From: Gammaproteobacteria bacterium | Lineage (GTDB): Bacteria; Pseudomonadota; Gammaproteobacteria; GCA-001735895 | Reading direction: 5' to 3' | Assembly (NCBI GenBank): GCA_050118655.1 | Contig: JASFKL010000001.1 | Coordinates: forward strand, 186 to 64,185 | Length of the DNA: 64,000 bases | Part shown: in pieces, positions 1 through 64,000 of the stretch | Position numbering within the stretch: position 1 is the first letter of the stretch | How the letters are laid out: each line of letters begins with the position of its first letter | Position numbers and translations under genes: made by a program | Notes under the pieces: model-generated | What the model saw: only the letters and a program-made list of their open reading frames with translations | Told to the model about the DNA's origin: nothing | Database searches by the model: none

Positions 1-209
1 ACGGCATTCAGGCAGAGGGTCAGCGGCACGCCGATCAAAATCAGCAGCATAACCGGCCATAGCACCAGTTCATTCAGCACCTGGGGCTGCGAAATGTATG
101 AATACAATAGTCCCGCAACGAGAAATACCGTCGCACAACCCAGCGCGATTCTGCCGAATAGCGGATGGCTATCGAGATTGATGCTTGTATCGGCCTTGTC
201 TTTATTCAA
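1..209 (-). CDS. Partial (N-terminal part only) putative membrane protein, runs off the window start
   Basis: Minus-strand frame is open from TTG at 209 to the window edge. It translates to MNKDKADTSINLDSHPLFGRIALGCATVFLVAGLLYSYISQPQVLNELVLWPVMLLILIGVPLTLCLNA, with two helix-like hydrophobic stretches. It is absent from the ORF track because there is no stop in the window, and it competes with plus-strand ORF 94..342. Confidence 0.35.
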   Translation of the reverse strand, partial: MNKDKADTSINLDSHPLFGRIALGCATVFLVAGLLYSYISQPQVLNELVLWPVMLLILIGVPLTLCLNA

Positions 210-756
210 TGTCGTTTTCTATCGCGTCTGGGAAGCCGGATTCCGATATTTGCTTGGCAAGGTTGAACGCTGTTCCGAAATGCCTGCTGTTATAGTACTT
301 AACGCTTATGGGCGCAAAAGCCTGGTAACGATGTATTCATAAGTTGACGTAACGATTTCCAATCCTGGAAAAATCGGGGTCGGATCAGAAATTCCGTGAG
401 CGCCCTGCCCATAGCCTTCGAGAGTCGGCGAAGTCCGCGATGCAAGCGCGTTCCGGCGGGCTCGCCGAAGCCGCCGGTTATCCGCTTACCCGGCTCCGGG
501 AAAAAGGTTCCGTAAACCGGAGTCCTTCCGGTAAATCGGATTGGTCCCGGCTCTGCAAAGCTTGTTCAGAATTGTCGATCTTCCCGAAATGTTGCCAGAA
601 TCCGCCCGGTGCGACCTTCGGCCGCACTCGAGGAAGCGTCGAGATGCTTCGCTCTCTTCGAAGGGGACGGAGTTGCTATCGGTAACTGCGGAGACAACAG
701 GAGATGGTCGCCGAAAGCTACTCTGCCCCCCGGCCTCCCGGTTCTGGAACTCTCCC

Positions 757-1455
757 TCACTTCCAGGCGGGATCATCGTGCTGCGTGGCGAGAAACTCGA
801 TATATTCCCGGTTGGCCTGCCTGGCGCTTTCGTCCACCTGCCACAACGGCAGCGGCCGACCCGCCGCGATACGCTGAACCTCGGCTCCGGCGCGCCGGTT
901 CTCGGCGCCCTGCCCGGGCTCGAGCCCGAGACTGGTCTGACCGCCAGTCATCACCAGGTACACGTCCGCGAGTATGCGCGCATCGAGCAGCGCGCCGTGC
1001 AGGCTGCGGCCGCTATTGTCGATTTCGTAACGCTTGCAAAGCGCATCGAGGCTGTTTTTTTGGCCCGGGTGTTTCTGCCGTGCGAGCACCAGCGTATCGA
1101 GAATACTGCAGCTCTCCTCCAGGGTCGCAGGCGGCGGCTGCAGGCGTGCCAGCTCGCGTTCGAGAAACTCGACGTCGAAAGGCGCGTTATGAATCACCAG
1201 CTCGGCGCCGGCGACGTACTCGAGAAAATCCTCGGCAAGCTCGGCGAAGCGCGGCTTGTCCTGCAGGAACTCGCCGCTGATCCCGTGCACCTCGAACGCA
1301 CCCGGATCGATCTCGCGTTCCGGATTAATGTAATGGTGCCAGTGGTTGCCGGTGACTCGCCGGTTAATCAGTTCGACGCAGCCGATCTCGATGATACGGT
1401 GCCCCTGGCTGGCTTCGAGCCCCGTGGTTTCGGTATCGAGAACGATTTGTCTCAT
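757..1455 (-). CDS. dnaQ: DNA polymerase III epsilon subunit (3'-5' proofreading exonuclease)
   Basis: [13 protein letters not shown]...IIEIGCVEL...[10 protein letters not shown]...[14 protein letters not shown] are the DEDDh exonuclease motifs. The start was moved to the ATG at 1455, giving an ATGA overlap with the rnhA stop. The track's 28-aa N-terminal extension is Arg-rich and unlikely to be real. Confidence 0.9.
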
Positions 1456-1895
1456 GCGGAACCTCCTGCGTCGATGGCGGCGTTCGCCAGTTGATCGGCC
1501 CGTTCGTTGCCGTGGACCCCGGAATGTCCCTTGACCCATTTCCAGCTAACGCGGTGGCGGGCGGCCTCGTCGTCGAGCCGTTTCCAGAGATCGTAATTCT
1601 TGACCGGCTTGCGGGCCGCGGTTTTCCAGCCGTTACGCTTCCAGGTCTGGATCCACTCGTTGATTCCCTGCATCACGTATTTCGAATCGGTGTGCAATTC
1701 GACCTCGCAGGGACGCTTGAGTGCGCGTAAACCTTCGATCACCGCGGTCAACTCCATGCGGTTGTTGGTGGTTTGCGCCTCGAAACCCTTCAAGGTCTTG
1801 TCGTTGCCGCGGTAATGCAGCACCACGCCCCAGCCGCCCGGACCGGGATTCCCGCGGCAGGCGCCGTCGGTATACATTACGACTTTATCCGCCAT
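1452..1895 (-). CDS. rnhA: Ribonuclease HI
   Basis: [19 protein letters not shown]...[13 protein letters not shown]...HTDSKYV...[20 protein letters not shown] is a full-length RNase H match. Confidence 0.95.
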
Positions 1896-1900
1896 CGAAA

Positions 1901-2665
1901 CTAGCGGTCATACTTCATGCTGCGCCCGACGCTGGGCCGGGCCATCTTGCCGGGCAGTATCTTGCGCGCGACCCAGCGATGGCGCACGGGTGTCAGGGGG
2001 GCGATATTCTTGCTGTATACCATCAGGTTGATCGCGCCGAGCAGCGGCGACAGGATACGCGTGCTCTTTTCCAGCCAGCCCAGGTGCCGAATCACCGAAG
2101 GCCGCTGAATCGGCGGCAGATAACCGACCCGGATGTGCCTGTCCTGATCGAAACCGAGCAGTTGCATCCAGTCGTCGATCCGCCGGGCCGTGTAGAGGTG
2201 GCCGGTAAAGGGAACATGCTCGAGCCAGGACTGGCAGTAGTGCCTGAAGCCCCAGAGCGAAACGGGATTGAAATCGATGATCACCAGCTTACCCTCGGGA
2301 ATCAGGACTCGAAAAGCCTCGCGCAGGACCGCGTGCGGTTCATCGGTATTCGCCAGGTGATGCATCAGGATGACCAGGTCGACGCTGTCCGAAGCGACCG
2401 GCAGCATCGAGGGGTTGGCCCTGATCTTGGACCCCGAATCCAGCTCGTCGAGCGTGAACTGGTGCTTGATGCGACAACTCTGTTGCAGGCTGGCTGCCAT
2501 GCCCGGACAACCGATTTGCAGCGAGTAATAGCCGAAAGTCGTCGACAATATCGGATTGATGCGCTCTTCCAGCTCTTTGAACAGATGTTGACCGGTTTCC
2601 GCCTGATACCAGTCGTCCATACAGGCAAATCTTTTGCTATCAGTGCCTTGTCGGTCAAATCTCAT
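1901..2665 (-). CDS. Class I SAM-dependent methyltransferase (YafS-like)
   Basis: It resembles the methyltransferase that neighbours rnhA in enterics and pseudomonads (FGYYSLQIG...[11 protein letters not shown]...[15 protein letters not shown]). The alternative ATG at 2620 (MDDWYQ) is equally plausible. Confidence 0.75.
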
Positions 2666-2730
2666 TTGAAAGTTACGAATCGCGAGTTACAATCAAGTAT
2701 ATTCTAGCCACTAAAAACAATCGATACTAA

Positions 2731-4500
2731 ATGTTTCCCATTTCGAAGCCCCTGCCCGGGGACCGTAATCTGTTGGCCTATCCGCTGTTCGCGCTGTTGG
2801 TGGCGGGATGCGCGAACCTGCAACCCGCGCCCGATGCCGGCGGAGCGGACGCGGAGCCGATCCGGGCTCAGGACGCAGGCGACAACAGGCAGCAAATTGA
2901 CTCGCGCCTCGATGCGGTGGCGCTGGCTTCGGCCGGCTCGGTATATGTCGCTTACGATTTCGATTTCGAAAGCCAGCTGAAAATGGCCGAGACAGAGGCC
3001 GCCGAAAGACAGCGCGCGGCCGAGGCCGAAGCCAGGGCGGAAGCGGAGATCGTCGCCGCGATCAAGGCGGACCTGGAAGCGACCCGCAAGAAACACGATG
3101 CCTGGCTCAGGCTGCAACAGGGCATGCAATTGTCCGAGGTCCACAATGAGCGCGTCAACGCCCAGCTCAAATGGTTCGTCGATCACCCCGGATACATGCA
3201 ACGCGTGATGGAGCGCGCCCGTCCGATCCTGCCGTTCGTGCTCGACGAGCTCGAAGCGCGCAACCTCCCCAGCGAACTGGCCCTGCTGCCGATCGTCGAG
3301 TCGGCTTACCAGGCATTCGCCTATTCCCACGGACGCGCCTCGGGCATGTGGCAAATCATCCCCTCGACCGGCCGCTTCCTCGGGCTCAAGCAAAACTGGT
3401 GGTACGACGGACGTCGAGACATCATCGAGTCGACGCGCGCGGCGATCAATTATCTGCAGCAGTTGTCGCAGGAATTCGACGGCGACTGGGAACTCGCGCT
3501 CGCGGCCTACAACGCGGGGCCCGGCAGGATCCGCAGCGCGGTTCGCTACAACCGCTATCGGGACCGGCCGACCGATTTCTGGAGTCTGACCCGTATTCGC
3601 AAGGAGACCCAGGCTTACGTGCCGAAGATGTTCGCGCTCAAGGAAATGTTTACTCATCCGGAGAAGTACCAGCTCGACCTGTTGCCGATCAACAACCAGG
3701 TCAGTTACGAAATCGTCGAGCTCGACGGCCAGATCGATCTCGCGCTGGCCGCGGACCTGGCCGGAATCTCGGTGAATCAACTCTATCAGTTGAACCCGGC
3801 CTTCAATCGCTGGGCGACCGCGCCCGACGGGCCGCATCGCCTGCTGCTGCCGCGCGGCAAGGCGGATCATTTCAGGCACGAAGTCTCCAAGGTACCGAGT
3901 ACCAAGCGCATCAACTGGGTGCGGCACAAGATCAAGAGCGGTGAAACGCTGAGTGAAATCTCGCGACACTACCGGACTTCGGTGGCGCTGATCAGGGAAG
4001 TCAACAATATCCGCGGCAGCCATATCCGCGCCGGCAAATACCTGATGGTTCCGACGGCCACCAAATCGCTGAGAACCTATACCCTGAGCGCGAGTTCGCG
4101 GCTGGCAGCCCTGCAGAACACCGACCGCGGCGGAACCCGCCAGGAGCACATCGTGCGTCCGGGACAGAGCCTGTGGAGCATCTCGCGGAGCTACGGCGTC
4201 ACCACGCGGGCGCTCGCCAAGTGGAACGGCATGGCGCCGATCGATACCCTGCAGGTGGGACAGAAGCTCGTCGTATGGACCAGCGCCCAGGCGCGCAAGG
4301 TCAGTATCAGTCAGACGCGGCCCAGTAACGCATTACACGCGCTGCGCTACACTGTCCGCAAGGGAGATTCACTGTATCTCATCGCGGATCGCTTCAATGT
4401 CAGCATCGCGGATATCAGGCGCTGGAACCGGCTCGGCAAATATTTGCATCCCGGGCAAAAAATCAAACTTTACGTCGACATCACCAGTCAGTCCGGCTAG
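2731..4500 (+). CDS. mltD: Membrane-bound lytic murein transglycosylase D (lipoprotein, SLT domain plus C-terminal LysM repeats)
   Basis: Lipobox LVAGC near the N-terminus; SLT catalytic region LLPIVESAYQ...GMWQIIPSTG...AAYNAGPGR. Three LysM-like repeats are present (HKIKSGETLSEISRHY, HIVRPGQSLWSISRSY, YTVRKGDSLYLIADRF). Confidence 0.9.
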   Translation: MFPISKPLPGDRNLLAYPLFALLVAGCANLQPAPDAGGADAEPIRAQDAGDNRQQIDSRLDAVALASAGSVYVAYDFDFESQLKMAETEAAERQRAAEAEARAEAEIVAAIKADLEATRKKHDAWLRLQQGMQLSEVHNERVNAQLKWFVDHPGYMQRVMERARPILPFVLDELEARNLPSELALLPIVESAYQAFAYSHGRASGMWQIIPSTGRFLGLKQNWWYDGRRDIIESTRAAINYLQQLSQEFDGDWELALAAYNAGPGRIRSAVRYNRYRDRPTDFWSLTRIRKETQAYVPKMFALKEMFTHPEKYQLDLLPINNQVSYEIVELDGQIDLALAADLAGISVNQLYQLNPAFNRWATAPDGPHRLLLPRGKADHFRHEVSKVPSTKRINWVRHKIKSGETLSEISRHYRTSVALIREVNNIRGSHIRAGKYLMVPTATKSLRTYTLSASSRLAALQNTDRGGTRQEHIVRPGQSLWSISRSYGVTTRALAKWNGMAPIDTLQVGQKLVVWTSAQARKVSISQTRPSNALHALRYTVRKGDSLYLIADRFNVSIADIRRWNRLGKYLHPGQKIKLYVDITSQSG

Positions 4501-4617
4501 ATCCGGCGCTGCCATGGCGTTGCCGCGAGAATTTGTCCGCAGGTAGTTGCTTTATCCCGACCCAGACGCCAAAATAGACTTTTACGTGCGAACGACGAAG
4601 GGTTCCCCAACAAGATT

Positions 4618-5673
4618 ATGAGCCTTGAAATTGATCCCAAACAAATAAAATCCTTCTCTCCGATCAATTCTCTGAATCCAGAAAACGCTCAAGAATTAGT
4701 CAACAAAATTACCGCTACCCCGATCCAGGCGGGCCACTATATCTTCAAGAAAGGTGATATGGACAAGGCGCACGTCTACGTGCTCTCGGGCGAAGTGGAG
4801 CTGGTGCAGGACAAAAAGGTGGTCAAGACCATCAAGGCGGGCTCCCCGGAAGGCATGCAACCGCTGGCGCACGGATTTCCCCGGCCGGTGTCGGCGCGCG
4901 CCAAGGTCGCCTCGGTGGTCACCAAGATCAACAGCGACATGCTCGACATCATGCTGACCTGGGACCAGTCGGGCAGTTACTCGGTAGAACCCGTCGACGA
5001 AGAAGACGAAGAAACCGACTGGATGACCCGCATCCTGCAAACCCGGGCCTTCCATCGCATTCCGCCGGCCAATATCCAGGCGATGTTCATGCGCATGGAA
5101 TCGGTCAGCTTCAAGCCCGGCGAGAAAGTGATCGAACAGGATGCCGAGGGCGATTATTTCTACATCATCAAGGAAGGCCGTTGCCTGGTCACCCGCTCCA
5201 CGCCGGCCAACCCGAATGGCGTCAAGCTGGCGACCCTGTCGGTGGGCGACAGTTTCGGCGAGGAAGCGCTGATCTCCGACAGCAAGCGCAACGCGACGAT
5301 CACGATGCTGTCCGAGGGGCATTTGATGCGCCTCAACAAGGAGGATTTCAACTCGCTGCTGAACGAACCGCTGCTCAACTGGGTCGATTACGACGAGGCC
5401 AGGAAACTGGTCGATGCGGGCGCCGTCTGGTTCGACGTACGCCTGCCTACCGAGCACAAGGCCAAGCACATCAAGGGCAGTATCAATATCCCGCTGATTT
5501 TCCTGCGCATGAAGGCCAATTCGCTCGATACCGAAAAGAAATACGTCATCTATTGCGATACCGGCCGGCGCAGCTCCGCGGCCTCTTTTCTACTCAACGA
5601 AAAGGATATCGAGACCTTCGTATTGCGCGACGGCGTCGATACCGCCGAGCCCTCCGACCTGGTTACCAGCTAA
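4618..5673 (+). CDS. Tandem cyclic-nucleotide-binding domain protein with C-terminal rhodanese domain
   Basis: The second cNMP domain has a canonical phosphate-binding cassette (FGEEALISDSKRNATITM); the first domain is degenerate. The C-terminal rhodanese fold (WFDVRLPTEH...YVIYCDTGRRSSAAS) keeps the active-site Cys loop. Confidence 0.8.
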   Translation: MSLEIDPKQIKSFSPINSLNPENAQELVNKITATPIQAGHYIFKKGDMDKAHVYVLSGEVELVQDKKVVKTIKAGSPEGMQPLAHGFPRPVSARAKVASVVTKINSDMLDIMLTWDQSGSYSVEPVDEEDEETDWMTRILQTRAFHRIPPANIQAMFMRMESVSFKPGEKVIEQDAEGDYFYIIKEGRCLVTRSTPANPNGVKLATLSVGDSFGEEALISDSKRNATITMLSEGHLMRLNKEDFNSLLNEPLLNWVDYDEARKLVDAGAVWFDVRLPTEHKAKHIKGSINIPLIFLRMKANSLDTEKKYVIYCDTGRRSSAASFLLNEKDIETFVLRDGVDTAEPSDLVTS

Positions 5674-5702
5674 CGCGCCTCGACGCCGTCGGATCCCGCC
5701 GC

Positions 5703-7307
5703 TCAGCCGGCGTAGCCCGGGATTAGCGATTCGTCTATTTCGTCGATCTGCTCCGGATCGAGAAACTCCTCGGCGTAGTCGAGGTAAACCCGCTCGCGAA
5801 TGAAGATCTCGAAGATATCGGGATCGATGTGATTGTCCTTTTTCATGAATCCCATGATGCGCAGGCACTCGGACAGTTTCTTGCCATGCTTGTATGGCCG
5901 ATCGCTGGCGGTCAGGGCCTCGAAAATATCGGCCACCGCCATAATCCGGGCCTGTACCGACATTTCCTCCCTTTTGAGCCCGCGCGGGTATCCCGTGCCA
6001 TCCATTTTTTCATGATGTCCGCCGGCATACTCGGGTACGTTTTGCAAATTGCGGGGAAACGGCAGCGATTCCAGCATCTTGATGGTCGCGACGATATGGT
6101 TGTTGATGACTTCCCGCTCTTCATCGTTCAGCGTGCCGCGCTTGATACACAGGTTCATGACCTCGTCGTCGGTCAAAAGCGGCCGCGTCTCGCCGGACCC
6201 GTCCACCCATTCGAGCCCGGCGAGTTGCTTTACCCGGTCGATATCCTCGTCGCTCATGAATTCGCCGCCGACATTGGCCTTGCGCAAAAATTCGAAATCC
6301 TGCCGGTATTGCTCGCGACGGGATTCGAGATCCCTGTCCAGTTGTTCGACATCGGCCTTCGATCCGTTTGCCGCTAGACGTTTTTTCAAGTATTCGATTT
6401 CGGCGTCGCGCTGCAGGATCACGAAACGGGTTTCCAGCGCATTGATACGATCGTAAATCGTTTCCAGCTTGGTGGCCTTGTCCATCACGTACTCGGGGGT
6501 AACCACCTTGCCGCAATCGTGCAACCAGGCAGCGGTCTCGAGTTCGTAGCGATCCTTGTCGGTAATTCTGAAATCCTTCAGCGGCCCCTTGTCGTCCTGG
6601 TGCGCGGCCTCGGCAAGCATCATCGTCAATACCGGAATCCGCCGGCAATGACCGCCGGTATAGGGCGACTTGTCGTCGATCGCCGAGGCGATCATGCGGA
6701 TAAAAGATTCGAACAGGATTTGCAGTTCCGAGATCAGTCTCCGCTGGGTCAGCGCGACGGCTGCCTGGGAAGCCAGTGACTCGGCGAGTTGCTGTTCGAC
6801 GGCGCTGAAAACTTTGACCTCGCCGGTTTGCTCGTTCCTGGCATTGATCAATTGCAGCACGCCGATGATTTCCTTCTCGTGGTCCTTGAGCGGAAAGGTC
6901 AGCATGGAGCGGGTGCGGTAACCGGTCTTTTCGTCGAAGGCCCGCGTGCCCGAGAAATCGAAGCCGTCCTCGTTATAGGCGTCGGCAATGTTGATGGTTT
7001 CTCCGGACAGTACGCAGTGGGAGACGACGTTGGCATGGTTATCCTTGCCTTCGATCGACAGCGGTATCGCCGGAAAAGTGATTTCGTTACCCGAGGTACC
7101 GCCCATCTGTATATCGAGCGAATCGTTGGAAATGATCTCGAATCTGAGTTCGCCGTCGTTCAGAAAATACAGCGAGCCGCCATCCGCGTGGGTGAGCGAT
7201 TTTGCTCCCATCATGATCAGCTCGAGCAGCTTGGGCGTATCGTTTTCCGCCGACAGCGCGATGCCGATTTCATTTAACCGATCAATCCTGTCGAGCAATT
7301 CTGACAT
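5703..7307 (-). CDS. GAF domain / HD-GYP domain phosphodiesterase
   Basis: N-terminal GAF-like region, HD motif WLHDCGKV and GYP motif GGHHEKMDGTGYPRGL. About 168 residues separate the HD and HHE motifs. Confidence 0.85.
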   Translation of the reverse strand: MSELLDRIDRLNEIGIALSAENDTPKLLELIMMGAKSLTHADGGSLYFLNDGELRFEIISNDSLDIQMGGTSGNEITFPAIPLSIEGKDNHANVVSHCVLSGETINIADAYNEDGFDFSGTRAFDEKTGYRTRSMLTFPLKDHEKEIIGVLQLINARNEQTGEVKVFSAVEQQLAESLASQAAVALTQRRLISELQILFESFIRMIASAIDDKSPYTGGHCRRIPVLTMMLAEAAHQDDKGPLKDFRITDKDRYELETAAWLHDCGKVVTPEYVMDKATKLETIYDRINALETRFVILQRDAEIEYLKKRLAANGSKADVEQLDRDLESRREQYRQDFEFLRKANVGGEFMSDEDIDRVKQLAGLEWVDGSGETRPLLTDDEVMNLCIKRGTLNDEEREVINNHIVATIKMLESLPFPRNLQNVPEYAGGHHEKMDGTGYPRGLKREEMSVQARIMAVADIFEALTASDRPYKHGKKLSECLRIMGFMKKDNHIDPDIFEIFIRERVYLDYAEEFLDPEQIDEIDESLIPGYAG

Positions 7308-7634
7308 CTACTGGCACCTGCCCCTCGCGGAGGCCGAGCTACGCGAGCTTCGAAAGTCGCTCTATTCTAGGTGAATCCCCGGGCATTTCAATTCCGGGCC
7401 GGTTAAATTTTTAACCCCAAGCACTGGTAAAAAAGCGCATTCAACCTTATAGTTTAGAGGCATCACGATTCATAAGAATACCGGGGGGGATCCAAGCTGT
7501 TAACCAGTTCAAGGTGTTCGCATAAACTATTGAATATTATACGAATCGGATTTCTTCATTTTCCGGTCGCACACCCAGTAAAGTACGACTATAACAAGCT
7601 GGGTGACTAATAAGAATCAAACTATGGAGACGGT

Positions 7635-10265
7635 ATGAAAACCCGTTTTTGGAGTAGCGACTGGTTCGCCGGGCTGCTGATTACCATCGTGATTGTGGCG
7701 GTCTCGGGTTCCGGCCCCTTCCAAAGCCTGGAGCGCTCGTTTTACGACTGGGGCGTGCGCTCGACCGACAGGACTCCCTCCGACAAGATTGCGATCATCG
7801 CCATCGACGACGAGAGTATCGACAACCTGGGCCGCTGGCCCTGGCCGCGCGACCTCCACGCCGAATTGATCAACCGGCTTTCCGAGGGCGGAGCCAAGGT
7901 CATCGGTCAAACCGTATTTTTCCTCGAACCCCAGGTCGATCCGGGGTTGACCTATATCCGCGAACTGATCGAGTTTTTCTCTACCGCGAGCTTCGGCGAC
8001 GTTCCCGCCGATATCGATGCGCTGGGCGCGATGCTGGAACTGGGCGGCAACAATCGCAAGATAAACGATATCCTCGAATTCTATCTCCAATCGAGCCTGA
8101 ATACGCGTCTCAACCAGGATATCGAAACCCTGAAATCCCGAATGTTCGAAGCCGAGCAGGCGCTCAACACCGACGCCAAGCTCGCCGAGAGCATGGAAAA
8201 AGCCAAGAACGTCGTGCTGGCGATGGTCTTTTACCTGGGCATCCCGCGCGGCAAGCCCGACGAGGAACTGCCCGACTACGTGCTGAAAAACTCGATCAGC
8301 CAGATCCGTGACCGCGTATCGGCACAACCCAACGGCCTGTTCCCGATTCCGACCATCGATGCGCTGACACCGATTCCGGAAATCGGCCGCTACGCGGCGG
8401 CGATCGGCCATCTCAATACCCTGCCCGATATCGACGGCGGGGTTCGTTCAGAGCCGCTGGTGCTGCAGTACTACGACCGCTTCTTCCCGTCGATATCGCT
8501 GCAAATCGCCGCGCGCAGCCTGAACCTCGACACCAACGACATCCGCGTCAATCTGGCGGAGAGCGTCGAACTCGGCAGTCTGGCAATCAAGACCGATACC
8601 CAGCTGCAGATGAATACCTTTTACTACTCGAATCGCGATGGTTTTCCGGCATTTCCGGTGGATTCGTTTTACGACGTATTCACCGGCAAGATTCCGATCG
8701 AAAAGTATCGCGGCAAGATCGTTTTGATCGGCCCCACCGCCACCGGCGTCGGTACGCCGCAGGTCACTCCCATCGATCCCGCAATGGCGCCGGTACTGAC
8801 GCTCGCACACTCGGTTTCGAGCATCCTCAAGGAGGATTTTTTCATCGAGCCCGAATGGGGCTTCTGGGCGCGCATGGGTACCTTCCTCGTGGTTGCGCTC
8901 TACCTGATGCTGCTGATGCCGCGGTTAAAGGCCGGTGTCGCTTTCGTGGTCACCACGGTGCTGGTGCTGGCACTGATCGCCACCCATTACATACTGATGA
9001 CCGGCAGCACGATGTGGATTCAGTTGATGACCCCGGGGGCCCTGCTGGTGATCGGTTACCTGTTGATCACCACCAAGAGATTCCTGGTCACCGAGCGCGG
9101 CAAGGCCAAATCCGACGTGGAATCGGCCGAGAGCAACCGGATGCTGGGTATCGCATTTCAAACCCAGGGTCAACTCGACATGGCGTTCGAAAAATTCCGC
9201 AAGTGCAGCCCGGTCGACGAACAGGTGCTCGAGGCGATGTACAACCTGGCGCTGGATTTCGAGCGCAAGCGGCAATTCAACAAGGCCACTTCGGTGTACC
9301 AGTACATGGCCAAGCACGACAAGAGCTTCCGTGATATCGAAACCCGTATGAACCGCGCGCAGAAGATGGAAGAAACCGTCATGCTCGGCGGTAGCGGCGG
9401 ACATGCGGGCGGCACCCTGCTGCTCGATGGCAGCGGTGTCGAAAAACCGATGCTGGGCCGTTACGAAGTCGAAAAGGAACTCGGCAAGGGCGCCATGGGT
9501 ATCGTCTACCTGGGCAAGGACCCCAAGATCAGCCGGGTCGTGGCGATCAAGACCATGGCCCTGGCGCAGGAGTTCGAAGCCGACGAACTCGACGAGGTCA
9601 AGGAGCGGTTCTTCCGCGAGGCGGAAACCGCGGGGCGCCTGAATCATCCCAATATCGTAACCATTTACGATGCCGGCGAGGAGCACGATCTCGCCTATAT
9701 CGCGATGGAATTTCTCAAGGGCTACGACCTTACGAAACACTGCAAGCCCGATAACCTGCTGGAAATGAATACCGTGGTCAGCATCGTCCAGCGCGCCGCC
9801 GAGGGCCTCGATTTCGCGCACCGGCAAAACGTCGTGCACCGCGATATCAAGCCGGCCAACATCATGTACGAGCCGGAATCGGATACCATCAAGATTACCG
9901 ATTTCGGTATCGCGAGAATTACCGATTCGAGCAAGACCAAGACCGGGATGGTACTCGGCACGCCCTCTTACATGTCTCCCGAACAACTGGCGGGCAAAAA
10001 AGTCGATGGACGTTCCGACCTGTTTTCACTCGGCGTCATGCTTTACCAGATGCTTTGCGGATCCCTGCCCTTCAAGGCGGATTCGATGGCCAGTCTGATG
10101 TTCAAGATCACCAACGAAGAGGCCCCGGACATTCGCAGCGTGCGCGAGGATATACCCCATGGCCTGGTCGAAGTAATCGCCTTGGCCATGACCAAGGATG
10201 CCGACCAGCGATATCAGACAGGAGCCGATTTTGCCAATGCATTGAAAGCATTTCTGAATAATTGA
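7635..10265 (+). CDS. CHASE2 sensor - transmembrane - TPR-like - Ser/Thr protein kinase
   Basis: CHASE2 signature IAIIAIDDESIDNLGRWPWPRD follows an N-terminal TM segment, and three TM helices lie around aa 410-480. The kinase motifs are all present: LGKGAMGIVY, VAIK, HRDIKPAN, DFG, GTPSYMSPE. RBS GGAGA lies upstream of the ATG at 7635. Confidence 0.9.
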   Translation: MKTRFWSSDWFAGLLITIVIVAVSGSGPFQSLERSFYDWGVRSTDRTPSDKIAIIAIDDESIDNLGRWPWPRDLHAELINRLSEGGAKVIGQTVFFLEPQVDPGLTYIRELIEFFSTASFGDVPADIDALGAMLELGGNNRKINDILEFYLQSSLNTRLNQDIETLKSRMFEAEQALNTDAKLAESMEKAKNVVLAMVFYLGIPRGKPDEELPDYVLKNSISQIRDRVSAQPNGLFPIPTIDALTPIPEIGRYAAAIGHLNTLPDIDGGVRSEPLVLQYYDRFFPSISLQIAARSLNLDTNDIRVNLAESVELGSLAIKTDTQLQMNTFYYSNRDGFPAFPVDSFYDVFTGKIPIEKYRGKIVLIGPTATGVGTPQVTPIDPAMAPVLTLAHSVSSILKEDFFIEPEWGFWARMGTFLVVALYLMLLMPRLKAGVAFVVTTVLVLALIATHYILMTGSTMWIQLMTPGALLVIGYLLITTKRFLVTERGKAKSDVESAESNRMLGIAFQTQGQLDMAFEKFRKCSPVDEQVLEAMYNLALDFERKRQFNKATSVYQYMAKHDKSFRDIETRMNRAQKMEETVMLGGSGGHAGGTLLLDGSGVEKPMLGRYEVEKELGKGAMGIVYLGKDPKISRVVAIKTMALAQEFEADELDEVKERFFREAETAGRLNHPNIVTIYDAGEEHDLAYIAMEFLKGYDLTKHCKPDNLLEMNTVVSIVQRAAEGLDFAHRQNVVHRDIKPANIMYEPESDTIKITDFGIARITDSSKTKTGMVLGTPSYMSPEQLAGKKVDGRSDLFSLGVMLYQMLCGSLPFKADSMASLMFKITNEEAPDIRSVREDIPHGLVEVIALAMTKDADQRYQTGADFANALKAFLNN

Positions 10266-10279
10266 GCCCAGACTGTTTG

Positions 10280-11104
10280 ATGAATTTGCAAAACAAGATA
10301 ACCATCCAGGGCCTGACTGACACGGGGATAGTGCGCGGCAAGAACGAGGACGCGATCGGTTATGACAGCGCGCTGGGTCTCGTGGTTCTCGCCGATGGCA
10401 TGGGAGGTCATCGCGGCGGCGAAATAGCCAGCAGTATGACCGTCGATACGGTTATCAATCTCCTGCAGCAGCGGCTGCCGGAAATCAACTCCGGCGACGT
10501 CGACGAAGCCAGTGGATTTTCGATGGAGTCGATTTGTATCCAGGATGCCGTGGTCGCGGCCAACGAACTGGTCTACAAGACCGCCGAGGCCAATCCCGAA
10601 CACAAGGGAATGGGCACCACGATCGTGGTATTGCAGTTCTACAACAATTCCTTCTCCCTCGCCCATATCGGCGACTCGCGCTGTTATCGTCTGCGCAATG
10701 ACAAGCTCGAACAGATTACCAAGGATCACTCCCTGTTACAGGAACTCATCGACCGCGGCTTCTATACGCCCGAAGAAGCGCGCAATTCGATGAACAAGAA
10801 TCTCGTGACGCGTGCCCTGGGCATCGATCCGATCGTCATGCCGGACATACAGGAGGATATAGTCCTGAAAAATGACATATATTTGCTATGTTCAGATGGG
10901 TTAACGGATTTAGTCGAAGACGAAGATATATACTTAACTATTAAGCAATTTAGTGCTAATCTAGAAGAAGCTGCCAAGCAATTGATTACAAAGGCAAACC
11001 AGAATGGCGGAAAGGATAATATTTCGGTAATGCTGTGCCGGATTGACGATGATTTTTCGTCCCGGCAAGGCTGGTTCAACAAGATTGTCGGCTGGTTCGA
11101 CTAA
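10280..11104 (+). CDS. PP2C-family Ser/Thr protein phosphatase
   Basis: RGKNEDA, LADGMGGH, GMGTT, LCSDGL and GGKDNISV motifs. The ATG at 10280 was preferred over the track's TTG at 10262. The gene starts 14 nt after the kinase stop. Confidence 0.9.
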   Translation: MNLQNKITIQGLTDTGIVRGKNEDAIGYDSALGLVVLADGMGGHRGGEIASSMTVDTVINLLQQRLPEINSGDVDEASGFSMESICIQDAVVAANELVYKTAEANPEHKGMGTTIVVLQFYNNSFSLAHIGDSRCYRLRNDKLEQITKDHSLLQELIDRGFYTPEEARNSMNKNLVTRALGIDPIVMPDIQEDIVLKNDIYLLCSDGLTDLVEDEDIYLTIKQFSANLEEAAKQLITKANQNGGKDNISVMLCRIDDDFSSRQGWFNKIVGWFD

Positions 11105-11150
11105 CGGATTACACACCCAGTACAAACTACTCTACAGGCTGGATAATAAA

Positions 11151-11873
11151 ATGGTCGCAAAACTGATCACTACTTCAAGCACGGGCGAAAAAACCGAGTA
11201 TGAACTGGTCAATGAAACCACCACGATTGGGCGTAAGCCGGGTAACGATATTCAAATCGATAATCTGTCAGTCAGCGGCAGGCATGCGCAGGTAATCACC
11301 ATCCTCGAAGATTCATTTCTGGAAGATCTCGGCAGCACCAACGGCACTTACGTCAACGGCAAACTGGTAAAAAAACACGCGCTCGAAGACGGCGACAGTA
11401 TCACCCTGGGCAAGTATCAAATCACCTACCAGAATAACTCCGGCGGCGGTGAACAGGATTTCGAACAAACCATGATTATCCGCCCCGGCGAAGCGGGCAT
11501 GCCCGAAGAAGCCGGCAGCAAGGAAATCGACAAGTCGGTGCAAAAAATTTCAGCGGCGATCGCCTCGGAGGCAGCCAGCACAGCCTCGTCGCCGATGTCT
11601 AACAAGGAAGCCTGCCTGCAATTGCTCAGCGGCGCCAACGCCGGCAAGGAGCTGGTATTGACCAAGGCCCTGACCACCATCGGCCAGCCGGGTGTGCAGG
11701 TGGCGGCGATCACCCGCCGTCCGCAAGGCTTTTTCCTGATTCACGTCGATGGCGGCCCGAACAACAATGTCCCGAAAGTCGGCGGCTCGGAGATCGGCTC
11801 GAACGCGCACGAACTCAAGAGCCACGACATTATCGAAGTAGCCGGCGTAAAAATGGAGTTCTACCTCAAATAA
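11151..11873 (+). CDS. FHA domain protein (canonical N-terminal FHA plus degenerate C-terminal FHA-like domain)
   Basis: TIGRKPGNDIQI...SGRHAQ...STNGTYVNG gives the canonical G-R / S-x-x-H / N-G pattern. The C-terminal half (TIGQPGVQVAAI...VGGSEI...DIIEVAGVKMEF) has the fold pattern but lacks the R, S and H residues. The start was moved to the ATG at 11151. Confidence 0.85.
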   Translation: MVAKLITTSSTGEKTEYELVNETTTIGRKPGNDIQIDNLSVSGRHAQVITILEDSFLEDLGSTNGTYVNGKLVKKHALEDGDSITLGKYQITYQNNSGGGEQDFEQTMIIRPGEAGMPEEAGSKEIDKSVQKISAAIASEAASTASSPMSNKEACLQLLSGANAGKELVLTKALTTIGQPGVQVAAITRRPQGFFLIHVDGGPNNNVPKVGGSEIGSNAHELKSHDIIEVAGVKMEFYLK

Positions 11874-11913
11874 AGCCGTTCCTGCTCGTCCGCATTGAAA
11901 CCGGGGGCAAACA

Positions 11914-14145
11914 ATGCAATTACAGCGCATAGTCAGGCTGGTGCTTAGCGCACTGATCCTGCTGGTCATCCTGCTCGACACCTCCGGAGTTTACAAGTAT
12001 CCATTCATCAAGCAGCTGGAAAACTGGACTTACGACGCGCGGCTGAACTTTACCCGTCCCGATACCGTCGACGATCGCGTGGTTATCGTCGATATCGACG
12101 AAACCTCGCTCGCCGAGGTCGGCCGCTGGCCCTGGGGTCGCGACCAGCTCGCGCGCATCGTCGACAACCTGTTCGACTTTTACGGGGCCGACGTGGTCGC
12201 CTTCGATATCGTATTCGCCGAAAAAGACGAGAGCTCCGGACTGGAACAGTTCGAGCAGCTGGCGCGAACCACGTTGCGCGGCGACGAGGAATATATCGAG
12301 GCGCTCGATAAGATCCGGCCGAGCCTCAAACACGACGAAATTTTCGCGCAGAGCCTGGTCGGTAAAAACGTCGTTCTCGGCTATTACTTCAAGTCCAGGT
12401 TGCAGGAAGGAGAAAGCGGTGTCACCGGCCTCCTGCCCCCCGCATTGACCAGGATGGACAGGCAGTGGAGCGAACGCCTGCCGATCAACAAGGCGGTAGG
12501 CTACGGCGGCAACCTGGAAATACTGCAAACCTCGGCACGCTCCGGCGGCTACTTCGACAACCCCTTCGTCGATGCCGACGGCGTATTTCGCCGCGTGCCG
12601 CTGGTGCAGTCCTACCAGGGCTACCTGTTCGCCTCGCTGGCTCTCGCCACTACCCAGGCGTATCTCGACGCCGACGGTATCGAGCTGGCGATCGAAACCG
12701 AGGGAACGCGCGGCGAGAACGAATATTTCGCGCTGGAGACGATTAACCTGAAGAATCACAAGATTCCCGTGGACGCCAACGGCGCGGTGTTCGTGCCCTA
12801 CCGCGGCAGGCAGGGAAGCTTTCCCTATATCCCCGCCCACGAAGTGCTGAGCCGCAAGACCAACCCGCTGGCGCTAAAGAACAAGATCGTACTGATCGGC
12901 ACCTCGGCACCGGGCCTGCTCGACCTGCGCTCTACTCCAGTACAAAACATTTATCCCGGGGTCGAGGTCCATGCCAATATCATTTCCGGCATCCTCGACG
13001 ATCGTATCAAGCACAAGCCGGCCTGGACGGTGGGTTACGAACTCGTGTTACTGATAGTCATCGCGGTCAGCATGGCCTTGCTGTTGCCGCTGGTTTCGCC
13101 GCTGCTGGCGGCGACCGGGACGCTCGGGATTACCGGCCTGGTGGTCGCCGGAACCTTCGTCGCCTGGAACAACAACCTGATCCTGCCGCTGGCGAGCCCG
13201 CTGCTGCTGATTCTGTTGCTGTTCATGCTGCACATGTCCTACGGATTCTTCATCGAGTCCCGTGGCAAGCGGCAGCTCGCTAACCTGTTCGGGCACTACA
13301 TACCGCCCGAACTGGTCGACGAGATGAGCGAATCGCCCGAGGAATATTCGCTCGAGGGCGAGAACCGTGAAATGACCGTGCTGTTTTCGGACGTGCGCGG
13401 ATTCACGTCGATCTCGGAAGGCATGGACCCGAAACAGTTGACCCAGCTCATGAACGCGCTGTTGACGCCGATGACGCGCGTCATCCACAAGAACCGGGGT
13501 ACGATAGACAAGTACATGGGAGATGCCATCATGGCCTTCTGGGGCGCGCCGCTGGCCAATGCCGAGCATGCCCGGCACGCGCTCTATGCCGCACTCCAGA
13601 TGATGGAAGAACTGAAGATAATGCAGGAAGACTTCAAGCAACGCGGCTGGCCGACGGTCAACATCGGTATCGGCTTGAACACCGGCGACATGAACGTCGG
13701 CAACATGGGATCGGAATTCCGCATGGCTTATACCGTGCTCGGCGACGCGGTCAACCTGGGTTCGAGGCTCGAGGGCCTGACCAAGGAATACGGCGTCAAC
13801 ATCATCGTCAGCGAATCCACCAAGGCGGCGATACCCGAATTCGTATTCCGAGAACTCGACCTGGTCAGGGTGAAAGGCAAGAACGAACCGGTCGCAATTT
13901 TCGAACCGGTCGGGCACAAAAACGATCTCGACAAGTCGGTCACCTCGGAGATCAGCGAATACCGCAAGGCATTGATGAACTTTCGCTCCCAGTCCTGGGA
14001 CAAGGCCGAGCTCGATTTCTTCAACCTCAACCGCATCAACCCGGACCGGCAGCTATACCAGGTCTACCTCGAACGTATCGCGGTCTACCGCAGGGAGCCG
14101 CCCGGAGAGGGCTGGGACGGCGTTTTTACGCACACCACGAAGTAA
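11914..14145 (+). CDS. CHASE2 sensor - transmembrane - class III adenylate/guanylate cyclase
   Basis: CHASE2 signature VVIVDIDETSLAEVGRWPWGRD, followed by a TM cluster around aa 370-450. Cyclase motifs are MTVLFSDVRGFTS, IDKYMGDAIMAFWGAP and YTVLGDAVNLGSRLE. Confidence 0.9.
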   Translation: MQLQRIVRLVLSALILLVILLDTSGVYKYPFIKQLENWTYDARLNFTRPDTVDDRVVIVDIDETSLAEVGRWPWGRDQLARIVDNLFDFYGADVVAFDIVFAEKDESSGLEQFEQLARTTLRGDEEYIEALDKIRPSLKHDEIFAQSLVGKNVVLGYYFKSRLQEGESGVTGLLPPALTRMDRQWSERLPINKAVGYGGNLEILQTSARSGGYFDNPFVDADGVFRRVPLVQSYQGYLFASLALATTQAYLDADGIELAIETEGTRGENEYFALETINLKNHKIPVDANGAVFVPYRGRQGSFPYIPAHEVLSRKTNPLALKNKIVLIGTSAPGLLDLRSTPVQNIYPGVEVHANIISGILDDRIKHKPAWTVGYELVLLIVIAVSMALLLPLVSPLLAATGTLGITGLVVAGTFVAWNNNLILPLASPLLLILLLFMLHMSYGFFIESRGKRQLANLFGHYIPPELVDEMSESPEEYSLEGENREMTVLFSDVRGFTSISEGMDPKQLTQLMNALLTPMTRVIHKNRGTIDKYMGDAIMAFWGAPLANAEHARHALYAALQMMEELKIMQEDFKQRGWPTVNIGIGLNTGDMNVGNMGSEFRMAYTVLGDAVNLGSRLEGLTKEYGVNIIVSESTKAAIPEFVFRELDLVRVKGKNEPVAIFEPVGHKNDLDKSVTSEISEYRKALMNFRSQSWDKAELDFFNLNRINPDRQLYQVYLERIAVYRREPPGEGWDGVFTHTTK

Positions 14146-14151
14146 TACCGT

Positions 14152-15390
14152 TTACCAGCAGGCGCGTAATTCCCGCGCCAGTATGCCGACGCCTTTTTCG
14201 AGTTCCTCCTCGCTCTGCGCATAGTTCATGCGCACGCAACTCTCGGCGTGCGCGGACACGTTCTGCTGCCCGGGAAAGAAGTACTTGCCAGGCACGACCA
14301 GTAAACCGTTGCGCTTGAGCCGCTGGTAGAGTTCGGTAGTGGTCACGCCGAGATCTTCGAACCACAGCCACAGGAACATCGATCCCTCGGGTTTGTGGAT
14401 GTGCAGCCGCGGATCCTCGATCGCCTCGCGCAGCAGCCTGACCGCGAGTTCCGAGCGCTGCAGGTAAAACGGCCGGATGATATCGTCGCAAAGCGGTTGC
14501 AGGGCATCGTCGACGATCAGCTGGCGGACGATTTCGGCGCCGAGACCCGCCGGCGCGAGGCTGGTTATCGCGGTCATGTTGGAAAAATAGCGAATCAACT
14601 CCTCGTTGGCGATCACGATCCCGGTACGCGCGCCGGGCAACCCGAGCTTCGACAGGCTCATGCAAACGATGCAGTTATCGTTCCAGAAGGGATTGACGCC
14701 GGTGAATATGATGTTCGGGAAAGGCGTGCCGTAGGCATTGTCGATCAACAGCGGAACGTCGTGGTCGCGGGCGATCTGGTCGAGTTGCCCGCACTCGGCG
14801 TCGGTGAGCACGTTGCCGCTCGGATTGGTAGGCCGAGAAACGCAAATCAGGCCCACGGAATCGTCGGCCTCGAGCTGCTCGAAGTCGACCTGGTACTTGA
14901 AAAACCCGTCATCGAGGTGCTGAATCCTGGCCTCCTGGCTGGCGAGCAATCCCTCTTCGATACCGACGTCGCAGTAGCCGATATACTCGGGCACCAGCGG
15001 GATCAGAACGCGTTTACGGCCTTGCCTCGAGCGGCCGGCAAAAGAATTGAATAGAATGAAGAACGAACTCTGGCTACCGTGGGTCAAGGCGATATTGCGG
15101 CTGCTGATCGGCCAGCCGTAACGATCCCGGAAGTACTCGGCCAGCGCTTCGAGAAAGCCCGCCCTGCCCTGCGGCGCATCGTAGTTGGAAAGCGCCTCGA
15201 CCAGGGCGCCCGATTCCCGCAGTTTGTCGAGCACCTGGCCCACTATCTTCTTGACCTCGGGGATCGAAGCGGGATTGCCGCCGCCGAGCATGACCACGCC
15301 GGGTTGCGCGAGACCCTCGCTCAAATCGTCCATCAGGTGGGTAATACCGGAGTAACCGTTGAAATGTTCGCCGAATTCAGAAAATTTCAT
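14152..15390 (-). CDS. avtA: Valine--pyruvate (class I/II PLP) aminotransferase
   Basis: The N-terminus MKFSEFGEHFNGYSGITHLMDDLSEGLAQPGVVMLGGGNPASIPE parallels E. coli AvtA as I recall it. The PLP-lysine region is MSLSKLGLPGAR. Confidence 0.75.
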   Translation of the reverse strand: MKFSEFGEHFNGYSGITHLMDDLSEGLAQPGVVMLGGGNPASIPEVKKIVGQVLDKLRESGALVEALSNYDAPQGRAGFLEALAEYFRDRYGWPISSRNIALTHGSQSSFFILFNSFAGRSRQGRKRVLIPLVPEYIGYCDVGIEEGLLASQEARIQHLDDGFFKYQVDFEQLEADDSVGLICVSRPTNPSGNVLTDAECGQLDQIARDHDVPLLIDNAYGTPFPNIIFTGVNPFWNDNCIVCMSLSKLGLPGARTGIVIANEELIRYFSNMTAITSLAPAGLGAEIVRQLIVDDALQPLCDDIIRPFYLQRSELAVRLLREAIEDPRLHIHKPEGSMFLWLWFEDLGVTTTELYQRLKRNGLLVVPGKYFFPGQQNVSAHAESCVRMNYAQSEEELEKGVGILARELRACW

Positions 15391-15533
15391 TACGCCTGCT
15401 TAGAGTCGATAACAATTACAATTACTGACAGCATTTGAGAAAAATGCAACCGTTTTCGATCCCGCAACAACCACCCGGTTGACTGGCCCGTCCAATCTGG
15501 CAAGATTTGCGCGACGATAAATCCGGTGCGCGC

Positions 15534-15944
15534 ATGCAATATACCCACGATCTGGAATTCAAGGTACGCGATTACGAATGCGACATGCAAGGCGTGGTCA
15601 ACAACGGCGTCTACCAGAATTATCTCGAGCATGCGCGCCACGAGTTCCTGCAGGCCGAGGGTATCAACTTCGCTCAGGTGACTGCTTCGGGAATCAACCT
15701 GGTGGTGATTCGCGCGCAACTGGATTACCGGAAATCGCTGGTTTCGAACGACCGTTTCGTGGTGCGTAGCCTGTTGCGGCGGATATCCAGGGTCCGCTTC
15801 GAATTCCAGCAGGACATTTTTCGCTTGCCGGATGAAGAACTCGTGCTCAACGCGCTGATCACCGGCACCGCGGTCAACCGCAACGGCCGGCCCTGCGTGC
15901 CGGGCGAACTCGAAAAGCTGTTCAGCGCCGCCGAAGACGCCTGA
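15534..15944 (+). CDS. Acyl-CoA thioesterase, 4HBT/YbgC family
   Basis: Hotdog-fold thioesterase pattern FKVRDYECDMQGVVNNGVYQNYLEHARHEFL. The start was moved to the ATG at 15534. Confidence 0.75.
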   Translation: MQYTHDLEFKVRDYECDMQGVVNNGVYQNYLEHARHEFLQAEGINFAQVTASGINLVVIRAQLDYRKSLVSNDRFVVRSLLRRISRVRFEFQQDIFRLPDEELVLNALITGTAVNRNGRPCVPGELEKLFSAAEDA

Positions 15945-16116
15945 GCCTTGCGGACAGGCTCGCCGGCGCGACGATCGCAAGGAATACTCGCCGCGTCGTG
16001 ATCTTGTCCCGACGGATTACGGCGCGAGGCTCTTCGCCGGTATTCCGTACGCTGCAGTTTGTATTTGCATGCGAACCGGGACGCTGAGAAAATAGTCTTC
16101 ATTTTCGGGAGATGAT

Positions 16117-16902
16117 ATGGGTTTATTATCCGGCAAGAAGGCATTGATCGTCGGCATCGCCAGCAATCGCTCTATCGCTTACGGGATAGCGCAGGCCATG
16201 CATCGCGAAGGCGCCGAACTCGCCTTCAGTTATGCCAATGACAAGCTCAAACCCCGAGTGGAGAAATTCGCCGCCCAATTCGAATCCAGTATCGTGCTTC
16301 CCTGCGACGTCACCATCGACGACGAAATCACCGGCCTGTTCGACCAATTGTCGGATCACTGGTCCAGCCTCGACGTGCTGGTGCACTCGGTGGCTTTCGC
16401 GCCGCGCGAGGCCCTGTCGGGCGACTACCTGAATAATCTCGATCGCGAGGGATTTCGCATCGCCCACGACATCAGTTCCTACAGCCTGGCGGCGCTGGCC
16501 AAGGCAGCCCGGCCGATGATGCAAAATACCCGAGGCGCGATCGTTACCATGTCTTACCTGGGCTCGGAACGCGCACTGCCGAACTACAACATCATGGGGG
16601 TAGCCAAGGCCAGTCTCGAGGCCAACGTGCGTTACCTGTCGGCGGCACTGGGTCCGGAAGGCATCCGCGTGAATTCGATATCCGCGGGACCGATCAAAAC
16701 CCTGGCGGCGGCCGGTATAGGGGATTTCAAGAAGATTCTCGACGAGGTTGCCACCAATGCACCGCTGCGCAGAAACGTCACTATCGAGGACGTGGGCAAC
16801 GCGGCGGCATTTTTGTGCTCGGATTACGCCGCCGGTATCACCGGCGAGAATATCTACGTCGATTCCGGCTATAACATCGTCAGTATGGGGGTGCTCGAGT
16901 AG
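16117..16902 (+). CDS. fabI: Enoyl-[acyl-carrier-protein] reductase (NADH)
   Basis: [22 protein letters not shown]...[10 protein letters not shown]...SAGPIKT is a full-length FabI match. RBS GGGAGA is present. Confidence 0.95.
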
Positions 16903-16916
16903 CCGCCGTCGGCGGC
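16902..16916. terminator. GC hairpin between convergent fabI and ppiD (possible bidirectional terminator)
   Basis: gccgcc-gtc-ggcggc forms a 6-bp GC stem with a 3-nt loop and overlaps the fabI stop. No U-tract follows it. Confidence 0.3.
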
Positions 16917-16921
16917 GAGGG

Positions 16922-18799
16922 CTATTGCTCCTCCAGAGGCGTCCTGGTGACCTCCGCACGGCTGGTAATCAGATTGACCGTCGATCGGTACTCGGCTGCC
17001 GCTTCGGCCGTTTTAAGCCCTTCCAGGGCCTTCTCGTCGACGTTTGCGTCATTCGACATCACCGCGGACAATTCGACCACCACATATTCCCCTCCGGCCA
17101 GCACGAGGCCATCGTAAACCAGCCCCTGGTCGGGCTTCGGCATACTGAAAGCGAGATTGCGCACCGAGGCGTCGATATCGGCCTGATCGCGGGCGACGAA
17201 ACCGCGGTCCGTGATCTTCGCATTCCATTTGCCGGCCAGCTCTTCCAGCGACTCGCCGTTTTTGAGCGCCGCCAGCGCTTCGCGACCGGTGGTGGTGGCC
17301 AGTTCGCGCATCTTGCTGCGCCTGAGATCCTCGAGCACGAGATCGCGAACTTCCTCCAGAGGCTGTTGCTGCGACGGACGATGCTCGTTGAGGCGGATAA
17401 ATACGATTCGATTTTTATCCAGCTCGATACCCTCGCTATTCAGACCCTTTTGCAGCACCTCGTCGGAAAACGCCTGTTGACGAACCTTCGGCTCGGCGGC
17501 GATACCCTGGCCCGAAAAGCGGCTGAACCAGTCGCTGGTCTGCAATTTCAGCCCGAGTTGGTCGGCCGCCGGTAGCAGCGAATCCGGTTGTTCGTAGGCG
17601 AGATTGGAGACCGTTTCGATCAAATCGTAAATCTGGTTCTCTGCGCGTTGGGTCTTGATCTCGTCCTCGAGTTCCGCCTTGACCTCGTCGAACGGGCGTG
17701 TCTTCCCCCCCTCGATCGAATTCAGTTGGATCAGATGCCAACCGAAACTGGTCTTGACCGGTTCGCTGAGTTCGCCAACCTTCATCGAAAACAGCGCCGA
17801 TTCGAAACTCGGCACCATGTCTCCTTTTTCGATCTCGCCCAGGTTGCCGCCGTCGGCGGCCGATGCCGGATCCTCGGAATATTCCTTCGCCATCTCCGCA
17901 AAGCTTTCTCCATCGACGATCCGTTTACGGATCTTCTCGATTTGCGCGAGCGCCTGTTCGCTGTTCGAATCGTCCGCCTTGATCAGGATATGGCTGGCGG
18001 TTCGGGTCTCGGGCGTGGTGTAGGCAGCGATATTTGCCTCGTAACGGGCGCGAACGTCCTTCTCCGGTACCTCGATCGATTTCTTGACGTTTTCCAGGCT
18101 GAGCTCGATATAGTCGATTTTCACCTCTTCCGGAGTCATGTAGCGCTCCTTCTGGGACTGGTAACGGCTTTCGATTTCCGCATCGTCGATCTCGATACTC
18201 GCCGGGTCGACGCTGTAGCCGAGCGTTCTCAGTTTGCGGGTCTGGTTGCGCAGGCTGGCGAACTGCTTTTGCTCCGCGGGCACCAGAAATGCGGTTGCTT
18301 CCAGTCCCGTCTGAAACTGCTGCCTCGCGCCATTGACTCTCATTTCCTGCTCGAAGCCGAGCGGCGAGTATCCCAGCGAACGGAGCTGGGCCTCGTAAAC
18401 CTGGCTTTCGAATTTACCGTCGCGCTGGAACACGTCCATCGCTCGTATCATGCGGTTCAATTCGGCATCGCCGATTCGGTAGCGTTGCTTCTCGACGTAC
18501 TGGCGCAGCGCGTTTTCCTCGATCATTTGATTGAGAACTTGCTCGCGCAGCATTTGTTCGGTACCGAAGGATGCGGGAATGCTGCCGCCGAACAGGCGGG
18601 ACAGGCGCTGGCGATATCTGCTGTAAGCCTGATCGAGGTCCTGGGTGGTGATTTCCTGGCCGTTGACGGTCGCCGCGGGCGCGGCTTCGCCGCCGCCGAG
18701 ATAGGAATTGACTCCCCACAGGGCGAAGGGGATGCTGATCAGGAAAATAACGCCGTAGGCAATCCAGCCAGTTACTTTTTCTCGAATTGCTTGCAGCAT
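16922..18799 (-). CDS. ppiD: Periplasmic chaperone / peptidyl-prolyl isomerase D
   Basis: N-terminal anchor MLQAIREKVTGWIAYGVIFLISIPFALWG, a parvulin-like middle region (ASHILIK...FGWHLIQL), and the hupB-ppiD synteny. Confidence 0.9.
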   Translation of the reverse strand: MLQAIREKVTGWIAYGVIFLISIPFALWGVNSYLGGGEAAPAATVNGQEITTQDLDQAYSRYRQRLSRLFGGSIPASFGTEQMLREQVLNQMIEENALRQYVEKQRYRIGDAELNRMIRAMDVFQRDGKFESQVYEAQLRSLGYSPLGFEQEMRVNGARQQFQTGLEATAFLVPAEQKQFASLRNQTRKLRTLGYSVDPASIEIDDAEIESRYQSQKERYMTPEEVKIDYIELSLENVKKSIEVPEKDVRARYEANIAAYTTPETRTASHILIKADDSNSEQALAQIEKIRKRIVDGESFAEMAKEYSEDPASAADGGNLGEIEKGDMVPSFESALFSMKVGELSEPVKTSFGWHLIQLNSIEGGKTRPFDEVKAELEDEIKTQRAENQIYDLIETVSNLAYEQPDSLLPAADQLGLKLQTSDWFSRFSGQGIAAEPKVRQQAFSDEVLQKGLNSEGIELDKNRIVFIRLNEHRPSQQQPLEEVRDLVLEDLRRSKMRELATTTGREALAALKNGESLEELAGKWNAKITDRGFVARDQADIDASVRNLAFSMPKPDQGLVYDGLVLAGGEYVVVELSAVMSNDANVDEKALEGLKTAEAAAEYRSTVNLITSRAEVTRTPLEEQ

Positions 18800-18830
18800 T
18801 TAATCTTCGGTCACTTATTCAGGTGCTGCC

Positions 18831-18858
18831 AAATTGAAGCGCTCGAATGAGAGCGCTT
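18831..18858 (-). terminator. Hairpin downstream of tRNA-Asp (weak intrinsic terminator candidate)
   Basis: On the minus strand aagcgctc-tcattc-gagcgctt forms an 8-bp stem followed by caattt. The U-tract is short. Confidence 0.4.
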
Positions 18859-18865
18859 TCAATAT

Positions 18866-18942
18866 TGGCGGAGTGGACGGGACTCGAACCCGCGACCCCC
18901 GGCGTGACAGGCCGGTATTCTAACCAACTGAACTACCACTCC
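18866..18942 (-). tRNA. tRNA-Asp (GTC)
   Basis: The reverse complement GGAGTGGTAGTTCAGTTGGTTAGAATACCGGCCTGTCACGCCGGGGGTCGCGGGTTCGAGTCCCGTCCACTCCGCCA is near-identical to E. coli tRNA-Asp. CCA is encoded. Confidence 0.95.
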
Positions 18943-18950
18943 AGATTAGG

Positions 18951-19026
18951 TGGTGGGTGCTGACGGGATCGAACCGCCGACCCTCGCCTTGTAAGGGCGA
19001 TGCTCTCCCAGCTGAGCTAAGCACCC
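18951..19026 (-). tRNA. tRNA-Val (TAC)
   Basis: The reverse complement is GGGTGCTTAGCTCAGCTGGGAGAGCATCGCCCTTACAAGGCGAGGGTCGGCGGTTCGATCCCGTCAGCACCCACCA, with anticodon loop CTTACAA. Confidence 0.95.
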
Positions 19027-19047
19027 GGTGTCGCTAAAAAAGGGGCG

Positions 19048-19320
19048 CTAGTTTACTGCGTCCTTCAGAGCTTTGCCAGCCTTAAATGCAGGGACTTTCG
19101 AGGCTTTAATCTGGATGGTTTCTCCGGTACGGGGGTTGCGACCCGAACGAGCTTCGCGCTGCCTGACTAAAAAGGTACCAAAGCCGACGATCGTAACCTG
19201 GTCGCCTGATTTCAAAGCTTCCGTCACTGCCGCAATGACACCATCCACTGCACGCGACGCATCGGCTTTGTTCAAATCGGCACCGCTGGCAACAGCATCA
19301 ATCAATTCGGATTTATTCAT
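19048..19320 (-). CDS. hupB: DNA-binding protein HU beta
   Basis: [11 protein letters not shown]...GFGTF..R.R.AR.GRNP.TGE.I.I...[13 protein letters not shown] gives a 90-aa HU. The start was moved to the ATG at 19320. Confidence 0.95.
19050..19078 (-). promoter_or_regulatory. Candidate stringent-type promoter for tRNA-Val/Asp embedded in the 3' end of hupB
   Basis: Minus strand reads TGGCAA-17 nt-TAAACT followed by the GC-rich discriminator AGCGCCCC. The -10 overlaps the last hupB codons and stop. Only 21 nt separate the hupB stop from the tRNA-Val 5' end. Confidence 0.3.
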
Positions 19321-19528
19321 TAGATTTTTCCATTTGGTTAGGTTGATATATTTATAGCCCGAAGGGCGGACAGGCAACGTAAACAGATCTGTTTGTTGTG
19401 CTCTCTTCGGCGAGTATTTTACTCGCGACATCCCCCGTCCAGAGCGACGAATTAAACCAACAGCAGCCTTTACGGTCAACCACAAAAGCCCAAAAAGATT
19501 AAATAAGTCGCATTATTTCACTGCGCCG

Positions 19529-21967
19529 CTAGTGCGCCCTGACCCGCGAAGACTTCTTGTCCTTCTCTTTCGGTTTCGGCGTTTCGTCGTCGCTGCCCGA
19601 TGCTTTCGGCAGCGGCGTCGGCTGATGCGCCAACGCCACTTCCAGAACCTGGTCGATCCAGCGCACCGGGATAATTTCCAGCTTGGCCTTGATGTTGTCC
19701 GGAATTTCCGCGAGATCCTTTTCGTTTTCTTCCGGGATCAACACCTTGGTGATACCGCCCCGGTGCGCCGCCAGCAACTTCTCCTTGAGTCCGCCGATCG
19801 GCAGCACTTCGCCACGCAGAGTGATCTCGCCGGTCATCGCAACCTCGGCCTTGACCGGGATACCGGTGAGCGCGGAGACCAGCGCCGTGCACATACCGAC
19901 ACCGGCACTCGGGCCGTCTTTCGGGGTCGCGCCCTCGGGAACGTGGATATGTATATCCTTGTTCTCGTTGAAATCCGGGTTTACACCGAGTATCGAAGCG
20001 CGGCTGCGAACCACGGTCATCGCGGCCTGGATCGATTCCTTCATGACATCGCCCAGCTGACCGGTCTGTACGAATTTTCCCTTGCCGTCGACCACCGCCG
20101 ACTCGATCGTCAGCAGTTCGCCCCCGACCTCGGTCCAGGCGAGGCCCGTGACCTGGCCGACCTGATCTTTCTCGTCGGCCGATCCGAAACGGAAGCGTTT
20201 GACGCCGAGATACTTTTCGATGTTCTTGGCACTGACGGTGACCTTTTTGGTACTCGACTTCAACAGCATCGACTTGACCGCCTTGCGGCAGATTTTGGAA
20301 ATTTCGCGCTCGAGGTTACGCACGCCGGCTTCGCGCGTGTAGCGCTGAATGATTTCGCGCACCGCGTTTTGCTTGATATCGATTTCCTCGGGCTTGAGAC
20401 CGTTTTCCTTGATCTGTTTGGGGATCAGGTACTTGAGGGCGATATTGAGTTTTTCGTCCTCGGTATAGCCGGGAATACGAATGACCTCCATGCGGTCGAG
20501 CAGCGGCCCGGGGATGTTCATGCTATTCGAGGTAGCGACGAACATGGTGTCCGAAAGATCGAATTCGACCTCGAGGTAATGATCGGAAAAGGTGTTGTTT
20601 TGCTCCGGGTCGAGGACCTCGAGCAACGCCGAGGCCGGATCGCCGCGGAAATCCATCGCCATCTTGTCGATCTCGTCGAGCAAAAACAGCGGGTTACGAA
20701 CCTTGACCCGTGCCAGGTTTTGAATGATCTTGCCCGGCATCGAACCGATATAAGTCCTGCGGTGACCGCGGATCTCGGACTCGTCGCGCACGCCGCCGAG
20801 CGACATGCGGGAAAACTTGCGGTTGGTGGCCCTGGCGATGGAGCGGCCGATCGAGGTCTTGCCCACGCCCGGCGGACCGACGAGGCACAAAATCGGGCCC
20901 TTGAGCTTGCGCACACGCTGCTGTACGGCGAGATATTCGAGAATCCGTTCCTTGACCTTTTCGAGACCGTAATGATCTTCTTCGAGCACCTTTTCGGCCT
21001 GCGCGAGATCGCGCCTGATCTTGGACTTTTTCTTCCAGGGCACGCTGACCAGCCAGTCGATATAATTGCGCACCACGGTCGCCTCCGCGGACATCGGCGA
21101 CATCATTTTTAATTTGTTGAGTTCCGAATCGGCCTTTTCCCGGGCTTCCTTGGGCATACCCGATTCTTCGATCTTGTTTTGCAGATCCTCGACCTCGTTG
21201 GGCGCATCGTCCATGTCGCCGAGTTCCTTCTGGATCGCCTTCATCTGCTCGTTGAGATAGTATTCCCGCTGGCTTTTCTCCATTTGCTGCTTGACCCGGC
21301 CGCGGATGCGCTTCTCGATCTGCATCAGGTCGATCTCGCCTTCGATCTTGCTCATGATGTGCTCGATACGCTCGCGCGGATCCTGGATTTCGAGGATCTC
21401 CTGCTTTTCATCGAGTTTCAGCGACATGTGCGCGGCGATGGTATCGGCCAGGCGGCTGGGATCGTCGATCCCCGACAGCGAGGTCAGGATTTCCGGCGGA
21501 ACCTTCTTGTTGAGCTTGACGTACTGGTCGAACAGGTTGAGCACCGAGCGCAGCAGCACCTCGGCCTCGCGATCGTCGACCGCACCGGATTTCTCCAGCA
21601 TATTGATCGCCGCGGAGTAGTATTCGTTGGTTTCCAGCAGGCTGTCGACCACCACGCGCTCACCGCCCTCCACGAGCACCTTGATGGTCCCGTCCGGAAG
21701 CTTGAGCATTTGAAGAATCGTCGACAGGGTACCGATCTGGTACAGGTCTGCCTGGCCGGGATCGTCTACCTCGGCATTTTTCTGCGCCAACAGCAGGATT
21801 TTCTTGTTGTCGGCCATCGCCGCTTCGAGCGCGAGTATCGATTTTTCGCGGCCGACGAACAGCGGGATTACCATGTGCGGGTAAACCACCACATCGCGCA
21901 AGGGCAAAACGGGAATCAATTGCCGTTCCTGCGGTTCGGCGAGAAGATTATTCTGAAAGTCTGACAT
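19529..21967 (-). CDS. lon: ATP-dependent Lon protease
   Basis: Full-length match with Walker [10 protein letters not shown] and catalytic Ser region PKDGPSAGV. Confidence 0.97.
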
Positions 21968-21994
21968 AGATGCCTCGGTACTGGTTGTCGGGAC

Positions 21995-22023
21995 TATATG
22001 GGTGTCGACGGTTCGTTTTCAAC
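21995..22023 (-). promoter_or_regulatory. Candidate sigma32 heat-shock promoter upstream of lon
   Basis: Minus strand reads GTTGAAAACGAACCGTCGACACCCATATAG. This resembles the CTTGAA...CCCCATNT consensus and the E. coli lon promoter as I recall it. Confidence 0.5.
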
Positions 22024-22057
22024 CCGGCTCTCCGCCCCGCGCACGACCAGCTGAGGC

Positions 22058-23332
22058 TTAATCGTCAGAGGCCACCCGTTGCATATCGCCGCCCTCGTAA
22101 ATCACGTAGGGCTGGGCATGGCCTTCGATAACCGCGGCGTCGACGACGACCTTGCTGACGTTTTCCATCGCGGGCAGGTCGTACATGATTTCCAGCAGGG
22201 TATTTTCGAGAATGGTGCGCAATCCGCGGGCGCCGGTCTTGCGTTCCATGGCTTTCCTGGCCACGGCAGCAAGCGAATCGTTGCGAAACTCGATCTCGCA
22301 GCCCTCGATTTCGAACATTTTCTGGTATTGCTTGGTGATCGCGTTCTTGGGCTCGGTCAGGATCTGCACCAGCGCGTTTTCGTCGAGTTCCTCGAGCGTC
22401 GCCACTACCGGCAACCGGCCGACGAATTCCGGGATTAGCCCGTACTTGATCAGATCTTCGGGCTCGACCTTGGCGATTACCTCGCCGAACAGGTCTTTCT
22501 TGTCCTTGCTCTTGAGGTCGGCGCCGAAGCCGATTCCGCCCTTCTCCGAGCGATTCAGTATGACCTTGTCGAGCCCGGCGAAGGCGCCGCCGCAAATAAA
22601 CAGGATCTTGCCGGTGTCGACCTGCAGGAATTCCTGCTGCGGATGCTTTCTGCCGCCTTGCGGGGGAACCGACGCGATCGTGCCCTCGATCAGTTTCAGC
22701 AGCGCCTGCTGCACGCCTTCCCCGGAAACGTCGCGGGTAATCGACGGGTTATCGGATTTTCGCGAAATCTTGTCGATCTCGTCGATATACACGATTCCGG
22801 TCTGCGCCTTGTCGACGTCGTAGTCGCATTTCTGCAGCAATTTCTGAATGATGTTTTCGACGTCTTCGCCGACATAGCCGGCTTCGGTCAGGGTCGTCGC
22901 ATCGGCGATCGCGAACGGTACGTTGAGCAGTCTCGCGAGCGTCTCGGCGAGCAGCGTCTTGCCCGAACCGGTCGGTCCGATCAGCAGGATATTGCTCTTG
23001 GAAAGCTCGATATCGTCCTTGACATGCCCCACTTCGAGGCGTTTGTAGTGGTTGTATACCGCTACCGAAAGCACCTTTTTGGCGCGACTCTGGCCGATAA
23101 CGTATTCGTCGAGGACCTTGTAGATCTCGTGGGGGATCGGCAGCTTGCTCTCGGCGTCCTCGCCGTTTTCGTGGATTTCCTCACGAATGATGTCGTTGCA
23201 GAGGTCGACGCATTCGTCGCAGATAAACACCGAGGGCCCTGCAATCAGCTTTCTGACTTCGTGCTGGCTCTTGCCGCAGAACGAGCAGTAAAGCAGTTTT
23301 TCGTCCTTATTTTTGGATCTCTCGTCACTCAT
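22058..23332 (-). CDS. clpX: ATP-dependent Clp protease ATP-binding subunit ClpX
   Basis: Zinc finger [30 protein letters not shown] and Walker A GPTGSGKT. The ATG at 23332 was preferred; the track start at 23338 is a TTG. Confidence 0.97.
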
Positions 23333-23450
23333 ACACAACTACCGGAATCTTTATGCCCACGCTTTGATAATATTAGACCAAACCGCCAAGCACAACCGAA
23401 AAAACCGCTTTTTGATCAACGATTCACAGTTAAATCGGTAGACCGGGAGC

Positions 23451-24125
23451 TTATTCGTCGTCGGCTTTCTCGACCGGTTCGGTACGCGACGTCAGGACTT
23501 TGTCGATGATACCGTATTCGACCGACTCTTCGGCGCTCATGAAGTTGTCCCTTTCGGTATCGCGCTCGATGACGCTCTCCTTCTTGCCGGTGTGCGCGGC
23601 GAGCAATTTATTGAGCCTCGCGCGTACCGCGAGGATTTCCCTGGCATGGATCTCGAAATCGCTGGCCTGTCCCTGGAATCCGCCCAGCGGCTGGTGGATC
23701 ATGACCCGCGAATGCGGCAGTCCGTAACGCTTGCCGTGGCTGCCGCCGGCCAGCAGGATCGCGCCCATGCTGGCGGCCTGGCCGGTGCAGAGCGTACTGA
23801 CGTCGGGCTTGATGAACTGCATGGTGTCGTAAATCGCCAGTCCCGCGGTCACCGAGCCGCCGGGGCTGTTGATATACAGGGAGATATCCTTGTCGGGATT
23901 TTCCGACTCCAGAAACAGGAGCTGGGCGACGATCAGGTTGGCCATGTGGTCCTCGATCGGGCCGACCACGAAAATCACCCGCTCCTTGAGCAGGCGCGAG
24001 TAAATATCGTAGGCACGCTCGCCGCGAGCGGATTGCTCGACGACCATCGGTACCAGATTGGCCTGTATTTCCGGGTAACCGGACAGGATAGCGCTCAGCT
24101 CTGAACTACTGGGGTAATCTTTCAT
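23451..24125 (-). CDS. clpP: ATP-dependent Clp protease proteolytic subunit
   Basis: [25 protein letters not shown]...GQAASMGA...MIHQP contains the Ser-His-Asp triad context. Confidence 0.95.
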
Positions 24126-24151
24126 GGGTTAGCTTGCAACTCCTCGGTGAA

Positions 24152-25456
24152 TTAGATGTTACCGTTCATCAAGTCTTCGAAACTCGCCTTTTTCTCGGTA
24201 ACCTTTGCCTTGTCCAGGATGTGGTTGACCACCTGATCTTCAAGCACCATGTTCTCGATACCGGTGCGCGCCTGGCGGTTCTGCCGATAGTATTCCCTGA
24301 CCTGCTCCGGCTGTTCGTAGGCGACCGCCATCTCCTCGATGGCTGCGTCGACAAGCGATTGATCCAGCTCGATTTTTTCCTGCCTGATGACTTCGCCGAC
24401 CAGCAATCCGAGCTGCACCCGGCGGTTTGCCTCGGCGATGAACATGTGGTCGGGCAACTGGTTTTCGTCGACCGTGGCCGGATCCTGCCCCATACGCTGC
24501 GCCGCCTGCTGTCGCAGGGCCTTGATCTCCTCGCCGATCAACGCGGTCGGGGCGATGATTTCATTGTGCTCGAGCAGCCCCTCCATGACCTTGTTCTTGA
24601 GATCCATCTTGAGCCGTTCGTTCTTTTCCTTTTCCATGTTGGCGCGGATGTCGGTGCGCATTTTCTCGAGGTCGCCGTCGGCGATGCCGAAACTCCTGGC
24701 GAATTCCTCGTCGAGTTCGGGCAATTGCGGTTCCGACACGCGGCTAGCCCTGAGGGTGAATTTCGCGGTTTTGCCGGCGACGTCCTTACCGTGATAATCC
24801 TCCGGAAAATTGACCTCGACTTCCCGTTCCTCGCCCGCTTTTATACCTTCCAGGCCTTCCTCGAACTCGGGCAGCATCTGCCCGGCGCCGATTTCCACCG
24901 GCATGTCCTTGCCGCTGCCGCCCTCGAATATCTCGCCGTCGATTCGCCCCTCGAAGTCCACCGTCACCTGGTATCCGGATTTGGCCGCGGCATCGACTTC
25001 TTTCCAGGTCTTGCGCTGCTCGCGCAGCTTTTCGAGCATATCCTCGAAATCCGAATCGGTGATTTCGACCTGCGGTTTCTCGATCTCGATGGCTTCGAGT
25101 TCGAGCTTGTCGATCTCGGGATAGACTTCGAAGGTCGCGGTAAAGGACATGTCTTCCTTTTCTTCGCTGCTGATCGAGTCGATGCTGGGCATGCCCGCCG
25201 GGCGTACCTGCTCCTGGATCAGCGCTTCCTGGTAGCTGGATTCGATGACGTCGCCGATGACTTCCTGGCGCACGTGGCCGCCGAACTTCTGCTGCACCAC
25301 CTTCAGCGGCACCTTGCCCGGCCGGAAACCGTCGATTCGCACCGTCTTGCTCAGGTCCCTGAGCTTCTTTTCGACCGCCTCGGTAACTCGCTCGGACGGG
25401 ATCTGCACCGTCATCCTGCGTTCCAGGCCCTCGAGGGTTTCGATTGATACTTGCAT
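24152..25456 (-). CDS. tig: Trigger factor
   Basis: MQVSIETLEGLERRMTVQIP...GFRPGKVP is a full-length match, and the tig-clpP-clpX-lon order is conserved. Confidence 0.95.
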   Translation of the reverse strand: MQVSIETLEGLERRMTVQIPSERVTEAVEKKLRDLSKTVRIDGFRPGKVPLKVVQQKFGGHVRQEVIGDVIESSYQEALIQEQVRPAGMPSIDSISSEEKEDMSFTATFEVYPEIDKLELEAIEIEKPQVEITDSDFEDMLEKLREQRKTWKEVDAAAKSGYQVTVDFEGRIDGEIFEGGSGKDMPVEIGAGQMLPEFEEGLEGIKAGEEREVEVNFPEDYHGKDVAGKTAKFTLRASRVSEPQLPELDEEFARSFGIADGDLEKMRTDIRANMEKEKNERLKMDLKNKVMEGLLEHNEIIAPTALIGEEIKALRQQAAQRMGQDPATVDENQLPDHMFIAEANRRVQLGLLVGEVIRQEKIELDQSLVDAAIEEMAVAYEQPEQVREYYRQNRQARTGIENMVLEDQVVNHILDKAKVTEKKASFEDLMNGNI

Positions 25457-25571
25457 GTCGGAGACTCGTGAATTTACTGAGAGATATTATCTAGATTAGC
25501 GCCGGTCGAAAGCGGCCGACCGCTTCGTGACGACAGTGTTGCAACACTGGGCGATGTCCAAAGTGGCGCGG

Positions 25572-25600
25572 ATTATACCCACGTCGATGCAGGATGTCAG
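25572..25600 (-). promoter_or_regulatory. Candidate sigma70 promoter for tig
   Basis: Minus strand reads CTGACA-17 nt-TATAAT, about 115 nt upstream of the tig ATG. The leader contains the 16-nt palindrome cagtgttgcaacactg. Confidence 0.5.
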
Positions 25601-25705
25601 CCAATTTTTGCCCCTCCACGGCGACGCCCGCGGCGGCTTTCGGGTACCGATTGAACGCGGCCCCAGGCAATTTATCGAGGCCGGTGCATTTGCATTCGAC
25701 GGGGC

Positions 25706-25792
25706 TGGTGCGAAAGGAGAGACTCGAACTCTCACATCGTAAAGATACCAGAACCTAAATCTGGCGCGTCTACCAATTCCGCCACTTTCGCA
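25706..25792 (-). tRNA. tRNA-Leu (TAG)
   Basis: The reverse complement is TGCGAAAGTGGCGGAATTGGTAGACGCGCCAGATTTAGGTTCTGGTATCTTTACGATGTGAGAGTTCGAGTCTCTCCTTTCGCACCA. It has a long variable arm. Confidence 0.95.
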
Positions 25793-25892
25793 GTCGTTTC
25801 GTGCCTGCCTGATTACCGGACGCCGTGCCGCGCTCCGCGTCGCCGCGCGGAGTCGAAAACTAACGGCGCCTGCATCGCAGGCGCCGTGTGTA

Positions 25893-25969
25893 TGGGGTGG
25901 ACGATGGGGATCGAACCCACGACAACAAGAATCACAATCTTGCACTCTACCAACTGAGCTACGCCCACC
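25893..25969 (-). tRNA. tRNA-His (GTG)
   Basis: The reverse complement is GGTGGGCGTAGCTCAGTTGGTAGAGTGCAAGATTGTGATTCTTGTTGTCGTGGGTTCGATCCCCATCGTCCACCCCA, with the extra 5' G typical of tRNA-His. Confidence 0.95.
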
Positions 25970-25975
25970 ATAATT

Positions 25976-26052
25976 TGGCACGCCCGGCAGGATTCGAACC
26001 TGCTACCCTCGGCTTAGAAGGCCGATGCTCTATCCAAATGAGCTACGGGCGC
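25976..26052 (-). tRNA. tRNA-Arg (TCT)
   Basis: The reverse complement is GCGCCCGTAGCTCATTTGGATAGAGCATCGGCCTTCTAAGCCGAGGGTAGCAGGTTCGAATCCTGCCGGGCGTGCCA. Confidence 0.95.
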
Positions 26053-26055
26053 TTC

Positions 26056-26195
26056 GGATACCTCTCTCACGGCGTATTTTAGCCGATTGCTGCGTTGCCG
26101 CCGTGCTCGGATCCTCATGTATGTCTTTATACACTGCGGTCCTGCGCGCGGCGGCGCCTTGCACTCAACTAAAATACGCCGTGAGAGAGGCATCC
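26056..26195. repeat. Long inverted repeat (perfect 22-bp arms, extendable to about 27 bp) enclosing 86 nt, inside the tRNA-Pro / tRNA-Arg spacer
   Basis: cctctctcacggcgtattttag at 26061..26082 and its exact reverse complement ctaaaatacgccgtgagagagg at 26169..26190. Four further pairs lie outside a single mismatch. Confidence 0.85.
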
Positions 26196-26393
26196 TCCAG
26201 TTCAAATTCCGACCGGTCATCCTAAACCTTTTGTATCCCCGGATTGCCGCCGTAGGGGAGGCAACCTGGATTCGTCTTGCCGGCGATAATTCCATTAATA
26301 TACGCGCCAATCGCGTATTCGGATGCCGGGAACCTGCCGTTTCCTCGAACCCCCGATATCCGGGGTGCAATGATAGCAAATTCCCGACAAAAT

Positions 26394-26470
26394 TGGTCGG
26401 GGTGGAGAGATTCGAACTCCCGACCCACTGCTCCCAAAGCAGTTGCGCTACCAGGCTGCGCTACACCCCG
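26394..26470 (-). tRNA. tRNA-Pro (TGG)
   Basis: The reverse complement is CGGGGTGTAGCGCAGCCTGGTAGCGCAACTGCTTTGGGAGCAGTGGGTCGGGAGTTCGAATCTCTCCACCCCGACCA. Confidence 0.95.
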
Positions 26471-26496
26471 TGTCACCCGCGCGGGCAAGGCGCGGA

Positions 26497-26525
26497 ATCA
26501 TACGCCTAAGCCGACAGGCCGTCAA
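26497..26525 (-). promoter_or_regulatory. Candidate sigma70 promoter of the tRNA Pro-Arg-His-Leu cluster
   Basis: Minus strand reads TTGACG-17 nt-TATGAT followed by the GC-rich discriminator TCCGCGCC. It lies about 26 nt upstream of the tRNA-Pro 5' end. Confidence 0.55.
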
Positions 26526-26538
26526 TTCGACCCGGTCT

Positions 26539-27924
26539 CTACTTTCGTCTCCAGCGGGTGCCCTCGGGGCCGTCTTCGATCTCGATGCCGGCGGCGGACA
26601 ACCGGTCGCGTATACGGTCGGCCTCGGCCCAGTTCTTTTGCCCGCGCGCCTGCAGGCGTTCCTCTACCAGCGCCTCGATTTCGGCATCGTCGAGACCGCT
26701 CTCCCGGCCCGCCCGGGATTTCAGAAATGCCTCCGGATCGTCCTGCAACAGTCCGATCACGCCGCCGAGGTAACGCAACAGGCTGGCGAGTTCGTGAACC
26801 CGCTCGTCGCCGGCGCGCTTCGCGCGGTTGATATCGCGCACCAGGTCGAACAGCACGGCTACGGCGCCCGCGGTATTGAAATCGTCGCAAAGCGCCGCAT
26901 CGAAACGCTGTTGATATTCGCTCTCGGCCGCTATCTCTGCGCTGCGCGTATCCAGCAACGCCGCGTACAGGCGCTGCAGGGCGGCGCGCGCATGGTCCAG
27001 CTGCTCCTCGGAATAGTTCAGCTGGCTGCGGTAGTGGCTGCTGACGATGAAGTAGCGAATTTCTTCGGCGCGATAACTCTCGAGTACGTCTCGCAGGACG
27101 AAAAAATTACCCAGCGACTTGGACATTTTCTCTTCGTTGACGCGCACGAAGCCATTGTGCATCCAGTAATTGACGAACTTTTCGCCGCTGCAGGCCTCGC
27201 TCTGGGCGATTTCGTTTTCGTGATGGGGAAATTGCAGGTCCTGGCCGCCGCCGTGGATATCGAAGTGATTACCGAGCAGGCTGGTCGACATCGCCGAACA
27301 CTCGATATGCCATCCCGGCCGGCCCGGCCCGTAACGCGAAGGCCAGCTCGGTTCGCCCGGCTTGGCGGCCTTCCAGAGCACGAAGTCGAGCGGATCCCGC
27401 TTGCCGGGATCGACCTCGACTCGCTCGCCGGCGCGCAACTCGTCGAGCTTCTTGCCCGACAGGCGGCCGTACTCGGCAAATTTCGAGACCGAGAAATAAA
27501 CGTCGCCATTGTCCGCCAGGTAAGCGTAGCCGCCTCGCTCGAGCTCCTCGATCATCCCGAGGATCGGTGTAATGGTCTCGGTGGCGCGCGGCTCGCGGTC
27601 GGGGCGCAGGACTCCGAGTGCGTCCGCGTCCTGGTGCATGGCCTCGATGAAGCGCCCGGTCAGGCTGTCGACTGCCTCGCCGTTCTCGCGCGCCCGGTTG
27701 ATGATCTTGTCGTCGATATCGGTAATGTTTCTGACGTAGGTCACGTCGTAACCCAGGTGCTTCAGAAACCGGTAAACGACATCGAACACTACCAGTACGC
27801 GGGCATGACCGATATGGCAATAGTCGTAAACCGTCATCCCGCAGACGTACATCCTGACCTTGCCGGGCTCGATCGGTTCGAAGGCTTCCTTTTGCCTCGT
27901 CAGGCTGTTGTAGATGGTCAGCAT
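26539..27924 (-). CDS. cysS: Cysteine--tRNA ligase
   Basis: [18 protein letters not shown] (HIGH motif) and KMSKSLGN (KMSKS motif); full length. Confidence 0.97.
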
Positions 27925-28081
27925 ATGTCGGTATCACGAGGGCCGCGTAAAAAAGGTGGATTCTAAAAGATGCACTCTGCGAGCGAAACTGTTTATTGCC
28001 GTCGACCGGCGCCTACCCCTCTCCCCTGCTTTCATCCGGGCCGCGAAATCAGTAGAATTCGCAGCCTTGGAAATTGGTGGA

Positions 28082-28696
28082 ATGCTGATGAAAAAAATAC
28101 TGCTCCCGATCGCGGTGGTACTTGCAGCTATTCTGTCGCTGATCCTTTATCCCAACTTCAAAGGTGAAAAATCAATGAATCAGACCCCTGCAGGCAATCC
28201 GACCGTGCTGATCGAAACCACCATGGGCAACATCACCGTCGAACTCGATATGCAAAACGCCCCCAATACCGGCGAGAACTTTCTCGCCTATGTCGACGAC
28301 GGTTATTTCGTCGGCACCACTTTTCACCGCGTGATCCCCAATTTCATGATCCAGGGCGGCGGCCTTACCGCGGACATGCAGGACAAGCCCAGCGGACGTG
28401 CACCGATCCAGAACGAGGCCAACAACGGTCTCGAGAACGACCGCGGCACGCTGGCGATGGCGCGTACCGGCGACCCCCACTCGGCGACCTCGCAATTTTT
28501 CATCAATCTCAAGGATAACGATTTCCTCAATTTCACCGCTGAAACCGTGCAGGGCTGGGGATATGCCGTATTCGCCAGGGTGATCGACGGCATGGACGTG
28601 GTCGACGCGATTGCGCAGGTGCCGACCGGCAACAAGGGCGGCCATCAGAACGTGCCGCTGGAACCGATCACGATCACCGCGGTCAGCCGGCAGTAA
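28082..28696 (+). CDS. Cyclophilin-type peptidyl-prolyl cis-trans isomerase
   Basis: [14 protein letters not shown]...GTLAMAR...SQFFIN...[16 protein letters not shown]. The start is ambiguous. ATG at 28082 or 28088 gives a hydrophobic N-terminal signal or anchor ([19 protein letters not shown]). ATG at 28175, with SD AAGGTG, gives a cytoplasmic PpiB-like form. Confidence 0.88.
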
Positions 28697-28711
28697 CCCG
28701 GACCGTCTTGG

Positions 28712-29431
28712 ATGACGGGCGAAACGCTTTTCATCTCGGATTGCCACCTCGACAGCGGGCGGCCGGATATCACGCAGGCGCTGAGCGAATTTCTCGGCCG
28801 GCGAGCCGCGCGGGCTGATTGTCTCTACATTCTCGGCGACCTGTTCGAGGTCTGGCTCGGAGACGACGACCCGCTAGAGGCGCAGCAACCCGTGGTCGAC
28901 GCACTGCGAAGCCTGGCAAAACGCATCCCGGTTTATTTCATCGCCGGCAACCGGGATTTTCTGCTCGGCAGCGAGTTCGCCGGGAGCGTCGGCCTGCAAC
29001 TGCTCGACGAACCCCGGGTGCTGCAGCTTGACCGCCATCGCGTGCTGTTGATCCACGGCGATACGCTGTGCACGGACGATCACGATTACCAGCGGTTTCG
29101 CGCCCTGGTCCGGTCACCCGAATGGCAGGCCGAATTTCTCGCCCGACCGCTTGCCGAACGCCGGCAGATCGCCGCGCAATTGCGTAGCGAGAGCGCCGGC
29201 GCGATGGCGCAAAAGGCCGCCGAAATCATGGATGTAAACCTGCAGGCCGTCGAATCCTGCTTCCGGGAAAACGGGGTCGATACGATCATCCACGGGCACA
29301 CGCACCGGCCGGCCGTGCACCGCTATCCCGGTGACCTGACCCGTTATGTTCTCGGCGACTGGAATCCGGGACCGAGCTTTCTCTGCTGGCACCCCGATAG
29401 AGGTTTCGACCTGCGGGATCCGCGCGTCTAG
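28712..29431 (+). CDS. lpxH: UDP-2,3-diacylglucosamine diphosphatase
   Basis: LFISDCHLD...LYILGDLFEVWLGDDD...GNRDFL...LIHGD...HGHTHRP are the calcineurin-like metallophosphoesterase motifs. The cysS-ppi-lpxH synteny is kept. Confidence 0.9.
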   Translation: MTGETLFISDCHLDSGRPDITQALSEFLGRRAARADCLYILGDLFEVWLGDDDPLEAQQPVVDALRSLAKRIPVYFIAGNRDFLLGSEFAGSVGLQLLDEPRVLQLDRHRVLLIHGDTLCTDDHDYQRFRALVRSPEWQAEFLARPLAERRQIAAQLRSESAGAMAQKAAEIMDVNLQAVESCFRENGVDTIIHGHTHRPAVHRYPGDLTRYVLGDWNPGPSFLCWHPDRGFDLRDPRV

Positions 29432-29446
29432 TTTCGCGCCGCGGAA

Positions 29447-30295
29447 TTATCCGGCCCCGTGCCGTTGGCGTTGATTACCGGATCGGGTCGCCGATTTCCG
29501 CCCGCGCCGTTCGAGAGCCTCTAGCTCGGCGCTCTCGAAGCCGGCCTCGATGCGCGCGCTCCAGTTGAAGGGCCCGCGCAGGCCTTCCCCCAGGTATTCG
29601 TCGATCAGGGTTTTGAAGGTCGACATCGGTTCCAGGCCCTGCTGCCGGCATAACTCGCGGTACCAGTAATTGCCGATACGAACGTGCCCGATCTCGTCGC
29701 GGTAAATAACTTCGAGTATCTCCGCGGCCGCCGGATCGCCGAATTGACGAAAGCGCTCGACCATGCCGGGAGTGACATCGAGGCCGCGCGCTTCCATCAC
29801 CCGGGGCACCAGCGCGATGCGATGCAACAGGTTGTCGCGGGTCTTGCAGACCATGTCCCAGAGGCCGCCGTGAGCCGAGAGGGCCCCGTAAAAACTGCCG
29901 CGTCGCCGCAGCTCGGTCTCGAGCATCGCGTAATGCTCCGCTTCCTCGGCGGCCACGCCGAGCCAGTCGCCGATATAGCTTTCCGGCACCTCGCGAAATC
30001 GATATACCGCATCCAGGGCGATGTTGACGGCGTTGAATTCGATGTGCGCGAAGGCATGCAACAGACGCAGGCGCCCCTCCTCGCTGGAAAAACTTCGCCG
30101 CGGCAGGTTTCGCGGATCGACCAGTCGCGGCAGCGGCGGCCTGCCCGGATCGTCGATGGGCAGGATCGGCGATACCGCATCGCGCGCCAGCACGCCCTGC
30201 CGCCAGTCCCGCAACAATCGCCGGGTCTGCTCGCACTTGGCCCGCGCATCGCGCTCGAGAATCGCGGCCTCGGCCCGCCGGTAGAGTTCAGGCAT
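29447..30295 (-). CDS. Ferritin-like DUF455 family protein
   Basis: LLHAFAHIEFNAVNIALD...EEAEHYAML...EARGLD...DEIGHVRIGNYWY contains paired E-x-x-H-like metal motifs. The start was moved to the ATG at 30295, overlapping the metZ stop by 8 nt. Confidence 0.7.
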   Translation of the reverse strand: MPELYRRAEAAILERDARAKCEQTRRLLRDWRQGVLARDAVSPILPIDDPGRPPLPRLVDPRNLPRRSFSSEEGRLRLLHAFAHIEFNAVNIALDAVYRFREVPESYIGDWLGVAAEEAEHYAMLETELRRRGSFYGALSAHGGLWDMVCKTRDNLLHRIALVPRVMEARGLDVTPGMVERFRQFGDPAAAEILEVIYRDEIGHVRIGNYWYRELCRQQGLEPMSTFKTLIDEYLGEGLRGPFNWSARIEAGFESAELEALERRGRKSATRSGNQRQRHGAG

Positions 30296-31466
30296 CCAGA
30301 CCGCGCGACAGATCGGTAAAAATATCCTCCAGGTTTTCGAGACCCACCGCGACGCGAACCAGTCCCTCGACGATTCCGGCGCGCGCCTTGAGTTCGTCGC
30401 TGACACGGCCGTGGGTGGTCGTGGCGGGATGCGTGATCGTGGTTTTGACATCGCCGAGATTGGCGGTAATCGACAACAAGCGCGTCTCGTCGATGACTCG
30501 CCAGGCCGCCTCGCGGCCGCCCTTGACCACGAAAGAGACCACGCCGCCGAACCCCTGTTGCTGGCGAAGGGCGAGATCGTGCTGGGGATGGGATACGAGA
30601 CCCGGGTGGTAGACCCGCTCGATCGCGGGGTGCTGGCTGAGAAAATCCGCCAGCGACTGCGCCTGCCGGGAAATCGCCTGCATCCGCAGGTTCAGCGTCT
30701 CCAGGCCCTTCAACGCGACCCAGGCATTGAAAGGGCTCAGGCTCGGCCCGGTGGTGCGCAGCACGCCGAAGATCTCCTCGCCGACCAGCTGCCCGGGACC
30801 GACCACGGCGCCGCCGACGATGCGCCCCTGGCCGTCCAGATACTTGGTGGCAGAATGCACCACCAGATCGGCGCCGAAGTTCAGCGGGCGTTGCAACGCC
30901 GGCGTACAGAAACAGTTGTCGACCACCAGCAGGCAGCCGTGCGCATGCGCCAGTTCCGCCAGGCCGGCGATATCGGCGATTTCCATCAACGGATTGGACG
31001 GGGTTTCCAGAAACAACAGCCGCGTATTGGCGCGGATGGCGCGTTCCCAGTCCGCGAGATCGGTCATCGCGACGAAGCTGGTTTCGATACCGTAGCGCGG
31101 CAGGTATTTCTCGAACAGCGTGGTCGTGGTACCGAATATCGACTGCGAACTGACGATGTGGTCGCCCGATTTCAATAGCGCCAGGCAAATGCTGGTAATC
31201 GCGGCCATGCCCGAGGCGGTCGCGACGCAGGCCTCGCCGCCTTCGAGCGCGGCCAGACGTTGCTCGAATGCCCGCGTGGTGGGATTGCTGAACCGGGAGT
31301 AAATGTTGCCGGGATCTTCGCCGGCGAAGCGCGCGGCCGCCTGGGCCGCATTTTCGAACACGAAGCTCGAGGTCGCGAAAATCGCCTCGCTGTGCTCGAG
31401 TTCTGCAGTACGTTGCTGACCGCTCCTGACCGCGAGCGTGTCAAATCCTAGATTGTCGTTGTTCAC
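30288..31466 (-). CDS. metZ: O-succinylhomoserine sulfhydrylase
   Basis: FDTLAVRSGQQRT...SRFSNPT...ATASGMAAI...HSATKYLDGQGR is a Cys/Met-metabolism PLP enzyme match. It sits next to purF as in pseudomonads. GTG start at 31466 with RBS GGAGA. Confidence 0.9.
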   Translation of the reverse strand: MNNDNLGFDTLAVRSGQQRTAELEHSEAIFATSSFVFENAAQAAARFAGEDPGNIYSRFSNPTTRAFEQRLAALEGGEACVATASGMAAITSICLALLKSGDHIVSSQSIFGTTTTLFEKYLPRYGIETSFVAMTDLADWERAIRANTRLLFLETPSNPLMEIADIAGLAELAHAHGCLLVVDNCFCTPALQRPLNFGADLVVHSATKYLDGQGRIVGGAVVGPGQLVGEEIFGVLRTTGPSLSPFNAWVALKGLETLNLRMQAISRQAQSLADFLSQHPAIERVYHPGLVSHPQHDLALRQQQGFGGVVSFVVKGGREAAWRVIDETRLLSITANLGDVKTTITHPATTTHGRVSDELKARAGIVEGLVRVAVGLENLEDIFTDLSRGLDA

Positions 31467-31610
31467 GGAGTTTCTCCATAATAGAAAAAACTCGGGAGGG
31501 AATGGGCACGGAAGGACTTCGGAACCACCCTCTTTAGCAAATTTGTTTTCGGATCCGTCCCCGGACCCTGGGCGCCTGCAAGCCGAGTAACAAATCGGCG
31601 CCGATCGCAG

Positions 31611-31639
31611 AAGATATTACCTCGCCCTAACCATGTCAA
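31611..31639 (-). promoter_or_regulatory. Candidate sigma70 promoter for metZ
   Basis: Minus strand reads TTGACA-17 nt-TATCTT, about 140 nt upstream of the metZ start. Confidence 0.4.
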
Positions 31640-31707
31640 GCATCTCCGGGACGGTTTGTGCCGGATCCGGATCGGCGACCGCTTCCGGCGTTGCCGGGCG
31701 CGGGGCT

Positions 31708-32247
31708 CTAGCGGATCAGCACCAGGTCGTCGACCAGGACCTCGTCGAACAATTCGATCACCTCGTCGTTGGTCATGCGGATACAGCCGGCCGACACCGG
31801 CTGGCCGATGCGTTTCTCGTCGCTGGTGCCGTGTATGTAGATGTAACGCGAATAGGTGTCGTTATCGCCGCCGCGATTGACGCCCTCCTCGAGGCCGTCG
31901 AGCCACAGGATCCGCGAGGTGATTTCATCCTTTTCGCGGTTATCCAGGTTGCCGGCTATCCTGCCGGTGGGTTCGCGCGCCTCGAACACCATGCCCCGCG
32001 GTTGCCCGCCGCCGATTTTCTGCCGGATGCGGTGAATACCGAAGGGCGTGCGGAAGGAATCGCTGCGATTGCCGATGCCGTTAGCGGCAGTCGAAATCGT
32101 ATAGCTGCGGTTGTTTTCTTCGTCGGTATCCAGCCAGTGCAAACGTTGCGCGGCGGAATCGACGTAAATGATCGGCCGCTGGTCGGCGAGCGCCGGGTTG
32201 CCGTGCAGCCTGGGCGCGATTTCCCGATTGATATCCTGCCAGCGCAT
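31708..32247 (-). CDS. YkuD-fold L,D-transpeptidase catalytic-domain protein (no obvious signal peptide)
   Basis: The catalytic motif is YIYIHGTSDEKRIGQPVSAGCIRMTNDEV. The ATG at 32247 shares one nucleotide with the purF stop (TGATG). Confidence 0.8.
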   Translation of the reverse strand: MRWQDINREIAPRLHGNPALADQRPIIYVDSAAQRLHWLDTDEENNRSYTISTAANGIGNRSDSFRTPFGIHRIRQKIGGGQPRGMVFEAREPTGRIAGNLDNREKDEITSRILWLDGLEEGVNRGGDNDTYSRYIYIHGTSDEKRIGQPVSAGCIRMTNDEVIELFDEVLVDDLVLIR

Positions 32248-33764
32248 CAGGCGTTGTTGTGCAGTTCCATCCCGATCACGGTAACCTGCTCCTCGCCGTT
32301 ATCCTTCGCCGAGTCGCTTCTCAAGTGACTGATTTTATTAAGGTATTCGTCATCGACGGTCTTCGTGACATACTTGCCGTCGAAGCAGGAGCAATCGAAT
32401 TTCTTGATCTGCCGGTTGCCCTTTTGCACCGCGTCGACGAGGTCTTCGAGGTCCTGGTAAATCAGCCAGTCCGCGCCGATGTACTCGGCGATCTCCGCCT
32501 CGCTGCGGTCGTGGGCGACCAGTTCGTCGGCCGCGGGCATGTCGATCCCGTAGACGTTCGGATAGCGCACCGGCGGCGCCGCCGAGGCGATGTAAACTTT
32601 CCTGGCGCCGGCCTCGCGGGCCATCTGGATGATTTGCTGCGAGGTGGTGCCGCGAACGATGGAATCGTCGACCAGCAGCACGTTCTTGCCCTTGAACTCG
32701 ATATCGATCGGGTTCAGTTTCCGCCGTACCGATTTCTTGCGCATGGTCTGGCCCGGCATGATGAAGGTGCGGCCTATATAACGGTTCTTGATGAACCCCT
32801 CGCGAAACTTGACGCCGAGATGAAACGCGAGTTCCATCGCCGCGGGGCGGCTGGTGTCGGGGATCGGAATCACCACGTCGATATCGTGATCCGGCCTTTG
32901 CCGCTGTATCTTGCGCGCCAGCTTGACGCCCATGCGAAGGCGGGCCTTGTAAACATAAATATCGTCGATGATCGAATCGGGGCGCGCGAGGTAGACATAC
33001 TCGAAGATACACGGCCTGAGCTTCGGATTCGCGGCGCACTGGCGACGGTGGACGTTGCCGGAGCTATCGATGTAAACCGCCTCGCCGGGCTGCAGGTCGC
33101 CGATCAGTTCGAAGCCGGAGGCCTGCAGGGCCACGCTCTCGGAAGCGATCATGTATTCCGGGCCATCGCTGGAATCGCGCTTGCCGTAGACCACGGGACG
33201 AATGCCGTGGGGGTCGCGGAAACCCAGTATGCCCTTGCCGGTCAGCATCAGGACGACGGCGTAGGCGCCCTCGATCCGTTTGTGGGTCTCGGTCACGGCG
33301 GTGAAAATTTCGTCGGGAGTCAACTTCAGGCTGCCGCAGCGCTGCAGCTCGTGGGCGAAAACGTTGAGCAATACCTCGGAATCGGACTCGGTATTGATGT
33401 GGCGCAGATCCGACTGATAAAGCTCCGCCTTGAGTTGCTCCATGTTGGTCAGGTTACCGTTGTGGGCCAGGCTGATGCCGTATGGCGAATTGACGTAGAA
33501 CGGCTGCGCCTCGGCTGACGACGAACAGCCGGCGGTCGGGTAGCGGACGTGTCCGATACCCATATTACCGGTCAGCTTGAGCATGTGGCGGGTGTGGAAC
33601 ACGTCGCTGACCTGGCCGTTATCCTTGCGCAGATTCAGCTTCTTGTTCTGGTCGCAGACCACGATTCCGGCCGAATCCTGTCCGCGGTGCTGCAAAACCA
33701 GCAAGGCATCGTAGATTGTCTGCGCCACTTCCTGATAGCTGACGATTCCGACTATTCCACACAT
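32247..33764 (-). CDS. purF: Amidophosphoribosyltransferase
   Basis: MCGIVGIV provides the N-terminal nucleophile Cys; the PRTase motif is [13 protein letters not shown]. Confidence 0.97.
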
Positions 33765-33790
33765 ATTGCTCTACCTGGGTTGTAACCCGT

Positions 33791-34279
33791 TCAGAATTTG
33801 AAGCTGTCCGCGGCGGTGTCGGGAATGATTCCCTTGAGCCACCCCGCCAGTTGCTGGAAAAATCCGATCATCGCCGAATCCTGCCACCAGGACGCCTCGG
33901 GCATCGGCGTCAGGCTGGCCAGCAATACGATCATGGTGACGATCAGTACGCCGCGGGCAGCGCCGAAAATGACGCCGAGCGCCTTGTCGGTGCCGCTGAG
34001 GCCGGTTCGATTTACCAGCTGATTCATAATAAAGTTGATGATAGCGCCGATTACAAGGGTGCTGATGAATAAAACCGCGAACGCGGTGATATTACGGATC
34101 GTCGGCGCACCGACGTAAGGTTCGAGTATTTCCGCCAGCGGGGCGAAGTATCGAAACGCGAGGATGCCCGCGACGATCCAGGTAATCAGCGAAATCGTCT
34201 CCTTGACGAAACCGCGAATGACACTGATCAGCGCGGACAGCACGATGATCACGATGATGACGACGTCCAGCCAGCTCAT
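33791..34279 (-). CDS. cvpA: Colicin V production protein CvpA (membrane)
   Basis: MSWLDVVIIVIIVLSALISVIRGFVKE plus further TM helices, and the cvpA-purF synteny. The start was moved to the ATG at 34279. Confidence 0.85.
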   Translation of the reverse strand: MSWLDVVIIVIIVLSALISVIRGFVKETISLITWIVAGILAFRYFAPLAEILEPYVGAPTIRNITAFAVLFISTLVIGAIINFIMNQLVNRTGLSGTDKALGVIFGAARGVLIVTMIVLLASLTPMPEASWWQDSAMIGFFQQLAGWLKGIIPDTAADSFKF

Positions 34280-34366
34280 CCGCCTGCTCTCGCCGCAAGC
34301 CGTATCGGGGGCCGAGTCCCGGGGCAACAGTCGCTCAAGGCTTTCCTCCGGACAAAGAAGCGCAGA

Positions 34367-34972
34367 TTATCTTTCATACTTCATAATAATGCCATCGATG
34401 TCGTGCTTGGCCTTGATCTTGTTTTGCGCCACCCGGGTCTGTTCGCGGTTCAGGAAAGGCCCGAGCCGGACCCGATAACTATCCTTGCCCTGGTACTCGA
34501 ATCGCTCGATGAATACCGCGGCGATATTGGACTTGCGCAGTTTGTCGCGCTGCTTGAGCGCCTTGTCGCGATCCTGAAAGCTGCCGACCTGCAATACCCA
34601 GCTCTCGCCGCCGGTCCTGGTGGCGGGCTCGGGCTCGGGCTCGGCTGAGGTCTGGTTCCCGGATGCGGACGTCGCCTTCGCCGTCCGGGCAGGCTCCTCG
34701 GCGGCCCCGGTCCCCGTCTGATCGGCCTGGGGGTCGGAACTCTCGTCGACGAAGCGTGACTCGAGCTCGGGCACATCGTCGACTTTCGACTGCAATTCGA
34801 CGATTTTCGGCTCGAATTCGGGATTGGCGGTAACCAGCGGTTGCGGCGGGATCACCACCTCGTCCTTGTTTTTGCGCATCCCCGAACCGTCGAGGATCAT
34901 CGGCAGGAAGATGACCGCAAGCGCGAAAATAACGATCACGCCAACCAGGCGATTTTTAATATTCGGGTCCAT
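34367..34972 (-). CDS. dedD: SPOR-domain cell-division protein (DedD-like)
   Basis: N-terminal anchor NRLVGVIVIFALAVIFLPMIL and C-terminal SPOR region WVLQVGSFQDRDKALKQRDKLR...YRVRLGPF. Its first 17 nt overlap the 3' end of folC. Confidence 0.75.
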   Translation of the reverse strand: MDPNIKNRLVGVIVIFALAVIFLPMILDGSGMRKNKDEVVIPPQPLVTANPEFEPKIVELQSKVDDVPELESRFVDESSDPQADQTGTGAAEEPARTAKATSASGNQTSAEPEPEPATRTGGESWVLQVGSFQDRDKALKQRDKLRKSNIAAVFIERFEYQGKDSYRVRLGPFLNREQTRVAQNKIKAKHDIDGIIMKYER

Positions 34973-36254
34973 ATTGGTTCAATTCACGGGAATCGGGTAA
35001 CGCACGCAGGAGCAGTTCGACAGTAACGAAGGAGCCGGTGGCCAGCATTATATCCTTATTGCCCAAAGATGACAGTGCATGAGCCAGCGCGGCGGCCGGA
35101 TTTTCGAATTGCGCCTCGATTTCGGCCGCCGAACCGATTCTTTCCCGCAACCGATCGGCATCGAGGCCGCGGTCGCAGTCCAGCGAGGTCAACCACCAGG
35201 CGTCGACTGTCGGCGCCAGCGCAGCGACGAATTCCCGCGGCAGCTTGTCTTCGAGCATGCCGAGCAGCACCACGATGCGGCCCTGCTCCGGCCTGATTCG
35301 CTCCAGGCTGGCGGCCAGAACCCGGGCGGCGTCGGGGTTGTGTCCGACGTCCAGATACAGGCTGCCGGCGAGCGGACTGCGCACGGACTCGAATCGGCCG
35401 GCCACCCGCATACCTCGAAAATACGCGTTTATCTGCTCGGGCCGATAATCGTCGAGCGACAGGATCTGCGACAACCCGGCGATCACGCCGGCCAGGTTGA
35501 GTTCCTGGTGGGCCCCGGGCAGCACGCAATCGATCTCGATTTCGCACTCGGCGGACTGCCAGCGGAATCGCCCGTCAGTTCCCGGCAAGACCCGGTAATC
35601 CCGGCCCAGCTGCAGGCAGTCGCACCCGCGCCGCTCGATTTCGTCGAGTACGGATTGCGGCGGGTCCGGATCGTTCAATACGACCTTGATACCGTCGCGC
35701 AGCACGCCGGCTTTCTCGAATCCGATTTGCTCCCGCCCCTCGCCGAGCCAGGCCTGGTGATCGATGCCTATCGGCGTCAGGTGAACGAGATCGGCATCGA
35801 TGATATTGACCGCGTCCAGCCGGCCGCCGAGGCCGACCTCCAGCAGTGCGTAGTCGGGCTGCCATTGCTGGAACAGGTAAAGCGCCGCCAGGGTGCCGAA
35901 TTCGAAATAAGTCAGCGTGGTCCCGCCGCGGGCCTCCTCGACTGCGGCGAAAGCCGCGCAAAGCTCGCTATCTCCGACCGCTTCGAGATTGCGCTTGATA
36001 CGCTCGTTATAACGCAACAGGTGCGGCGAGGTATAGCTCGCGACTTCGAAACCGGCCTGCCGCAGCCAGGTTTCGTAAGCGGCAACCGTGGATCCCTTGC
36101 CGTTGGTGCCCGCAACCGTAATTACGTTGCGCGCAATCCGCTCCAGGCCGAGTCGATCGCCGACCCGCCGCACGCGATCGAGCCCCAGGTCGATGGCTTT
36201 GCCGTGCAACTGCATTTGCCATTCGAGCCACTGGTCGAGAGTATCGAAACGCAT
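34956..36254 (-). CDS. folC: Bifunctional folylpolyglutamate synthase / dihydrofolate synthase
   Basis: VITVAGTNGKGST plus the Mur-ligase-like body. The start was moved to the ATG at 36254 (MRFDTLDQWL); the track's 136-aa extension overlaps accD. Confidence 0.9.
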   Translation of the reverse strand: MRFDTLDQWLEWQMQLHGKAIDLGLDRVRRVGDRLGLERIARNVITVAGTNGKGSTVAAYETWLRQAGFEVASYTSPHLLRYNERIKRNLEAVGDSELCAAFAAVEEARGGTTLTYFEFGTLAALYLFQQWQPDYALLEVGLGGRLDAVNIIDADLVHLTPIGIDHQAWLGEGREQIGFEKAGVLRDGIKVVLNDPDPPQSVLDEIERRGCDCLQLGRDYRVLPGTDGRFRWQSAECEIEIDCVLPGAHQELNLAGVIAGLSQILSLDDYRPEQINAYFRGMRVAGRFESVRSPLAGSLYLDVGHNPDAARVLAASLERIRPEQGRIVVLLGMLEDKLPREFVAALAPTVDAWWLTSLDCDRGLDADRLRERIGSAAEIEAQFENPAAALAHALSSLGNKDIMLATGSFVTVELLLRALPDSRELNQYGPEY

Positions 36255-36277
36255 CGGCGAGGCCGGAAAACCGGATC

Positions 36278-37144
36278 TTACTGGGGCCGCGCCTGCCCCA
36301 TCATCATGGTGCAAAGCGAGCTGATCTTGTCGCGCATCTTGCGACGGTCGACGATCATGTCGACGGCGCCGTGGTCGAGCAGGAATTCGCTGCGCTGAAA
36401 GCCCTCGGGCAAGGTCTCGCGAACCGTCTGCTCGATGACCCGCGGCCCGGCAAATCCGATCAGCGCCCCGGGTTCGGCGATATGAATGTCGCCGAGCATG
36501 GCAAAACTCGCCGATACCCCTCCCATGGTGGGATCGGTGAGCACGCAGATATACGGCAGTCCGCGTCTCGAGAGGCGTGTCAGGGCGGCACTGGTCTTGG
36601 CCATTTGCAGCAGCGAAAACAGGGCTTCCTGCATGCGCGCGCCGCCGCTGGCGGTAAAGCACACCAGCGGTATTCCGTGCTCCACCGCGGCGTTTGCCGC
36701 GCGCACGAATTTTTCACCGACCACGGATCCCATCGAACCGCCCATGAACCGGAATTCGAATGCCGCGGCAACCATTTCCACGCCCGTCACGGTTCCGCGC
36801 ATCACCACCAGGGCATCTTTCTCGCCGGTTTGTTTCTGCGCCTGGCTAAGGCGTTCGCGATAACGCCGGTCGTCCCGGAATTTGAGAATGTCCTCGGCTT
36901 CGAGTTCGGCACCGATTTCGCTGCGCTCTTCCTCGTCGAAAAACGATTCCAGCCGGCGGCGCGCACCGATACGCATGTGAAAGTCGCACTTGGTGCAAAC
37001 TTCCTGGTTACGCTCGAGTTCGGCACGGTAAATAATCGCATCGCAGGAATCGCATTTTGCCCACAGGCCCTCGGGCACGTTTTTCTTATCGTTGCCGCCC
37101 GAAGTTCTGATTTTCGAGGGTAACAACATTTCGAACCAGTTCAT
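36278..37144 (-). CDS. accD: Acetyl-CoA carboxylase carboxyltransferase subunit beta
   Basis: The zinc ribbon is [26 protein letters not shown], followed by the carboxyltransferase body. Confidence 0.95.
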
Positions 37145-37183
37145 GCAATGCTCCAGTTAACGGGACCGGTGGAACCGATCGGG

Positions 37184-37822
37184 TTATGCGTCATAGCCAT
37201 CGCCGCGTCTGACCTGCTCGATGAAAGCCTCGACCAGGCCGGCGTTTTTGATCCCACTGGAATCTTCCACGCCGCTGCTCACATCCACCCCCCAGGGTTT
37301 GACACGGGAGATAGCCTCGGCAACGTTCGACGGATTCAAACCACCCGCCAGAACCACGGGATAAGCGAATGAAGTGGGGATTTTCGACCATTCAAATGTA
37401 TCACCAGAGCCACCCAGGCGTCCAGCGGCGTTGCTGTCGAGCAGGAAACCCTGCGCTGTCTCGAAACGCGCGGCATACTGCAGCGGATCGTCGATGCTGC
37501 CCATCGGAATCGCCTTCAGATAGGGCAGCCCCCAGGCCGCGCAAAACTCTTCCGACTCGTTGCCGTGAAACTGCAGGCAATCCGGCTTGACGCGATGCAA
37601 AACTTGCGCGATCAGGTCCTCGCTGTCGTCGAGAAACACCGCGGTCGCGGTGACGAAAGGCGGCAGCGAGTGCCTGATTTCGATCGCCCGGTCGAGGGAA
37701 AGCGCGCGTGAACTCGGCGGATGCATCATCAATCCAATCGAATCTGCGCCCGCCGCCGCGGCATGCCGCGCATCCTCGATCCGGGTGATTCCGCAGATTT
37801 TAACTCGTGTACGCTGTTTCAT
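37184..37822 (-). CDS. trpF: Phosphoribosylanthranilate isomerase
   Basis: VKICGITRIEDA...FLLDS...LAGGLNPSNV. There is an ATGA overlap with the truA stop. Confidence 0.9.
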   Translation of the reverse strand: MKQRTRVKICGITRIEDARHAAAAGADSIGLMMHPPSSRALSLDRAIEIRHSLPPFVTATAVFLDDSEDLIAQVLHRVKPDCLQFHGNESEEFCAAWGLPYLKAIPMGSIDDPLQYAARFETAQGFLLDSNAAGRLGGSGDTFEWSKIPTSFAYPVVLAGGLNPSNVAEAISRVKPWGVDVSSGVEDSSGIKNAGLVEAFIEQVRRGDGYDA

Positions 37823-38604
37823 GGCCCGAATAATACGGGTTTTTTGCCCCGCGTGGGCAGCTTATATCGAGATTCGTACCAGGCACGCAAAAGGTACAAA
37901 CCCGCGGCGGAGGCGGTTACATCCGCGAGATTACGGTCCCGCGCCGCAAAAACCCCGCGGAACCACTCGCGGTCCTGCTCGCCCTTGCCGACGGCAATCA
38001 GGCTGCCGGCTATATTGCGAACCATGTGGTAAAGGAAAGCATTGGCCTTGACGTCCAGGATAATCAACTCGCCGTGCCGCTGAACGGAAATTTCCTGCAC
38101 TTCGCGTTGCGCGGATTTGGCCTGGCAGCCGACGGCGCGAAAGCTGCTGAAATCGTGCTCGCCGAGCAGCAACTGGGCGCAATCGTGCATCGCCTGGTGA
38201 TCGAGTGGCCGGTGTTCCCAGCTCGCGCGGTCGTGGAAGATAGCGCTCGGCACCGGAGAATTGACGATCAGGTAACGATAGGCACGGGCGCGGGCGCTGA
38301 ACCGGGCGTGGAAATCGTCGTCGACCGGCACTACCCAGAGCAGGCGAATGTCGGCTGGCAAGCGGCAATTGGTGCCGAGCACCCAGGCGCGTTCACTGCG
38401 CTCGGAGTCGCTTTCGAAATGAGCGACCTGTTCTATCGCATGTACTCCGGCGTCGGTGCGTCCGGCGCATACCAGCTCGACGGGATGGTTGGCGACGAAG
38501 CCGAGCGCTGACTCCAGATGCTGCTGGATCGATGCGCAGTGCGGCTGGCGTTGCCAGCCGCAATACGCGCTTCCCGCATATTCGACTCCGACCGCGTATT
38601 TCAT
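37819..38604 (-). CDS. truA: tRNA pseudouridine(38-40) synthase
   Basis: YAGSAYCGWQRQ...CAGRTDAGVHA contains the catalytic Asp. The ATG at 38604 was preferred to the GTG at 38610. Confidence 0.93.
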   Translation of the reverse strand: MKYAVGVEYAGSAYCGWQRQPHCASIQQHLESALGFVANHPVELVCAGRTDAGVHAIEQVAHFESDSERSERAWVLGTNCRLPADIRLLWVVPVDDDFHARFSARARAYRYLIVNSPVPSAIFHDRASWEHRPLDHQAMHDCAQLLLGEHDFSSFRAVGCQAKSAQREVQEISVQRHGELIILDVKANAFLYHMVRNIAGSLIAVGKGEQDREWFRGVFAARDRNLADVTASAAGLYLLRAWYESRYKLPTRGKKPVLFGP

Positions 38605-38803
38605 GCGCACGCGGTGTGAGCGCCCGCCGCCGGCATCCGGGTCCGGCCACAGGGCTGCTGTAGACAGTGTTTATCGGGTATCACGATTGCGGCGATTCGC
38701 GTGCAGAAAAACGAGGAGCGGAGTCTAGCAAAAACCGCGACTGCTTTGCGGGCCAATTTACGCGCCCGCGGTCCGGCCAGGCTCGGGAGAGGATCTCTCG
38801 AGC

Positions 38804-41800
38804 CTAGATCTGTTCCAGCAGTGCCTGCGCCTCTTCCTTTTGCGCATCGTTGCCTTCGGCGATGACTTCCTCCAGGCTGCCGCGGGCGCCTTCGGTATCG
38901 CCCATGTCGATGAACGCGCGCGCCAGATCGAGCTTGGTCGACACCTCGTCCACGTCGTCCGGCAACATCAGGTCGTCGATATCGTCGAGATCGGCAGCAT
39001 CGGCTACCGCGGTCGGCTCGTCGAAGTCGCCGGGCGCGAAAGTACCGGTCCTGGCTTCCTCGTCGTCATCCTCCATGTCGACATCGATCGACAGGGAATC
39101 GTCGTCGCCGGCGGATTCCACCAGTGCCGTGGGCTCTTCGAAATCGTCGGCGCCGAAATCGAGTATCGATACATCCTCGTCGTCGTCGATATCCCCGTCG
39201 TCATCCGTCGGCAGCTGCAATTCACCGGTATCCAGCGACGGATCGTTGAGATCCATGATTCCGGTATCGTCCATACCGAGATCTATGCCCTCGTCGTCAT
39301 CGCTTTCGGAATCGTCGCCGCCGAGCAACGAGGCTTCCAGCTCATCGGAAGACACCACCGCGGTTGCTTCCAGGAAATCGTCGGCACCGTCTTCTTCGGG
39401 CACCTCCAGTTCGATCGAATCCTCGATTTCGTCACCGCCGTCGTCGTCATCCGCGAAACCCAGGTCTTCACCGAGATCGAAATCGGAGGGATCGTCGTCG
39501 GTGGTGCCGTCATCGAGGTCGAAATCCATCGCCATGTCGAGTTCGTCGTCTGCCTGGTCAGCCGATTCCCCGGCGCCGACGGTATCTTCGTCGTCTATCG
39601 AAAACTCGAGTTCGTCGCCGATATCATCGGGCAAGTCGAGGCCGCTGTCCTCCGGCTCTTCCGCCCGCTGATTCAGATTCGTTTCGTCGTCCTCGCCGAG
39701 GTCGGGGAAATCGCCGACTTGCTGGACCACCTGGGTGGCCGCGACTTCTTCCTCGCCCAATTCCGGCAACTCGTCGACTTGCTGGATGACCTGGGTAGGC
39801 GGTAAGCTGTCGTCGTCACCCCCCGATTCGTCTTCGTTGAAATCCCCTCCGGTATCGTCGGCGCCGAGATCGAAATCGGTAGTCGAGAAGCTGGTATCGT
39901 CATCATCGGCGCCGAGATCGAAATCAGCCTCCTGGGGGTTGGCGATCTCCAGATCCGCGGCACTCAGATCACTGTCCTTGGCCTCCGAGAACAGCGGATT
40001 GTCTGGCGCCAGTTCGTAGCCCATGATTTGCACGCGATCCCAGTAACGTGTCGCCGCATCGCCCATCGACTTGAGTTTTTCCGCTTCCTTGACGAAAGCC
40101 GATTCGTTCTTGGTCGCGAAATAGGTATCGAGCAGTTTCGAGCGGTAATCGGCGCGATCCGGATTATCGGTCAGGCTGCTGTTGAGTAATTCCTCGGCAT
40201 TGTCGTACAGGCCATAGGCGAGGTAGACATCGACCTCGTTGAGCACGTCGTCCTGTTCGGCGGGCTCTGCCGTGGCCGCCGGAGCGGGTGCTTCGGGCTC
40301 CGGCATATCGGTTGCCGAAATGATCGAGGTCTGCGCAAAATCATCCTCGGCTTGGGGCGGCACTTCGGCGGTAACTTCCGCCGTCGAGGTCATCGTATCC
40401 AGTTCGTCGGCGGACGGGATATCCTCGTCCGACGGTGTCTTGATGTCGGTATCTTCGGGGAGTTCGACATCCGCGAGATGAATCGGGGTCAGTTCTTCTT
40501 CGTCGTCGGCGAAAAGATCCTCGTCGCCGCTCGCGGTTATCGTCGATTCGCTGTCACTGCTGTTTTTTTTTCTCTTGATTACCAGCAGGGCCACCAGGAG
40601 CAGGACTACCCCGCCGAGCGCGGCGAGCGTAATCGGGTCGCTGAAGATTCCGCCCATAGAAGGCATCGACGGAATCATGTCGGCGGCGCCGGCCGGGAGA
40701 ATTCCATCCAGGAAGGACGGCTCGCGTTTCGTCTGTTCGGTTACTATTACGGGCGCCGGCGGAGTGGTCTGCTGTGCGGCCTGTCCCTGGTCGTCCGACT
40801 GCCCGCCGGTGGCGGCTTCTTCGCCCTCGTCGGCGGCCATCCCCTCGGTGGAACCCATTTCGGCGGCAGGCGCCTGCCCGGCAGCTTCGTCTTCGACCAT
40901 GCCGCCTGCAGTTCCCTCGTCGCTGACCATGCCGTCGTCGCTGGCCGCCGGGGCTTTCGCAGCCTCTTCCTCGGCCTGGGCCGCGGCCTCTTCGGCAAGT
41001 AATTCCTCGATGAGCGCATCCTCGCTGGACTCCACCTTCCCGTTACCCGCTTCAGCCGGTGGTTCCTCGACAGGCTCGCCACCTTCGGATGCTCCAGCTT
41101 CCGGTTGCTGGGCGGACTGATCGGCCTGCAGCCTGGCCAGGCTGTCATCCTCGATCTCGACCATTTTTTGCAGTTCTTCGACCTTGGACAGGCGTGCCTG
41201 GAGATCCGAGATACGCGATTCGAGTTCGCGATTCTCGATTCGGGAGGCCTCGAGTTCTTCCTCGGCCATCGCCAGCTTGGTGCGTAACTCTTCAACCTCG
41301 GCACCATCGCCGGTTCCCGCCGAATCGCCGCCGCCGTCGGCGGGCAACAGCAGGCTCAATTCGCCACCAGACTCGCCGGTATCGGCGGTCTCGCCGCCGG
41401 CGGATTCGGTGGATTCGGCGGACTCGCCCTGATCGACCGCGGCCGTCGTCGAAACGCCGGTTACCCGTGCGACATACTCGTCCCACAGACCATTCTGGAC
41501 CAGGACTTCCGCGTAGGCTTCCTGCTCACCCATGGCATCGAGTTCGGCGGCATCGGGAGCGCGCAGAATCGCGCCCTCCTTCATATTGTTGATATTACCG
41601 TCATTGAAGGCATCCGGGTTGGCGCGCTGAAAGGCGAGCATAACCTGCGACATGCTGTGACGGTCGTCCTTATAGAGCTTGGCGATACTCCAGAGGGTGT
41701 CGCCCTTATTGACGTATACCTCCTGGTCGAGGCCGGTCTGCGAACTGGAGGGCGTGTACTGGTAACTGCTCGAGTCGGCTATCGGCTCGGGCTCCGGTTG

Positions 41801-42418
41801 GGCTACCGGCTCGGGCGTCGCGATCTCGTTGCCAGAGCCGTCATCCGACAAGGCGATCGGCTCGCTGAGCTGCTCGCCGGTTTCGGCAGACTCGGCGGAT
41901 TCGGATTCCATGGTGCTGGTCACGCCGGTCTGCTCGACGATATCGCTGACACTCGATTCGTCGCTGATCGGTGCGGCGGCCTGCTGGCTGGCAGGCTCTA
42001 CGGGCGGCGGCTGATCGGCATAGAACGGCGGGTCGAGCAAGACCGTGAATTCGCGCAGTACCCTGCCCTTGGCCCAATCGGCCTCGATGAGGAAATTCAG
42101 AAAGGGTTCCTTGACGCCGTCCTTGGTGGACACCACGATGACGGCCTCGTCGCCGGCCTCGTTCTTCCTGACGGAAAAACGCAGGTCCAGAAGATTGCGC
42201 GGGCGTGCCAGGCCGGCGCGGGAAAATGCTTCGCGGGAAGCGAGGCTGACCAGTAAATCGTCGATCTCGCCGGGACGGGCGGAAATAACCGGGATCTCCG
42301 CTTCTAGCGGCTGGTTCAGGAATGACTTGACTTCGATCTCACCCAAACCCAAGGCGAGCGCGTTGGTCGGCAAGATCGCCGTTAGCCACAATGCAACTAT
42401 TAGTCCCAGATTACGCAC
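38804..42418 (-). CDS. fimV: FimV/HubP-like polar scaffold protein (signal peptide, FimV N-domain, LysM, one TM, very acidic cytoplasmic region, TPR-like and FimV C-terminal motif)
   Basis: N-terminus LGLGEIEVKSFLNQPLEAEIPV...LREFTVLLDPP, LysM YVNKGDTLWSIAKLY, TM ITLAALGGVVLLLVALLVIKRKK, C-terminus KLDLARAFIDMGDTEGARGSLEEVI. It lies between truA and asd as in Pseudomonas. GTG start at 42418 with RBS GGGAGA. Confidence 0.85.
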   Translation of the reverse strand: MRNLGLIVALWLTAILPTNALALGLGEIEVKSFLNQPLEAEIPVISARPGEIDDLLVSLASREAFSRAGLARPRNLLDLRFSVRKNEAGDEAVIVVSTKDGVKEPFLNFLIEADWAKGRVLREFTVLLDPPFYADQPPPVEPASQQAAAPISDESSVSDIVEQTGVTSTMESESAESAETGEQLSEPIALSDDGSGNEIATPEPVAQPEPEPIADSSSYQYTPSSSQTGLDQEVYVNKGDTLWSIAKLYKDDRHSMSQVMLAFQRANPDAFNDGNINNMKEGAILRAPDAAELDAMGEQEAYAEVLVQNGLWDEYVARVTGVSTTAAVDQGESAESTESAGGETADTGESGGELSLLLPADGGGDSAGTGDGAEVEELRTKLAMAEEELEASRIENRELESRISDLQARLSKVEELQKMVEIEDDSLARLQADQSAQQPEAGASEGGEPVEEPPAEAGNGKVESSEDALIEELLAEEAAAQAEEEAAKAPAASDDGMVSDEGTAGGMVEDEAAGQAPAAEMGSTEGMAADEGEEAATGGQSDDQGQAAQQTTPPAPVIVTEQTKREPSFLDGILPAGAADMIPSMPSMGGIFSDPITLAALGGVVLLLVALLVIKRKKNSSDSESTITASGDEDLFADDEEELTPIHLADVELPEDTDIKTPSDEDIPSADELDTMTSTAEVTAEVPPQAEDDFAQTSIISATDMPEPEAPAPAATAEPAEQDDVLNEVDVYLAYGLYDNAEELLNSSLTDNPDRADYRSKLLDTYFATKNESAFVKEAEKLKSMGDAATRYWDRVQIMGYELAPDNPLFSEAKDSDLSAADLEIANPQEADFDLGADDDDTSFSTTDFDLGADDTGGDFNEDESGGDDDSLPPTQVIQQVDELPELGEEEVAATQVVQQVGDFPDLGEDDETNLNQRAEEPEDSGLDLPDDIGDELEFSIDDEDTVGAGESADQADDELDMAMDFDLDDGTTDDDPSDFDLGEDLGFADDDDGGDEIEDSIELEVPEEDGADDFLEATAVVSSDELEASLLGGDDSESDDDEGIDLGMDDTGIMDLNDPSLDTGELQLPTDDDGDIDDDEDVSILDFGADDFEEPTALVESAGDDDSLSIDVDMEDDDEEARTGTFAPGDFDEPTAVADAADLDDIDDLMLPDDVDEVSTKLDLARAFIDMGDTEGARGSLEEVIAEGNDAQKEEAQALLEQI

Positions 42419-42933
42419 GTTATAGTCTCCCAGCTCCCCGACCTATTTGTTATAAAAGTGCCTTAAATTCCATGCACCTATGATTGCAGCCAGAGAATTT
42501 ACTTTAAAGAAAGCACTTTCACAAGTAGATGTAAATACAGATTGTAGAAAAGATTTTAGCAAAATCTCTAAAACATTCACGAAATTATTGGTGAGCCCTG
42601 AAATCGCACTTTCCACGGTCTATCCCGCAGGGCCGCGGGAACGACGGTACGGAGCTTGTTGCAGGAGGCTTATAGCATAGCTAAACAATTGATTCCAATC
42701 GAAATACCCTGTTCTTCGAACCCTGTCACCTGGACCCCGAAAAAGGCTTCCGAGCGCCGTTTAAAGCAGGCCAGGCCGCGAATTCCCGCCAGAATAAGGC
42801 CCCGAGACCGGCGCCGATACCCGCAAACGCGTCGAATCCGGCCTTAACGGCCGCCTGGAATATGAAATATTTCCCAAAAAGGCTTTTCCCGGCGAGAACC
42901 TGACCGCCTCATCGAGGTTCGCGATCCGCTCGC

Positions 42934-44049
42934 CTAGCGTTGTTGCAAAATGTTCAGCATCCGGCGCAACGGCTCGGCGGCGCCCCACAGCAACTGGTCG
43001 CCCACGGTAAAAGCCGCCAGATATTCGCCGCCCATGTTCAGCTTGCGCAGTCTGCCGACCGGTATGTCCAGCGTGCCGGTTACCGCTGCCGGCGACAATG
43101 CATCCAGGGTTATCTGCCTGTCGTTTTCGAGCACCCGCACCCAGTCGTTCGAGGCCGCAAGCATTTCGTGGATCTCGTCGAGCGGCACATCCCGCTTGAG
43201 CTTGACGGTCAGCGCCTGCGAATGACAACGCATCGCGCCGACGCGCACGCACAGCCCGTCGATCGGGATCTGGTCGTCGCCGCGTCCGAGGATCTTGTTC
43301 GCCTCGACGCCCGCCTTCCACTCTTCGCGGCTTTGCCCGTTGTCGAGCTGCGCGTCGATCCAGGGGATCAGGCTGCCGGCCAGCGGCACGCCGAACTCCT
43401 GGCACGGAAAATCCGCCGCGCGCAACTGCTCGGTAACCCGCCGATCGATATCGAGGATCGCCGATGCGGGATCGTCCAGCCGATCGGCCACACTTCGATA
43501 GAGACTGCCCATGCCGGCGATCAGCTCGCGCATGTGGCGGGCGCCGCCGCCGGAAGCAGCCTGGTAAGTCATTACGCTCATCCAGTCGACCAGTTCGTGC
43601 TCGAACAGGCCGCCCATGGCCATCATCATCAGGCTAACCGTACAGTTGCCGCCGATGAAATCTCGGCAGCCGCCGTCGAGCGCCCGGTCGATGACCTTGC
43701 GGTTAACCGGGTCGAGAATGATGATACTGTCGCTTTCCATGCGCAACGCAGAAGCCGCGTCGATCCAGAATCCCTGCCAGCCGCTGCCGCGCAGATCCGC
43801 GTAAACCTGCTTGGTGTAATCCCCGCCCTGGCAGCTGACGATCGCATCCATGGTTTTCAGTTGCGCAAAATCGCCTGCATCCTGAAGCGGCGGTACCTCG
43901 CGGCCTATATCGGGCCCCGGCTCGCCTGCCTGCGAGGTGGTAAAAAATACCGGTTCGTCGATACGATCGAAATCGCGCTCCTCGAGCATGCGTTGCATCA
44001 ACACCGAACCGACCATACCGCGCCAGCCGACAAAACCTACTCTTTTCAT
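42934..44049 (-). CDS. asd: Aspartate-semialdehyde dehydrogenase
   Basis: [16 protein letters not shown]...GGNCTVS contains the active-site Cys; full length. Confidence 0.95.
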
Positions 44050-44071
44050 GTTTCAATCTCCGCCGGGCCAT

Positions 44072-45157
44072 TCATTTCCCGTGTTCACCGAGCGCCGCCA
44101 CCACGGCATCCCCCATTGCCGCGGTACCGACTGACTCGCCGTCGCCGGCGATGTCGGCGGTGCGCAGTCCCCGATCGAGCACCGTGCCAACCGCTTCTTC
44201 GATCGCACTTGCGAGTTCGGTTTGTCGCAGGCTGTAACGCAGCATCATAGCCAGGGAAAGAATCGTCGCCAGCGGGTTGGCGAGGCCCTTGCCGGCGATG
44301 TCGGGCGCCGAGCCGTGCACCGGCTCGTAAAGGCCCTTGCCGTTTTCGTCCAGCGATGCCGAAGGCAGCATGCCGATGGATCCGGTCAGCATCGCCGCGG
44401 TGTCCGAGAGAATATCGCCGAACATGTTGCTGGTGACGATGACATCGAATTGCTTCGGCGCTCGCACCAGTTGCATGGATGCGTTGTCGACATACATGTG
44501 GCTCAGCTCGACGTCGGGATAATCGCCGGCGACCCGCTCGACCACCTCGCGCCAGAGCTCGGATACCTCGAGGACGTTGGCCTTGTCGACCGAGCACAGG
44601 CGGCGGTTGCGCAGCATCGCGGCCTCGAGCGCCGCGCGCGCGATGCGCTCGACTTCGTGCTCGGCATAGACCAGCGTGTTGTAGCCCTGGCGTTCTCCGT
44701 TGTCGAGTTCTCGAATACCGCGCGGCTCGCCGAAATAGATACCGCCGGTCAGCTCCCGCACGATCAGGATATTGAGCCCCGAGACCAGCCCGGGCTTGAG
44801 GCTGGACGCCTCGGCGAGCTGCGGGTACAGGATCGCGGGTCGCAGGTTGGCGAACAGGTCCAGCGACGAGCGCAACTGGAGCAAGCCTTTTTCCGGCCGC
44901 AGCTCGCGCGGCAGCGAATCGTACTGCGGCCCGCCGATCGCGCCGAACAGGATGGCGTCCGCTTGCCGGCAAATTTCCAGGGTCTCGTCGGGCAGCGGTT
45001 TGCCGGATTGATCGTAGCCCGCGCCGCCGATGGCCGCGGGTTCGAGCTCGGCGTCGAAACGGAACTGCCGCTGCAGGCATTCGACGACCTTGACGGCCTC
45101 GGCGACGATTTCCGTTCCTATGCCGTCGCCTGCGAGTACTGCAATCTTGTGAGTCAT
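44072..45157 (-). CDS. leuB: 3-isopropylmalate dehydrogenase
   Basis: [11 protein letters not shown]...NMFGDILSD...GSAPDIAG. Confidence 0.97.
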
Positions 45158-45166
45158 GGTTTTATC

Positions 45167-45802
45167 CTATTTCAGCCAGGGCATCGACTGGTAATACTGC
45201 TGCTCGAATTCGCGGATCTCGTCGGCATGCTGCATGGTCAGGCCGATATCGTCGAGGCCGTTCAACAGGCAATACTTGCGGAACTCGTCGATTTCGAATC
45301 TCATCTCCTCGCCGTCGGGAGTGCGCACCAGCTGGTTCTCGAGATCCACCGTCAGCCGGTAACCCTCGTTCTGCGCGACCGCGGCGAACAGCCGATCGAC
45401 CTCTTCGCCCGTCAGCGCCACGGGCAGCAAGCCGTTCTTGAACGAATTATTGTAAAAGATATCGGCGTAGCTCGGTGCGATGACGACCTTGATACCGAAA
45501 TCGAGCAGCGCCCAGACGGCGTGCTCGCGTGACGAGCCGCAAGCGAAGTTTTCGCGCGCCAGCAAAATCTGCGCCTGCCGGTAGGGTTCGCGATTGAGCA
45601 CGAAATCCGGATTCTTTCGCCGGGCCTCGTTATCCTGCCCGGGTTCGCCGGGGTCCAGGTAGCGCCAGTCGTCGAACAGGTTGATACCGAAGCCGGAGCG
45701 TTTGATCGACTTCAGGTATTGCTTCGGAATAATCGCGTCGGTATCGATATTGGCGCGATCGATCGCGGCGACGATGGCGGAAAAGGTTTCGAATTTATCC
45801 AT
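45167..45802 (-). CDS. leuD: 3-isopropylmalate dehydratase small subunit
   Basis: [14 protein letters not shown]...[11 protein letters not shown]. Confidence 0.95.
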
Positions 45803-45814
45803 TACGACCTCGGC

Positions 45815-47218
45815 TCAAAAATTGCGTACATCGACGAAATGGCCCTCTACCGCGGCCGCGGCGGCCATCGCCGGCGATACCAGGTGAGTGCGCCCGCCCT
45901 GCCCTTGCCGGCCCTCGAAGTTGCGGTTCGAAGTCGAGGCGCAACGCTCTCCCGGCTCGAGCCGGTCGGCGTTCATACCCAGGCACATCGAGCAACCGGG
46001 TTCGCGCCATTCGAATCCGGCATCGATGAAAATCCGGTCCAGACCCTCGGACTCGGCCTGTTCCTTGACCAGCCCGGACCCCGGCACTACCAGCGCGAGC
46101 TTGATATTGTCCGCGATCTTGCGCCCCTTGACGACGCCGGCGGCGGCGCGCAGGTCTTCGATCCGCGAATTGGTGCAGGAACCGATGAATATCTTGTCCA
46201 GCCGGACCTGCTCAAGCGGCGTGTTGGGCTCGAGGCCCATGTAAGCGAGCGCGTTGCGGATACTCCCGGCCCGGGTGGGATCGGTTTCGGCGGCGGGATC
46301 GGGTACCTTGCCGCCGATACCACAAACCATTTCCGGGGAGGTTCCCCAGGTCACCTGCGGTGAAATATCGGCAGCGTCGATCTCGACTTCGCGGTCGAAC
46401 CGCGCATCGTCGTCCGAATGCAGATCGCTCCAGAATTCGACTGCACGGTCCCAGGTCTCTCCGCGGGGCGCGAACGGACGGCCCTTGATGTAATCGAGCG
46501 TGGTCTGATCGCAGGCAATCAGACCTGCACGGGCGCCGGCTTCTATGGTCATGTTGCAGACCGTCATGCGGCCTTCCATCGACAGATCGGTAATTGCATC
46601 GCCGGCGAATTCGATCGTGCAACCGGTGCCGCCGGCGGTGCCGATGACACCGATGATATGCAGCACGATATCCTTCGCGGTAATTCCCTCGGCTACCGAC
46701 CCCCTGACGCGCACGCGCATGTTTTTCGACTTTTTCTGAATCAGGCACTGGGTAGCCATGACATGCTCGACCTCGGAAGTGCCGATGCCGAAAGCCAGCG
46801 CCGCGAAAGCCCCGTGCGTCGAGGTGTGCGAATCCCCGCATACCACGGTCATGCCCGGCAGGGTCGCGCCCTGTTCCGGACCGATGACGTGCACGATGCC
46901 CTGGCGCACGTCGCCCATCTTGAATTCGGTGAGCGCATGCTTGTCGCAATTGGCGTTCAGCGTATCCACCTGCAGACGCGCGACCGGGTCGGTAATACCG
47001 TATTCGAGACCCGTGGTCGGTACGTTGTGATCGGGAACCGCGAGAATCGAGCGCTTGCGCCACAGCGGACGATGCGCGATTTCGAGTCCCTCGAAGGCCT
47101 GCGGCGAGGTAACCTCGTGAACCAGGTGACGGTCGATATACAGCAACGCGGTGCCGTCTTCGTCGAGGCGCACCTGGTGCAAATCCCAGATCTTGTCGTA
47201 CAGGGTCTTTCCGGACAT
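45815..47218 (-). CDS. leuC: 3-isopropylmalate dehydratase large subunit
   Basis: [12 protein letters not shown]...[14 protein letters not shown]...CGDSHT...GSCTNSR are the aconitase-family motifs. The start was moved to the ATG at 47218. Confidence 0.97.
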
Positions 47219-47314
47219 GTCGATTACCCGCAATAAAACTTGAGCGATTTTACGCCTGCATTTAAAATAACTCTAATTCATTATTTTCATAAATTTGATT
47301 CTATTTAGGAATAC

Positions 47315-48232
47315 ATGCAGCTCAACCAGATCCGCGCTTTTCTCGCTGTCGCCGAACTCGAGTCGTTTTCGCTCGCCGCCGAGCGCCTGCACGTCACCCA
47401 GCCCGCGGTCAGCAAGCGTGTCCGCCAACTCGAAAACAACCTGCGGGTGGAGCTGTTCGACCGTATCGGCAAGCGCAGCATCCTGACGCCCAACGGCCTC
47501 GCCTTCAAACCCCGCGCCGAGCGCATCCTCGAAGAATTGCAATCCTACCGCCAGGATCTCGCCCGGCAGCTGGGAACGCCCTCGGGCAGTCTGAGTTTCG
47601 CGACCAGCCACCACGTCGGGCTGCACCGCCTGCCGCAGGTGTTGCGCGAATTCAAGATCCGCTACCCGCAGGTCGACCTCGACCTGCAGTTCATGGATTC
47701 GGAGGATGCCTGCAGCGCGATCGCCGCCAACCAGCTGGAGCTGGCGATCGTCACCCTGCCCGAGGTCGTCGACGACAGGCTGATTTGCGAAACCGTCTGG
47801 ATAGACGAACTGGTCGCGGTCACCGCACCCGATCACGAACTCGCCGCGAGCGACGTGATCGATGCCGAAGAATTACTGCGCTACCCCGCCATCCTGCCGT
47901 CGCACGAAACCTTCACTCGCCGAATCATCGACAACCTGTTTGCCGACAACGACCGTCGGCTCGATATCATTCTCGAAACCAATTACCTGGAAACCATCAA
48001 GGTCATGGTGTCTGCCAACCTGGGATGGAGCATACTGCCGCGCAGCATGATCGACGCGAGCCTCATCGGGCATCGACTCGCCGGGCTCGACGCGCACCGT
48101 CGGCTGGGCATGGTGACGCGCAGGCATCGCAGCCTGTCCCCGGGTTCGAGCGCGATGCAGGAATTTTTGCGCGAGCTTGCCGCGACCCCGTCGCCGGCGG
48201 CCAATACGGCCGCCGGCCGGTCTACTGCATAA
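47315..48232 (+). CDS. LysR-family transcriptional regulator (divergent from leuCDB)
   Basis: The N-terminal wHTH is MQLNQIRAFLAVAELESFSLAAERLHVTQPAVSKRVRQLE, followed by a LysR substrate-binding body. Confidence 0.9.
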   Translation: MQLNQIRAFLAVAELESFSLAAERLHVTQPAVSKRVRQLENNLRVELFDRIGKRSILTPNGLAFKPRAERILEELQSYRQDLARQLGTPSGSLSFATSHHVGLHRLPQVLREFKIRYPQVDLDLQFMDSEDACSAIAANQLELAIVTLPEVVDDRLICETVWIDELVAVTAPDHELAASDVIDAEELLRYPAILPSHETFTRRIIDNLFADNDRRLDIILETNYLETIKVMVSANLGWSILPRSMIDASLIGHRLAGLDAHRRLGMVTRRHRSLSPGSSAMQEFLRELAATPSPAANTAAGRSTA

Positions 48233-48281
48233 CCCCTGGTTTGTTGCTATAGTCAGGACGTCACCATTCAAGGAGACTTCA

Positions 48282-48665
48282 ATGCGTCCTTTAATGAAAG
48301 TATCGATTCTTGTCGCTGCCATACTGCTCAGCGGCAACAGTTTCGCGGGTGAAGTCAGCCGGGCCATGTTCACCATCGGCATCGACAATCGCGAGCCCGT
48401 CATCATGGTCGACAGCATCGACAGCAGCGCCTACAACTCGATTTCTTTTTTCACCGAGTTGAAAGATCTCGAAGGTCATAACGTCACCCATCAATGGAAA
48501 TTCGACGGCAAGGTGATGTTCGAAAAAACCTTCGAGGTCAAGGGCGCCCGCTGGCGCGTGTGGACCAGCAAGACGCTGCTGCCTTCCTGGACCGGCGAGT
48601 GGACCGTCAACGTGCTCGATACCGATCGCACGGTACTCGCCAGCAAGACTTTCGAGTACCTGTAA
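48282..48665 (+). CDS. Small secreted protein, DUF2914-like
   Basis: Signal peptide MRPLMKVSILVAAILLSGNSFAG and strong RBS AAGGAGA. The pattern HQWKFDG...ARWRVWTSK...GEWTVNVLD resembles what I recall of DUF2914. Confidence 0.6.
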   Translation: MRPLMKVSILVAAILLSGNSFAGEVSRAMFTIGIDNREPVIMVDSIDSSAYNSISFFTELKDLEGHNVTHQWKFDGKVMFEKTFEVKGARWRVWTSKTLLPSWTGEWTVNVLDTDRTVLASKTFEYL

Positions 48666-48747
48666 ACTGTTCACGGCATGCCGTGCTTCATTCCCTGCCG
48701 GAGTGGAGAACGGCCCGCCGTTTCTGCCGTTTGCCGCGCTGACGACG

Positions 48748-49236
48748 ATGTACTGGCCGAAGAAAATTTTCATCGCGTTGACCGCGATCGTCCTGCTGCA
48801 GTCGGTCTTCTACTACCCGAAGATGCCGGCGGTGGTCGCCTCGCATTTCGATGCGCAGGGCGCGGCCAACGGCTGGTCCGGCAAGGAAGTTTTCTTCGGG
48901 CTTTACCTGGCTATCGTCCTGTTGCTGTTCGGGGTCTTCGGCTGGGTACCGAAGTGGATCGAATCACGCCCCGGCAAAAGCGTTAACATTCCCAATCGCG
49001 ATTACTGGCTGGCCCCGGAACGCAGGGCCGAAACCTGGGCCTTCTTCCGCCGCCAGATGATGCTGATGGGTGACCTGCATCTGTTGCTGGCGATTTTCGC
49101 CTTCCAGCTGGCGATCCTCGCCAACTTCGATCGGCCTCCTCGATTGCATCCGGCGATCGGCTGGGCGCTGGCTTTTTACTTCATCGTTTTCACCGCCTGG
49201 CTGATCCACTTTTTCCTGCATTTCAAAAGGCCGTGA
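48748..49236 (+). CDS. Membrane protein, DUF1648-like
   Basis: [43 protein letters not shown] plus three further hydrophobic helices. The ATG at 48748 was preferred to the track's GTG at 48703. Its stop overlaps the next gene's start (GTGA). Confidence 0.6.
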
Positions 49237-50264
49237 AGAGCCGCAAGATCATTCACGTGGTTTCCTGTCACGCCGAGGGCGAGGTCGGCGACGTTATCGT
49301 CGGCGGCGTCGCCCCGCCTCCCGGCGATAGCCTCTGGGAACAGTCGAGGTGGATCGACCGCGACGGCCGGCTGCGAAATTTCATGCTCAACGAACCCCGC
49401 GGCGGCGTGTTCAGGCATGTCAACCTGTTGCTGCCCGCGAGGCATCCCGACGCCGACTTCGGCTTCATCATCATGGAGCCCGAGCACACCCCGCCGATGT
49501 CCGGCTCCAACGCGATCTGCGTGGCGACCGTGCTGCTGGACAGCGGGCTGATCGAGATGCAGGAACCGGTCACCGAGTTTACGCTCGAAGCACCGGGCGG
49601 ACTGGTGCCGGTGAAGGCATTTTGCGAATACGGCAAGGCGCAGAGCATCGAGGTTGAAAACGTCGCGTGCTTCGCCGGGCGGCTCGATGCGCCGCTGGAA
49701 GTCGAAGGCGTCGGCACGCTCCGCGTCGACACCGCTTATGGCGGTGACAGTTTCGTCATCGTCGACGCCGCCGGCCTGGGCTTCGAGATTCGTCCCGAGG
49801 AGGCCGCCGAACTGGCGCGGACAGGCGGGCGCATCACGCGCGCGGCCAACGAACAGCTGGGCTTCGAACACCCGGAAAATCCGGACTGGTCGCATATCTC
49901 TTTTTGCCAGTTCGCATCGCCGATCGAGCAGGACGACGGCGTCCTGGTCAGCCGCAATGCCGTGGTCATCGACCCGGGCAAGCTGGACCGCTCTCCGACC
50001 GGCACCGGCTGCTCCGCGCGGATGGCGGTATTGCATGCCAGGGGCATGATGGGCACGGGCGACCGGCTGGTCGGCAAATCGATCCTCGGTTCGCGATTCG
50101 ATTGTCGTATCGTCGGCGAAACCCGGGTCGGCAGCAGGCCGGCGATCCTGCCCGCGATCCGCGGTCGCGCATGGATCACGGGCACCCATCAGTTATTGCT
50201 GGACCCCGACGATCCCTGGCCGGAGGGATACCGGCTCAGCGATACCTGGCCGCTGAAAACCTGA
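49233..50264 (+). CDS. Proline racemase / hydroxyproline epimerase superfamily protein with non-canonical catalytic residues
   Basis: [26 protein letters not shown] and [14 protein letters not shown]. The canonical MCGH and SPCGTG Cys positions read MSGS and SPTGTG here. Confidence 0.85.
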
Positions 50265-50392
50265 TGACCGCCGGGTATCGAAGCGGGACGCCGCGGATCG
50301 CCTTGATCCCGGTCAAATTGTATCCGCGGGTCATGCCGATATAATTGCGCATTCTCGAAACCGGAATACCGGATTCATTATCGTGCCCTGAA

Positions 50393-51820
50393 ATGCCCGA
50401 ATCGCCAATGGAAAAAAACGTCAGCAGCCGCAACACCCACGATAAGGCGCTGCGCATCAATCTCGACGAAAAGAAATACGGCACCATCGTCGAGATCGGC
50501 GCCGGCCAGGAAGTCGCGCGCCAGTTTTTCAAGGCCGGGGCGGCCGCGGGAACCATCGCCAAGACCATGTCGGCATACGACATGCAGTTTTCCGATGCGA
50601 TTTACGGGGTCCAGGAAGACCGCCGCTACGTCAGCCACAGCCGGGTGGAGGCGATGCTGAAAAAGGAATTCCAGCTGGTCATCGACCGGGTCAGCAAAAT
50701 TCGCTCGGCCTCGTCGCGCTATTTTTCCTATGCCGCCACGGTGGCCGCCAAGAGTTTCAAGGGCAACAACGAGTGCCATGCCTGGTGCGGTATCCGGGTG
50801 CAGATGTATCCGGGCGCGGAGCCGTCCGACATCGTCATCCACGTACGCATGCGCGACGGCGACGCGGATCGCCAGCAGCAGGCGCTGGGTGTGTTCGGTG
50901 TCAACGTGATTTACGCGGCCTATTACTACTTCGAAAACCCGCAAACCCTGATCGATTCGCTGACCGATAACCTCGAGCAGGGGCGCATCGAAATCGACTC
51001 GATCGAATTTCAGGGCCCCTACTTCGAAGAAGTCGACAATCGCGCCATCAACCTGCACCTGATCCGCAGCTGGAAAACCCGCGCCATCATGTTCCGGCCC
51101 GACGGTTCGGTCGCCGTTCCGGCCGAAATGCTTCACAAGAAAAACGTGCTCACGATTCGCGGTACCTTCAAACCGGTAACCCGCCTCAACGTGGACATGA
51201 TCGAGCAGGGCCTGAAGGCTTTCACGGGCATGGACGGCGTGACCGTGGAAAACAGCGTCGCACTGGCCGAAATATCGCTCAACGACATGCAGGGTAACGA
51301 TCTCGGGGTATCCGGAGAAGACTTGATCGAGCGCGTCAGCCTGCTGAACAAGCTCGGCTACAGCGTGATGGTTTCGGATTACACGCGGTACTTTTCGCTG
51401 CGCGCCTATTTCCGCCAGTTCACCAAGCTGCAGATCGGCATCGTCCTCGGGATCATGAACATCCGGCAGATTTTCGACGAGAACAGCTACCGCGGGGTCG
51501 AAGGCGGTATCCTCGAAGGTTTCGGCAAGCTGTTCCCCGATAATACGCGGCTGCTGGTTTACCCCGAAATCGACAACGCCGGGGAATATGTGGACTATCA
51601 AAGCGTCGTTTTACCGACGAATCTGCAATACCTGTATCGCCACCTGCTGGAGAACCATTTCATCTTCGGCATCGAAGCCAGCGACCGCGAACTGTTCAAG
51701 ATTCATTCGCGCGAGGTGCTCAAGCAATTGCCGGACGGCAGGGGCGACTGGGAAGCCTGTCTGCCCGAGGGTATAGCCGAGGAAATCATCGAGCGAAGGC
51801 TGTTCGGCTACCGGGACTGA
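50393..51820 (+). CDS. Conserved-looking hypothetical protein, about 475 aa, no domain recognised
   Basis: A long ORF with backbone-like codon usage and no visible TM segment. The N-terminal region reads KALRINLDEKKYGTIVEIGAGQEVARQFFKAGAAAGTIAKTMSAYD. The start is uncertain (ATG 50393 or 50408; the track's TTG 50345 would overlap a candidate -10). Confidence 0.7.
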   Translation: MPESPMEKNVSSRNTHDKALRINLDEKKYGTIVEIGAGQEVARQFFKAGAAAGTIAKTMSAYDMQFSDAIYGVQEDRRYVSHSRVEAMLKKEFQLVIDRVSKIRSASSRYFSYAATVAAKSFKGNNECHAWCGIRVQMYPGAEPSDIVIHVRMRDGDADRQQQALGVFGVNVIYAAYYYFENPQTLIDSLTDNLEQGRIEIDSIEFQGPYFEEVDNRAINLHLIRSWKTRAIMFRPDGSVAVPAEMLHKKNVLTIRGTFKPVTRLNVDMIEQGLKAFTGMDGVTVENSVALAEISLNDMQGNDLGVSGEDLIERVSLLNKLGYSVMVSDYTRYFSLRAYFRQFTKLQIGIVLGIMNIRQIFDENSYRGVEGGILEGFGKLFPDNTRLLVYPEIDNAGEYVDYQSVVLPTNLQYLYRHLLENHFIFGIEASDRELFKIHSREVLKQLPDGRGDWEACLPEGIAEEIIERRLFGYRD

Positions 51821-51847
51821 AACGCCCGCGCACGGATTTGCCGGGGT

Positions 51848-53062
51848 TCAGGCGATAATCCCCGCAGCGCGGAGTTTTTCGAGATCTCCGGCGTCCAGCT
51901 CGAGCAATCGCGAGAGAACCTCGTCGGTGTGCTGGCCGAGCAACGGCGGGGCCTGCCGATAGTCGATCGGCGTACGCGACAGCCGGATCGGGTTGGCGAC
52001 GCTGGCGACGCTGCCGGCCGACGGGTGATCGAGCTGCAGCTGCAGACCGCGTGCCTTGACCTGCGGATCGTCGAAAACCTGATCGATTTCATTGATCGGT
52101 CCGCAGGGAATCCCCTCGGAGTTGAGTGCCTCCAGCCACGCGGCGGCGGATTTTTCACGCATGATTTCGGCGACCCGGGGAACCAGCAGGTCGCGATGCT
52201 CGACGCGCGCGCGATTGCTGCGAAAACGGGGGTCCTCCGCGAGTTCGGAGCGACCGGCGAGAGCGCAGAAGCGCGCGAACTGGGAATCGTTACCGACCGC
52301 CAGGATGATATAGCCGTCGCTGGTCTGAAACGCCTGGTAAGGGACGATATTGGGATGCGCATTGCCGAGCCGGCGCGGGTTTTCGCCGCTGGCGAGATAA
52401 TTCATCGCCTGGTTGGCGAGCGCGGCCACCTGCACGTCGAGCAGGGCCATATCGATATATTGTCCCTCGCCCGTCGCGCGCTGGTGAAGCAATGCCGCCT
52501 GGATCGCGTTGGCCGCGTACAGGCCGGTCAGGATGTCGGCCAGCGCCACGCCGATCTTCATCGGCTGACCGTCGGCCTCGCCGGTGACGCTCATCAATCC
52601 GCCCATCGCCTGGATCATGAAATCGTAGCCGGCGCGCGCCGCGTAAGGGCCGTCCTGGCCGAAACCGGTGATCGAGCAATACACCAGGGAAGGATTGATT
52701 TCTTGCAGGCTGTCGTAGTCGAGGCCGTATTTTTCCAGACCGCCGACCTTGAAGTTTTCGATCAATACGTCGGCGAGACGGGCGAGCTCGCGGATCAACT
52801 CCTGCCCGCCGGGTTGCGACATGTCGATGCATACCGACTGCTTGCCGCGGTTGGCGCTGTGAAAATAGGCCGATTCTGAACCCGGTTTGCCGTCGCGATC
52901 CGGCATGTAGGGCGGACCCCAGCCGCGCGTATCGTCGCCGCTGCCGGGACGCTCGACCTTGATCACCTCGGCGCCGAGATCGGCGAGCATCTGGCTGGCC
53001 CAGGGCCCGGCGAGGATGCGGCTCAGATCCAGTACCCGCACGCCGGCGAGTGGTCCAGACAT
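51848..53062 (-). CDS. Family III (CaiB/BaiF) CoA-transferase, glutarate/succinate CoA-transferase-like
   Basis: GVRVLDLSRILAGPWASQMLADLGAEVIKVERPGSGDDTRGW. It lies immediately downstream of gcdH with a 0-nt gap, as in the gcdH-gcdG pair of pseudomonads. Confidence 0.88.
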   Translation of the reverse strand: MSGPLAGVRVLDLSRILAGPWASQMLADLGAEVIKVERPGSGDDTRGWGPPYMPDRDGKPGSESAYFHSANRGKQSVCIDMSQPGGQELIRELARLADVLIENFKVGGLEKYGLDYDSLQEINPSLVYCSITGFGQDGPYAARAGYDFMIQAMGGLMSVTGEADGQPMKIGVALADILTGLYAANAIQAALLHQRATGEGQYIDMALLDVQVAALANQAMNYLASGENPRRLGNAHPNIVPYQAFQTSDGYIILAVGNDSQFARFCALAGRSELAEDPRFRSNRARVEHRDLLVPRVAEIMREKSAAAWLEALNSEGIPCGPINEIDQVFDDPQVKARGLQLQLDHPSAGSVASVANPIRLSRTPIDYRQAPPLLGQHTDEVLSRLLELDAGDLEKLRAAGIIA

Positions 53063-54247
53063 CTAGAAGAATGCCTGGATGCCGGTTTGCGCCCTGCCCA
53101 GGATCAGGGCGTGGATATCGTGGGTACCCTCGTAGGTATTGACCGCCTCGAGGTTCATCGCGTGGCGGATGACGTGATACTCGTCGGCGACCCCGTTACC
53201 GCCGTGCATGTCGCGTGCGACGCGGGCGATGTCGAGCGCCTTGCCGCAGTTATTGCGTTTCATCATCGACACCAGCTCCACCGGGCAGTTGCCGGCATCC
53301 ATCAGGCGCCCCATTTGCAGGCAACCCTGCAACCCCAGGGTGATCTCGGTCTGCATGTCGGCGAGCTTCTTTTGCACCAGCTGGGTCGCCGCCAGCGGCC
53401 GGCCGAACTGGTTGCGGTCGAGCGTGTACTGGCGCGCGGCGTGCCAGCAGAATTCGGCCGCGCCCATGCTACCCCAGGCGATACCGAAACGCGCCCGCGT
53501 CAGGCAGCCGAAAGGCCCCTTCAGGCCCTCGACGTTCGGCAACAGGTTTTCCTCCGGCACGAAAACGTCCTGCATCGCGATTTCACCGGTTACCGAGGCG
53601 CGCAGCGAAAACTTGCCTTCGATCCCGGGTGTCGTCAATCCGTCCATGCCGCGCTCGAGGATAAAACCGCGAATCACGTCGTCGAGCTTGGCCCAGACAA
53701 CGAAAACGTCGGCGATCGGCGAATTGGTGATCCACATTTTGGCTCCCTTGAGCCGATATCCGCCGTCGACCGCGGTGGCCGTGGTTTTCATGCTCGCGGG
53801 ATCCGATCCGGCATCGGGTTCGGTGAGCCCGAAACATCCCACCAGCTCGCCGCTGGCGAGCCCGGGCAGATACTTGCCGCGCTGTTCGTCGCTACCGTAG
53901 GCATAAATCGGATACATGACCAGCGACGACTGCACGCTCATCGCCGAGCGGTAACCGCTGTCGACGCGCTCGACCTCGCGCGCGATCAACCCATAGGACA
54001 CGTAGTTGACGCCGGCACAGCCGTATTCCTCGGGAAGCGTCGCTCCCAGCAATCCCAGCTGGCCGAATTCGTTCATGATTTCGCGATCGAACACCTCGTC
54101 GCGATTGGCCCTGCGGATGCGCGGCATCAATTGCTGCTGGCAGTAGTCGCGGGCCGCATCGCGGATCAGGCGCTCCTCGTCGGCGAGCTGCTGCTCGAAA
54201 AACATCGGATCCTGCCAGTCGAAAGTTACGCGTTTTGCTTGGGTCAT
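53063..54247 (-). CDS. gcdH: Glutaryl-CoA dehydrogenase
   Basis: [22 protein letters not shown]...[14 protein letters not shown]...[14 protein letters not shown] is an acyl-CoA dehydrogenase of the glutaryl type. Confidence 0.92.
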
Positions 54248-54306
54248 GGGTTATAGAGGCTCGAAGACGGAGACCAGATTTTATCGCCGTGCGCGCAGAT
54301 TGCCAG

Positions 54307-55638
54307 TCAATTTCCGCTCCCCGCGTTCGAACTCGCGGCACCGGGCCCGCGCCGATCGGCGATTTGCAACGCCAGGGTTCCGTAGTTGTAATAAGCGGCG
54401 CGAAGCTTGCGCCAGTGCTCGCGATGGACCGCCTCCACGGGAAACGGAAAATCGCGCAAATCGTCCCTGACCAGGGCCTCGGCCAGGTGTTTGCCGATCA
54501 CCGTGCCCGGACCGATACCGCGCCCGTTGTAACCCGCCGGCGCATAGATTCCCGGGGCGATCAGCTGCACGCGCAGAATCTTGCTGTCGGTAACCCCGAC
54601 CTGCCCGCTCCAGCGATACACCCAGCGCAGGCCCCGGGTTTGCGGAAACAGGCGGTTGCGATTGCGCGTCATCCAGTTTTCGCGCGGCGCGCGCTGGTAT
54701 CCGGCCAGTCTCCCCGCACTACTCATGATCAGCCTTCCGGCCGAATCGACCCGCGACGACGTCATCAGGCTCTGCGTATCCCAGAGACCCTGTCGCTGCG
54801 GGATGATGCGCGCGGCGAGCTCGGGCGACAGCGGTTCGCTGGCGCACTGGAAGATGAACACCGGCAGGGTCGACGCACGCACCTGCGCGTTATTTCGATC
54901 GGCATAGGCATTGGTCGCGAGGATGACCCGCGACGCGGAAACTTCGCCGGCGGCGGTGCTTGCCAGCCAGCGATCCTGCCTGCGCTCGAGACTCGATATA
55001 GCGGAGTCCTGGAAGATCCGCGCCCCCGCACCGAGCGCGGCCGCGGCCAGCGAGCGAGCGTAATTGAGCGGATGAATGGTGCCGGCACCGGGATCGAGGA
55101 TACCCCCATAGCGATAGCAGGGCGACGCCGATATCCTCGACGCGGCCGGGCCGTCGATCAGTTCGACCGCGGCGCCCAGCGCCTGCAGTTGGCTACAGCG
55201 ATCCTCGAGCGTCTTCATCGCCGCGGCACTGTGCGCGATATGTACCGTGCCGGCGCGCCGCGCTTCGCAGTTCATCGAAAACCGTTCGATCAGCTCGAAG
55301 ACCAGCGCCGGCGAGTCCCTTAGCGCCCGGTAGAATCGCTCGCCCTTGTCCGCGCCGAGTTGCCGGGCCACGTGACGCGGATCTTTCCACACTCCCGCGT
55401 TAACCAGGCCGGCGTTGCGCCCCGACCCGCCGAAGCCGATCGACCTGGCCTCCAGCAAGACCACGTCGACACCCTGCTCGGCGAGGTGCAGGGCGCTCGA
55501 CAGGCCCGTATACCCGCCGCCGACGACGAGCACGTCCGCGCGCAGCGATTCCCGCAGGCGATCGTCGACCGGGTTGTCGATTGCAGTTGCTCCCCAGAGC
55601 GAGTTTTCTCCGGGATCCTGCGGTAAAAAGTCTGCCAT
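54307..55638 (-). CDS. FAD-dependent oxidoreductase (DAO family, gamma-glutamylputrescine-oxidase-like)
   Basis: The dinucleotide fold is DVLVVGGGYTGLSSALHLAEQG...GGSGRNAG. The start was moved to the ATG at 55638 (MADFLPQ). Confidence 0.85.
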   Translation of the reverse strand: MADFLPQDPGENSLWGATAIDNPVDDRLRESLRADVLVVGGGYTGLSSALHLAEQGVDVVLLEARSIGFGGSGRNAGLVNAGVWKDPRHVARQLGADKGERFYRALRDSPALVFELIERFSMNCEARRAGTVHIAHSAAAMKTLEDRCSQLQALGAAVELIDGPAASRISASPCYRYGGILDPGAGTIHPLNYARSLAAAALGAGARIFQDSAISSLERRQDRWLASTAAGEVSASRVILATNAYADRNNAQVRASTLPVFIFQCASEPLSPELAARIIPQRQGLWDTQSLMTSSRVDSAGRLIMSSAGRLAGYQRAPRENWMTRNRNRLFPQTRGLRWVYRWSGQVGVTDSKILRVQLIAPGIYAPAGYNGRGIGPGTVIGKHLAEALVRDDLRDFPFPVEAVHREHWRKLRAAYYNYGTLALQIADRRGPGAASSNAGSGN

Positions 55639-55808
55639 GGCGTTGCTTCTGTGGACGACGCCGGAATTGTCCGCGATCCGTGGTTTTATTGCCAGTCCGC
55701 GCATTATATCAGCATTGCGCATGCACTCATTCGGCTCATGCGATATACGGGCTAGCCAAGGCAGGAAAAATCGATAAGAATCCGGGAATTGAAATCAGTG
55801 GAGCCTTC

Positions 55809-57245
55809 ATGAGCGTCGACGAGTTGTGTTATCTGACCGCCGCGCAGGCGATCGGCAAATTTACCGACGGCAGCCTGTCGCCGGTCGACCTGATGCAGGC
55901 GATAGCCAGCCGCACCGATGCCGTCGAGCCGTCGGTCAATGCCTTCACCGAAACCTGGTTCGAAGACGCGCTGGAAAAGGCGCGCGAGGCCGAGGCGCGT
56001 TACCGCAACGGAACCCAGCGCCCGCTCGAAGGCATTCCGCTCGCGGTCAAGGATGAATTCAAGCTCGCGGGCCGGCGGCGTACTTCGGGTTCGCTGGTTT
56101 ACCGCGATCGGGTCGACGACGAAAGCGACGTCATTATTCAACGATTGCTCGACGCCGGCGCGATCGCGCATGCGAAAACCGTGACACCCGAATTCTGCCT
56201 GCTGGGCTCCTGCCATTCGCGCCTCTGGGGGGTGACCCGAAACCCGTGGAACCTCGATATCACCAGCGGCGGTTCGTCCGGGGGTTCGGGAGTCTCGCTC
56301 GCCGCCGGCACCACGATCATCGCCACCGGCACCGATATCGGCGGATCGATTCGCATCCCGTCGGCACTCTGCGGAACCGTCGGTTACAAACCGCCTTACG
56401 GCAGGAACCCGGAAATCCCCGTATTCAACCTCGATTTCTACAGCCATTCGGGACCGATGACACGCAGTGTCGGCGATGCCGCGATGATGCAGAATATCGT
56501 CTCGGGCGTGCACAACCGCGATATCGCCAGTCTGCGCGAAAAACTGGTGCTCGACGCCTCGATCCCGGCCGATCTCTCGGGCTGGAAAATCGGCTATTCG
56601 CTCGATCTCGGCTTCATGGAAGTCGATGCCTCGGTGCGCGACAATACCCTCGCCGCGCTGGATATCCTGCGCGGACTCGGCGCGCAGGTCGACGAGGTCG
56701 AACTCGGCTGGGACGAAGCGATCATCCAGGCGGCGCACAGCTACTGGGCGCACGGCTGGGCCGCGCCGATGGAACGCCTGCTCGACGAACATCGCGATCA
56801 ACTCTGCGACTACACGGTCTGGTTCGTCGAAAACTCCCGCCGCTCGACGCCGCGCGACTACCTCGAATCGATCGAGACCGCGGTAGGTATGTACGACCGC
56901 TTCGGTCCGCTGATGGATGAGCTCGACCTGTTCGTCTGCCCGACCCTGATGACCACCGGGATACCGAACGACAGTACCTGGCCCGATAACGAGGTCGAAA
57001 TCAACGGCCGGATTCACCGGCTCAGCGAAGAGCACTGGTCGGCGACTTATCCGTTCAATATGCTGAGCCGTTGCCCGGTGATTTCGATGCCCAGCGGCCT
57101 GGCCGCCAACGGGGTGCCCACCGCGGTACAATTCGTCGCCCGGACTTACGACGATCAGCGGGTTTTCAGTGCCGCGCTGGCTTACGAGCAGGCCTTCGAG
57201 CGCCCCCTTTACCAACTCGATAAACGCATTTCAGCCGGAGAATAG
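55809..57245 (+). CDS. Amidase-signature family amidohydrolase
   Basis: GIPLAVKDEF...GGSSGGSGVSLAAG...GTDIGGSIRIPS contains the Ser-cisSer-Lys signature. The start was moved to the ATG at 55809. Confidence 0.9.
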   Translation: MSVDELCYLTAAQAIGKFTDGSLSPVDLMQAIASRTDAVEPSVNAFTETWFEDALEKAREAEARYRNGTQRPLEGIPLAVKDEFKLAGRRRTSGSLVYRDRVDDESDVIIQRLLDAGAIAHAKTVTPEFCLLGSCHSRLWGVTRNPWNLDITSGGSSGGSGVSLAAGTTIIATGTDIGGSIRIPSALCGTVGYKPPYGRNPEIPVFNLDFYSHSGPMTRSVGDAAMMQNIVSGVHNRDIASLREKLVLDASIPADLSGWKIGYSLDLGFMEVDASVRDNTLAALDILRGLGAQVDEVELGWDEAIIQAAHSYWAHGWAAPMERLLDEHRDQLCDYTVWFVENSRRSTPRDYLESIETAVGMYDRFGPLMDELDLFVCPTLMTTGIPNDSTWPDNEVEINGRIHRLSEEHWSATYPFNMLSRCPVISMPSGLAANGVPTAVQFVARTYDDQRVFSAALAYEQAFERPLYQLDKRISAGE

Positions 57246-57247
57246 CG

Positions 57248-58279
57248 ATGCTTACGGTGTTTAGCGAAAAACACGCCCTGCGCGACGCCAAAACCGAACT
57301 CTACGGCGGCAAACTGGTGCCCCCGTTCGAATGCCCGGTGCGCGCCGAGCACGTACTCGATCGCGTGCGCGAGGTCGGGCTCGGCGAAATCCTTGCGCCG
57401 CGGGAATTCGGCATCGAGGCCGTGACTCGCGTGCACGATGCCGACTTCGTGCGTTTCCTCGAGACTTGCTGGAAGGAATGGACCGCGCTGGGTTACGACG
57501 GCGAGGCGATCGCCAACTGCTGGCCGGCGCGCGGCATGCATCTGGATCGGGTACCGCGGCATATCGAGGGTAAGCTCGGACATTATGCGATGGCCGCGGA
57601 AACCTCGATATCCAGCGGCACCTGGGAAGCGGCGCGCGCCAGCGTCGACGTCGCTTTGACCGCGCAGGCGGCGATACGGGACGGCGCCAGGGAAGCCTTT
57701 GCCCTGTGCCGGCCGCCGGGTCACCACGCGGCGGAGGATATGTTCGGCGGTTACTGCTTCATCAACAATGCCGCGGTTGCCTCGCAGGCATTCCTCGACC
57801 AGGGGGCCTCGAGGATCGCATTGCTCGACGTCGACTTTCACCACGGCAACGGCAGCCAGGCGATTTTTTATCAGCGCGACGACGTCATGTTCCTGTCGCT
57901 GCACGGCCACCCCGAAGATGCTTTCCCGCACTTCCTCGGTTACGCGGACGAAACCGGCGCCGGCGCCGGTGAGGGTTATAATCATAATTACCCGATGGGT
58001 CCGGGTACCAATTTCAGGACCTGGGGCAGCGCGCTCGACGACGCTTGCAAAAAAATCGCCGCCTATGCGCCCGATGCATTGCTGGTCTCGCTCGGTGTCG
58101 ACACTTTCGAGCACGACCCGATATCCTTTTTCAAGCTGACCAGCGACGACTTCAAGCGCTACGGAGCAACCCTCGGCCGGCTCGGTCTGCCGACACTGTT
58201 TTTGATGGAAGGCGGTTACGCGGTCGAGGAAATCGGCGTCAACGCGGTCAACGTGCTCGAAGGCTACGAGGGCCGGTGA
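57248..58279 (+). CDS. Histone-deacetylase-family amidohydrolase (acetylpolyamine amidohydrolase-like)
   Basis: RPPGHHA...GYCFINNAAV...LDVDFHHGNGSQ...EGGY are the zinc deacetylase motifs. The gene starts 2 nt after the amidase stop. Confidence 0.88.
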   Translation: MLTVFSEKHALRDAKTELYGGKLVPPFECPVRAEHVLDRVREVGLGEILAPREFGIEAVTRVHDADFVRFLETCWKEWTALGYDGEAIANCWPARGMHLDRVPRHIEGKLGHYAMAAETSISSGTWEAARASVDVALTAQAAIRDGAREAFALCRPPGHHAAEDMFGGYCFINNAAVASQAFLDQGASRIALLDVDFHHGNGSQAIFYQRDDVMFLSLHGHPEDAFPHFLGYADETGAGAGEGYNHNYPMGPGTNFRTWGSALDDACKKIAAYAPDALLVSLGVDTFEHDPISFFKLTSDDFKRYGATLGRLGLPTLFLMEGGYAVEEIGVNAVNVLEGYEGR

Positions 58280-58340
58280 CCGGCGGCGCCTTTCGCCGAC
58301 TTACCGACCGCGCCTTTCCCGCGGTCGCGATACCCGGGGT

Positions 58341-59303
58341 ATGAAAAGCCTCGCCCTGCTCAGTCCCAATACTCGCGGCGTGCTCTGCCTGGTCGTCGCA
58401 ATCGCCTGCCTGACGGTCAGCGACGCGATCATCAAGTGGCTCAGTCCGGAGCTGGCACTGCACCAGATCACCCTGCTGCGCTCGTTAATCGCGCTGTTGC
58501 TGGTATTTCTGATCGCGTATCTCGAAGGTGGATGGCATACCCTGAAGACCCGCCGCCCGGTACTGCATTTCATCCGCGGATCGCTGCTGGTGCTGGCCAA
58601 CATGTTCTTTTTCACCGCCCTCGCGGCCCTGCCTTTGGCGGAAACCGTGACCCTGTTTTACACCGCGCCGCTGTTCATCTGCCTGCTGTCCTGGCCGGTA
58701 CTCGGCGAACGCGTCGGCGCATCGCGCTGGATCGCGATCGCGGCCGGAATGGCCGGGGTGGTGATCATGATGCGCCCGGGAGCCGAACTGTTTCGCTATA
58801 CCAGCCTGTTGCCGGTGCTGGCGGCACTCAGTTACGCGGCGATGACGATGCTGACGCGCAAGCTCGGGCTGCGAGAAACCGCGGGGGCGCTGACTTTTTA
58901 CATCCAGCTCGCGTTCATCTTCGTCAGCGCCGCGGCGGGGATTTTGATCGGCGACGGCGAATACGATATCTACGCAAACCCGTCGCTGCAATTCCTGCTG
59001 CGCGAGTGGCGCTGGCCCGACGCGACGCAACTGCAGCTGATCGCTGCCTGCGGAGTCATCGTCGCCTTCGGGGGCTACCTGATTTCACAGGCCTATCGGA
59101 TCGGCGAAGCCTCCGCCGTGGCGCCGTTCGAATACGCCTCGCTGCCGTTCGCGCTGCTGGTCGGCTATTACCTGTGGGCGGACTGGCCCGAGCCGCGCGC
59201 CTTTCTCGGCACCGGCCTGATCATCGGCAGCGGCCTGGTGGTCGTCTATCTCGACAACCGCGCATGGCGAAAATCGATGCGCCCGGCACAAATCGACTTT
59301 TAA
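58341..59303 (+). CDS. DMT-superfamily (EamA-type) transporter
   Basis: About ten hydrophobic helices with the duplicated EamA pattern. Confidence 0.8.
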   Translation: MKSLALLSPNTRGVLCLVVAIACLTVSDAIIKWLSPELALHQITLLRSLIALLLVFLIAYLEGGWHTLKTRRPVLHFIRGSLLVLANMFFFTALAALPLAETVTLFYTAPLFICLLSWPVLGERVGASRWIAIAAGMAGVVIMMRPGAELFRYTSLLPVLAALSYAAMTMLTRKLGLRETAGALTFYIQLAFIFVSAAAGILIGDGEYDIYANPSLQFLLREWRWPDATQLQLIAACGVIVAFGGYLISQAYRIGEASAVAPFEYASLPFALLVGYYLWADWPEPRAFLGTGLIIGSGLVVVYLDNRAWRKSMRPAQIDF

Positions 59304-59394
59304 CTTGTCCAACGTCAATGCTTACCGCGATCCGTAGCGCGATACTCGGATCGTTAAACCTTTCAAGTCAAATGCCAGTCCAACGGAGAAATTG

Positions 59395-59727
59395 ATGACC
59401 GACGAAGCCCGATTCAGACAGACCCTGCTCGATATGAAAAACGATCTGACCCGGCGTATAGACTCGATCGACAAGACCATTCGCCACGAGGGCATGTCCG
59501 CGGACTGGAGCGAACAGGCCAGCGAACGCGAAAACGACGAAGTCCTCGAGTCGCTGGGCAGCAATTCGGAAAAGGAATTGCAGATGATCAAATACGCGCT
59601 GAAACGAATCGAGGACGGCAGCTATTTCCTCTGCGACCGCTGCGGCGCGAAAATTCCCGAAGCCAGGCTGGAGCTGCTGCCTTTCACGCCTTACTGCGTC
59701 GACTGCGCCGAGAAAATCGAACCCTGA
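59395..59727 (+). CDS. DksA/TraR-family C4 zinc-finger protein
   Basis: The C-terminal zinc finger is CDRCGAKIPEARLELLPFTPYCVDCAEK. ATG at 59395 with RBS GGAGA. Confidence 0.75.
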   Translation: MTDEARFRQTLLDMKNDLTRRIDSIDKTIRHEGMSADWSEQASERENDEVLESLGSNSEKELQMIKYALKRIEDGSYFLCDRCGAKIPEARLELLPFTPYCVDCAEKIEP

Positions 59728-59737
59728 GAAACTTATC

Positions 59738-59977
59738 ATGTTGACCGACAAGCACGATTTACTGCACGAGTTCCCCGAGTACAAGGACAAAATTCACGAT
59801 CTCAAGCTGAGCGACTCGCATTTCGCCAGGCTTTTCGACGAGTACCACGACCTCGACCACGAGGTGCATCGCATCGAGACCGGGGTCGAGAATACGTCCG
59901 ACGAATATCTCGAGGGACGCAAACTGCGCCGTCTGCACCTCAAGGACGAACTCTACCGGATAATCCGGGAAGACTGA
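59738..59977 (+). CDS. DUF465 (YdcH-like) small protein
   Basis: HDLLHEFPEYKDKIHDLKLSDSHFARLFDEYHDLDHEVHRIE is typical of YdcH-like proteins. Confidence 0.7.
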   Translation: MLTDKHDLLHEFPEYKDKIHDLKLSDSHFARLFDEYHDLDHEVHRIETGVENTSDEYLEGRKLRRLHLKDELYRIIRED

Positions 59978-60026
59978 CCTGCATACTGCCGGGTCATACC
60001 GGAGAACGGGGTAAAACGGCGTTCGC

Positions 60027-60046
60027 CCGGCCCAGCCACGGGCCGG
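60027..60046. terminator. GC hairpin between convergent DUF465 and cupin genes
   Basis: ccggccc-agccac-gggccgg forms a 7-bp stem. There is no U-tract. Confidence 0.3.
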
Positions 60047-60090
60047 CAGCCTCGACTATGTCGGAAGCCGGGGCCCGGGCGGCAGGCCGG

Positions 60091-60447
60091 CTAATCGACG
60101 GACTTGCTGTCCGGCAGGTAGCAGACGACGATACAGCCGTTCTCGCTATAGGTCGTATGCTGGGTTCCGGATTTCAGCCACACCAGGTCGCCGGGGCGGT
60201 AAACCGTGCCGTCGTTATCCCTGGCATCGCCCCTGATCACGTAGAACTCCTCGGCGCCGAGATGCTCGTGCGGCAGCGTGGTGTATCCGGGGTCCATCTT
60301 GTAAAGGTGAAAACCCGTGCCCGGCGGCTTGCTCTTGTCGAGTTGCATGACATAACCGTCATGCTGGCCGCGATCGTTGACGAAGGGCTCGAATTCGTCC
60401 TCGTCGATATTGGCGATCAAACGCTCGCCTTCGGCGACTGCTTTCAT
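60091..60447 (-). CDS. Cupin-domain protein
   Basis: GYTTLPHEHLGAEEFYVIRG...GDLVWLKSGTQHT carries the two-motif cupin signature. Confidence 0.7.
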   Translation of the reverse strand: MKAVAEGERLIANIDEDEFEPFVNDRGQHDGYVMQLDKSKPPGTGFHLYKMDPGYTTLPHEHLGAEEFYVIRGDARDNDGTVYRPGDLVWLKSGTQHTTYSENGCIVVCYLPDSKSVD

Positions 60448-60457
60448 ACTGCATACC

Positions 60458-60877
60458 TCATTTTTCGGATTCGGGTATTACGGCGATCACATCGATCTCC
60501 ATCAGCCATTCGGGCTGGCCGAGACCGGCGACTACGAGTCCCGTGGATATCGGGAAAACTCCCTTGAGCCACTTGCCGACCTCCTGGTATACCGGTTCGC
60601 GATAACGCGGATCGGTGATATAGGTCGTGGTCTTGACGACGTGACCGAGCTCGCTGCCACATTCGGTAAGCAGCTGGCTGACGTTTTTCATCGCCTGCTC
60701 GGCCTGCGCGCGGGGATCTCCGAGGCCCACCAGCTTACCGTCGAAGTCGGTACCCACCTGGCCGCGCAGATAGACCGTGTTGCCGGCGACTACCGCCTGG
60801 CAAAGGTCGTTGTCGAGCGACTGGTTCGGATAGGTATCCCGCGTGTTGAACATGCGGATGCGTTTGTGAGTCGGCAT
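60458..60877 (-). CDS. RidA/YjgF-family enamine/imine deaminase-like protein
   Basis: VYLRGQVG...AEQAMKNVSQLL...VVKTTTYI...EIDVIA. The start was moved to the ATG at 60877 with RBS GGAG; the track's 97-aa extension was rejected. Confidence 0.85.
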   Translation of the reverse strand: MPTHKRIRMFNTRDTYPNQSLDNDLCQAVVAGNTVYLRGQVGTDFDGKLVGLGDPRAQAEQAMKNVSQLLTECGSELGHVVKTTTYITDPRYREPVYQEVGKWLKGVFPISTGLVVAGLGQPEWLMEIDVIAVIPESEK

Positions 60878-61113
60878 CGAGTCTCCGGACGGGAGGCTGA
60901 CGACGGACAGCCGCCGACTGCGCCTCCGGTTAACATGACTGTTTTCGAAACCTGGAATTCTAAAGCAAATCCCGGATTCGCGCAGCTTTCGATCGCGCAC
61001 CGACAAGACGCGATAGACGAAAACAAAAGGCCCTGCCCCCGAATCGGCGCGGATGAATTCGACCGTCGCCATGTTATCCTTCGTTATTACGGTCCTGGTA
61101 ACGAGGAATTGAA

Positions 61114-61785
61114 ATGACCCTGTCCATCGCCGCGTGGGACGAACGGAGCGGCCAGCTCGGCGCGGCAATCGCCTCGTCGAGCATCAGCGTCGCCGCGCGC
61201 TGCCTGCACTGGCGCTCCGGCGTCGGCATCGCGCTGAGCCAGAATATCACCGACCCGAGGCTCGGCCCGCGCCTGCTCGCGCTGCTCGCCGACGGCGTCG
61301 ATGCGAATGCCGCGATGGACGCCGTCAGGCACAGCACGCCCCATATCGCCTATCGACAGCTCGGCCTCGTCGACAATACTGGAAATACCAGCCGGTTCAC
61401 GGGTGACGCGGTACTCGGCTGCTTCGCTTCGGGCGAGGGCAGGCACTGCGTGGCCGTCGGCAACCTGCTCGAAAACGACGGCGTTCCCGCGGCCATGATC
61501 CGCGCCTTCGAACAGGCTTCGGGTTCCCTCGGCGCGCGCCTGCTCGAAGCGCTGCGAGCCGGTGCCGAGGCCGGCGGAGAAGCGGGTCCTCTGCACTCGG
61601 CGGGACTGCTCCTCGGCGGCGAACCGAGCTGGCCGCTGGCGGAACTGCGCATCGACTGGAGCCCGGACCCGATCGCCGCCATAGTCGAGGGATGGGCGGT
61701 CTACGAACCGCAAATCGACGACTATGTGCTGCGCGCCTACAACCCCGTCGAGGCACCGTCTTACGGTGTACCGGGGGACCCTTAA
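61114..61785 (+). CDS. DUF1028-family protein (Ntn-hydrolase-like fold by recollection)
   Basis: MTLSIAAWDERSGQLGAAIASSSISVAARCLHWRSGVGIALSQN matches the N-terminal pattern of DUF1028 as I recall it. The stop abuts the next ATG (TAAATG). Confidence 0.65.
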   Translation: MTLSIAAWDERSGQLGAAIASSSISVAARCLHWRSGVGIALSQNITDPRLGPRLLALLADGVDANAAMDAVRHSTPHIAYRQLGLVDNTGNTSRFTGDAVLGCFASGEGRHCVAVGNLLENDGVPAAMIRAFEQASGSLGARLLEALRAGAEAGGEAGPLHSAGLLLGGEPSWPLAELRIDWSPDPIAAIVEGWAVYEPQIDDYVLRAYNPVEAPSYGVPGDP

Positions 61786-62949
61786 ATGAACAGCCAGGAA
61801 ATTCTCGCGCGCCTGGTCGCCTTCGATACCACGAGCACGAAATCGAATCTGGAGTTGATCGACTTCGTGCGCAACCTGCTCGACGACCACGGCATCGAAT
61901 CGCAACTGGTACACAACGACGAGCAAACCTGCGCCAACCTCTATGCCACCATCGGTCCCGACGACCGCGGCGGGATCATGCTCTCCGGTCATACAGACGT
62001 CGTGCCGACCGCCGGACAGGACTGGCACAGCGATCCCTATCGGATGAAAACCGGCGACGATCGACTCTTCGGACGCGGTTGCTGCGATATGAAAGGCTTT
62101 ATCGCCTGCACGCTCGCGGCCCTGCCCCGCCTCGCGGCCGAACCGCTGCAGACGCCCGTGCACCTCGCGTTTTCCTATGACGAGGAAATCGGCTGCGTCG
62201 GCGCCAGGCGCCTGGCCGCGGCGATGTCGGGTTTCGAGGTCAGACCGCGGCTGGGATTGATCGGCGAACCCACCGGCATGAAACTGGTGCTCGGCCACAA
62301 GGGCAAGGTTTCCTATCGCGTCACGGTCGGCGGCCTGTCCTGCCATTCGGCCTATATCGACCAGGGCGTCAACGCGGTCGAATACGCAGCCGAACTGATC
62401 GCCTTTATTCGCTCCATGAACGAGCGGGCAAGCGAACTCCTCCGCGACCCGTCCTACTCGGTACCCCATACGACCTTCCACGTCGGCAACATCATCGGCG
62501 GCACGGCGCTCAATATCGTCCCCAGACAATGCAGCTTCGAATTCGAAATCCGCAACCTGCCGCAACAGGACCTCGAATCGCTGGTCCACGAAATCCGCCA
62601 TTATGCCGACGATACGCTGTTGCCGGACATGCAGTCGCGTTATCCCGAAAGCCGTATCGACTTCGAGGAAATCGCTTCCTACCCGGGCCTGCACACCGAC
62701 CCGACCGCCGCCATCATCGGCTACACCAGCGCCATCAACCCGGTTGCCGAGATCGGCGATAACGTAAGCTTCGGTACCGAGGCCGGGCTGTTCGACGGCA
62801 TCGGCGTGGAGTGCCTGGTCTGCGGTCCGGGCAGTATCGAGCAAGCGCACAAGCCCGACGAGTTCGTCAGCCGCGAGCAATTGCAGCATTGCGACCGCAT
62901 GCTGGAAAATCTTGCGCAACGCTGTCGCGAAACGGCAGAATTCGATTAA
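61786..62949 (+). CDS. M20-family metallo-deacylase (acetylornithine deacetylase ArgE-like)
   Basis: LVAFDTTS...MLSGHTDVVP...DPYRMKTGDDRLFGRGCCDMKGFIA...EEIGCVG...GTEAG...GPGSIEQAHKPDEF. Confidence 0.85.
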   Translation: MNSQEILARLVAFDTTSTKSNLELIDFVRNLLDDHGIESQLVHNDEQTCANLYATIGPDDRGGIMLSGHTDVVPTAGQDWHSDPYRMKTGDDRLFGRGCCDMKGFIACTLAALPRLAAEPLQTPVHLAFSYDEEIGCVGARRLAAAMSGFEVRPRLGLIGEPTGMKLVLGHKGKVSYRVTVGGLSCHSAYIDQGVNAVEYAAELIAFIRSMNERASELLRDPSYSVPHTTFHVGNIIGGTALNIVPRQCSFEFEIRNLPQQDLESLVHEIRHYADDTLLPDMQSRYPESRIDFEEIASYPGLHTDPTAAIIGYTSAINPVAEIGDNVSFGTEAGLFDGIGVECLVCGPGSIEQAHKPDEFVSREQLQHCDRMLENLAQRCRETAEFD

Positions 62950-62971
62950 ATCCGCAGATTAAAAAGGTCCC

Positions 62972-63445
62972 ATGCCGACAGACACCGACAAGCTTTGTAT
63001 CGGATGGCGCGAATGGGTCGCGCTGCCCGATCTTAACCTGCCCGCGATCAAGGCCAAGGTCGATACCGGCGCGCGCACCTCGGCACTGCACGCCTTCCTG
63101 ATCGAACCCTACACGCGCGACGGCACCGACATGCTGCGCTTCATGATTCACCCGATACAGCGAAACCAGGAGCTGGCCATCGAATGCCATTGCCCGGTTT
63201 TCGACTACCGCGAGGTAACGGATTCCGGCGGCCATCGCGAGATGCGCTACGTAATCCAGAGCCTGATCGAAATCGGCGGCCGGCAATGGCCCATTGAACT
63301 CACCCTGACCAACCGTGATACAATGCGCTTTCGCATGCTGCTGGGGCGGCGCGCCATGGAAGACCGTTTCATCGTCGATCCGGGCGCGTCTTACGTCAAT
63401 GGCAGATTGAGACCCCGCCAACTCTACGGGATCCACCAAGGATAA
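62972..63445 (+). CDS. rimB: Retropepsin-like aspartic protease associated with RimK (RimB / ATP-dependent zinc protease family)
   Basis: [33 protein letters not shown] contains the D-T-G motif. The gene ends 4 nt before rimK. Confidence 0.65.
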
Positions 63446-63449
63446 CTGC

Positions 63450-64000
63450 ATGAAAATCGCCCTCCTCTCGCGCAACCGGAAGCTTTATTCCTCTCGTCGG
63501 ATCATCGAGGCCGCCGAAGAGCACGGGCACGAAATCGTCGTCATCGACGTGCTGCGCGCCTACATGAATATCGCCGCGCACAAGCCGTCGATCCATTACA
63601 AGGGCGAAGCTCTCGAAGGTTTCGATGCCGTGATACCCCGTATCGGTGCCTCGGTAACCAGCTACGGTACCGCGGTTCTGCGGCAGTTCGAAATGATGGG
63701 CGTGGTGTCGCTCAACGAATCCGTGGCGATTACCCGCTCGCGCGACAAGCTGCGCTCGCTGCAGCTGCTGTCGCGCCGCGGCATCGGCATGCCGCTGACC
63801 GGTTATGCCAATAAACCCGACGATATCAAGGACGTGATCGAGATGGTCGGCGGCGCGCCCGTGGTGATCAAGCTGCTGCAGGGCACCCAGGGTATCGGCG
63901 TGGTGCTCGCGGAAACGCGCAAGGCCGCCGAAAGCGTGATCGAGGGTTTCATGGGCGTCAAGGCCGACATCCTGATCCAGGAATTCATCAAGGAGGCCGG
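63450..64000 (+). CDS. rimK: Ribosomal protein S6 L-glutamate ligase RimK (ATP-grasp), 5' part, runs off the window end
   Basis: My own translation gives [41 protein letters not shown]...[20 protein letters not shown]...[18 protein letters not shown]. It is not in the ORF track because there is no stop in the window. Confidence 0.9.

Follow-up and report, generated by a model that had tools for sequence, protein, structure and literature searches.

A conserved six-gene module predicted to link a CHASE2 kinase switch and cyclic AMP to c-di-GMP breakdown

Introduction

Signalling by cAMP converges on the degradation of c-di-GMP in Bd1971 of Bdellovibrio, a CNB-EAL protein that acts as a cAMP-sensing c-di-GMP phosphodiesterase (PMC6717892), and Tlr0485 provides the precedent for a GAF-HD-GYP enzyme activated by cAMP (PMC10124867). 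The GAF-HD-GYP architecture is also that of PmGH. Within the HD-GYP family, an RxYK motif is associated with c-di-GMP specificity, and a Tyr at the position of PmGH E185 with a binuclear, pGpG-producing class (10.1101/2021.11.05.467447). The CHASE2 cyclases of S. meliloti join a periplasmic CHASE2 domain to a cAMP-producing class III cyclase (PMC13001267, PMC4222275), and their output is the Crp-like transcription factor Clr. A triad of kinase, PP2C phosphatase and FHA protein is found in PpkA/PppA/Fha1 of P. aeruginosa type VI secretion and in PknB/PstP/FhaA-FhaB of mycobacteria (PMC5995506). Tandem CNB domains are found in the PKA regulatory subunit, in PKG, and in P. aeruginosa CbpA. One of the CNB domains of CbpA is degenerate and the other is canonical.

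Here we describe a locus from an uncultured marine-type gammaproteobacterium, contained in a window of 64,000 nucleotides (the whole stretch of DNA that was analysed). It has the CHASE2-class III cyclase architecture in common with S. meliloti, but its cyclase ends a kinase/PP2C/FHA operon, and linkage is to an HD-GYP enzyme and a CNB-rhodanese protein as candidate readers, with no linked DNA-binding reader. The logic of the kinase/PP2C/FHA triad is also the same, except that the sensor is CHASE2, the adaptor combines a canonical with a degenerate FHA domain, and a nucleotide cyclase takes the place of the secretion or cell-wall machine as linked effector. The cAMP input to c-di-GMP hydrolysis proposed here would resemble that of Tlr0485, to which we liken it by its published description (PMC10124867; 10.1101/2021.11.05.467447). 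The same convergence would be shared with Bd1971 (PMC6717892), which joins a CNB sensor to an EAL fold in a single protein, whereas GAF and HD-GYP domains are used here within a multi-gene module. Unlike the known GAF-HD-GYP enzymes compared, the one described here is tied genetically to a CHASE2 cyclase, and its tandem-CNB neighbour has as C-terminal output a rhodanese domain whose catalytic Cys is intact. No description of the module or of the CNB-CNB-rhodanese fusion was found in the literature searched.

Results and Discussion

Organization of the locus

ORF calling and Pfam analysis place exactly six genes between positions 4618 and 14145, with an MltD-like gene and an AvtA gene on either side (Table 1), as had been described in the initial annotation of this DNA. 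The best NCBIfam match of the MltD-like protein is murein transglycosylase D, under that model's cut-off. For the PP2C and FHA genes, the ATG codons at 10280 and 11151 are favoured as starts because the gene calls of relatives give lengths of 258-275 aa and 240 aa, respectively. The kinase, PP2C, FHA, and cyclase genes follow one another on the plus strand with gaps of at most 46 bp, and no terminator-like site was found in these gaps, consistent with a single operon. The AT-richer stretch that separates the HD-GYP gene from the kinase operon is likely to act as promoter region for both; it contains two promoter-like minus-strand sites (7391-7364 and 7503-7475) from a scan that as a whole did not exceed chance, and it has no Rfam match. 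No DNA-binding domain was found within the six genes, which agrees with the earlier statement that no DNA-binding output protein is encoded there.

Table 1. Features of the locus and its flanks, in window coordinates.
Feature	Position	Strand	Basis	Domains and remarks
MltD-like lytic transglycosylase	2731..4500	+	Pfam	SLT and three LysM; flank, outside module
CNB-CNB-rhodanese protein, 351 aa	4618..5673	+	Pfam two cNMP_binding stretches 1.9e-28, Rhodanese 1.5e-12	CNB-A ~4675-4962; CNB-B ~5050-5367; rhodanese ~5392-5637
GAF-HD-GYP phosphodiesterase (predicted), 534 aa	5703..7307	-	Pfam GAF 5e-12, HD_5/HD (HD-GYP) 1.6e-44	GAF ~6750-7241; HD-GYP ~5793-6710
~100-aa insertion in HD-GYP (residues ~285-385)	6153..6455	-	Split HMMER alignments to 4mcw and 5z7c	
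Divergent intergenic region, AT-richer, 327 bp	7308..7634	.		Between HD-GYP gene and kinase operon
CHASE2 receptor Ser/Thr kinase, 876 aa	7635..10265	+	Pfam CHASE2 5e-51, Pkinase 2.7e-56	CHASE2 ~7683-8900; TPR-like linker; kinase ~9462-10211
PP2C Ser/Thr phosphatase, 274 aa	10280..11104	+	Pfam PP2C	Longest ORF from TTG 10262
FHA adaptor, 240 aa	11151..11873	+	Pfam FHA 1.7e-21	C-terminal FHA-like domain 11640-11870; longest ORF from TTG 11043
CHASE2 receptor class IIIb adenylate cyclase (predicted), 743 aa	11914..14145	+	Pfam CHASE2 4e-60, Guanylate_cyc 4e-23	CHASE2 ~11956-13068; cyclase ~13366-13887
Valine-pyruvate transaminase AvtA	14152..15390	-	NCBIfam 596 bits vs cut-off 467	Flank, outside module

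Conservation of the module across genomes

The six genes had been expected to behave as one block, and comparison of orthologous loci bears this out. In five contigs, all from the same gammaproteobacterial lineage, mltD and avtA enclose the block, which is fixed at this site with proteins 77-96% identical, and the same six families occur, reordered, in approximately 15 betaproteobacterial genomes. Scattered or merely pairwise linkage in relatives, named beforehand as evidence to the contrary, was not seen. The earlier term "island" is thus appropriate for a compact block but not in its mobile meaning, the block being a fixed chromosomal one. The betaproteobacterial cluster adds a putative cAMP phosphodiesterase (PDE) of the metallo-beta-lactamase fold, class II-like, as well as pilins and a PilB/GspE-like ATPase that has a related GAF domain; the genes for these proteins are absent from the island in the lineage of the window.

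The cyclase and GAF-HD-GYP genes stay adjacent in four different arrangements. At five loci they are direct neighbours without kinase, PP2C, or FHA genes, as is seen in Alteromonas, Rheinheimera, Pseudoalteromonas, and Duganella, and pairs separated by 41-67 bp are found in cultured Alteromonas, Rheinheimera, Pseudoalteromonas, Duganella, and Pseudoduganella. As a reverse test, 80 metagenome loci were anchored on the CNB-rhodanese gene, a partner being counted only where the flank was long enough. The PDE was found nearby at 64 of 64 such loci, the cyclase at 44 of 51, FHA at 41 of 45, PP2C at 36 of 39, the ATPase at 34 of 40, and GAF-HD-GYP at 29 of 32, but the loci fall into two phylogenetic clusters, a single gamma lineage and a broad radiation of betaproteobacteria, so that independent events are fewer than these counts suggest. 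The cyclase was missing from between FHA and PDE at 7 of the 51 loci, and three beta loci contained the operon and the ATPase with HD-GYP absent. Around more distant cyclase homologues (identity of 42% or less), zero partner genes were found. Cultured carriers of the cyclase include Chitinimonas viridis, Curvibacter soli, Alteromonas sp. a30, and Rheinheimera soli.

A potential concern with any such analysis is that adjacency is meaningless, the six being independent signalling genes carried along by vertical inheritance. What is seen in the gamma lineage is plain synteny of the block with its housekeeping flanks, as any neighbours would show. However, another bacterial class has the same families in a different gene order and with different flanks, at least four arrangements of the cyclase/HD-GYP pair recur, and the CNB-rhodanese gene hardly ever occurs away from this neighbourhood among the 80 loci sampled. 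Because it is conserved across bacterial classes, the clustering exceeds chance; we consider chance adjacency very improbable, and it is largely refuted by the recurrent arrangements and the CNB-rhodanese-anchored counts. The six genes are a real, conserved module, built from known parts.

The kinase, phosphatase, and FHA adaptor

Hydropathy analysis indicates the same 1+3 arrangement of transmembrane segments for the kinase and the cyclase, with a periplasmic CHASE2 domain located between one N-terminal and three C-terminal segments. The motifs of Hanks-type kinases are all present (G617xGxxG at 617-622, K639, HRD735-737, DFG756-758, and SPE781-783), and the linker contains the motif EETVMLGG (579-586), in which T581 is invariant among 17 aligned orthologues. 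The PP2C protein has a complete set of metal-binding motifs (NEDA, DGMGG, GDSR, SDGLTD, and KDN) and scores 248.7 bits against NCBIfam NF033484 (Stp1/IreP), exceeding the cut-off of 230. The FHA adaptor, whose best NCBIfam matches are FhaB, OdhI, and TagH, has a canonical N-terminal domain (R28, S42, H45, and N64) followed by a linker with the invariant motif FE(K/Q)TM(I/V)(I/L)(R/K), which includes T107. Its C-terminal domain (residues 164-240) is FHA-like and degenerate, without a phosphothreonine-binding loop. Pfam alone misses this domain; an hhalign comparison of the C- and N-terminal profiles, made from the orthologue alignment, gave a probability of 96% (E 4.5e-9).

The cyclase

The catalytic domain of the cyclase contains the metal-binding residues D493 and D537, the adenine-specifying residues K533 and T607, and the transition-state residues N614 and R618, all six being at least 90% conserved among 47 family representatives. 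Among solved structures, its best relatives are P. aeruginosa CyaB and a phytochrome-AC fusion (E 6.8e-35). The catalytic domain of CyaB (3r5g) is the closest among the known systems compared, and K533 and T607 align with its own Lys/Thr pair. The sensor of CyaB is MASE2, not CHASE2. Based on this adenine-specifying pair, the predicted product is cAMP, which sharpens the earlier claim that the cyclase makes a cNMP. A C-terminal tail of approximately 80 aa is conserved and has no Pfam match.

The GAF-HD-GYP enzyme

The best solved relative of the HD-GYP protein is PmGH (4mcw, E 6.8e-36), and the second-best is V-cGAP3 (5z7c). The HD, HHE, GYP, and RxYK catalytic residues are all present, the last as R470-P-Y-K473, and H220, H263-D264, H404, H431-H432, and GYP 439-441 of the HHExxDGxGYP motif, and D460 are retained in 17 cyclase-linked orthologues. 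Because the HD, GYP, and RxYK motifs are intact, c-di-GMP is the predicted substrate, which fits the initial assignment to cyclic dinucleotides. The third-metal Glu (E185 of PmGH), which marks a trinuclear subclass able to proceed to GMP, is not there, Y216 occupying its position, and the enzyme is thereby placed in the binuclear class, still inside the family. An insertion between DKATKL (276-281) and IKRGTL (388-393) is present in all cyclase-linked orthologues, and both PmGH and V-cGAP3 lack it. Structure prediction gives it the form of a long helical hairpin (H282-312 and H317-346; local pLDDT ~87-91) within a protein model that is poor overall (mean pLDDT 66, pTM 0.39).

We also considered that the domain might act on 3'3'-cGAMP, or might be a non-catalytic adaptor, such that the second code is not c-di-GMP. 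Certain HD-GYP proteins do hydrolyse cGAMP or work through protein contacts, the KPG motif reads KRG here with the insertion adjoining it, and V-cGAP3 is among the nearest solved relatives. Against this, RxYK is intact where cGAMP-preferring enzymes have RxxQ or RxxN, every orthologue keeps all of the metal ligands, and the island is without a cGAMP synthase. We therefore regard this alternative as improbable and retain c-di-GMP as the predicted substrate.

When searched in isolation, the GAF domain gave PDE5 GAF-A (2.7e-20), PDE2A GAF-B (2e-11), and CyaB2 (2e-11) as best PDB matches, with the PDE10 GAF also matched; the 16 matches with E of 0.01 or less consist entirely of PmGH and of GAFs from cNMP-regulated PDEs or the cyclase CyaB2. 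Judged by sequence, the nearest affinity of the domain is thus with the cNMP-binding subgroup (PDE2, PDE5, PDE10, and CyaB2 type), which favours its initial description as a cNMP-sensing fold, although the sequence of a GAF domain does not by itself name a ligand. The signature of cNMP-binding GAF domains is NKFDE. Of this signature N155 and F167 are kept, A156 is found for Lys, and E170-Q for D-E.

The CNB-CNB-rhodanese protein

This protein, whose best PDB matches are the tandem CNBs of PKG and PKA-R, had been described as a double cNMP-binding protein, a description that appears to hold for one of the two domains. CNB-B contains a canonical phosphate-binding cassette (FGEEAL 213-218 and R224-N-A-T), but CNB-A (residues ~20-115) is degenerate, has no such cassette, and looks ligand-incompetent. 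The protein is consequently a candidate cAMP receptor in which only CNB-B looks ligand-competent, and it would be a new kind of cAMP-binding protein. The active-site C313 of the rhodanese domain lies in YCDTGRRS, with a six-residue loop, and PspE-type NCBIfam matches fall under the cut-off. The CNB-B cassette does not vary among 8 gamma and beta orthologues, and the Cys of the rhodanese domain (C..GRRS) is likewise invariant from gamma to beta. A protein of identical sequence has been deposited under MAG Gammaproteobacteria.

The pairing of a cyclase with a CNB-domain protein raises the question of a Pycsar-like or kinase-based anti-phage defence, and the PADLOC models PycC, the CNB part of PycTIR, and the PD-T4-6 kinase do match the cyclase, CNB, and kinase domains. 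These matches, however, span shared domains only; the effector module is a rhodanese instead of a TIR or pore-forming module, the cyclase has adenine-specifying residues and is built as a CHASE2 membrane receptor, and the block occupies a fixed core-genome site, not a variable region, in every relative sampled. A defence role is extremely improbable, and we rejected Pycsar membership on the domain-level nature of the matches, the rhodanese effector, and the core-genome location.

A proposed circuit

From the observed domain content, motif integrity, operon layout, and co-occurrence, we favour with moderate confidence a single signalling module in which a kinase-gated adenylate cyclase would supply cAMP to both the GAF-HD-GYP enzyme and the CNB-rhodanese protein, the ligands, phosphosites, and direction of regulation all being predictions. 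The two inner-membrane CHASE2 receptors, the Hanks-type kinase and the class IIIb cyclase, would sense an extracytoplasmic cue. The kinase, opposed by PP2C, would generate phosphothreonine sites to be read by the FHA adaptor; T581 of the kinase linker and T107 of the FHA linker, both invariant and both in E-x-T-hydrophobic motifs, are candidate sites. This switch would gate the cyclase, encoded by the last gene of the same operon, and it is gene order that suggests an action of the FHA adaptor upon the cyclase. One reader of the cAMP synthesised could be the GAF domain of the GAF-HD-GYP enzyme, whose gene is transcribed divergently; the enzyme would then hydrolyse c-di-GMP, with pGpG as the product suggested by its binuclear class, so that activation of the cyclase would lower c-di-GMP. 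Binding of cAMP and regulation of HD-GYP by it are inferred by analogy with Tlr0485 (PMC10124867). A second reader may be CNB-B, with the rhodanese domain and its intact catalytic Cys giving an output in sulfur transfer, persulfide chemistry, or protein contact, and not in transcription. Such a module would couple three signalling chemistries in one circuit, and the initial interpretation of the locus is, overall, supported.

The proteins could also form one module in which HD-GYP and CNB-rhodanese are coupled by phosphorylation or protein contacts, the GAF domain binding another small molecule or none and cAMP acting elsewhere. The two FHA-type domains of the adaptor would suit the bridging of two partners, the GAF of PmGH itself is without a known ligand, the NKFDE signature is incomplete here, and certain beta loci have the kinase operon and the ATPase but no HD-GYP. 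We nevertheless consider coupling of this kind rather unlikely: the cyclase and GAF-HD-GYP genes stay adjacent at the loci that have no kinase, PP2C, or FHA gene, the beta version has a putative cAMP PDE and a canonical-CNB protein between the cyclase and HD-GYP, and the nearest solved relatives of the GAF domain bind cNMP. In the beta version of the cAMP circuit that we favour, the PDE would act as an eraser of cAMP, and the ATPase and pilin genes suggest that the circuit may ultimately act on a type IV pilus-like machine.

Gene content and organization of the module

Each of the six signalling genes described in the initial annotation was correctly identified, and nothing else notable lies beside them in the module. 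The flanking genes encode an MltD-like lytic transglycosylase and a valine-pyruvate transaminase, and the remainder of the window is given over to housekeeping functions (PpiD, HU, Lon, CysS, PurF and a LeuC-type aconitase) plus a FimV homologue. A spacer of 327 bp separates the divergent HD-GYP and kinase genes. Gaps between the four plus-strand genes are no longer than 46 bp and contain no terminator-like site, an arrangement that fits a single operon. Promoter and terminator scans of the sequence gave no excess over shuffle expectation, and a scan of positions 4300-15600 for riboswitches, including the c-di-GMP classes, gave no Rfam match at E <= 1. The G+C content is 0.49-0.53 over the PP2C and FHA genes versus 0.56-0.60 around them; despite this low G+C, no other proteins of the block are as well conserved as their products, which reach 90-97% identity where the kinase of the relatives is 84% identical.

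Coordinates of the module genes, of features within them, and of features in comparison loci (L-numbers) from other genomes and metagenomes
Feature	Sequence	Position	Strand	Length
Whole module	window	4618-14145		
CNB-CNB-rhodanese (two cNMP-binding stretches, rhodanese domain)	window	4618-5673	+	351 aa
GAF-HD-GYP	window	5703-7307	-	534 aa
HD-GYP insertion (residues ~285-385)	window	6153-6455	-	~100 aa
CHASE2 Ser/Thr kinase	window	7635-10265	+	876 aa
PP2C phosphatase	window	10280-11104	+	274 aa
FHA protein	window	11151-11873	+	240 aa
CHASE2 class III nucleotide cyclase	window	11914-14145	+	743 aa
Cyclase tail (residues ~660-743)	window	13890-14145		~80 aa
Low-G+C stretch over PP2C and FHA genes	window	10000-12000		
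FimV homologue	window	38804-42418	-	1204 aa
MBL-fold PDEase_II-like protein	L005	12254-13021		255 aa
GAF-MshEN/T2SSE ATPase	L005	14088-16490		~790 aa
Ser/Thr kinase-cNMP-binding fusion	L015	20305-21507		
Ser/Thr kinase-cNMP-binding fusion	L006	19548-20858		
100-N spacers	L007 (CP070646.1)	3495-3595; 5447-5547		
Cyclase/HD-GYP pair and its neighbours, with an MBL-fold hydrolase before it	L046 (Alteromonas sp. a30)	9114-14910		282 aa (hydrolase)
Region of the TPR/SlipAM-type outer-membrane protein gene, paired with a FecR-domain gene, adjoining a CHASE2 cyclase	L010	12540-15594		

Conservation of the gene linkage

The lineage represented by the window is uncultured and abundant in metagenomes, with more than 100 protein clusters at 77-96% identity, and a CNB-rhodanese protein identical to that of the window has been deposited from "Gammaproteobacteria bacterium" MAGs. 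In five contigs of this lineage, with proteins 77-96% identical, both the set of six genes and the genes that flank it are as in the window. Three homologous-protein searches returned close relatives only, at identities of at least 76%, so diversity was taken from a search of representatives and two contig scans. A cyclase family profile built from 50%-clustered representatives was run against one genome per GTDB species, 80 loci were fetched, and the window proteins were compared with them by tblastn.

Four arrangements were found around the cyclase among these loci. The first is the gene order of the window, which also occurs in a more distant gammaproteobacterial MAG (L003; kinase 57% identical) with four unrelated genes inserted before the cyclase. 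The second, in about 15 betaproteobacterial genomes including Propionivibrio, Sulfuritalea, Chitinimonas, Nitrosomonadales and Burkholderiales, runs kinase, PP2C, FHA, cyclase, an MBL-fold PDEase_II-like protein, CNB-rhodanese (in six genomes), a GAF-MshEN/T2SSE ATPase and GAF-HD-GYP, often with a type IV pilin. In Alteromonas, Rheinheimera and Pseudoalteromonas the GAF-HD-GYP gene follows the cyclase by 41-56 bp and the kinase genes are absent, and in Duganella and Pseudoduganella it lies immediately upstream of the cyclase. Of the 46 cyclase loci that extend 8 kb or more to each side, 16 contain an HD-GYP gene and 15 the FHA and PP2C genes; the partners were absent around cyclase homologues of 42% identity or less, mostly from Alphaproteobacteria. 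The recurrence of the block in Betaproteobacteria, together with the five contigs of the lineage, supports a joint movement of the six genes in relatives, which the initial annotation had proposed to check.

An apparent counter-example, L007 (CP070646; cyclase 85% identical), has the operon and avtA but neither CNB-rhodanese nor HD-GYP upstream, and was rejected as a scaffolding artefact. At 176 bp before its kinase the scaffold has a 100-N gap, with a string of truncated unrelated genes beyond. This record is titled a MAG 'chromosome', and its 100-N spacers join truncated genes, so synteny across them is unreliable.

The linkage was also examined in reverse, by a metagenome scan anchored on the beta-type CNB-rhodanese in which a partner was counted only in loci with enough flanking sequence. 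Informative loci contained the PDE-like gene in 64 of 64 cases, the cyclase in 44 of 51, FHA in 41 of 45, PP2C in 36 of 39, the ATPase in 34 of 40 and GAF-HD-GYP in 29 of 32; the kinase was scored in 20 of 29, likely an undercount due to split alignments. All six families occurred together in 15 of the 22 fully informative loci, although the counted loci come from one broad radiation and the counts are not independent events. Seven loci (L083, L084, L092, L110, L112, L129 and L147) are a variant of the betaproteobacterial cluster that lacks a cyclase after the FHA gene, so that the PDE-like gene and CNB-rhodanese come straight after it. L138 instead has its cyclase about 4 kb further downstream.

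Predicted activities of the encoded proteins

By sequence, the catalytic domain of the cyclase most resembles the class IIIb adenylate cyclases, with P. aeruginosa CyaB at E 6.8e-35. The two metal-binding aspartates (D493, D537), the transition-state Asn and Arg (N614, R618) and the Lys/Thr pair that specifies adenine (K533, T607) are all present, and each reaches 90% conservation or more when 47 representatives of the family (36-51% identity) are aligned. From this residue pattern, the cNMP product put forward in the initial annotation can be narrowed to cAMP as the predicted product. The cyclase tail is conserved family-wide, with W734 and G736 nearly invariant (consensus PPxxDWDGV), and has no Pfam match.

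Of the two CNB stretches in the rhodanese protein, both are present as originally described, but the phosphate-binding cassette (FGEEAL ... RNAT) is found only in the second, CNB-B. Neither this cassette nor the rhodanese C313 (YCDTGRRS) varies between gammaproteobacterial and betaproteobacterial orthologues.

For the HD-GYP domain the closest solved relative is PmGH (4mcw; E 6.8e-36). Residues H220, H263-D264, H404, H431-H432, D460, GYP and R470-P-Y-K473 are present and conserved across 17 orthologues, a set from which wrong-frame extractions from the high-GC loci L016, L018, L021 and L073 were left out. According to a census of HD-GYP proteins, RxYK marks specificity for c-di-GMP rather than cGAMP, and a Tyr at the position of PmGH E185 marks binuclear enzymes ending at pGpG (10.1101/2021.11.05.467447); the Tyr at this position is here Y216. 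The isolated GAF domain matches PDE5 GAF-A (2.7e-20), PDE2A GAF-B, CyaB2 and PDE10, which make up the cNMP-binding subgroup, and keeps the NKFDE signature in part only.

The HD-GYP domain is interrupted between DKATKL and IKRGTL by a conserved insertion, which is carried by all cyclase-linked HD-GYPs, is found in neither PmGH nor the solved relative V-cGAP3 (5z7c), and is unmentioned in the census (10.1101/2021.11.05.467447). These two flanking sequences look like a duplicated 'K-x-G/T-K/T-L' segment. The AlphaFold model of GAF-HD-GYP, built on a shallow alignment of 32 sequences at 75-94% identity, is poor overall (mean pLDDT 66, pTM 0.39) and unfit for a fold search, so we used only the insertion, which is predicted to form a long helical hairpin (local pLDDT ~87-91) and is the sole confidently modelled new element.

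All catalytic motifs are present in the kinase and in PP2C, and both CHASE2 proteins have a 1+3 transmembrane topology. The FHA protein consists of a canonical FHA domain, a linker and a degenerate FHA-like domain (hhalign probability 96%, E 4.5e-9), the latter detected by profile-profile comparison and not by Pfam. Pfam gave nothing significant, with weak TPR hints only, for the kinase linker, the cyclase tail and the C-terminal 87 aa of the FHA protein. Two invariant E-x-T-hydrophobic motifs, at T581 in the kinase linker and T107 in the linker of the FHA adaptor, are candidate FHA docking sites as judged from their sequence.

Additional components in Betaproteobacteria

The MBL-fold protein of the betaproteobacterial version matches class II cAMP phosphodiesterases (Pfam PDEase_II, E 8e-15) and is likely a cAMP eraser. 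The accompanying ATPase is PilB/GspE-like, and type IV pilin genes often lie downstream of it. Both genes also occur in L010, L012-L016, L018-L020, L039 and most of L083-L162; no homologue of the PDE, ATPase or pilin is found in the window. The GAF domain of the ATPase is about 33% identical to that of the HD-GYP protein. The added genes suggest a pilus-type output in Betaproteobacteria. A regular-expression search of this ATPase for the 24-residue c-di-GMP-binding MshEN motif found none, and for this reason c-di-GMP binding is not claimed for it. FimV acts as a hub protein of type IV pili and of the cell pole, and in P. aeruginosa it is tied to the activity of the adenylate cyclase CyaB. The FimV homologue of the window (Pfam FimV_N, E 3.6e-37) suggests the presence of type IV pili in this organism, in keeping with the pilus link of the betaproteobacterial cluster.

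A proposed relay and its relation to known systems

Second-messenger cross-talk in bacteria is mostly known from single proteins, one at a time. The gene order in two proteobacterial classes points to a fixed wiring from Ser/Thr phosphorylation through cAMP to c-di-GMP. The two CHASE2 receptors would sense a periplasmic cue, and the kinase/PP2C/FHA switch, to judge by operon membership, would gate the cyclase. Motifs and gene neighbourhood suggest that cAMP may bind the GAF domain of the HD-GYP protein and CNB-B of the rhodanese protein, and the HD-GYP motifs suggest that c-di-GMP would be lowered, probably to pGpG. The comparative test proposed in the initial annotation supports its interpretation, which can now be put more narrowly in terms of cAMP, c-di-GMP and a single CNB domain predicted to be functional. 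Every step can be assigned a candidate protein and candidate residues, making the wiring directly testable.

A fuller version, which we consider possible but rather doubtful, is a three-code relay in which the Hanks kinase/PP2C/FHA switch acts on CHASE2 cAMP synthesis, cAMP acts through the insertion-bearing GAF-HD-GYP to lower c-di-GMP and also through CNB-rhodanese, and both branches steer a pilus-like ATPase. The module would then be a previously unrecognised and widely distributed one, in which cAMP would switch on GAF-HD-GYP directly. CNB-rhodanese would represent a new class of cAMP receptor with an output in persulfide or sulfur-transfer chemistry, and the betaproteobacterial cluster suggests the type IV pilus-like ATPase as the target. 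A reading of the cluster as a Pycsar-like defence system was considered and is not supported.

Every part of the module belongs to a well-known family. Hydrolysis of c-di-GMP activated by cAMP is documented for the GAF-HD-GYP protein Tlr0485 (BAC08037.1; PMC10124867) and the CNB-EAL protein Bd1971 (PMC6717892), the reader for the S. meliloti CHASE2 cyclases is the transcription factor Clr (PMC13001267, PMC4222275), and kinase/PP2C/FHA triads are classic (PMC5995506). Within the literature searched, where nothing specific was found on CNB-rhodanese fusions or on the cluster itself, four features appear new: the conserved physical linkage of all parts, the HD-GYP subgroup with the insertion, the FHA plus pseudo-FHA adaptor, and the CNB-rhodanese fusion as a dedicated partner. 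The leads that follow are a functional context and candidate cAMP ligand for one subgroup of PmGH-family GAF-HD-GYPs, a candidate input route into CHASE2 cyclases, and CNB-rhodanese as a possible non-transcriptional cAMP receptor. The components are ordinary; the wiring is conserved, apparently undescribed, and testable in cultured relatives, the cultured carriers being Chitinimonas viridis, Curvibacter soli, Alteromonas, Rheinheimera and Duganella. Among them, C. viridis CECT 7703 and C. soli have an 8-gene version, and Alteromonas sp. a30 and Rheinheimera soli have the cyclase/HD-GYP pair.

Other genes near the cyclases

Other CHASE2 cyclases adjoin a gene for a TPR/SlipAM-type outer-membrane protein (L010, L017, L022, L029, L044, L046, L050 and L051), of which the window has none; in L010 it is paired with a FecR-domain gene. 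This protein recalls S. meliloti NsrA, which is required for CHASE2 cyclase signalling. In L046 another MBL-fold hydrolase, distinct from the PDEase_II-like protein, lies before the cyclase/HD-GYP pair, its stop codon overlapping the cyclase start, and a patatin-like phospholipase lies after the pair. In L015 and L006, a few kb downstream of the betaproteobacterial cluster, lies a Ser/Thr kinase-cNMP-binding fusion (Pkinase E 5e-52, cNMP_binding E 5e-11) that could be a further cAMP reader.

Follow-up and report, generated by a model that had tools for sequence, protein, structure and literature searches.

The region carries four consecutive genes, for a CHASE2-TPR-Ser/Thr kinase, a Stp1-type PP2C phosphatase, a two-domain FHA protein and a CHASE2 class IIIb adenylate cyclase (in that order), and this four-gene set is inherited together in a beta- and gammaproteobacterial subfamily. 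We tentatively read it, with a confidence that comes close to even, as a conserved signalling cassette that would link a Hanks-type phospho-threonine switch to cAMP signalling by the steps proposed below. The four-gene set is real, and that it represents a new way of tuning cAMP signalling is credible but unproven. The features of the locus are the following:

4618..5673, + strand: protein with two cNMP-binding domains and a rhodanese domain (Pfam cNMP_binding 98.7 bits in two stretches, Rhodanese 48 bits)
5703..7307, - strand: GAF and HD-GYP protein, divergent from the kinase gene (Pfam GAF and HD_5; HD and GYP motifs)
7308..7634, no strand assigned: divergent intergenic region of 327 nt, presumed promoter region of the four-gene unit (sequence read)
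7635..10265, + strand: receptor Ser/Thr kinase (Pfam, hydropathy, TPR profile match, conservation in 16 orthologues)
10280..11104, + strand: Stp1/IreP-type PP2C Ser/Thr phosphatase (NCBIfam NF033484, Pfam PP2C)
11151..11873, + strand: two-domain FHA protein (Pfam FHA, alignment, hhalign, Foldseek)
11914..14145, + strand: receptor class IIIb adenylate cyclase (Pfam, match to CyaB (3r5g), conservation in 56 homologues)

Organization and genomic setting of the locus

The four ORFs encode proteins of 876 aa (kinase), 274 aa (PP2C, ATG start), 240 aa (FHA protein, ATG start) and 743 aa (cyclase), and the same four genes appear in the public gene calls for identical metagenome contigs. Their coordinates match exactly the same-strand spacing of 14, 46 and 40 nt given by the first-pass annotation and uphold the tight, operon-like layout that it had described. 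The short gaps, in none of which a terminator scan found a terminator-like site, together with the conserved gene order, suggest a single predicted operon. In the presumed promoter region (7308-7634), no sigma-70-like site was found on the + strand by the promoter scan and no match by Rfam; promoter- and terminator-like sites were no more frequent than in shuffled sequence, and an inverted-repeat search of the gene junctions returned nothing notable. The only Rfam matches in the window, i.e. the whole 64-kb stretch of DNA analysed, were two tRNAs located at 18.9-19.0 kb.

The cluster is surrounded by housekeeping or cyclic-nucleotide genes, and T6SS genes are absent next to it. A plasmid origin was rejected: a search with the 6.5-kb region gave only a 43-nt chance match, and the locus is chromosomal. 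Its source is an uncultured gammaproteobacterium.

Two CHASE2 receptors with different outputs

Based on hydropathy, both sensors are predicted to share one topology, comprised of one TM segment, a periplasmic CHASE2 domain, three TM segments and a C-terminal output domain. The kinase consists of a TM segment, CHASE2 (residues 17-422), three TM segments, two TPR (approximately 493-570), the segment EET581VML and the kinase domain (610-859), with hydropathy segments predicted as TM at 5-30 and 409-480. Pfam assigned 191 bits to the Pkinase domain, and the Hanks-type motifs GKGAMG, VAIK, HRDIKPAN, DFG and SPE are present, each being at least 90% conserved across 16 orthologues. T581 and the activation-loop residues T768 and T770 are conserved across the same orthologues, and the conserved ETV(M/I)L segment at T581 resembles the threonine motif of the FHA protein. 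The linker described as TPR-like in the earlier reading is confirmed as such at profile level: residues 485-605, used as a profile, match the TPR region of OGT as well as consensus TPR proteins.

The cyclase is composed of a TM segment, CHASE2 (15-385), three TM segments, a catalytic domain (485-658) and a conserved C-terminal extension of approximately 75 aa, with predicted TM segments at 1-28 and 369-449 in the hydropathy plot and a Guanylate_cyc match of 82 bits. The best solved relative of its catalytic domain is Pseudomonas aeruginosa CyaB (PDB 3r5g, E 1.3e-35), to which D493, K533, D537, T607, N614 and R618 align; these residues, near-invariant in 56 homologues, provide the two metal Asp, the substrate Lys/Thr and the transition-state Asn/Arg of class III subclass IIIb. 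The Lys of IDKYMGD and the Thr of AYTVLGD, proposed from the letters as the substrate-specifying pair, align to the corresponding positions of CyaB, and Lys533/Thr607 together with the CyaB match indicate cAMP as the predicted product. Among the cyclases compared, no Ser/Thr or other cytoplasmic residue separates FHA-linked from unlinked enzymes; the conserved cytoplasmic Ser/Thr of the former are equally conserved in the latter, where they are catalytic-core positions.

A CHASE2 domain (PF05226) was found by profile HMM in both the kinase (174.2 bits) and the cyclase (204 bits), above the cutoff of 26.3, as the first-pass annotation had proposed. The N-terminal signature on which it had based the kinship of the sensors is indeed present in both translations, but it corresponds to GRWPW-R, a motif common to the CHASE2 family (W72, P73, W74 and R76 are near-invariant in 56 cyclases), and therefore constitutes no special evidence of paralogy. 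The idea of one extracytoplasmic cue with two outputs found no support: sequence identity between the two CHASE2 domains is just 23% (430 columns, E 3e-17), and nothing shows a shared ligand.

The phosphatase and the FHA protein

The phosphatase belongs to the Stp1/IreP family (NF033484, 248.7 bits against an equivalog cutoff of 230; Pfam PP2C, 55 bits) and contains the metal-binding motifs DGMGGH, GDSR, SDGL and GKDN; all catalytic motifs quoted earlier as intact for kinase, phosphatase and cyclase were found in the translations. Its gene is located directly upstream of the FHA gene in 66/66 assessable FHA-anchored loci.

The FHA protein is composed of a canonical FHA domain (24-87), the motif DFEQT107MIIRP (nt 11457-11486), a variable linker and a degenerate FHA-like domain (approximately 153-239). 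The Pfam FHA match (PF00498, 77.1 bits) covers residues 24-87 only, in which none of the phospho-threonine-binding residues R28, S42, H45 and N64 varies among 23 orthologues. The degenerate second domain, already suspected from the sequence, is borne out when the profiles of the N- and C-terminal halves are compared by hhalign (94% probability, E 1e-7); it is without the Arg, Ser, His and Asn pocket residues and is FHA-like by fold only, and BLASTP between the two halves gave no alignment, their kinship being visible only at the profile level. The AlphaFold2 model, built from an alignment of 66 sequences, is of low confidence (mean pLDDT 51; approximately 65-83 is reached in the C-terminal domain only) and was used solely for a qualitative FHA-fold match; FHA domains were the only fold matches returned by Foldseek, which did not report the aligned part of the query.

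The best solved relatives of the FHA domain are GarA and OdhI. A motif resembling that of these proteins, DFE(K/Q)T107M or, in its wider form, DFE(K/Q)TM(V/I)(L/I)R, follows the domain, with E105 and T107 near-invariant in the orthologue alignment. It is present in 51/51 kinase-linked FHA proteins and absent from 4/8 of those without a linked kinase, a difference (Fisher p = 1.5e-4) that is uncorrected for common descent and may stem from a small number of evolutionary events. From these sequence features we read the FHA protein as a predicted phospho-switch driven by the kinase and the PP2C. This conserved GarA-like threonine motif had been overlooked in the first-pass annotation.

Neighbouring cyclic-nucleotide genes

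The four-gene set is part of a larger module with cyclic-nucleotide reader genes. In betaproteobacterial clusters, an orthologue of the cNMP-binding/rhodanese protein (37% identity) follows the cyclase at a distance of approximately 1 kb, and the protein is a likely reader of the cyclase product. The GAF-HD-GYP protein has PmGH (4mcw) as its closest solved structure, and its GAF domain matches those of PDE5 and PDE2, which bind cNMPs; the protein, which shares 58% identity with an orthologue from the corresponding Sulfuritalea cluster and is conserved along with the module in many loci, is likely a cNMP-regulated c-di-GMP phosphodiesterase, as predicted from these matches. A cAMP-activated GAF-HD-GYP enzyme has a precedent in Tlr0485, as cited in 10.1101/2021.11.05.467447. 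The GAF-HD-GYP phosphodiesterases Tlr0485 and PmGH have the same architecture as the protein encoded at 5703-7307, whereas ligand binding and activity of the latter are predictions from its sequence.

Betaproteobacterial clusters additionally contain a class II cNMP phosphodiesterase, a GAF-MshEN-PilB-like ATPase and a pilin, whose gene closes the cluster. A search of the 64-kb window found no phosphodiesterase of the betaproteobacterial type, no PilB-like ATPase and no prepilin motif. That the two neighbours described above belong to the same conserved module had escaped the earlier reading.

Conservation of the cluster

The neighbourhood census was built on a representative search and on genome and metagenome scans; the initial protein-homologue searches, which returned close relatives only (>80% identity), were of little use for it. 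The full four-gene set is present in 16/56 assessable cyclase-anchored species-level genomes, all of Beta- or Gammaproteobacteria, with identical order and strand in 14 of these 16, and their cyclases are 42-53% identical to the one in the window. The co-conservation that the first-pass annotation had asked to see is thus present in the genomes of other species. The FHA-linked cyclases fall into two clades and require only 5 parsimony changes. Where a cyclase-anchored locus has an FHA gene, this gene almost always lies directly in front of the cyclase gene, with 27-439 nt between the two in nearly all cases.

When the census was anchored on the FHA gene, using a sample that was ranked against a Comamonadaceae-type sequence and is biased accordingly, a kinase accompanied the FHA gene in 35/39 loci, and the cyclase was missing in about half of the loci. 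In 17/44 loci a cNMP phosphodiesterase, and no cyclase, comes after the PP2C-FHA pair, which usually has a kinase with it; in other cyclase-less loci the triad is followed by a PilB-like ATPase (one locus) or a pilin gene (loci L100 and L115). Kinases bearing CHASE2 are paired with a CHASE2 cyclase in 8/9 loci and those lacking it sit in cyclase-less loci in 8/9, a correlation that likewise takes no account of common descent and may go back to a small number of evolutionary events.

Proposed mechanism and alternative explanations

In the mechanism that we propose, a periplasmic cue would act on the CHASE2 domain of the kinase, which would autophosphorylate at T768/T770 and probably also at T581 (EETVML). 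The canonical N-terminal FHA domain would dock on that phospho-threonine, and the docked protein would be phosphorylated by the kinase at T107 of the DFE(K/Q)TM(V/I)(L/I)R motif. Phospho-T107 could fold back into its own FHA pocket, as in GarA/OdhI, thereby toggling the protein between a target-binding and a non-binding state, and the PP2C would reset the switch. The most likely target in this organism would be the adjacent cyclase, with the kinase branch setting the gain of cAMP synthesis and the cyclase's own CHASE2 domain serving as a second input. Candidate readers of cAMP are the cNMP-binding/rhodanese protein and the GAF domain of the HD-GYP enzyme, through which cAMP would be coupled to c-di-GMP breakdown.

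The earlier suggestion that the triad of kinase, phosphatase and FHA protein gates the cyclase through the FHA protein is partly sustained by the position of the FHA gene immediately upstream of the cyclase, but the cyclase-less triads, including those with a phosphodiesterase, speak against it, as do the cyclase sequences, which have no distinguishing Ser/Thr. Direct gating is plausible but unproven, because the triad also occurs with a phosphodiesterase or pilin instead of a cyclase; the cyclase-less PP2C-FHA loci imply that the target of the adaptor need not be a cyclase. We consider it rather unlikely that the triad is a dedicated regulator of a proteobacterial class III adenylate cyclase, in which a GarA-like switch would bind the CHASE2 cyclase and set cAMP, the CHASE2 receptors would be coupled and possibly hetero-oligomeric, and cAMP would drive c-di-GMP turnover via the GAF-HD-GYP enzyme and, in Betaproteobacteria, the PilB-like ATPase and type IV pili.

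Triad and cyclase may instead be separate inputs that are merely co-transcribed, the FHA protein acting on a different target such as the cNMP phosphodiesterase, the PilB-like ATPase/type IV pilus machinery, the HD-GYP enzyme or an unlinked protein. This we hold to be quite possible, if short of probable: a phosphodiesterase, an ATPase or a pilin is encountered in the roughly half of FHA-anchored loci that lack the cyclase, the betaproteobacterial clusters end in a pilin gene, and no cyclase residue tracks the presence of the FHA gene. Yet the 64-kb window holds neither phosphodiesterase, PilB-like ATPase nor prepilin while its FHA gene directly precedes the cyclase; no other feature of cyclase-bearing loci is as constant as this adjacency, and the kinase has its CHASE2 domain where the CHASE2 cyclase is present and lacks it where the cyclase is missing. 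It is improbable, in our estimate, that the cyclase itself is the kinase substrate and that the FHA protein binds its phospho-threonine as classical FHA adaptors do. The gene order, the intact FHA pocket residues and the existence elsewhere of kinase-cyclase fusions (TOMM kinase/cyclase family, a sub-cutoff match) and of an FHA-cyclase fusion (FHA domain of the cyclase-like CT664, PDB 3gqs) agree with such a role, which is opposed by the equal conservation of the cytoplasmic Ser/Thr in unlinked cyclases and by the location of the kinase-tracking threonine motif in the FHA protein rather than in the cyclase.

A role in anti-phage defence of the Pycsar or PD-T4-6 kind, with a cyclic-nucleotide alarm and the kinase as abortive-infection effector, was suggested by PADLOC matches of the kinase domain (PD-T4-6, 306 bits), the cyclase domain (PycC, 114 bits) and the cNMP-binding domain (Pycsar effector, 48 bits), and the betaproteobacterial phosphodiesterase also matches the Apyc1 family. 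We reject membership in either system and find this role scarcely credible, because the PADLOC hits are generic, domain-level matches; moreover, the locus has no toxic effector domain, both sensors are periplasm-facing receptors, the surroundings are housekeeping genes, inheritance is vertical with synteny conserved across two proteobacterial classes, and the Lys/Thr pair points to ATP and not to a pyrimidine nucleotide. Equally remote is a chance neighbourhood of functionally unconnected signalling genes, for which the abundance of all the domains in Proteobacteria and the promoter/terminator signals at the level of the shuffled background could be invoked; it is disfavoured by the conservation data, as gene order and strand are preserved in 14 further species at approximately 45-50% protein identity and the PP2C-FHA pairing is without exception.

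Full-text literature searches yielded no description of a CHASE2 kinase/PP2C/FHA/CHASE2 cyclase cluster, in agreement with the first-pass annotation, and the literature searched describes no control of a class III adenylate cyclase or cAMP module by such a triad in Proteobacteria. Many environmental members of the Beta- and Gammaproteobacteria carry the cluster. At least one carrier is a cultured strain, and the cluster is therefore open to experiment; Chitinimonas viridis CECT 7703 is an example of a culturable carrier. The T107 phospho-switch is a specific hypothesis, the candidate readers of cAMP are defined, and the cluster is a natural system in which the question of what CHASE2 domains sense can be put. 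If the cassette works as proposed, phospho-threonine, cAMP and c-di-GMP signalling would be joined at one locus, and in Betaproteobacteria the bearing of this joined signalling on type IV pili would be revealed.

Comparison with known systems

Hanks kinase/PP2C/FHA triads gate secretion systems and central metabolism. The closest solved FHA relatives, GarA and OdhI of Mycobacterium and Corynebacterium, which act with PknG/PknB and PstP, are likewise small stand-alone FHA proteins in which a threonine motif of the E-x-T-x-V-(F/L)-R type is conserved beyond the borders of the FHA domain, under the control of a Hanks kinase and a PP2C and with enzymes as targets (predicted for the window protein). 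The GarA motif is ETTSVFR, which the surroundings of T107 resemble. In the window protein, however, the threonine motif is C-terminal to the FHA domain rather than N-terminal, an extra degenerate FHA-like domain is present, and the setting is a proteobacterial host with a CHASE2 receptor kinase and a cAMP enzyme as presumed target, in contrast to the TCA-cycle or glutamate enzymes targeted by GarA/OdhI. By analogy the protein may have a GarA-like mode of action, but its score against the GarA/OdhI family model (NF041660), 66 bits, falls short of the cutoff of 200 and thus places it outside the family; the N-terminal ETTS motif is also lacking.

In the PpkA/PppA/Fha1 pathway of the P. aeruginosa T6SS, a periplasm-sensing membrane Hanks kinase, a PP2C and an FHA protein are similarly encoded together, likewise in a Gram-negative host, and gate another machine. 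Unlike in PpkA, the kinase domain is placed here at the C-terminus behind a CHASE2 sensor, and the partners are related to cAMP or, in Betaproteobacteria, to pilin. Membership of the FHA protein in the T6SS Fha1/TagH family (TIGR03354) was rejected (46.2 bits against a cutoff of 120.25; no adjoining T6SS genes).

The CHASE2-TM-cyclase architecture of the window cyclase is shared with CyaD1, CyaD2 and CyaK, the CHASE2 receptor adenylate cyclases of Sinorhizobium meliloti, while CyaB, with the closest catalytic domain and the same Lys/Thr pair, has a MASE2 and not a CHASE2 membrane domain. To our knowledge, no linked kinase/PP2C/FHA triad has been described for any of these four cyclases.

Bdellovibrio bacteriovorus DgcB (FHA-GGDEF; PDB 6hbz, 6hc0, 6hc1), which is both a fold match (Foldseek) and a sequence match to the window FHA protein, is a nucleotide cyclase under the control of an FHA domain whose ligand is a tail with a phosphorylated threonine; DgcB unites FHA domain and cyclase in one polypeptide and makes c-di-GMP, whereas the window encodes a separate FHA protein and a membrane class III cyclase with CHASE2. 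Synechocystis Cya1 is an FHA-cyclase fusion, and the window FHA protein also matches the FHA domain of Chlamydia CT664 (annotated as 'adenylate cyclase-like protein' in PDB 3gqs). By analogy, these two fusions lend 'Rosetta stone' support to a functional FHA-cyclase link, although neither has CHASE2 sensors or a second FHA-like domain, and the corresponding functions in the window are encoded by separate genes.

Organization and domain architecture of the four-gene cluster

The kinase, PP2C phosphatase, FHA protein and cyclase (the first three are referred to here as the triad) are encoded on one strand with intergenic gaps of 14, 46 and 40 nt; this arrangement, proposed in the first-pass annotation, was obtained again by ORF listing and by direct reading of the junctions, and matches the genes called on public metagenome contigs of identical sequence.

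Genes of the cluster (ORF listing, junctions read directly)
7635-10265, + strand, CHASE2 Ser/Thr kinase
10280-11104, + strand, PP2C phosphatase
11151-11873, + strand, FHA protein
11914-14145, + strand, CHASE2 cyclase

No terminator-like hairpins were found in the three gaps. The stop codons of the cyclase gene and of a convergent aminotransferase gene are 6 nt apart (14145-14152), too tight for a terminator hairpin.

Pfam searches recovered the domain architectures that had been claimed: CHASE2 (174 bits) and Pkinase (191 bits) in the kinase, PP2C in the phosphatase, a single FHA domain (77 bits, residues 24-87) in the FHA protein, and, in the cyclase, CHASE2 (204 bits) with Guanylate_cyc (82 bits). 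The phosphatase also scored above the NCBI Stp1/IreP equivalog cutoff (248.7 bits versus 230). Every motif quoted in the first-pass annotation is present in the translations, and the linker between membrane and kinase domain, previously called TPR-like, matches consensus TPR proteins in a profile search. Based on hydropathy, both sensors are predicted to have the usual CHASE2 topology of one transmembrane segment, a periplasmic domain and three further transmembrane segments. The GRWPW-R signature, from which duplication of a single input domain had been deduced, is indeed shared by both, but it is a family-wide CHASE2 motif; with an identity of only 23%, the two CHASE2 domains are two members of one family rather than recent duplicates.

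Conservation of the cluster

A representative search yielded full-length CHASE2 cyclases with 38-53% identity, of which 55 were aligned with the cyclase of the window; this alignment was used to fetch 80 species-level genome loci, in which every ORF was scored against the window proteins, 56 loci being assessable. The expected co-conservation was found: kinase, PP2C, FHA protein and cyclase occur together in 16 of the 56 loci, in 14 of these with the same order and strand, including Propionivibrio, Sulfuritalea, Nitrosomonadales, Polaromonas, Ramlibacter and the cultured Chitinimonas viridis CECT 7703. Of the other two complete sets, one is convergent with the cyclase and one lies 4 kb of unrelated genes away. 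Five loci carry PP2C and FHA genes with no linked kinase, having unrelated genes upstream of PP2C, and 35 lack all three triad genes. The distance from the end of the FHA gene to the cyclase is 27-439 nt in all but three FHA-bearing loci. A distance tree groups the FHA-linked cyclases in two beta/gammaproteobacterial clades with five parsimony changes, which indicates that the linkage between triad and cyclase is old, largely vertical and subfamily-specific.

Metagenome contigs were also searched with the alignment of the FHA protein, its most divergent member leading, and the loci were scored in the same way.

Gene arrangement in the census anchored on the FHA protein
PP2C directly upstream of FHA: 66/66
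Kinase upstream of PP2C: 35/39
Next gene after FHA, CHASE2 cyclase: 22/44
Next gene after FHA, MBL-fold class II cNMP phosphodiesterase, cyclase absent: 17/44
Next gene after FHA, GAF-MshEN-T2SSE (PilB-like) ATPase: 1/44
Next gene after FHA, no probe match: 4/44

The invariant core in these loci is thus PP2C plus FHA protein, usually with the kinase, so that the triad does not serve the cyclase exclusively. Pilin and pilin-glycosylation genes lie beside the FHA gene in two of the four loci without a probe match, and a fully annotated cyclase-less locus has the order kinase, PP2C, FHA, phosphodiesterase, pilin. Kinases of cyclase-less loci are without CHASE2, being soluble or held by a single transmembrane anchor: of 9 CHASE2-bearing kinases, 8 accompany a CHASE2 cyclase, and of 9 CHASE2-less kinases, 8 belong to cyclase-less loci. 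The two CHASE2 receptors are thus retained or lost jointly, a pattern that fits coupling between them and that could alternatively reflect very few evolutionary events.

Reduced cyclase-less variants (L154 5535-10390, L101, L105), made up of a CHASE2-less kinase, PP2C, FHA protein, phosphodiesterase and pilin, occupy the same sucCD-flanked chromosomal position as full clusters. At three loci (L100 848-5569, L115 8730-11182, L044 12355-16582) a pilin gene follows the FHA gene or the cyclase, together with genes of pilin-glycosylation type (PglL/Wzy_C ligase, GT2 and GT41-TPR glycosyltransferases).

The cyclase

The catalytic domain has its best match in P. aeruginosa CyaB (3r5g, E 1.3e-35), followed by cyanobacterial class IIIb cyclases. 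In the alignment to CyaB, the two metal-binding Asp (FSDVRGFT, YMGD), the Lys of IDKYMGD and Thr of AYTVLGD, and the Asn and Arg of NLGSRLE are located at the expected positions, and these residues are nearly invariant across 56 homologues. Because the Lys and Thr pair marks subclass IIIb adenylate cyclases, the earlier proposal that this pair favours ATP, giving cAMP, appears well founded.

Among cytoplasmic residues, neither a Ser/Thr nor any other was specific to the FHA-linked group when 22 such cyclases were compared with 36 unlinked cyclases. A dedicated phospho-acceptor on the cyclase is thereby disfavoured, and the result would fit a regulated threonine on the adaptor. Residues 670-743 (13921-14142) form a conserved C-terminal extension of approximately 75 aa that ends in W-D-G-V, is common to FHA-linked and unlinked CHASE2 cyclases, and has no Pfam match.

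The FHA protein as a candidate switch

In an alignment of 23 orthologues the FHA domain is canonical, with R28, S42, H45 and N64 invariant, and is followed by a short, nearly invariant segment, D-F-E-(K/Q)-T107-M-(V/I)-(L/I)-R-P, a variable Ala/Pro-rich linker and a degenerate FHA-like domain without the phospho-threonine-binding residues. This second domain, suspected previously, was recovered by profile-profile comparison of the N- and C-terminal halves (94% probability, E 1e-7); a structure model of low overall confidence matched the fold of FHA domains only, the aligned part of the query being unreported.

GarA and OdhI are the nearest solved and curated relatives of the FHA domain. In both, PknG or PknB phosphorylates the ETTSVFR motif, which then occupies the FHA pocket of the same protein. 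The kinase of the cluster carries a similar conserved segment, E-E-T581-V-M-L-G, just ahead of the kinase domain, and its activation-loop threonines are conserved. When the FHA proteins of both censuses are pooled, all 51 that have a linked kinase carry the T107 motif, and 4 of the 8 that have none lack it (Fisher p = 1.5e-4, phylogeny ignored); this correlation is the best evidence that the motif may be a kinase substrate or docking site.

Neighbouring genes and the larger module

Two further genes adjoin the cluster.

4618-5673, + strand, protein combining a rhodanese domain with two cNMP-binding domains, upstream of the four genes
5703-7307, - strand, GAF-HD-GYP protein, divergent from the kinase gene

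They share 37% and 58% identity, respectively, with their betaproteobacterial orthologues. PmGH is the nearest solved structure to the GAF-HD-GYP protein, whose GAF domain matches those of PDE5 and PDE2 that bind cyclic nucleotides. A precedent is Tlr0485, described as a cAMP-activated GAF-HD-GYP c-di-GMP phosphodiesterase (10.1101/2021.11.05.467447).

In Sulfuritalea and Rhodocyclaceae a longer same-strand run of nine genes with tiny gaps was found.

Gene order in Sulfuritalea and Rhodocyclaceae
1-4: CHASE2 kinase, PP2C, FHA protein, CHASE2 cyclase
5-6: MBL-fold class II cNMP phosphodiesterase, cNMP-binding/rhodanese protein
7-9: GAF-MshEN-T2SSE (PilB-like) ATPase, GAF-HD-GYP protein, type IV pilin

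Many loci have the phosphodiesterase and the ATPase; neither of these, nor a prepilin gene, was found within the window. As a recurring theme, the predicted cyclase lies amid putative cyclic-nucleotide readers and a degrading enzyme. Farther out, the window carries housekeeping genes (lytic transglycosylase, aminotransferase, FabI, PpiD), and its source is an uncultured gammaproteobacterium abundant in metagenomes.

The cNMP-binding/rhodanese protein is without a DNA-binding domain and, in Betaproteobacteria, is conserved together with the cyclase cluster. The GAF-HD-GYP protein, 58% identical to its Sulfuritalea copy, is more conserved than the cyclase itself, and its gene is found directly beside triad-less CHASE2 cyclases in Alteromonas, Rheinheimera, Pseudoalteromonas, Duganella and Pseudoduganella (L054, L055, L068, L070, L037, L066). 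Two betaproteobacterial clusters (L014 5635-18010, L083 6568-19696) comprise eight or nine same-strand genes, kinase through GAF-HD-GYP, the last gene encoding a type IV pilin in L083 and a GT41/TPR glycosyltransferase in L014; their class II cNMP phosphodiesterase also matches the anti-Pycsar Apyc1 family. This gene content points to a pilus controlled by cAMP and c-di-GMP.

Proposed mechanism and alternatives

Gene content, conservation and motif correlations are observed; each protein-protein step of the following scheme is inferred. The kinase would be activated via its CHASE2 domain, a phospho-threonine on it would dock the FHA protein, and the kinase would then phosphorylate T107; phospho-T107 would close the FHA pocket in a GarA-like manner and the PP2C would reopen it. 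The state of the adaptor would set the activity of the adjacent cyclase, and the cNMP-binding/rhodanese protein and the GAF-HD-GYP enzyme would serve as readers of the cAMP. We prefer this kinase-driven FHA switch tentatively, giving it slightly less than an even chance.

The cyclase-less triad loci support a different arrangement, in which triad and cyclase are parallel inputs and the adaptor has another target, for instance the phosphodiesterase, the pilus machinery or an unlinked protein; we regard this as a serious possibility, if a doubtful one. Direct phosphorylation of the cyclase by the kinase is weakened by the comparison of 22 linked with 36 unlinked cyclases and seems unlikely. An anti-phage role, to which generic domain matches alone point, conflicts with the vertical, housekeeping-flanked inheritance of the locus and is very improbable, and the conserved synteny makes a pure chance neighbourhood scarcely credible.

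Comparison with known systems

The working logic of a kinase-driven FHA switch may be likened to that of GarA/OdhI with PknG/PknB and PstP, and to the PpkA/PppA/Fha1 pathway of type VI secretion; however, the FHA protein scores below the curated cutoffs of both the GarA/OdhI and the type VI Fha1 families, and the partners differ. In Bdellovibrio DgcB, FHA/phospho-threonine control acts on a nucleotide cyclase, but within a fusion that makes c-di-GMP. CHASE2 adenylate cyclases are known, for example CyaD1, CyaD2 and CyaK of S. meliloti; to our knowledge, none has been described with a kinase/PP2C/FHA triad. A full-text search, with most subscription journals outside its coverage, found no published description of the cluster. 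Parts and logic are familiar; the combination, its wide conservation and its link to a cAMP/c-di-GMP module, extending in Betaproteobacteria to a pilin module, appear undescribed.

Other features of the window and of individual loci

Rfam elements in the window comprise two tRNAs only (18.9-19.0 kb), lying side by side at 18869-19026 on the - strand, downstream of ppiD. In one metagenome-assembled genome (L006 5447-6784) the CHASE2-encoding stretch of the kinase gene is split across several frames, likely by an assembly frameshift or as a pseudogene. At two other gammaproteobacterial loci (L009 7744-9809, L062 16909-18995) a GAF-SpoIIE phosphatase gene adjoins the cyclase, with small ORFs of 142 and 110 aa coming after it, an arrangement that resembles a partner-switching module; an 846-aa FecR-domain protein is encoded nearby in L062.
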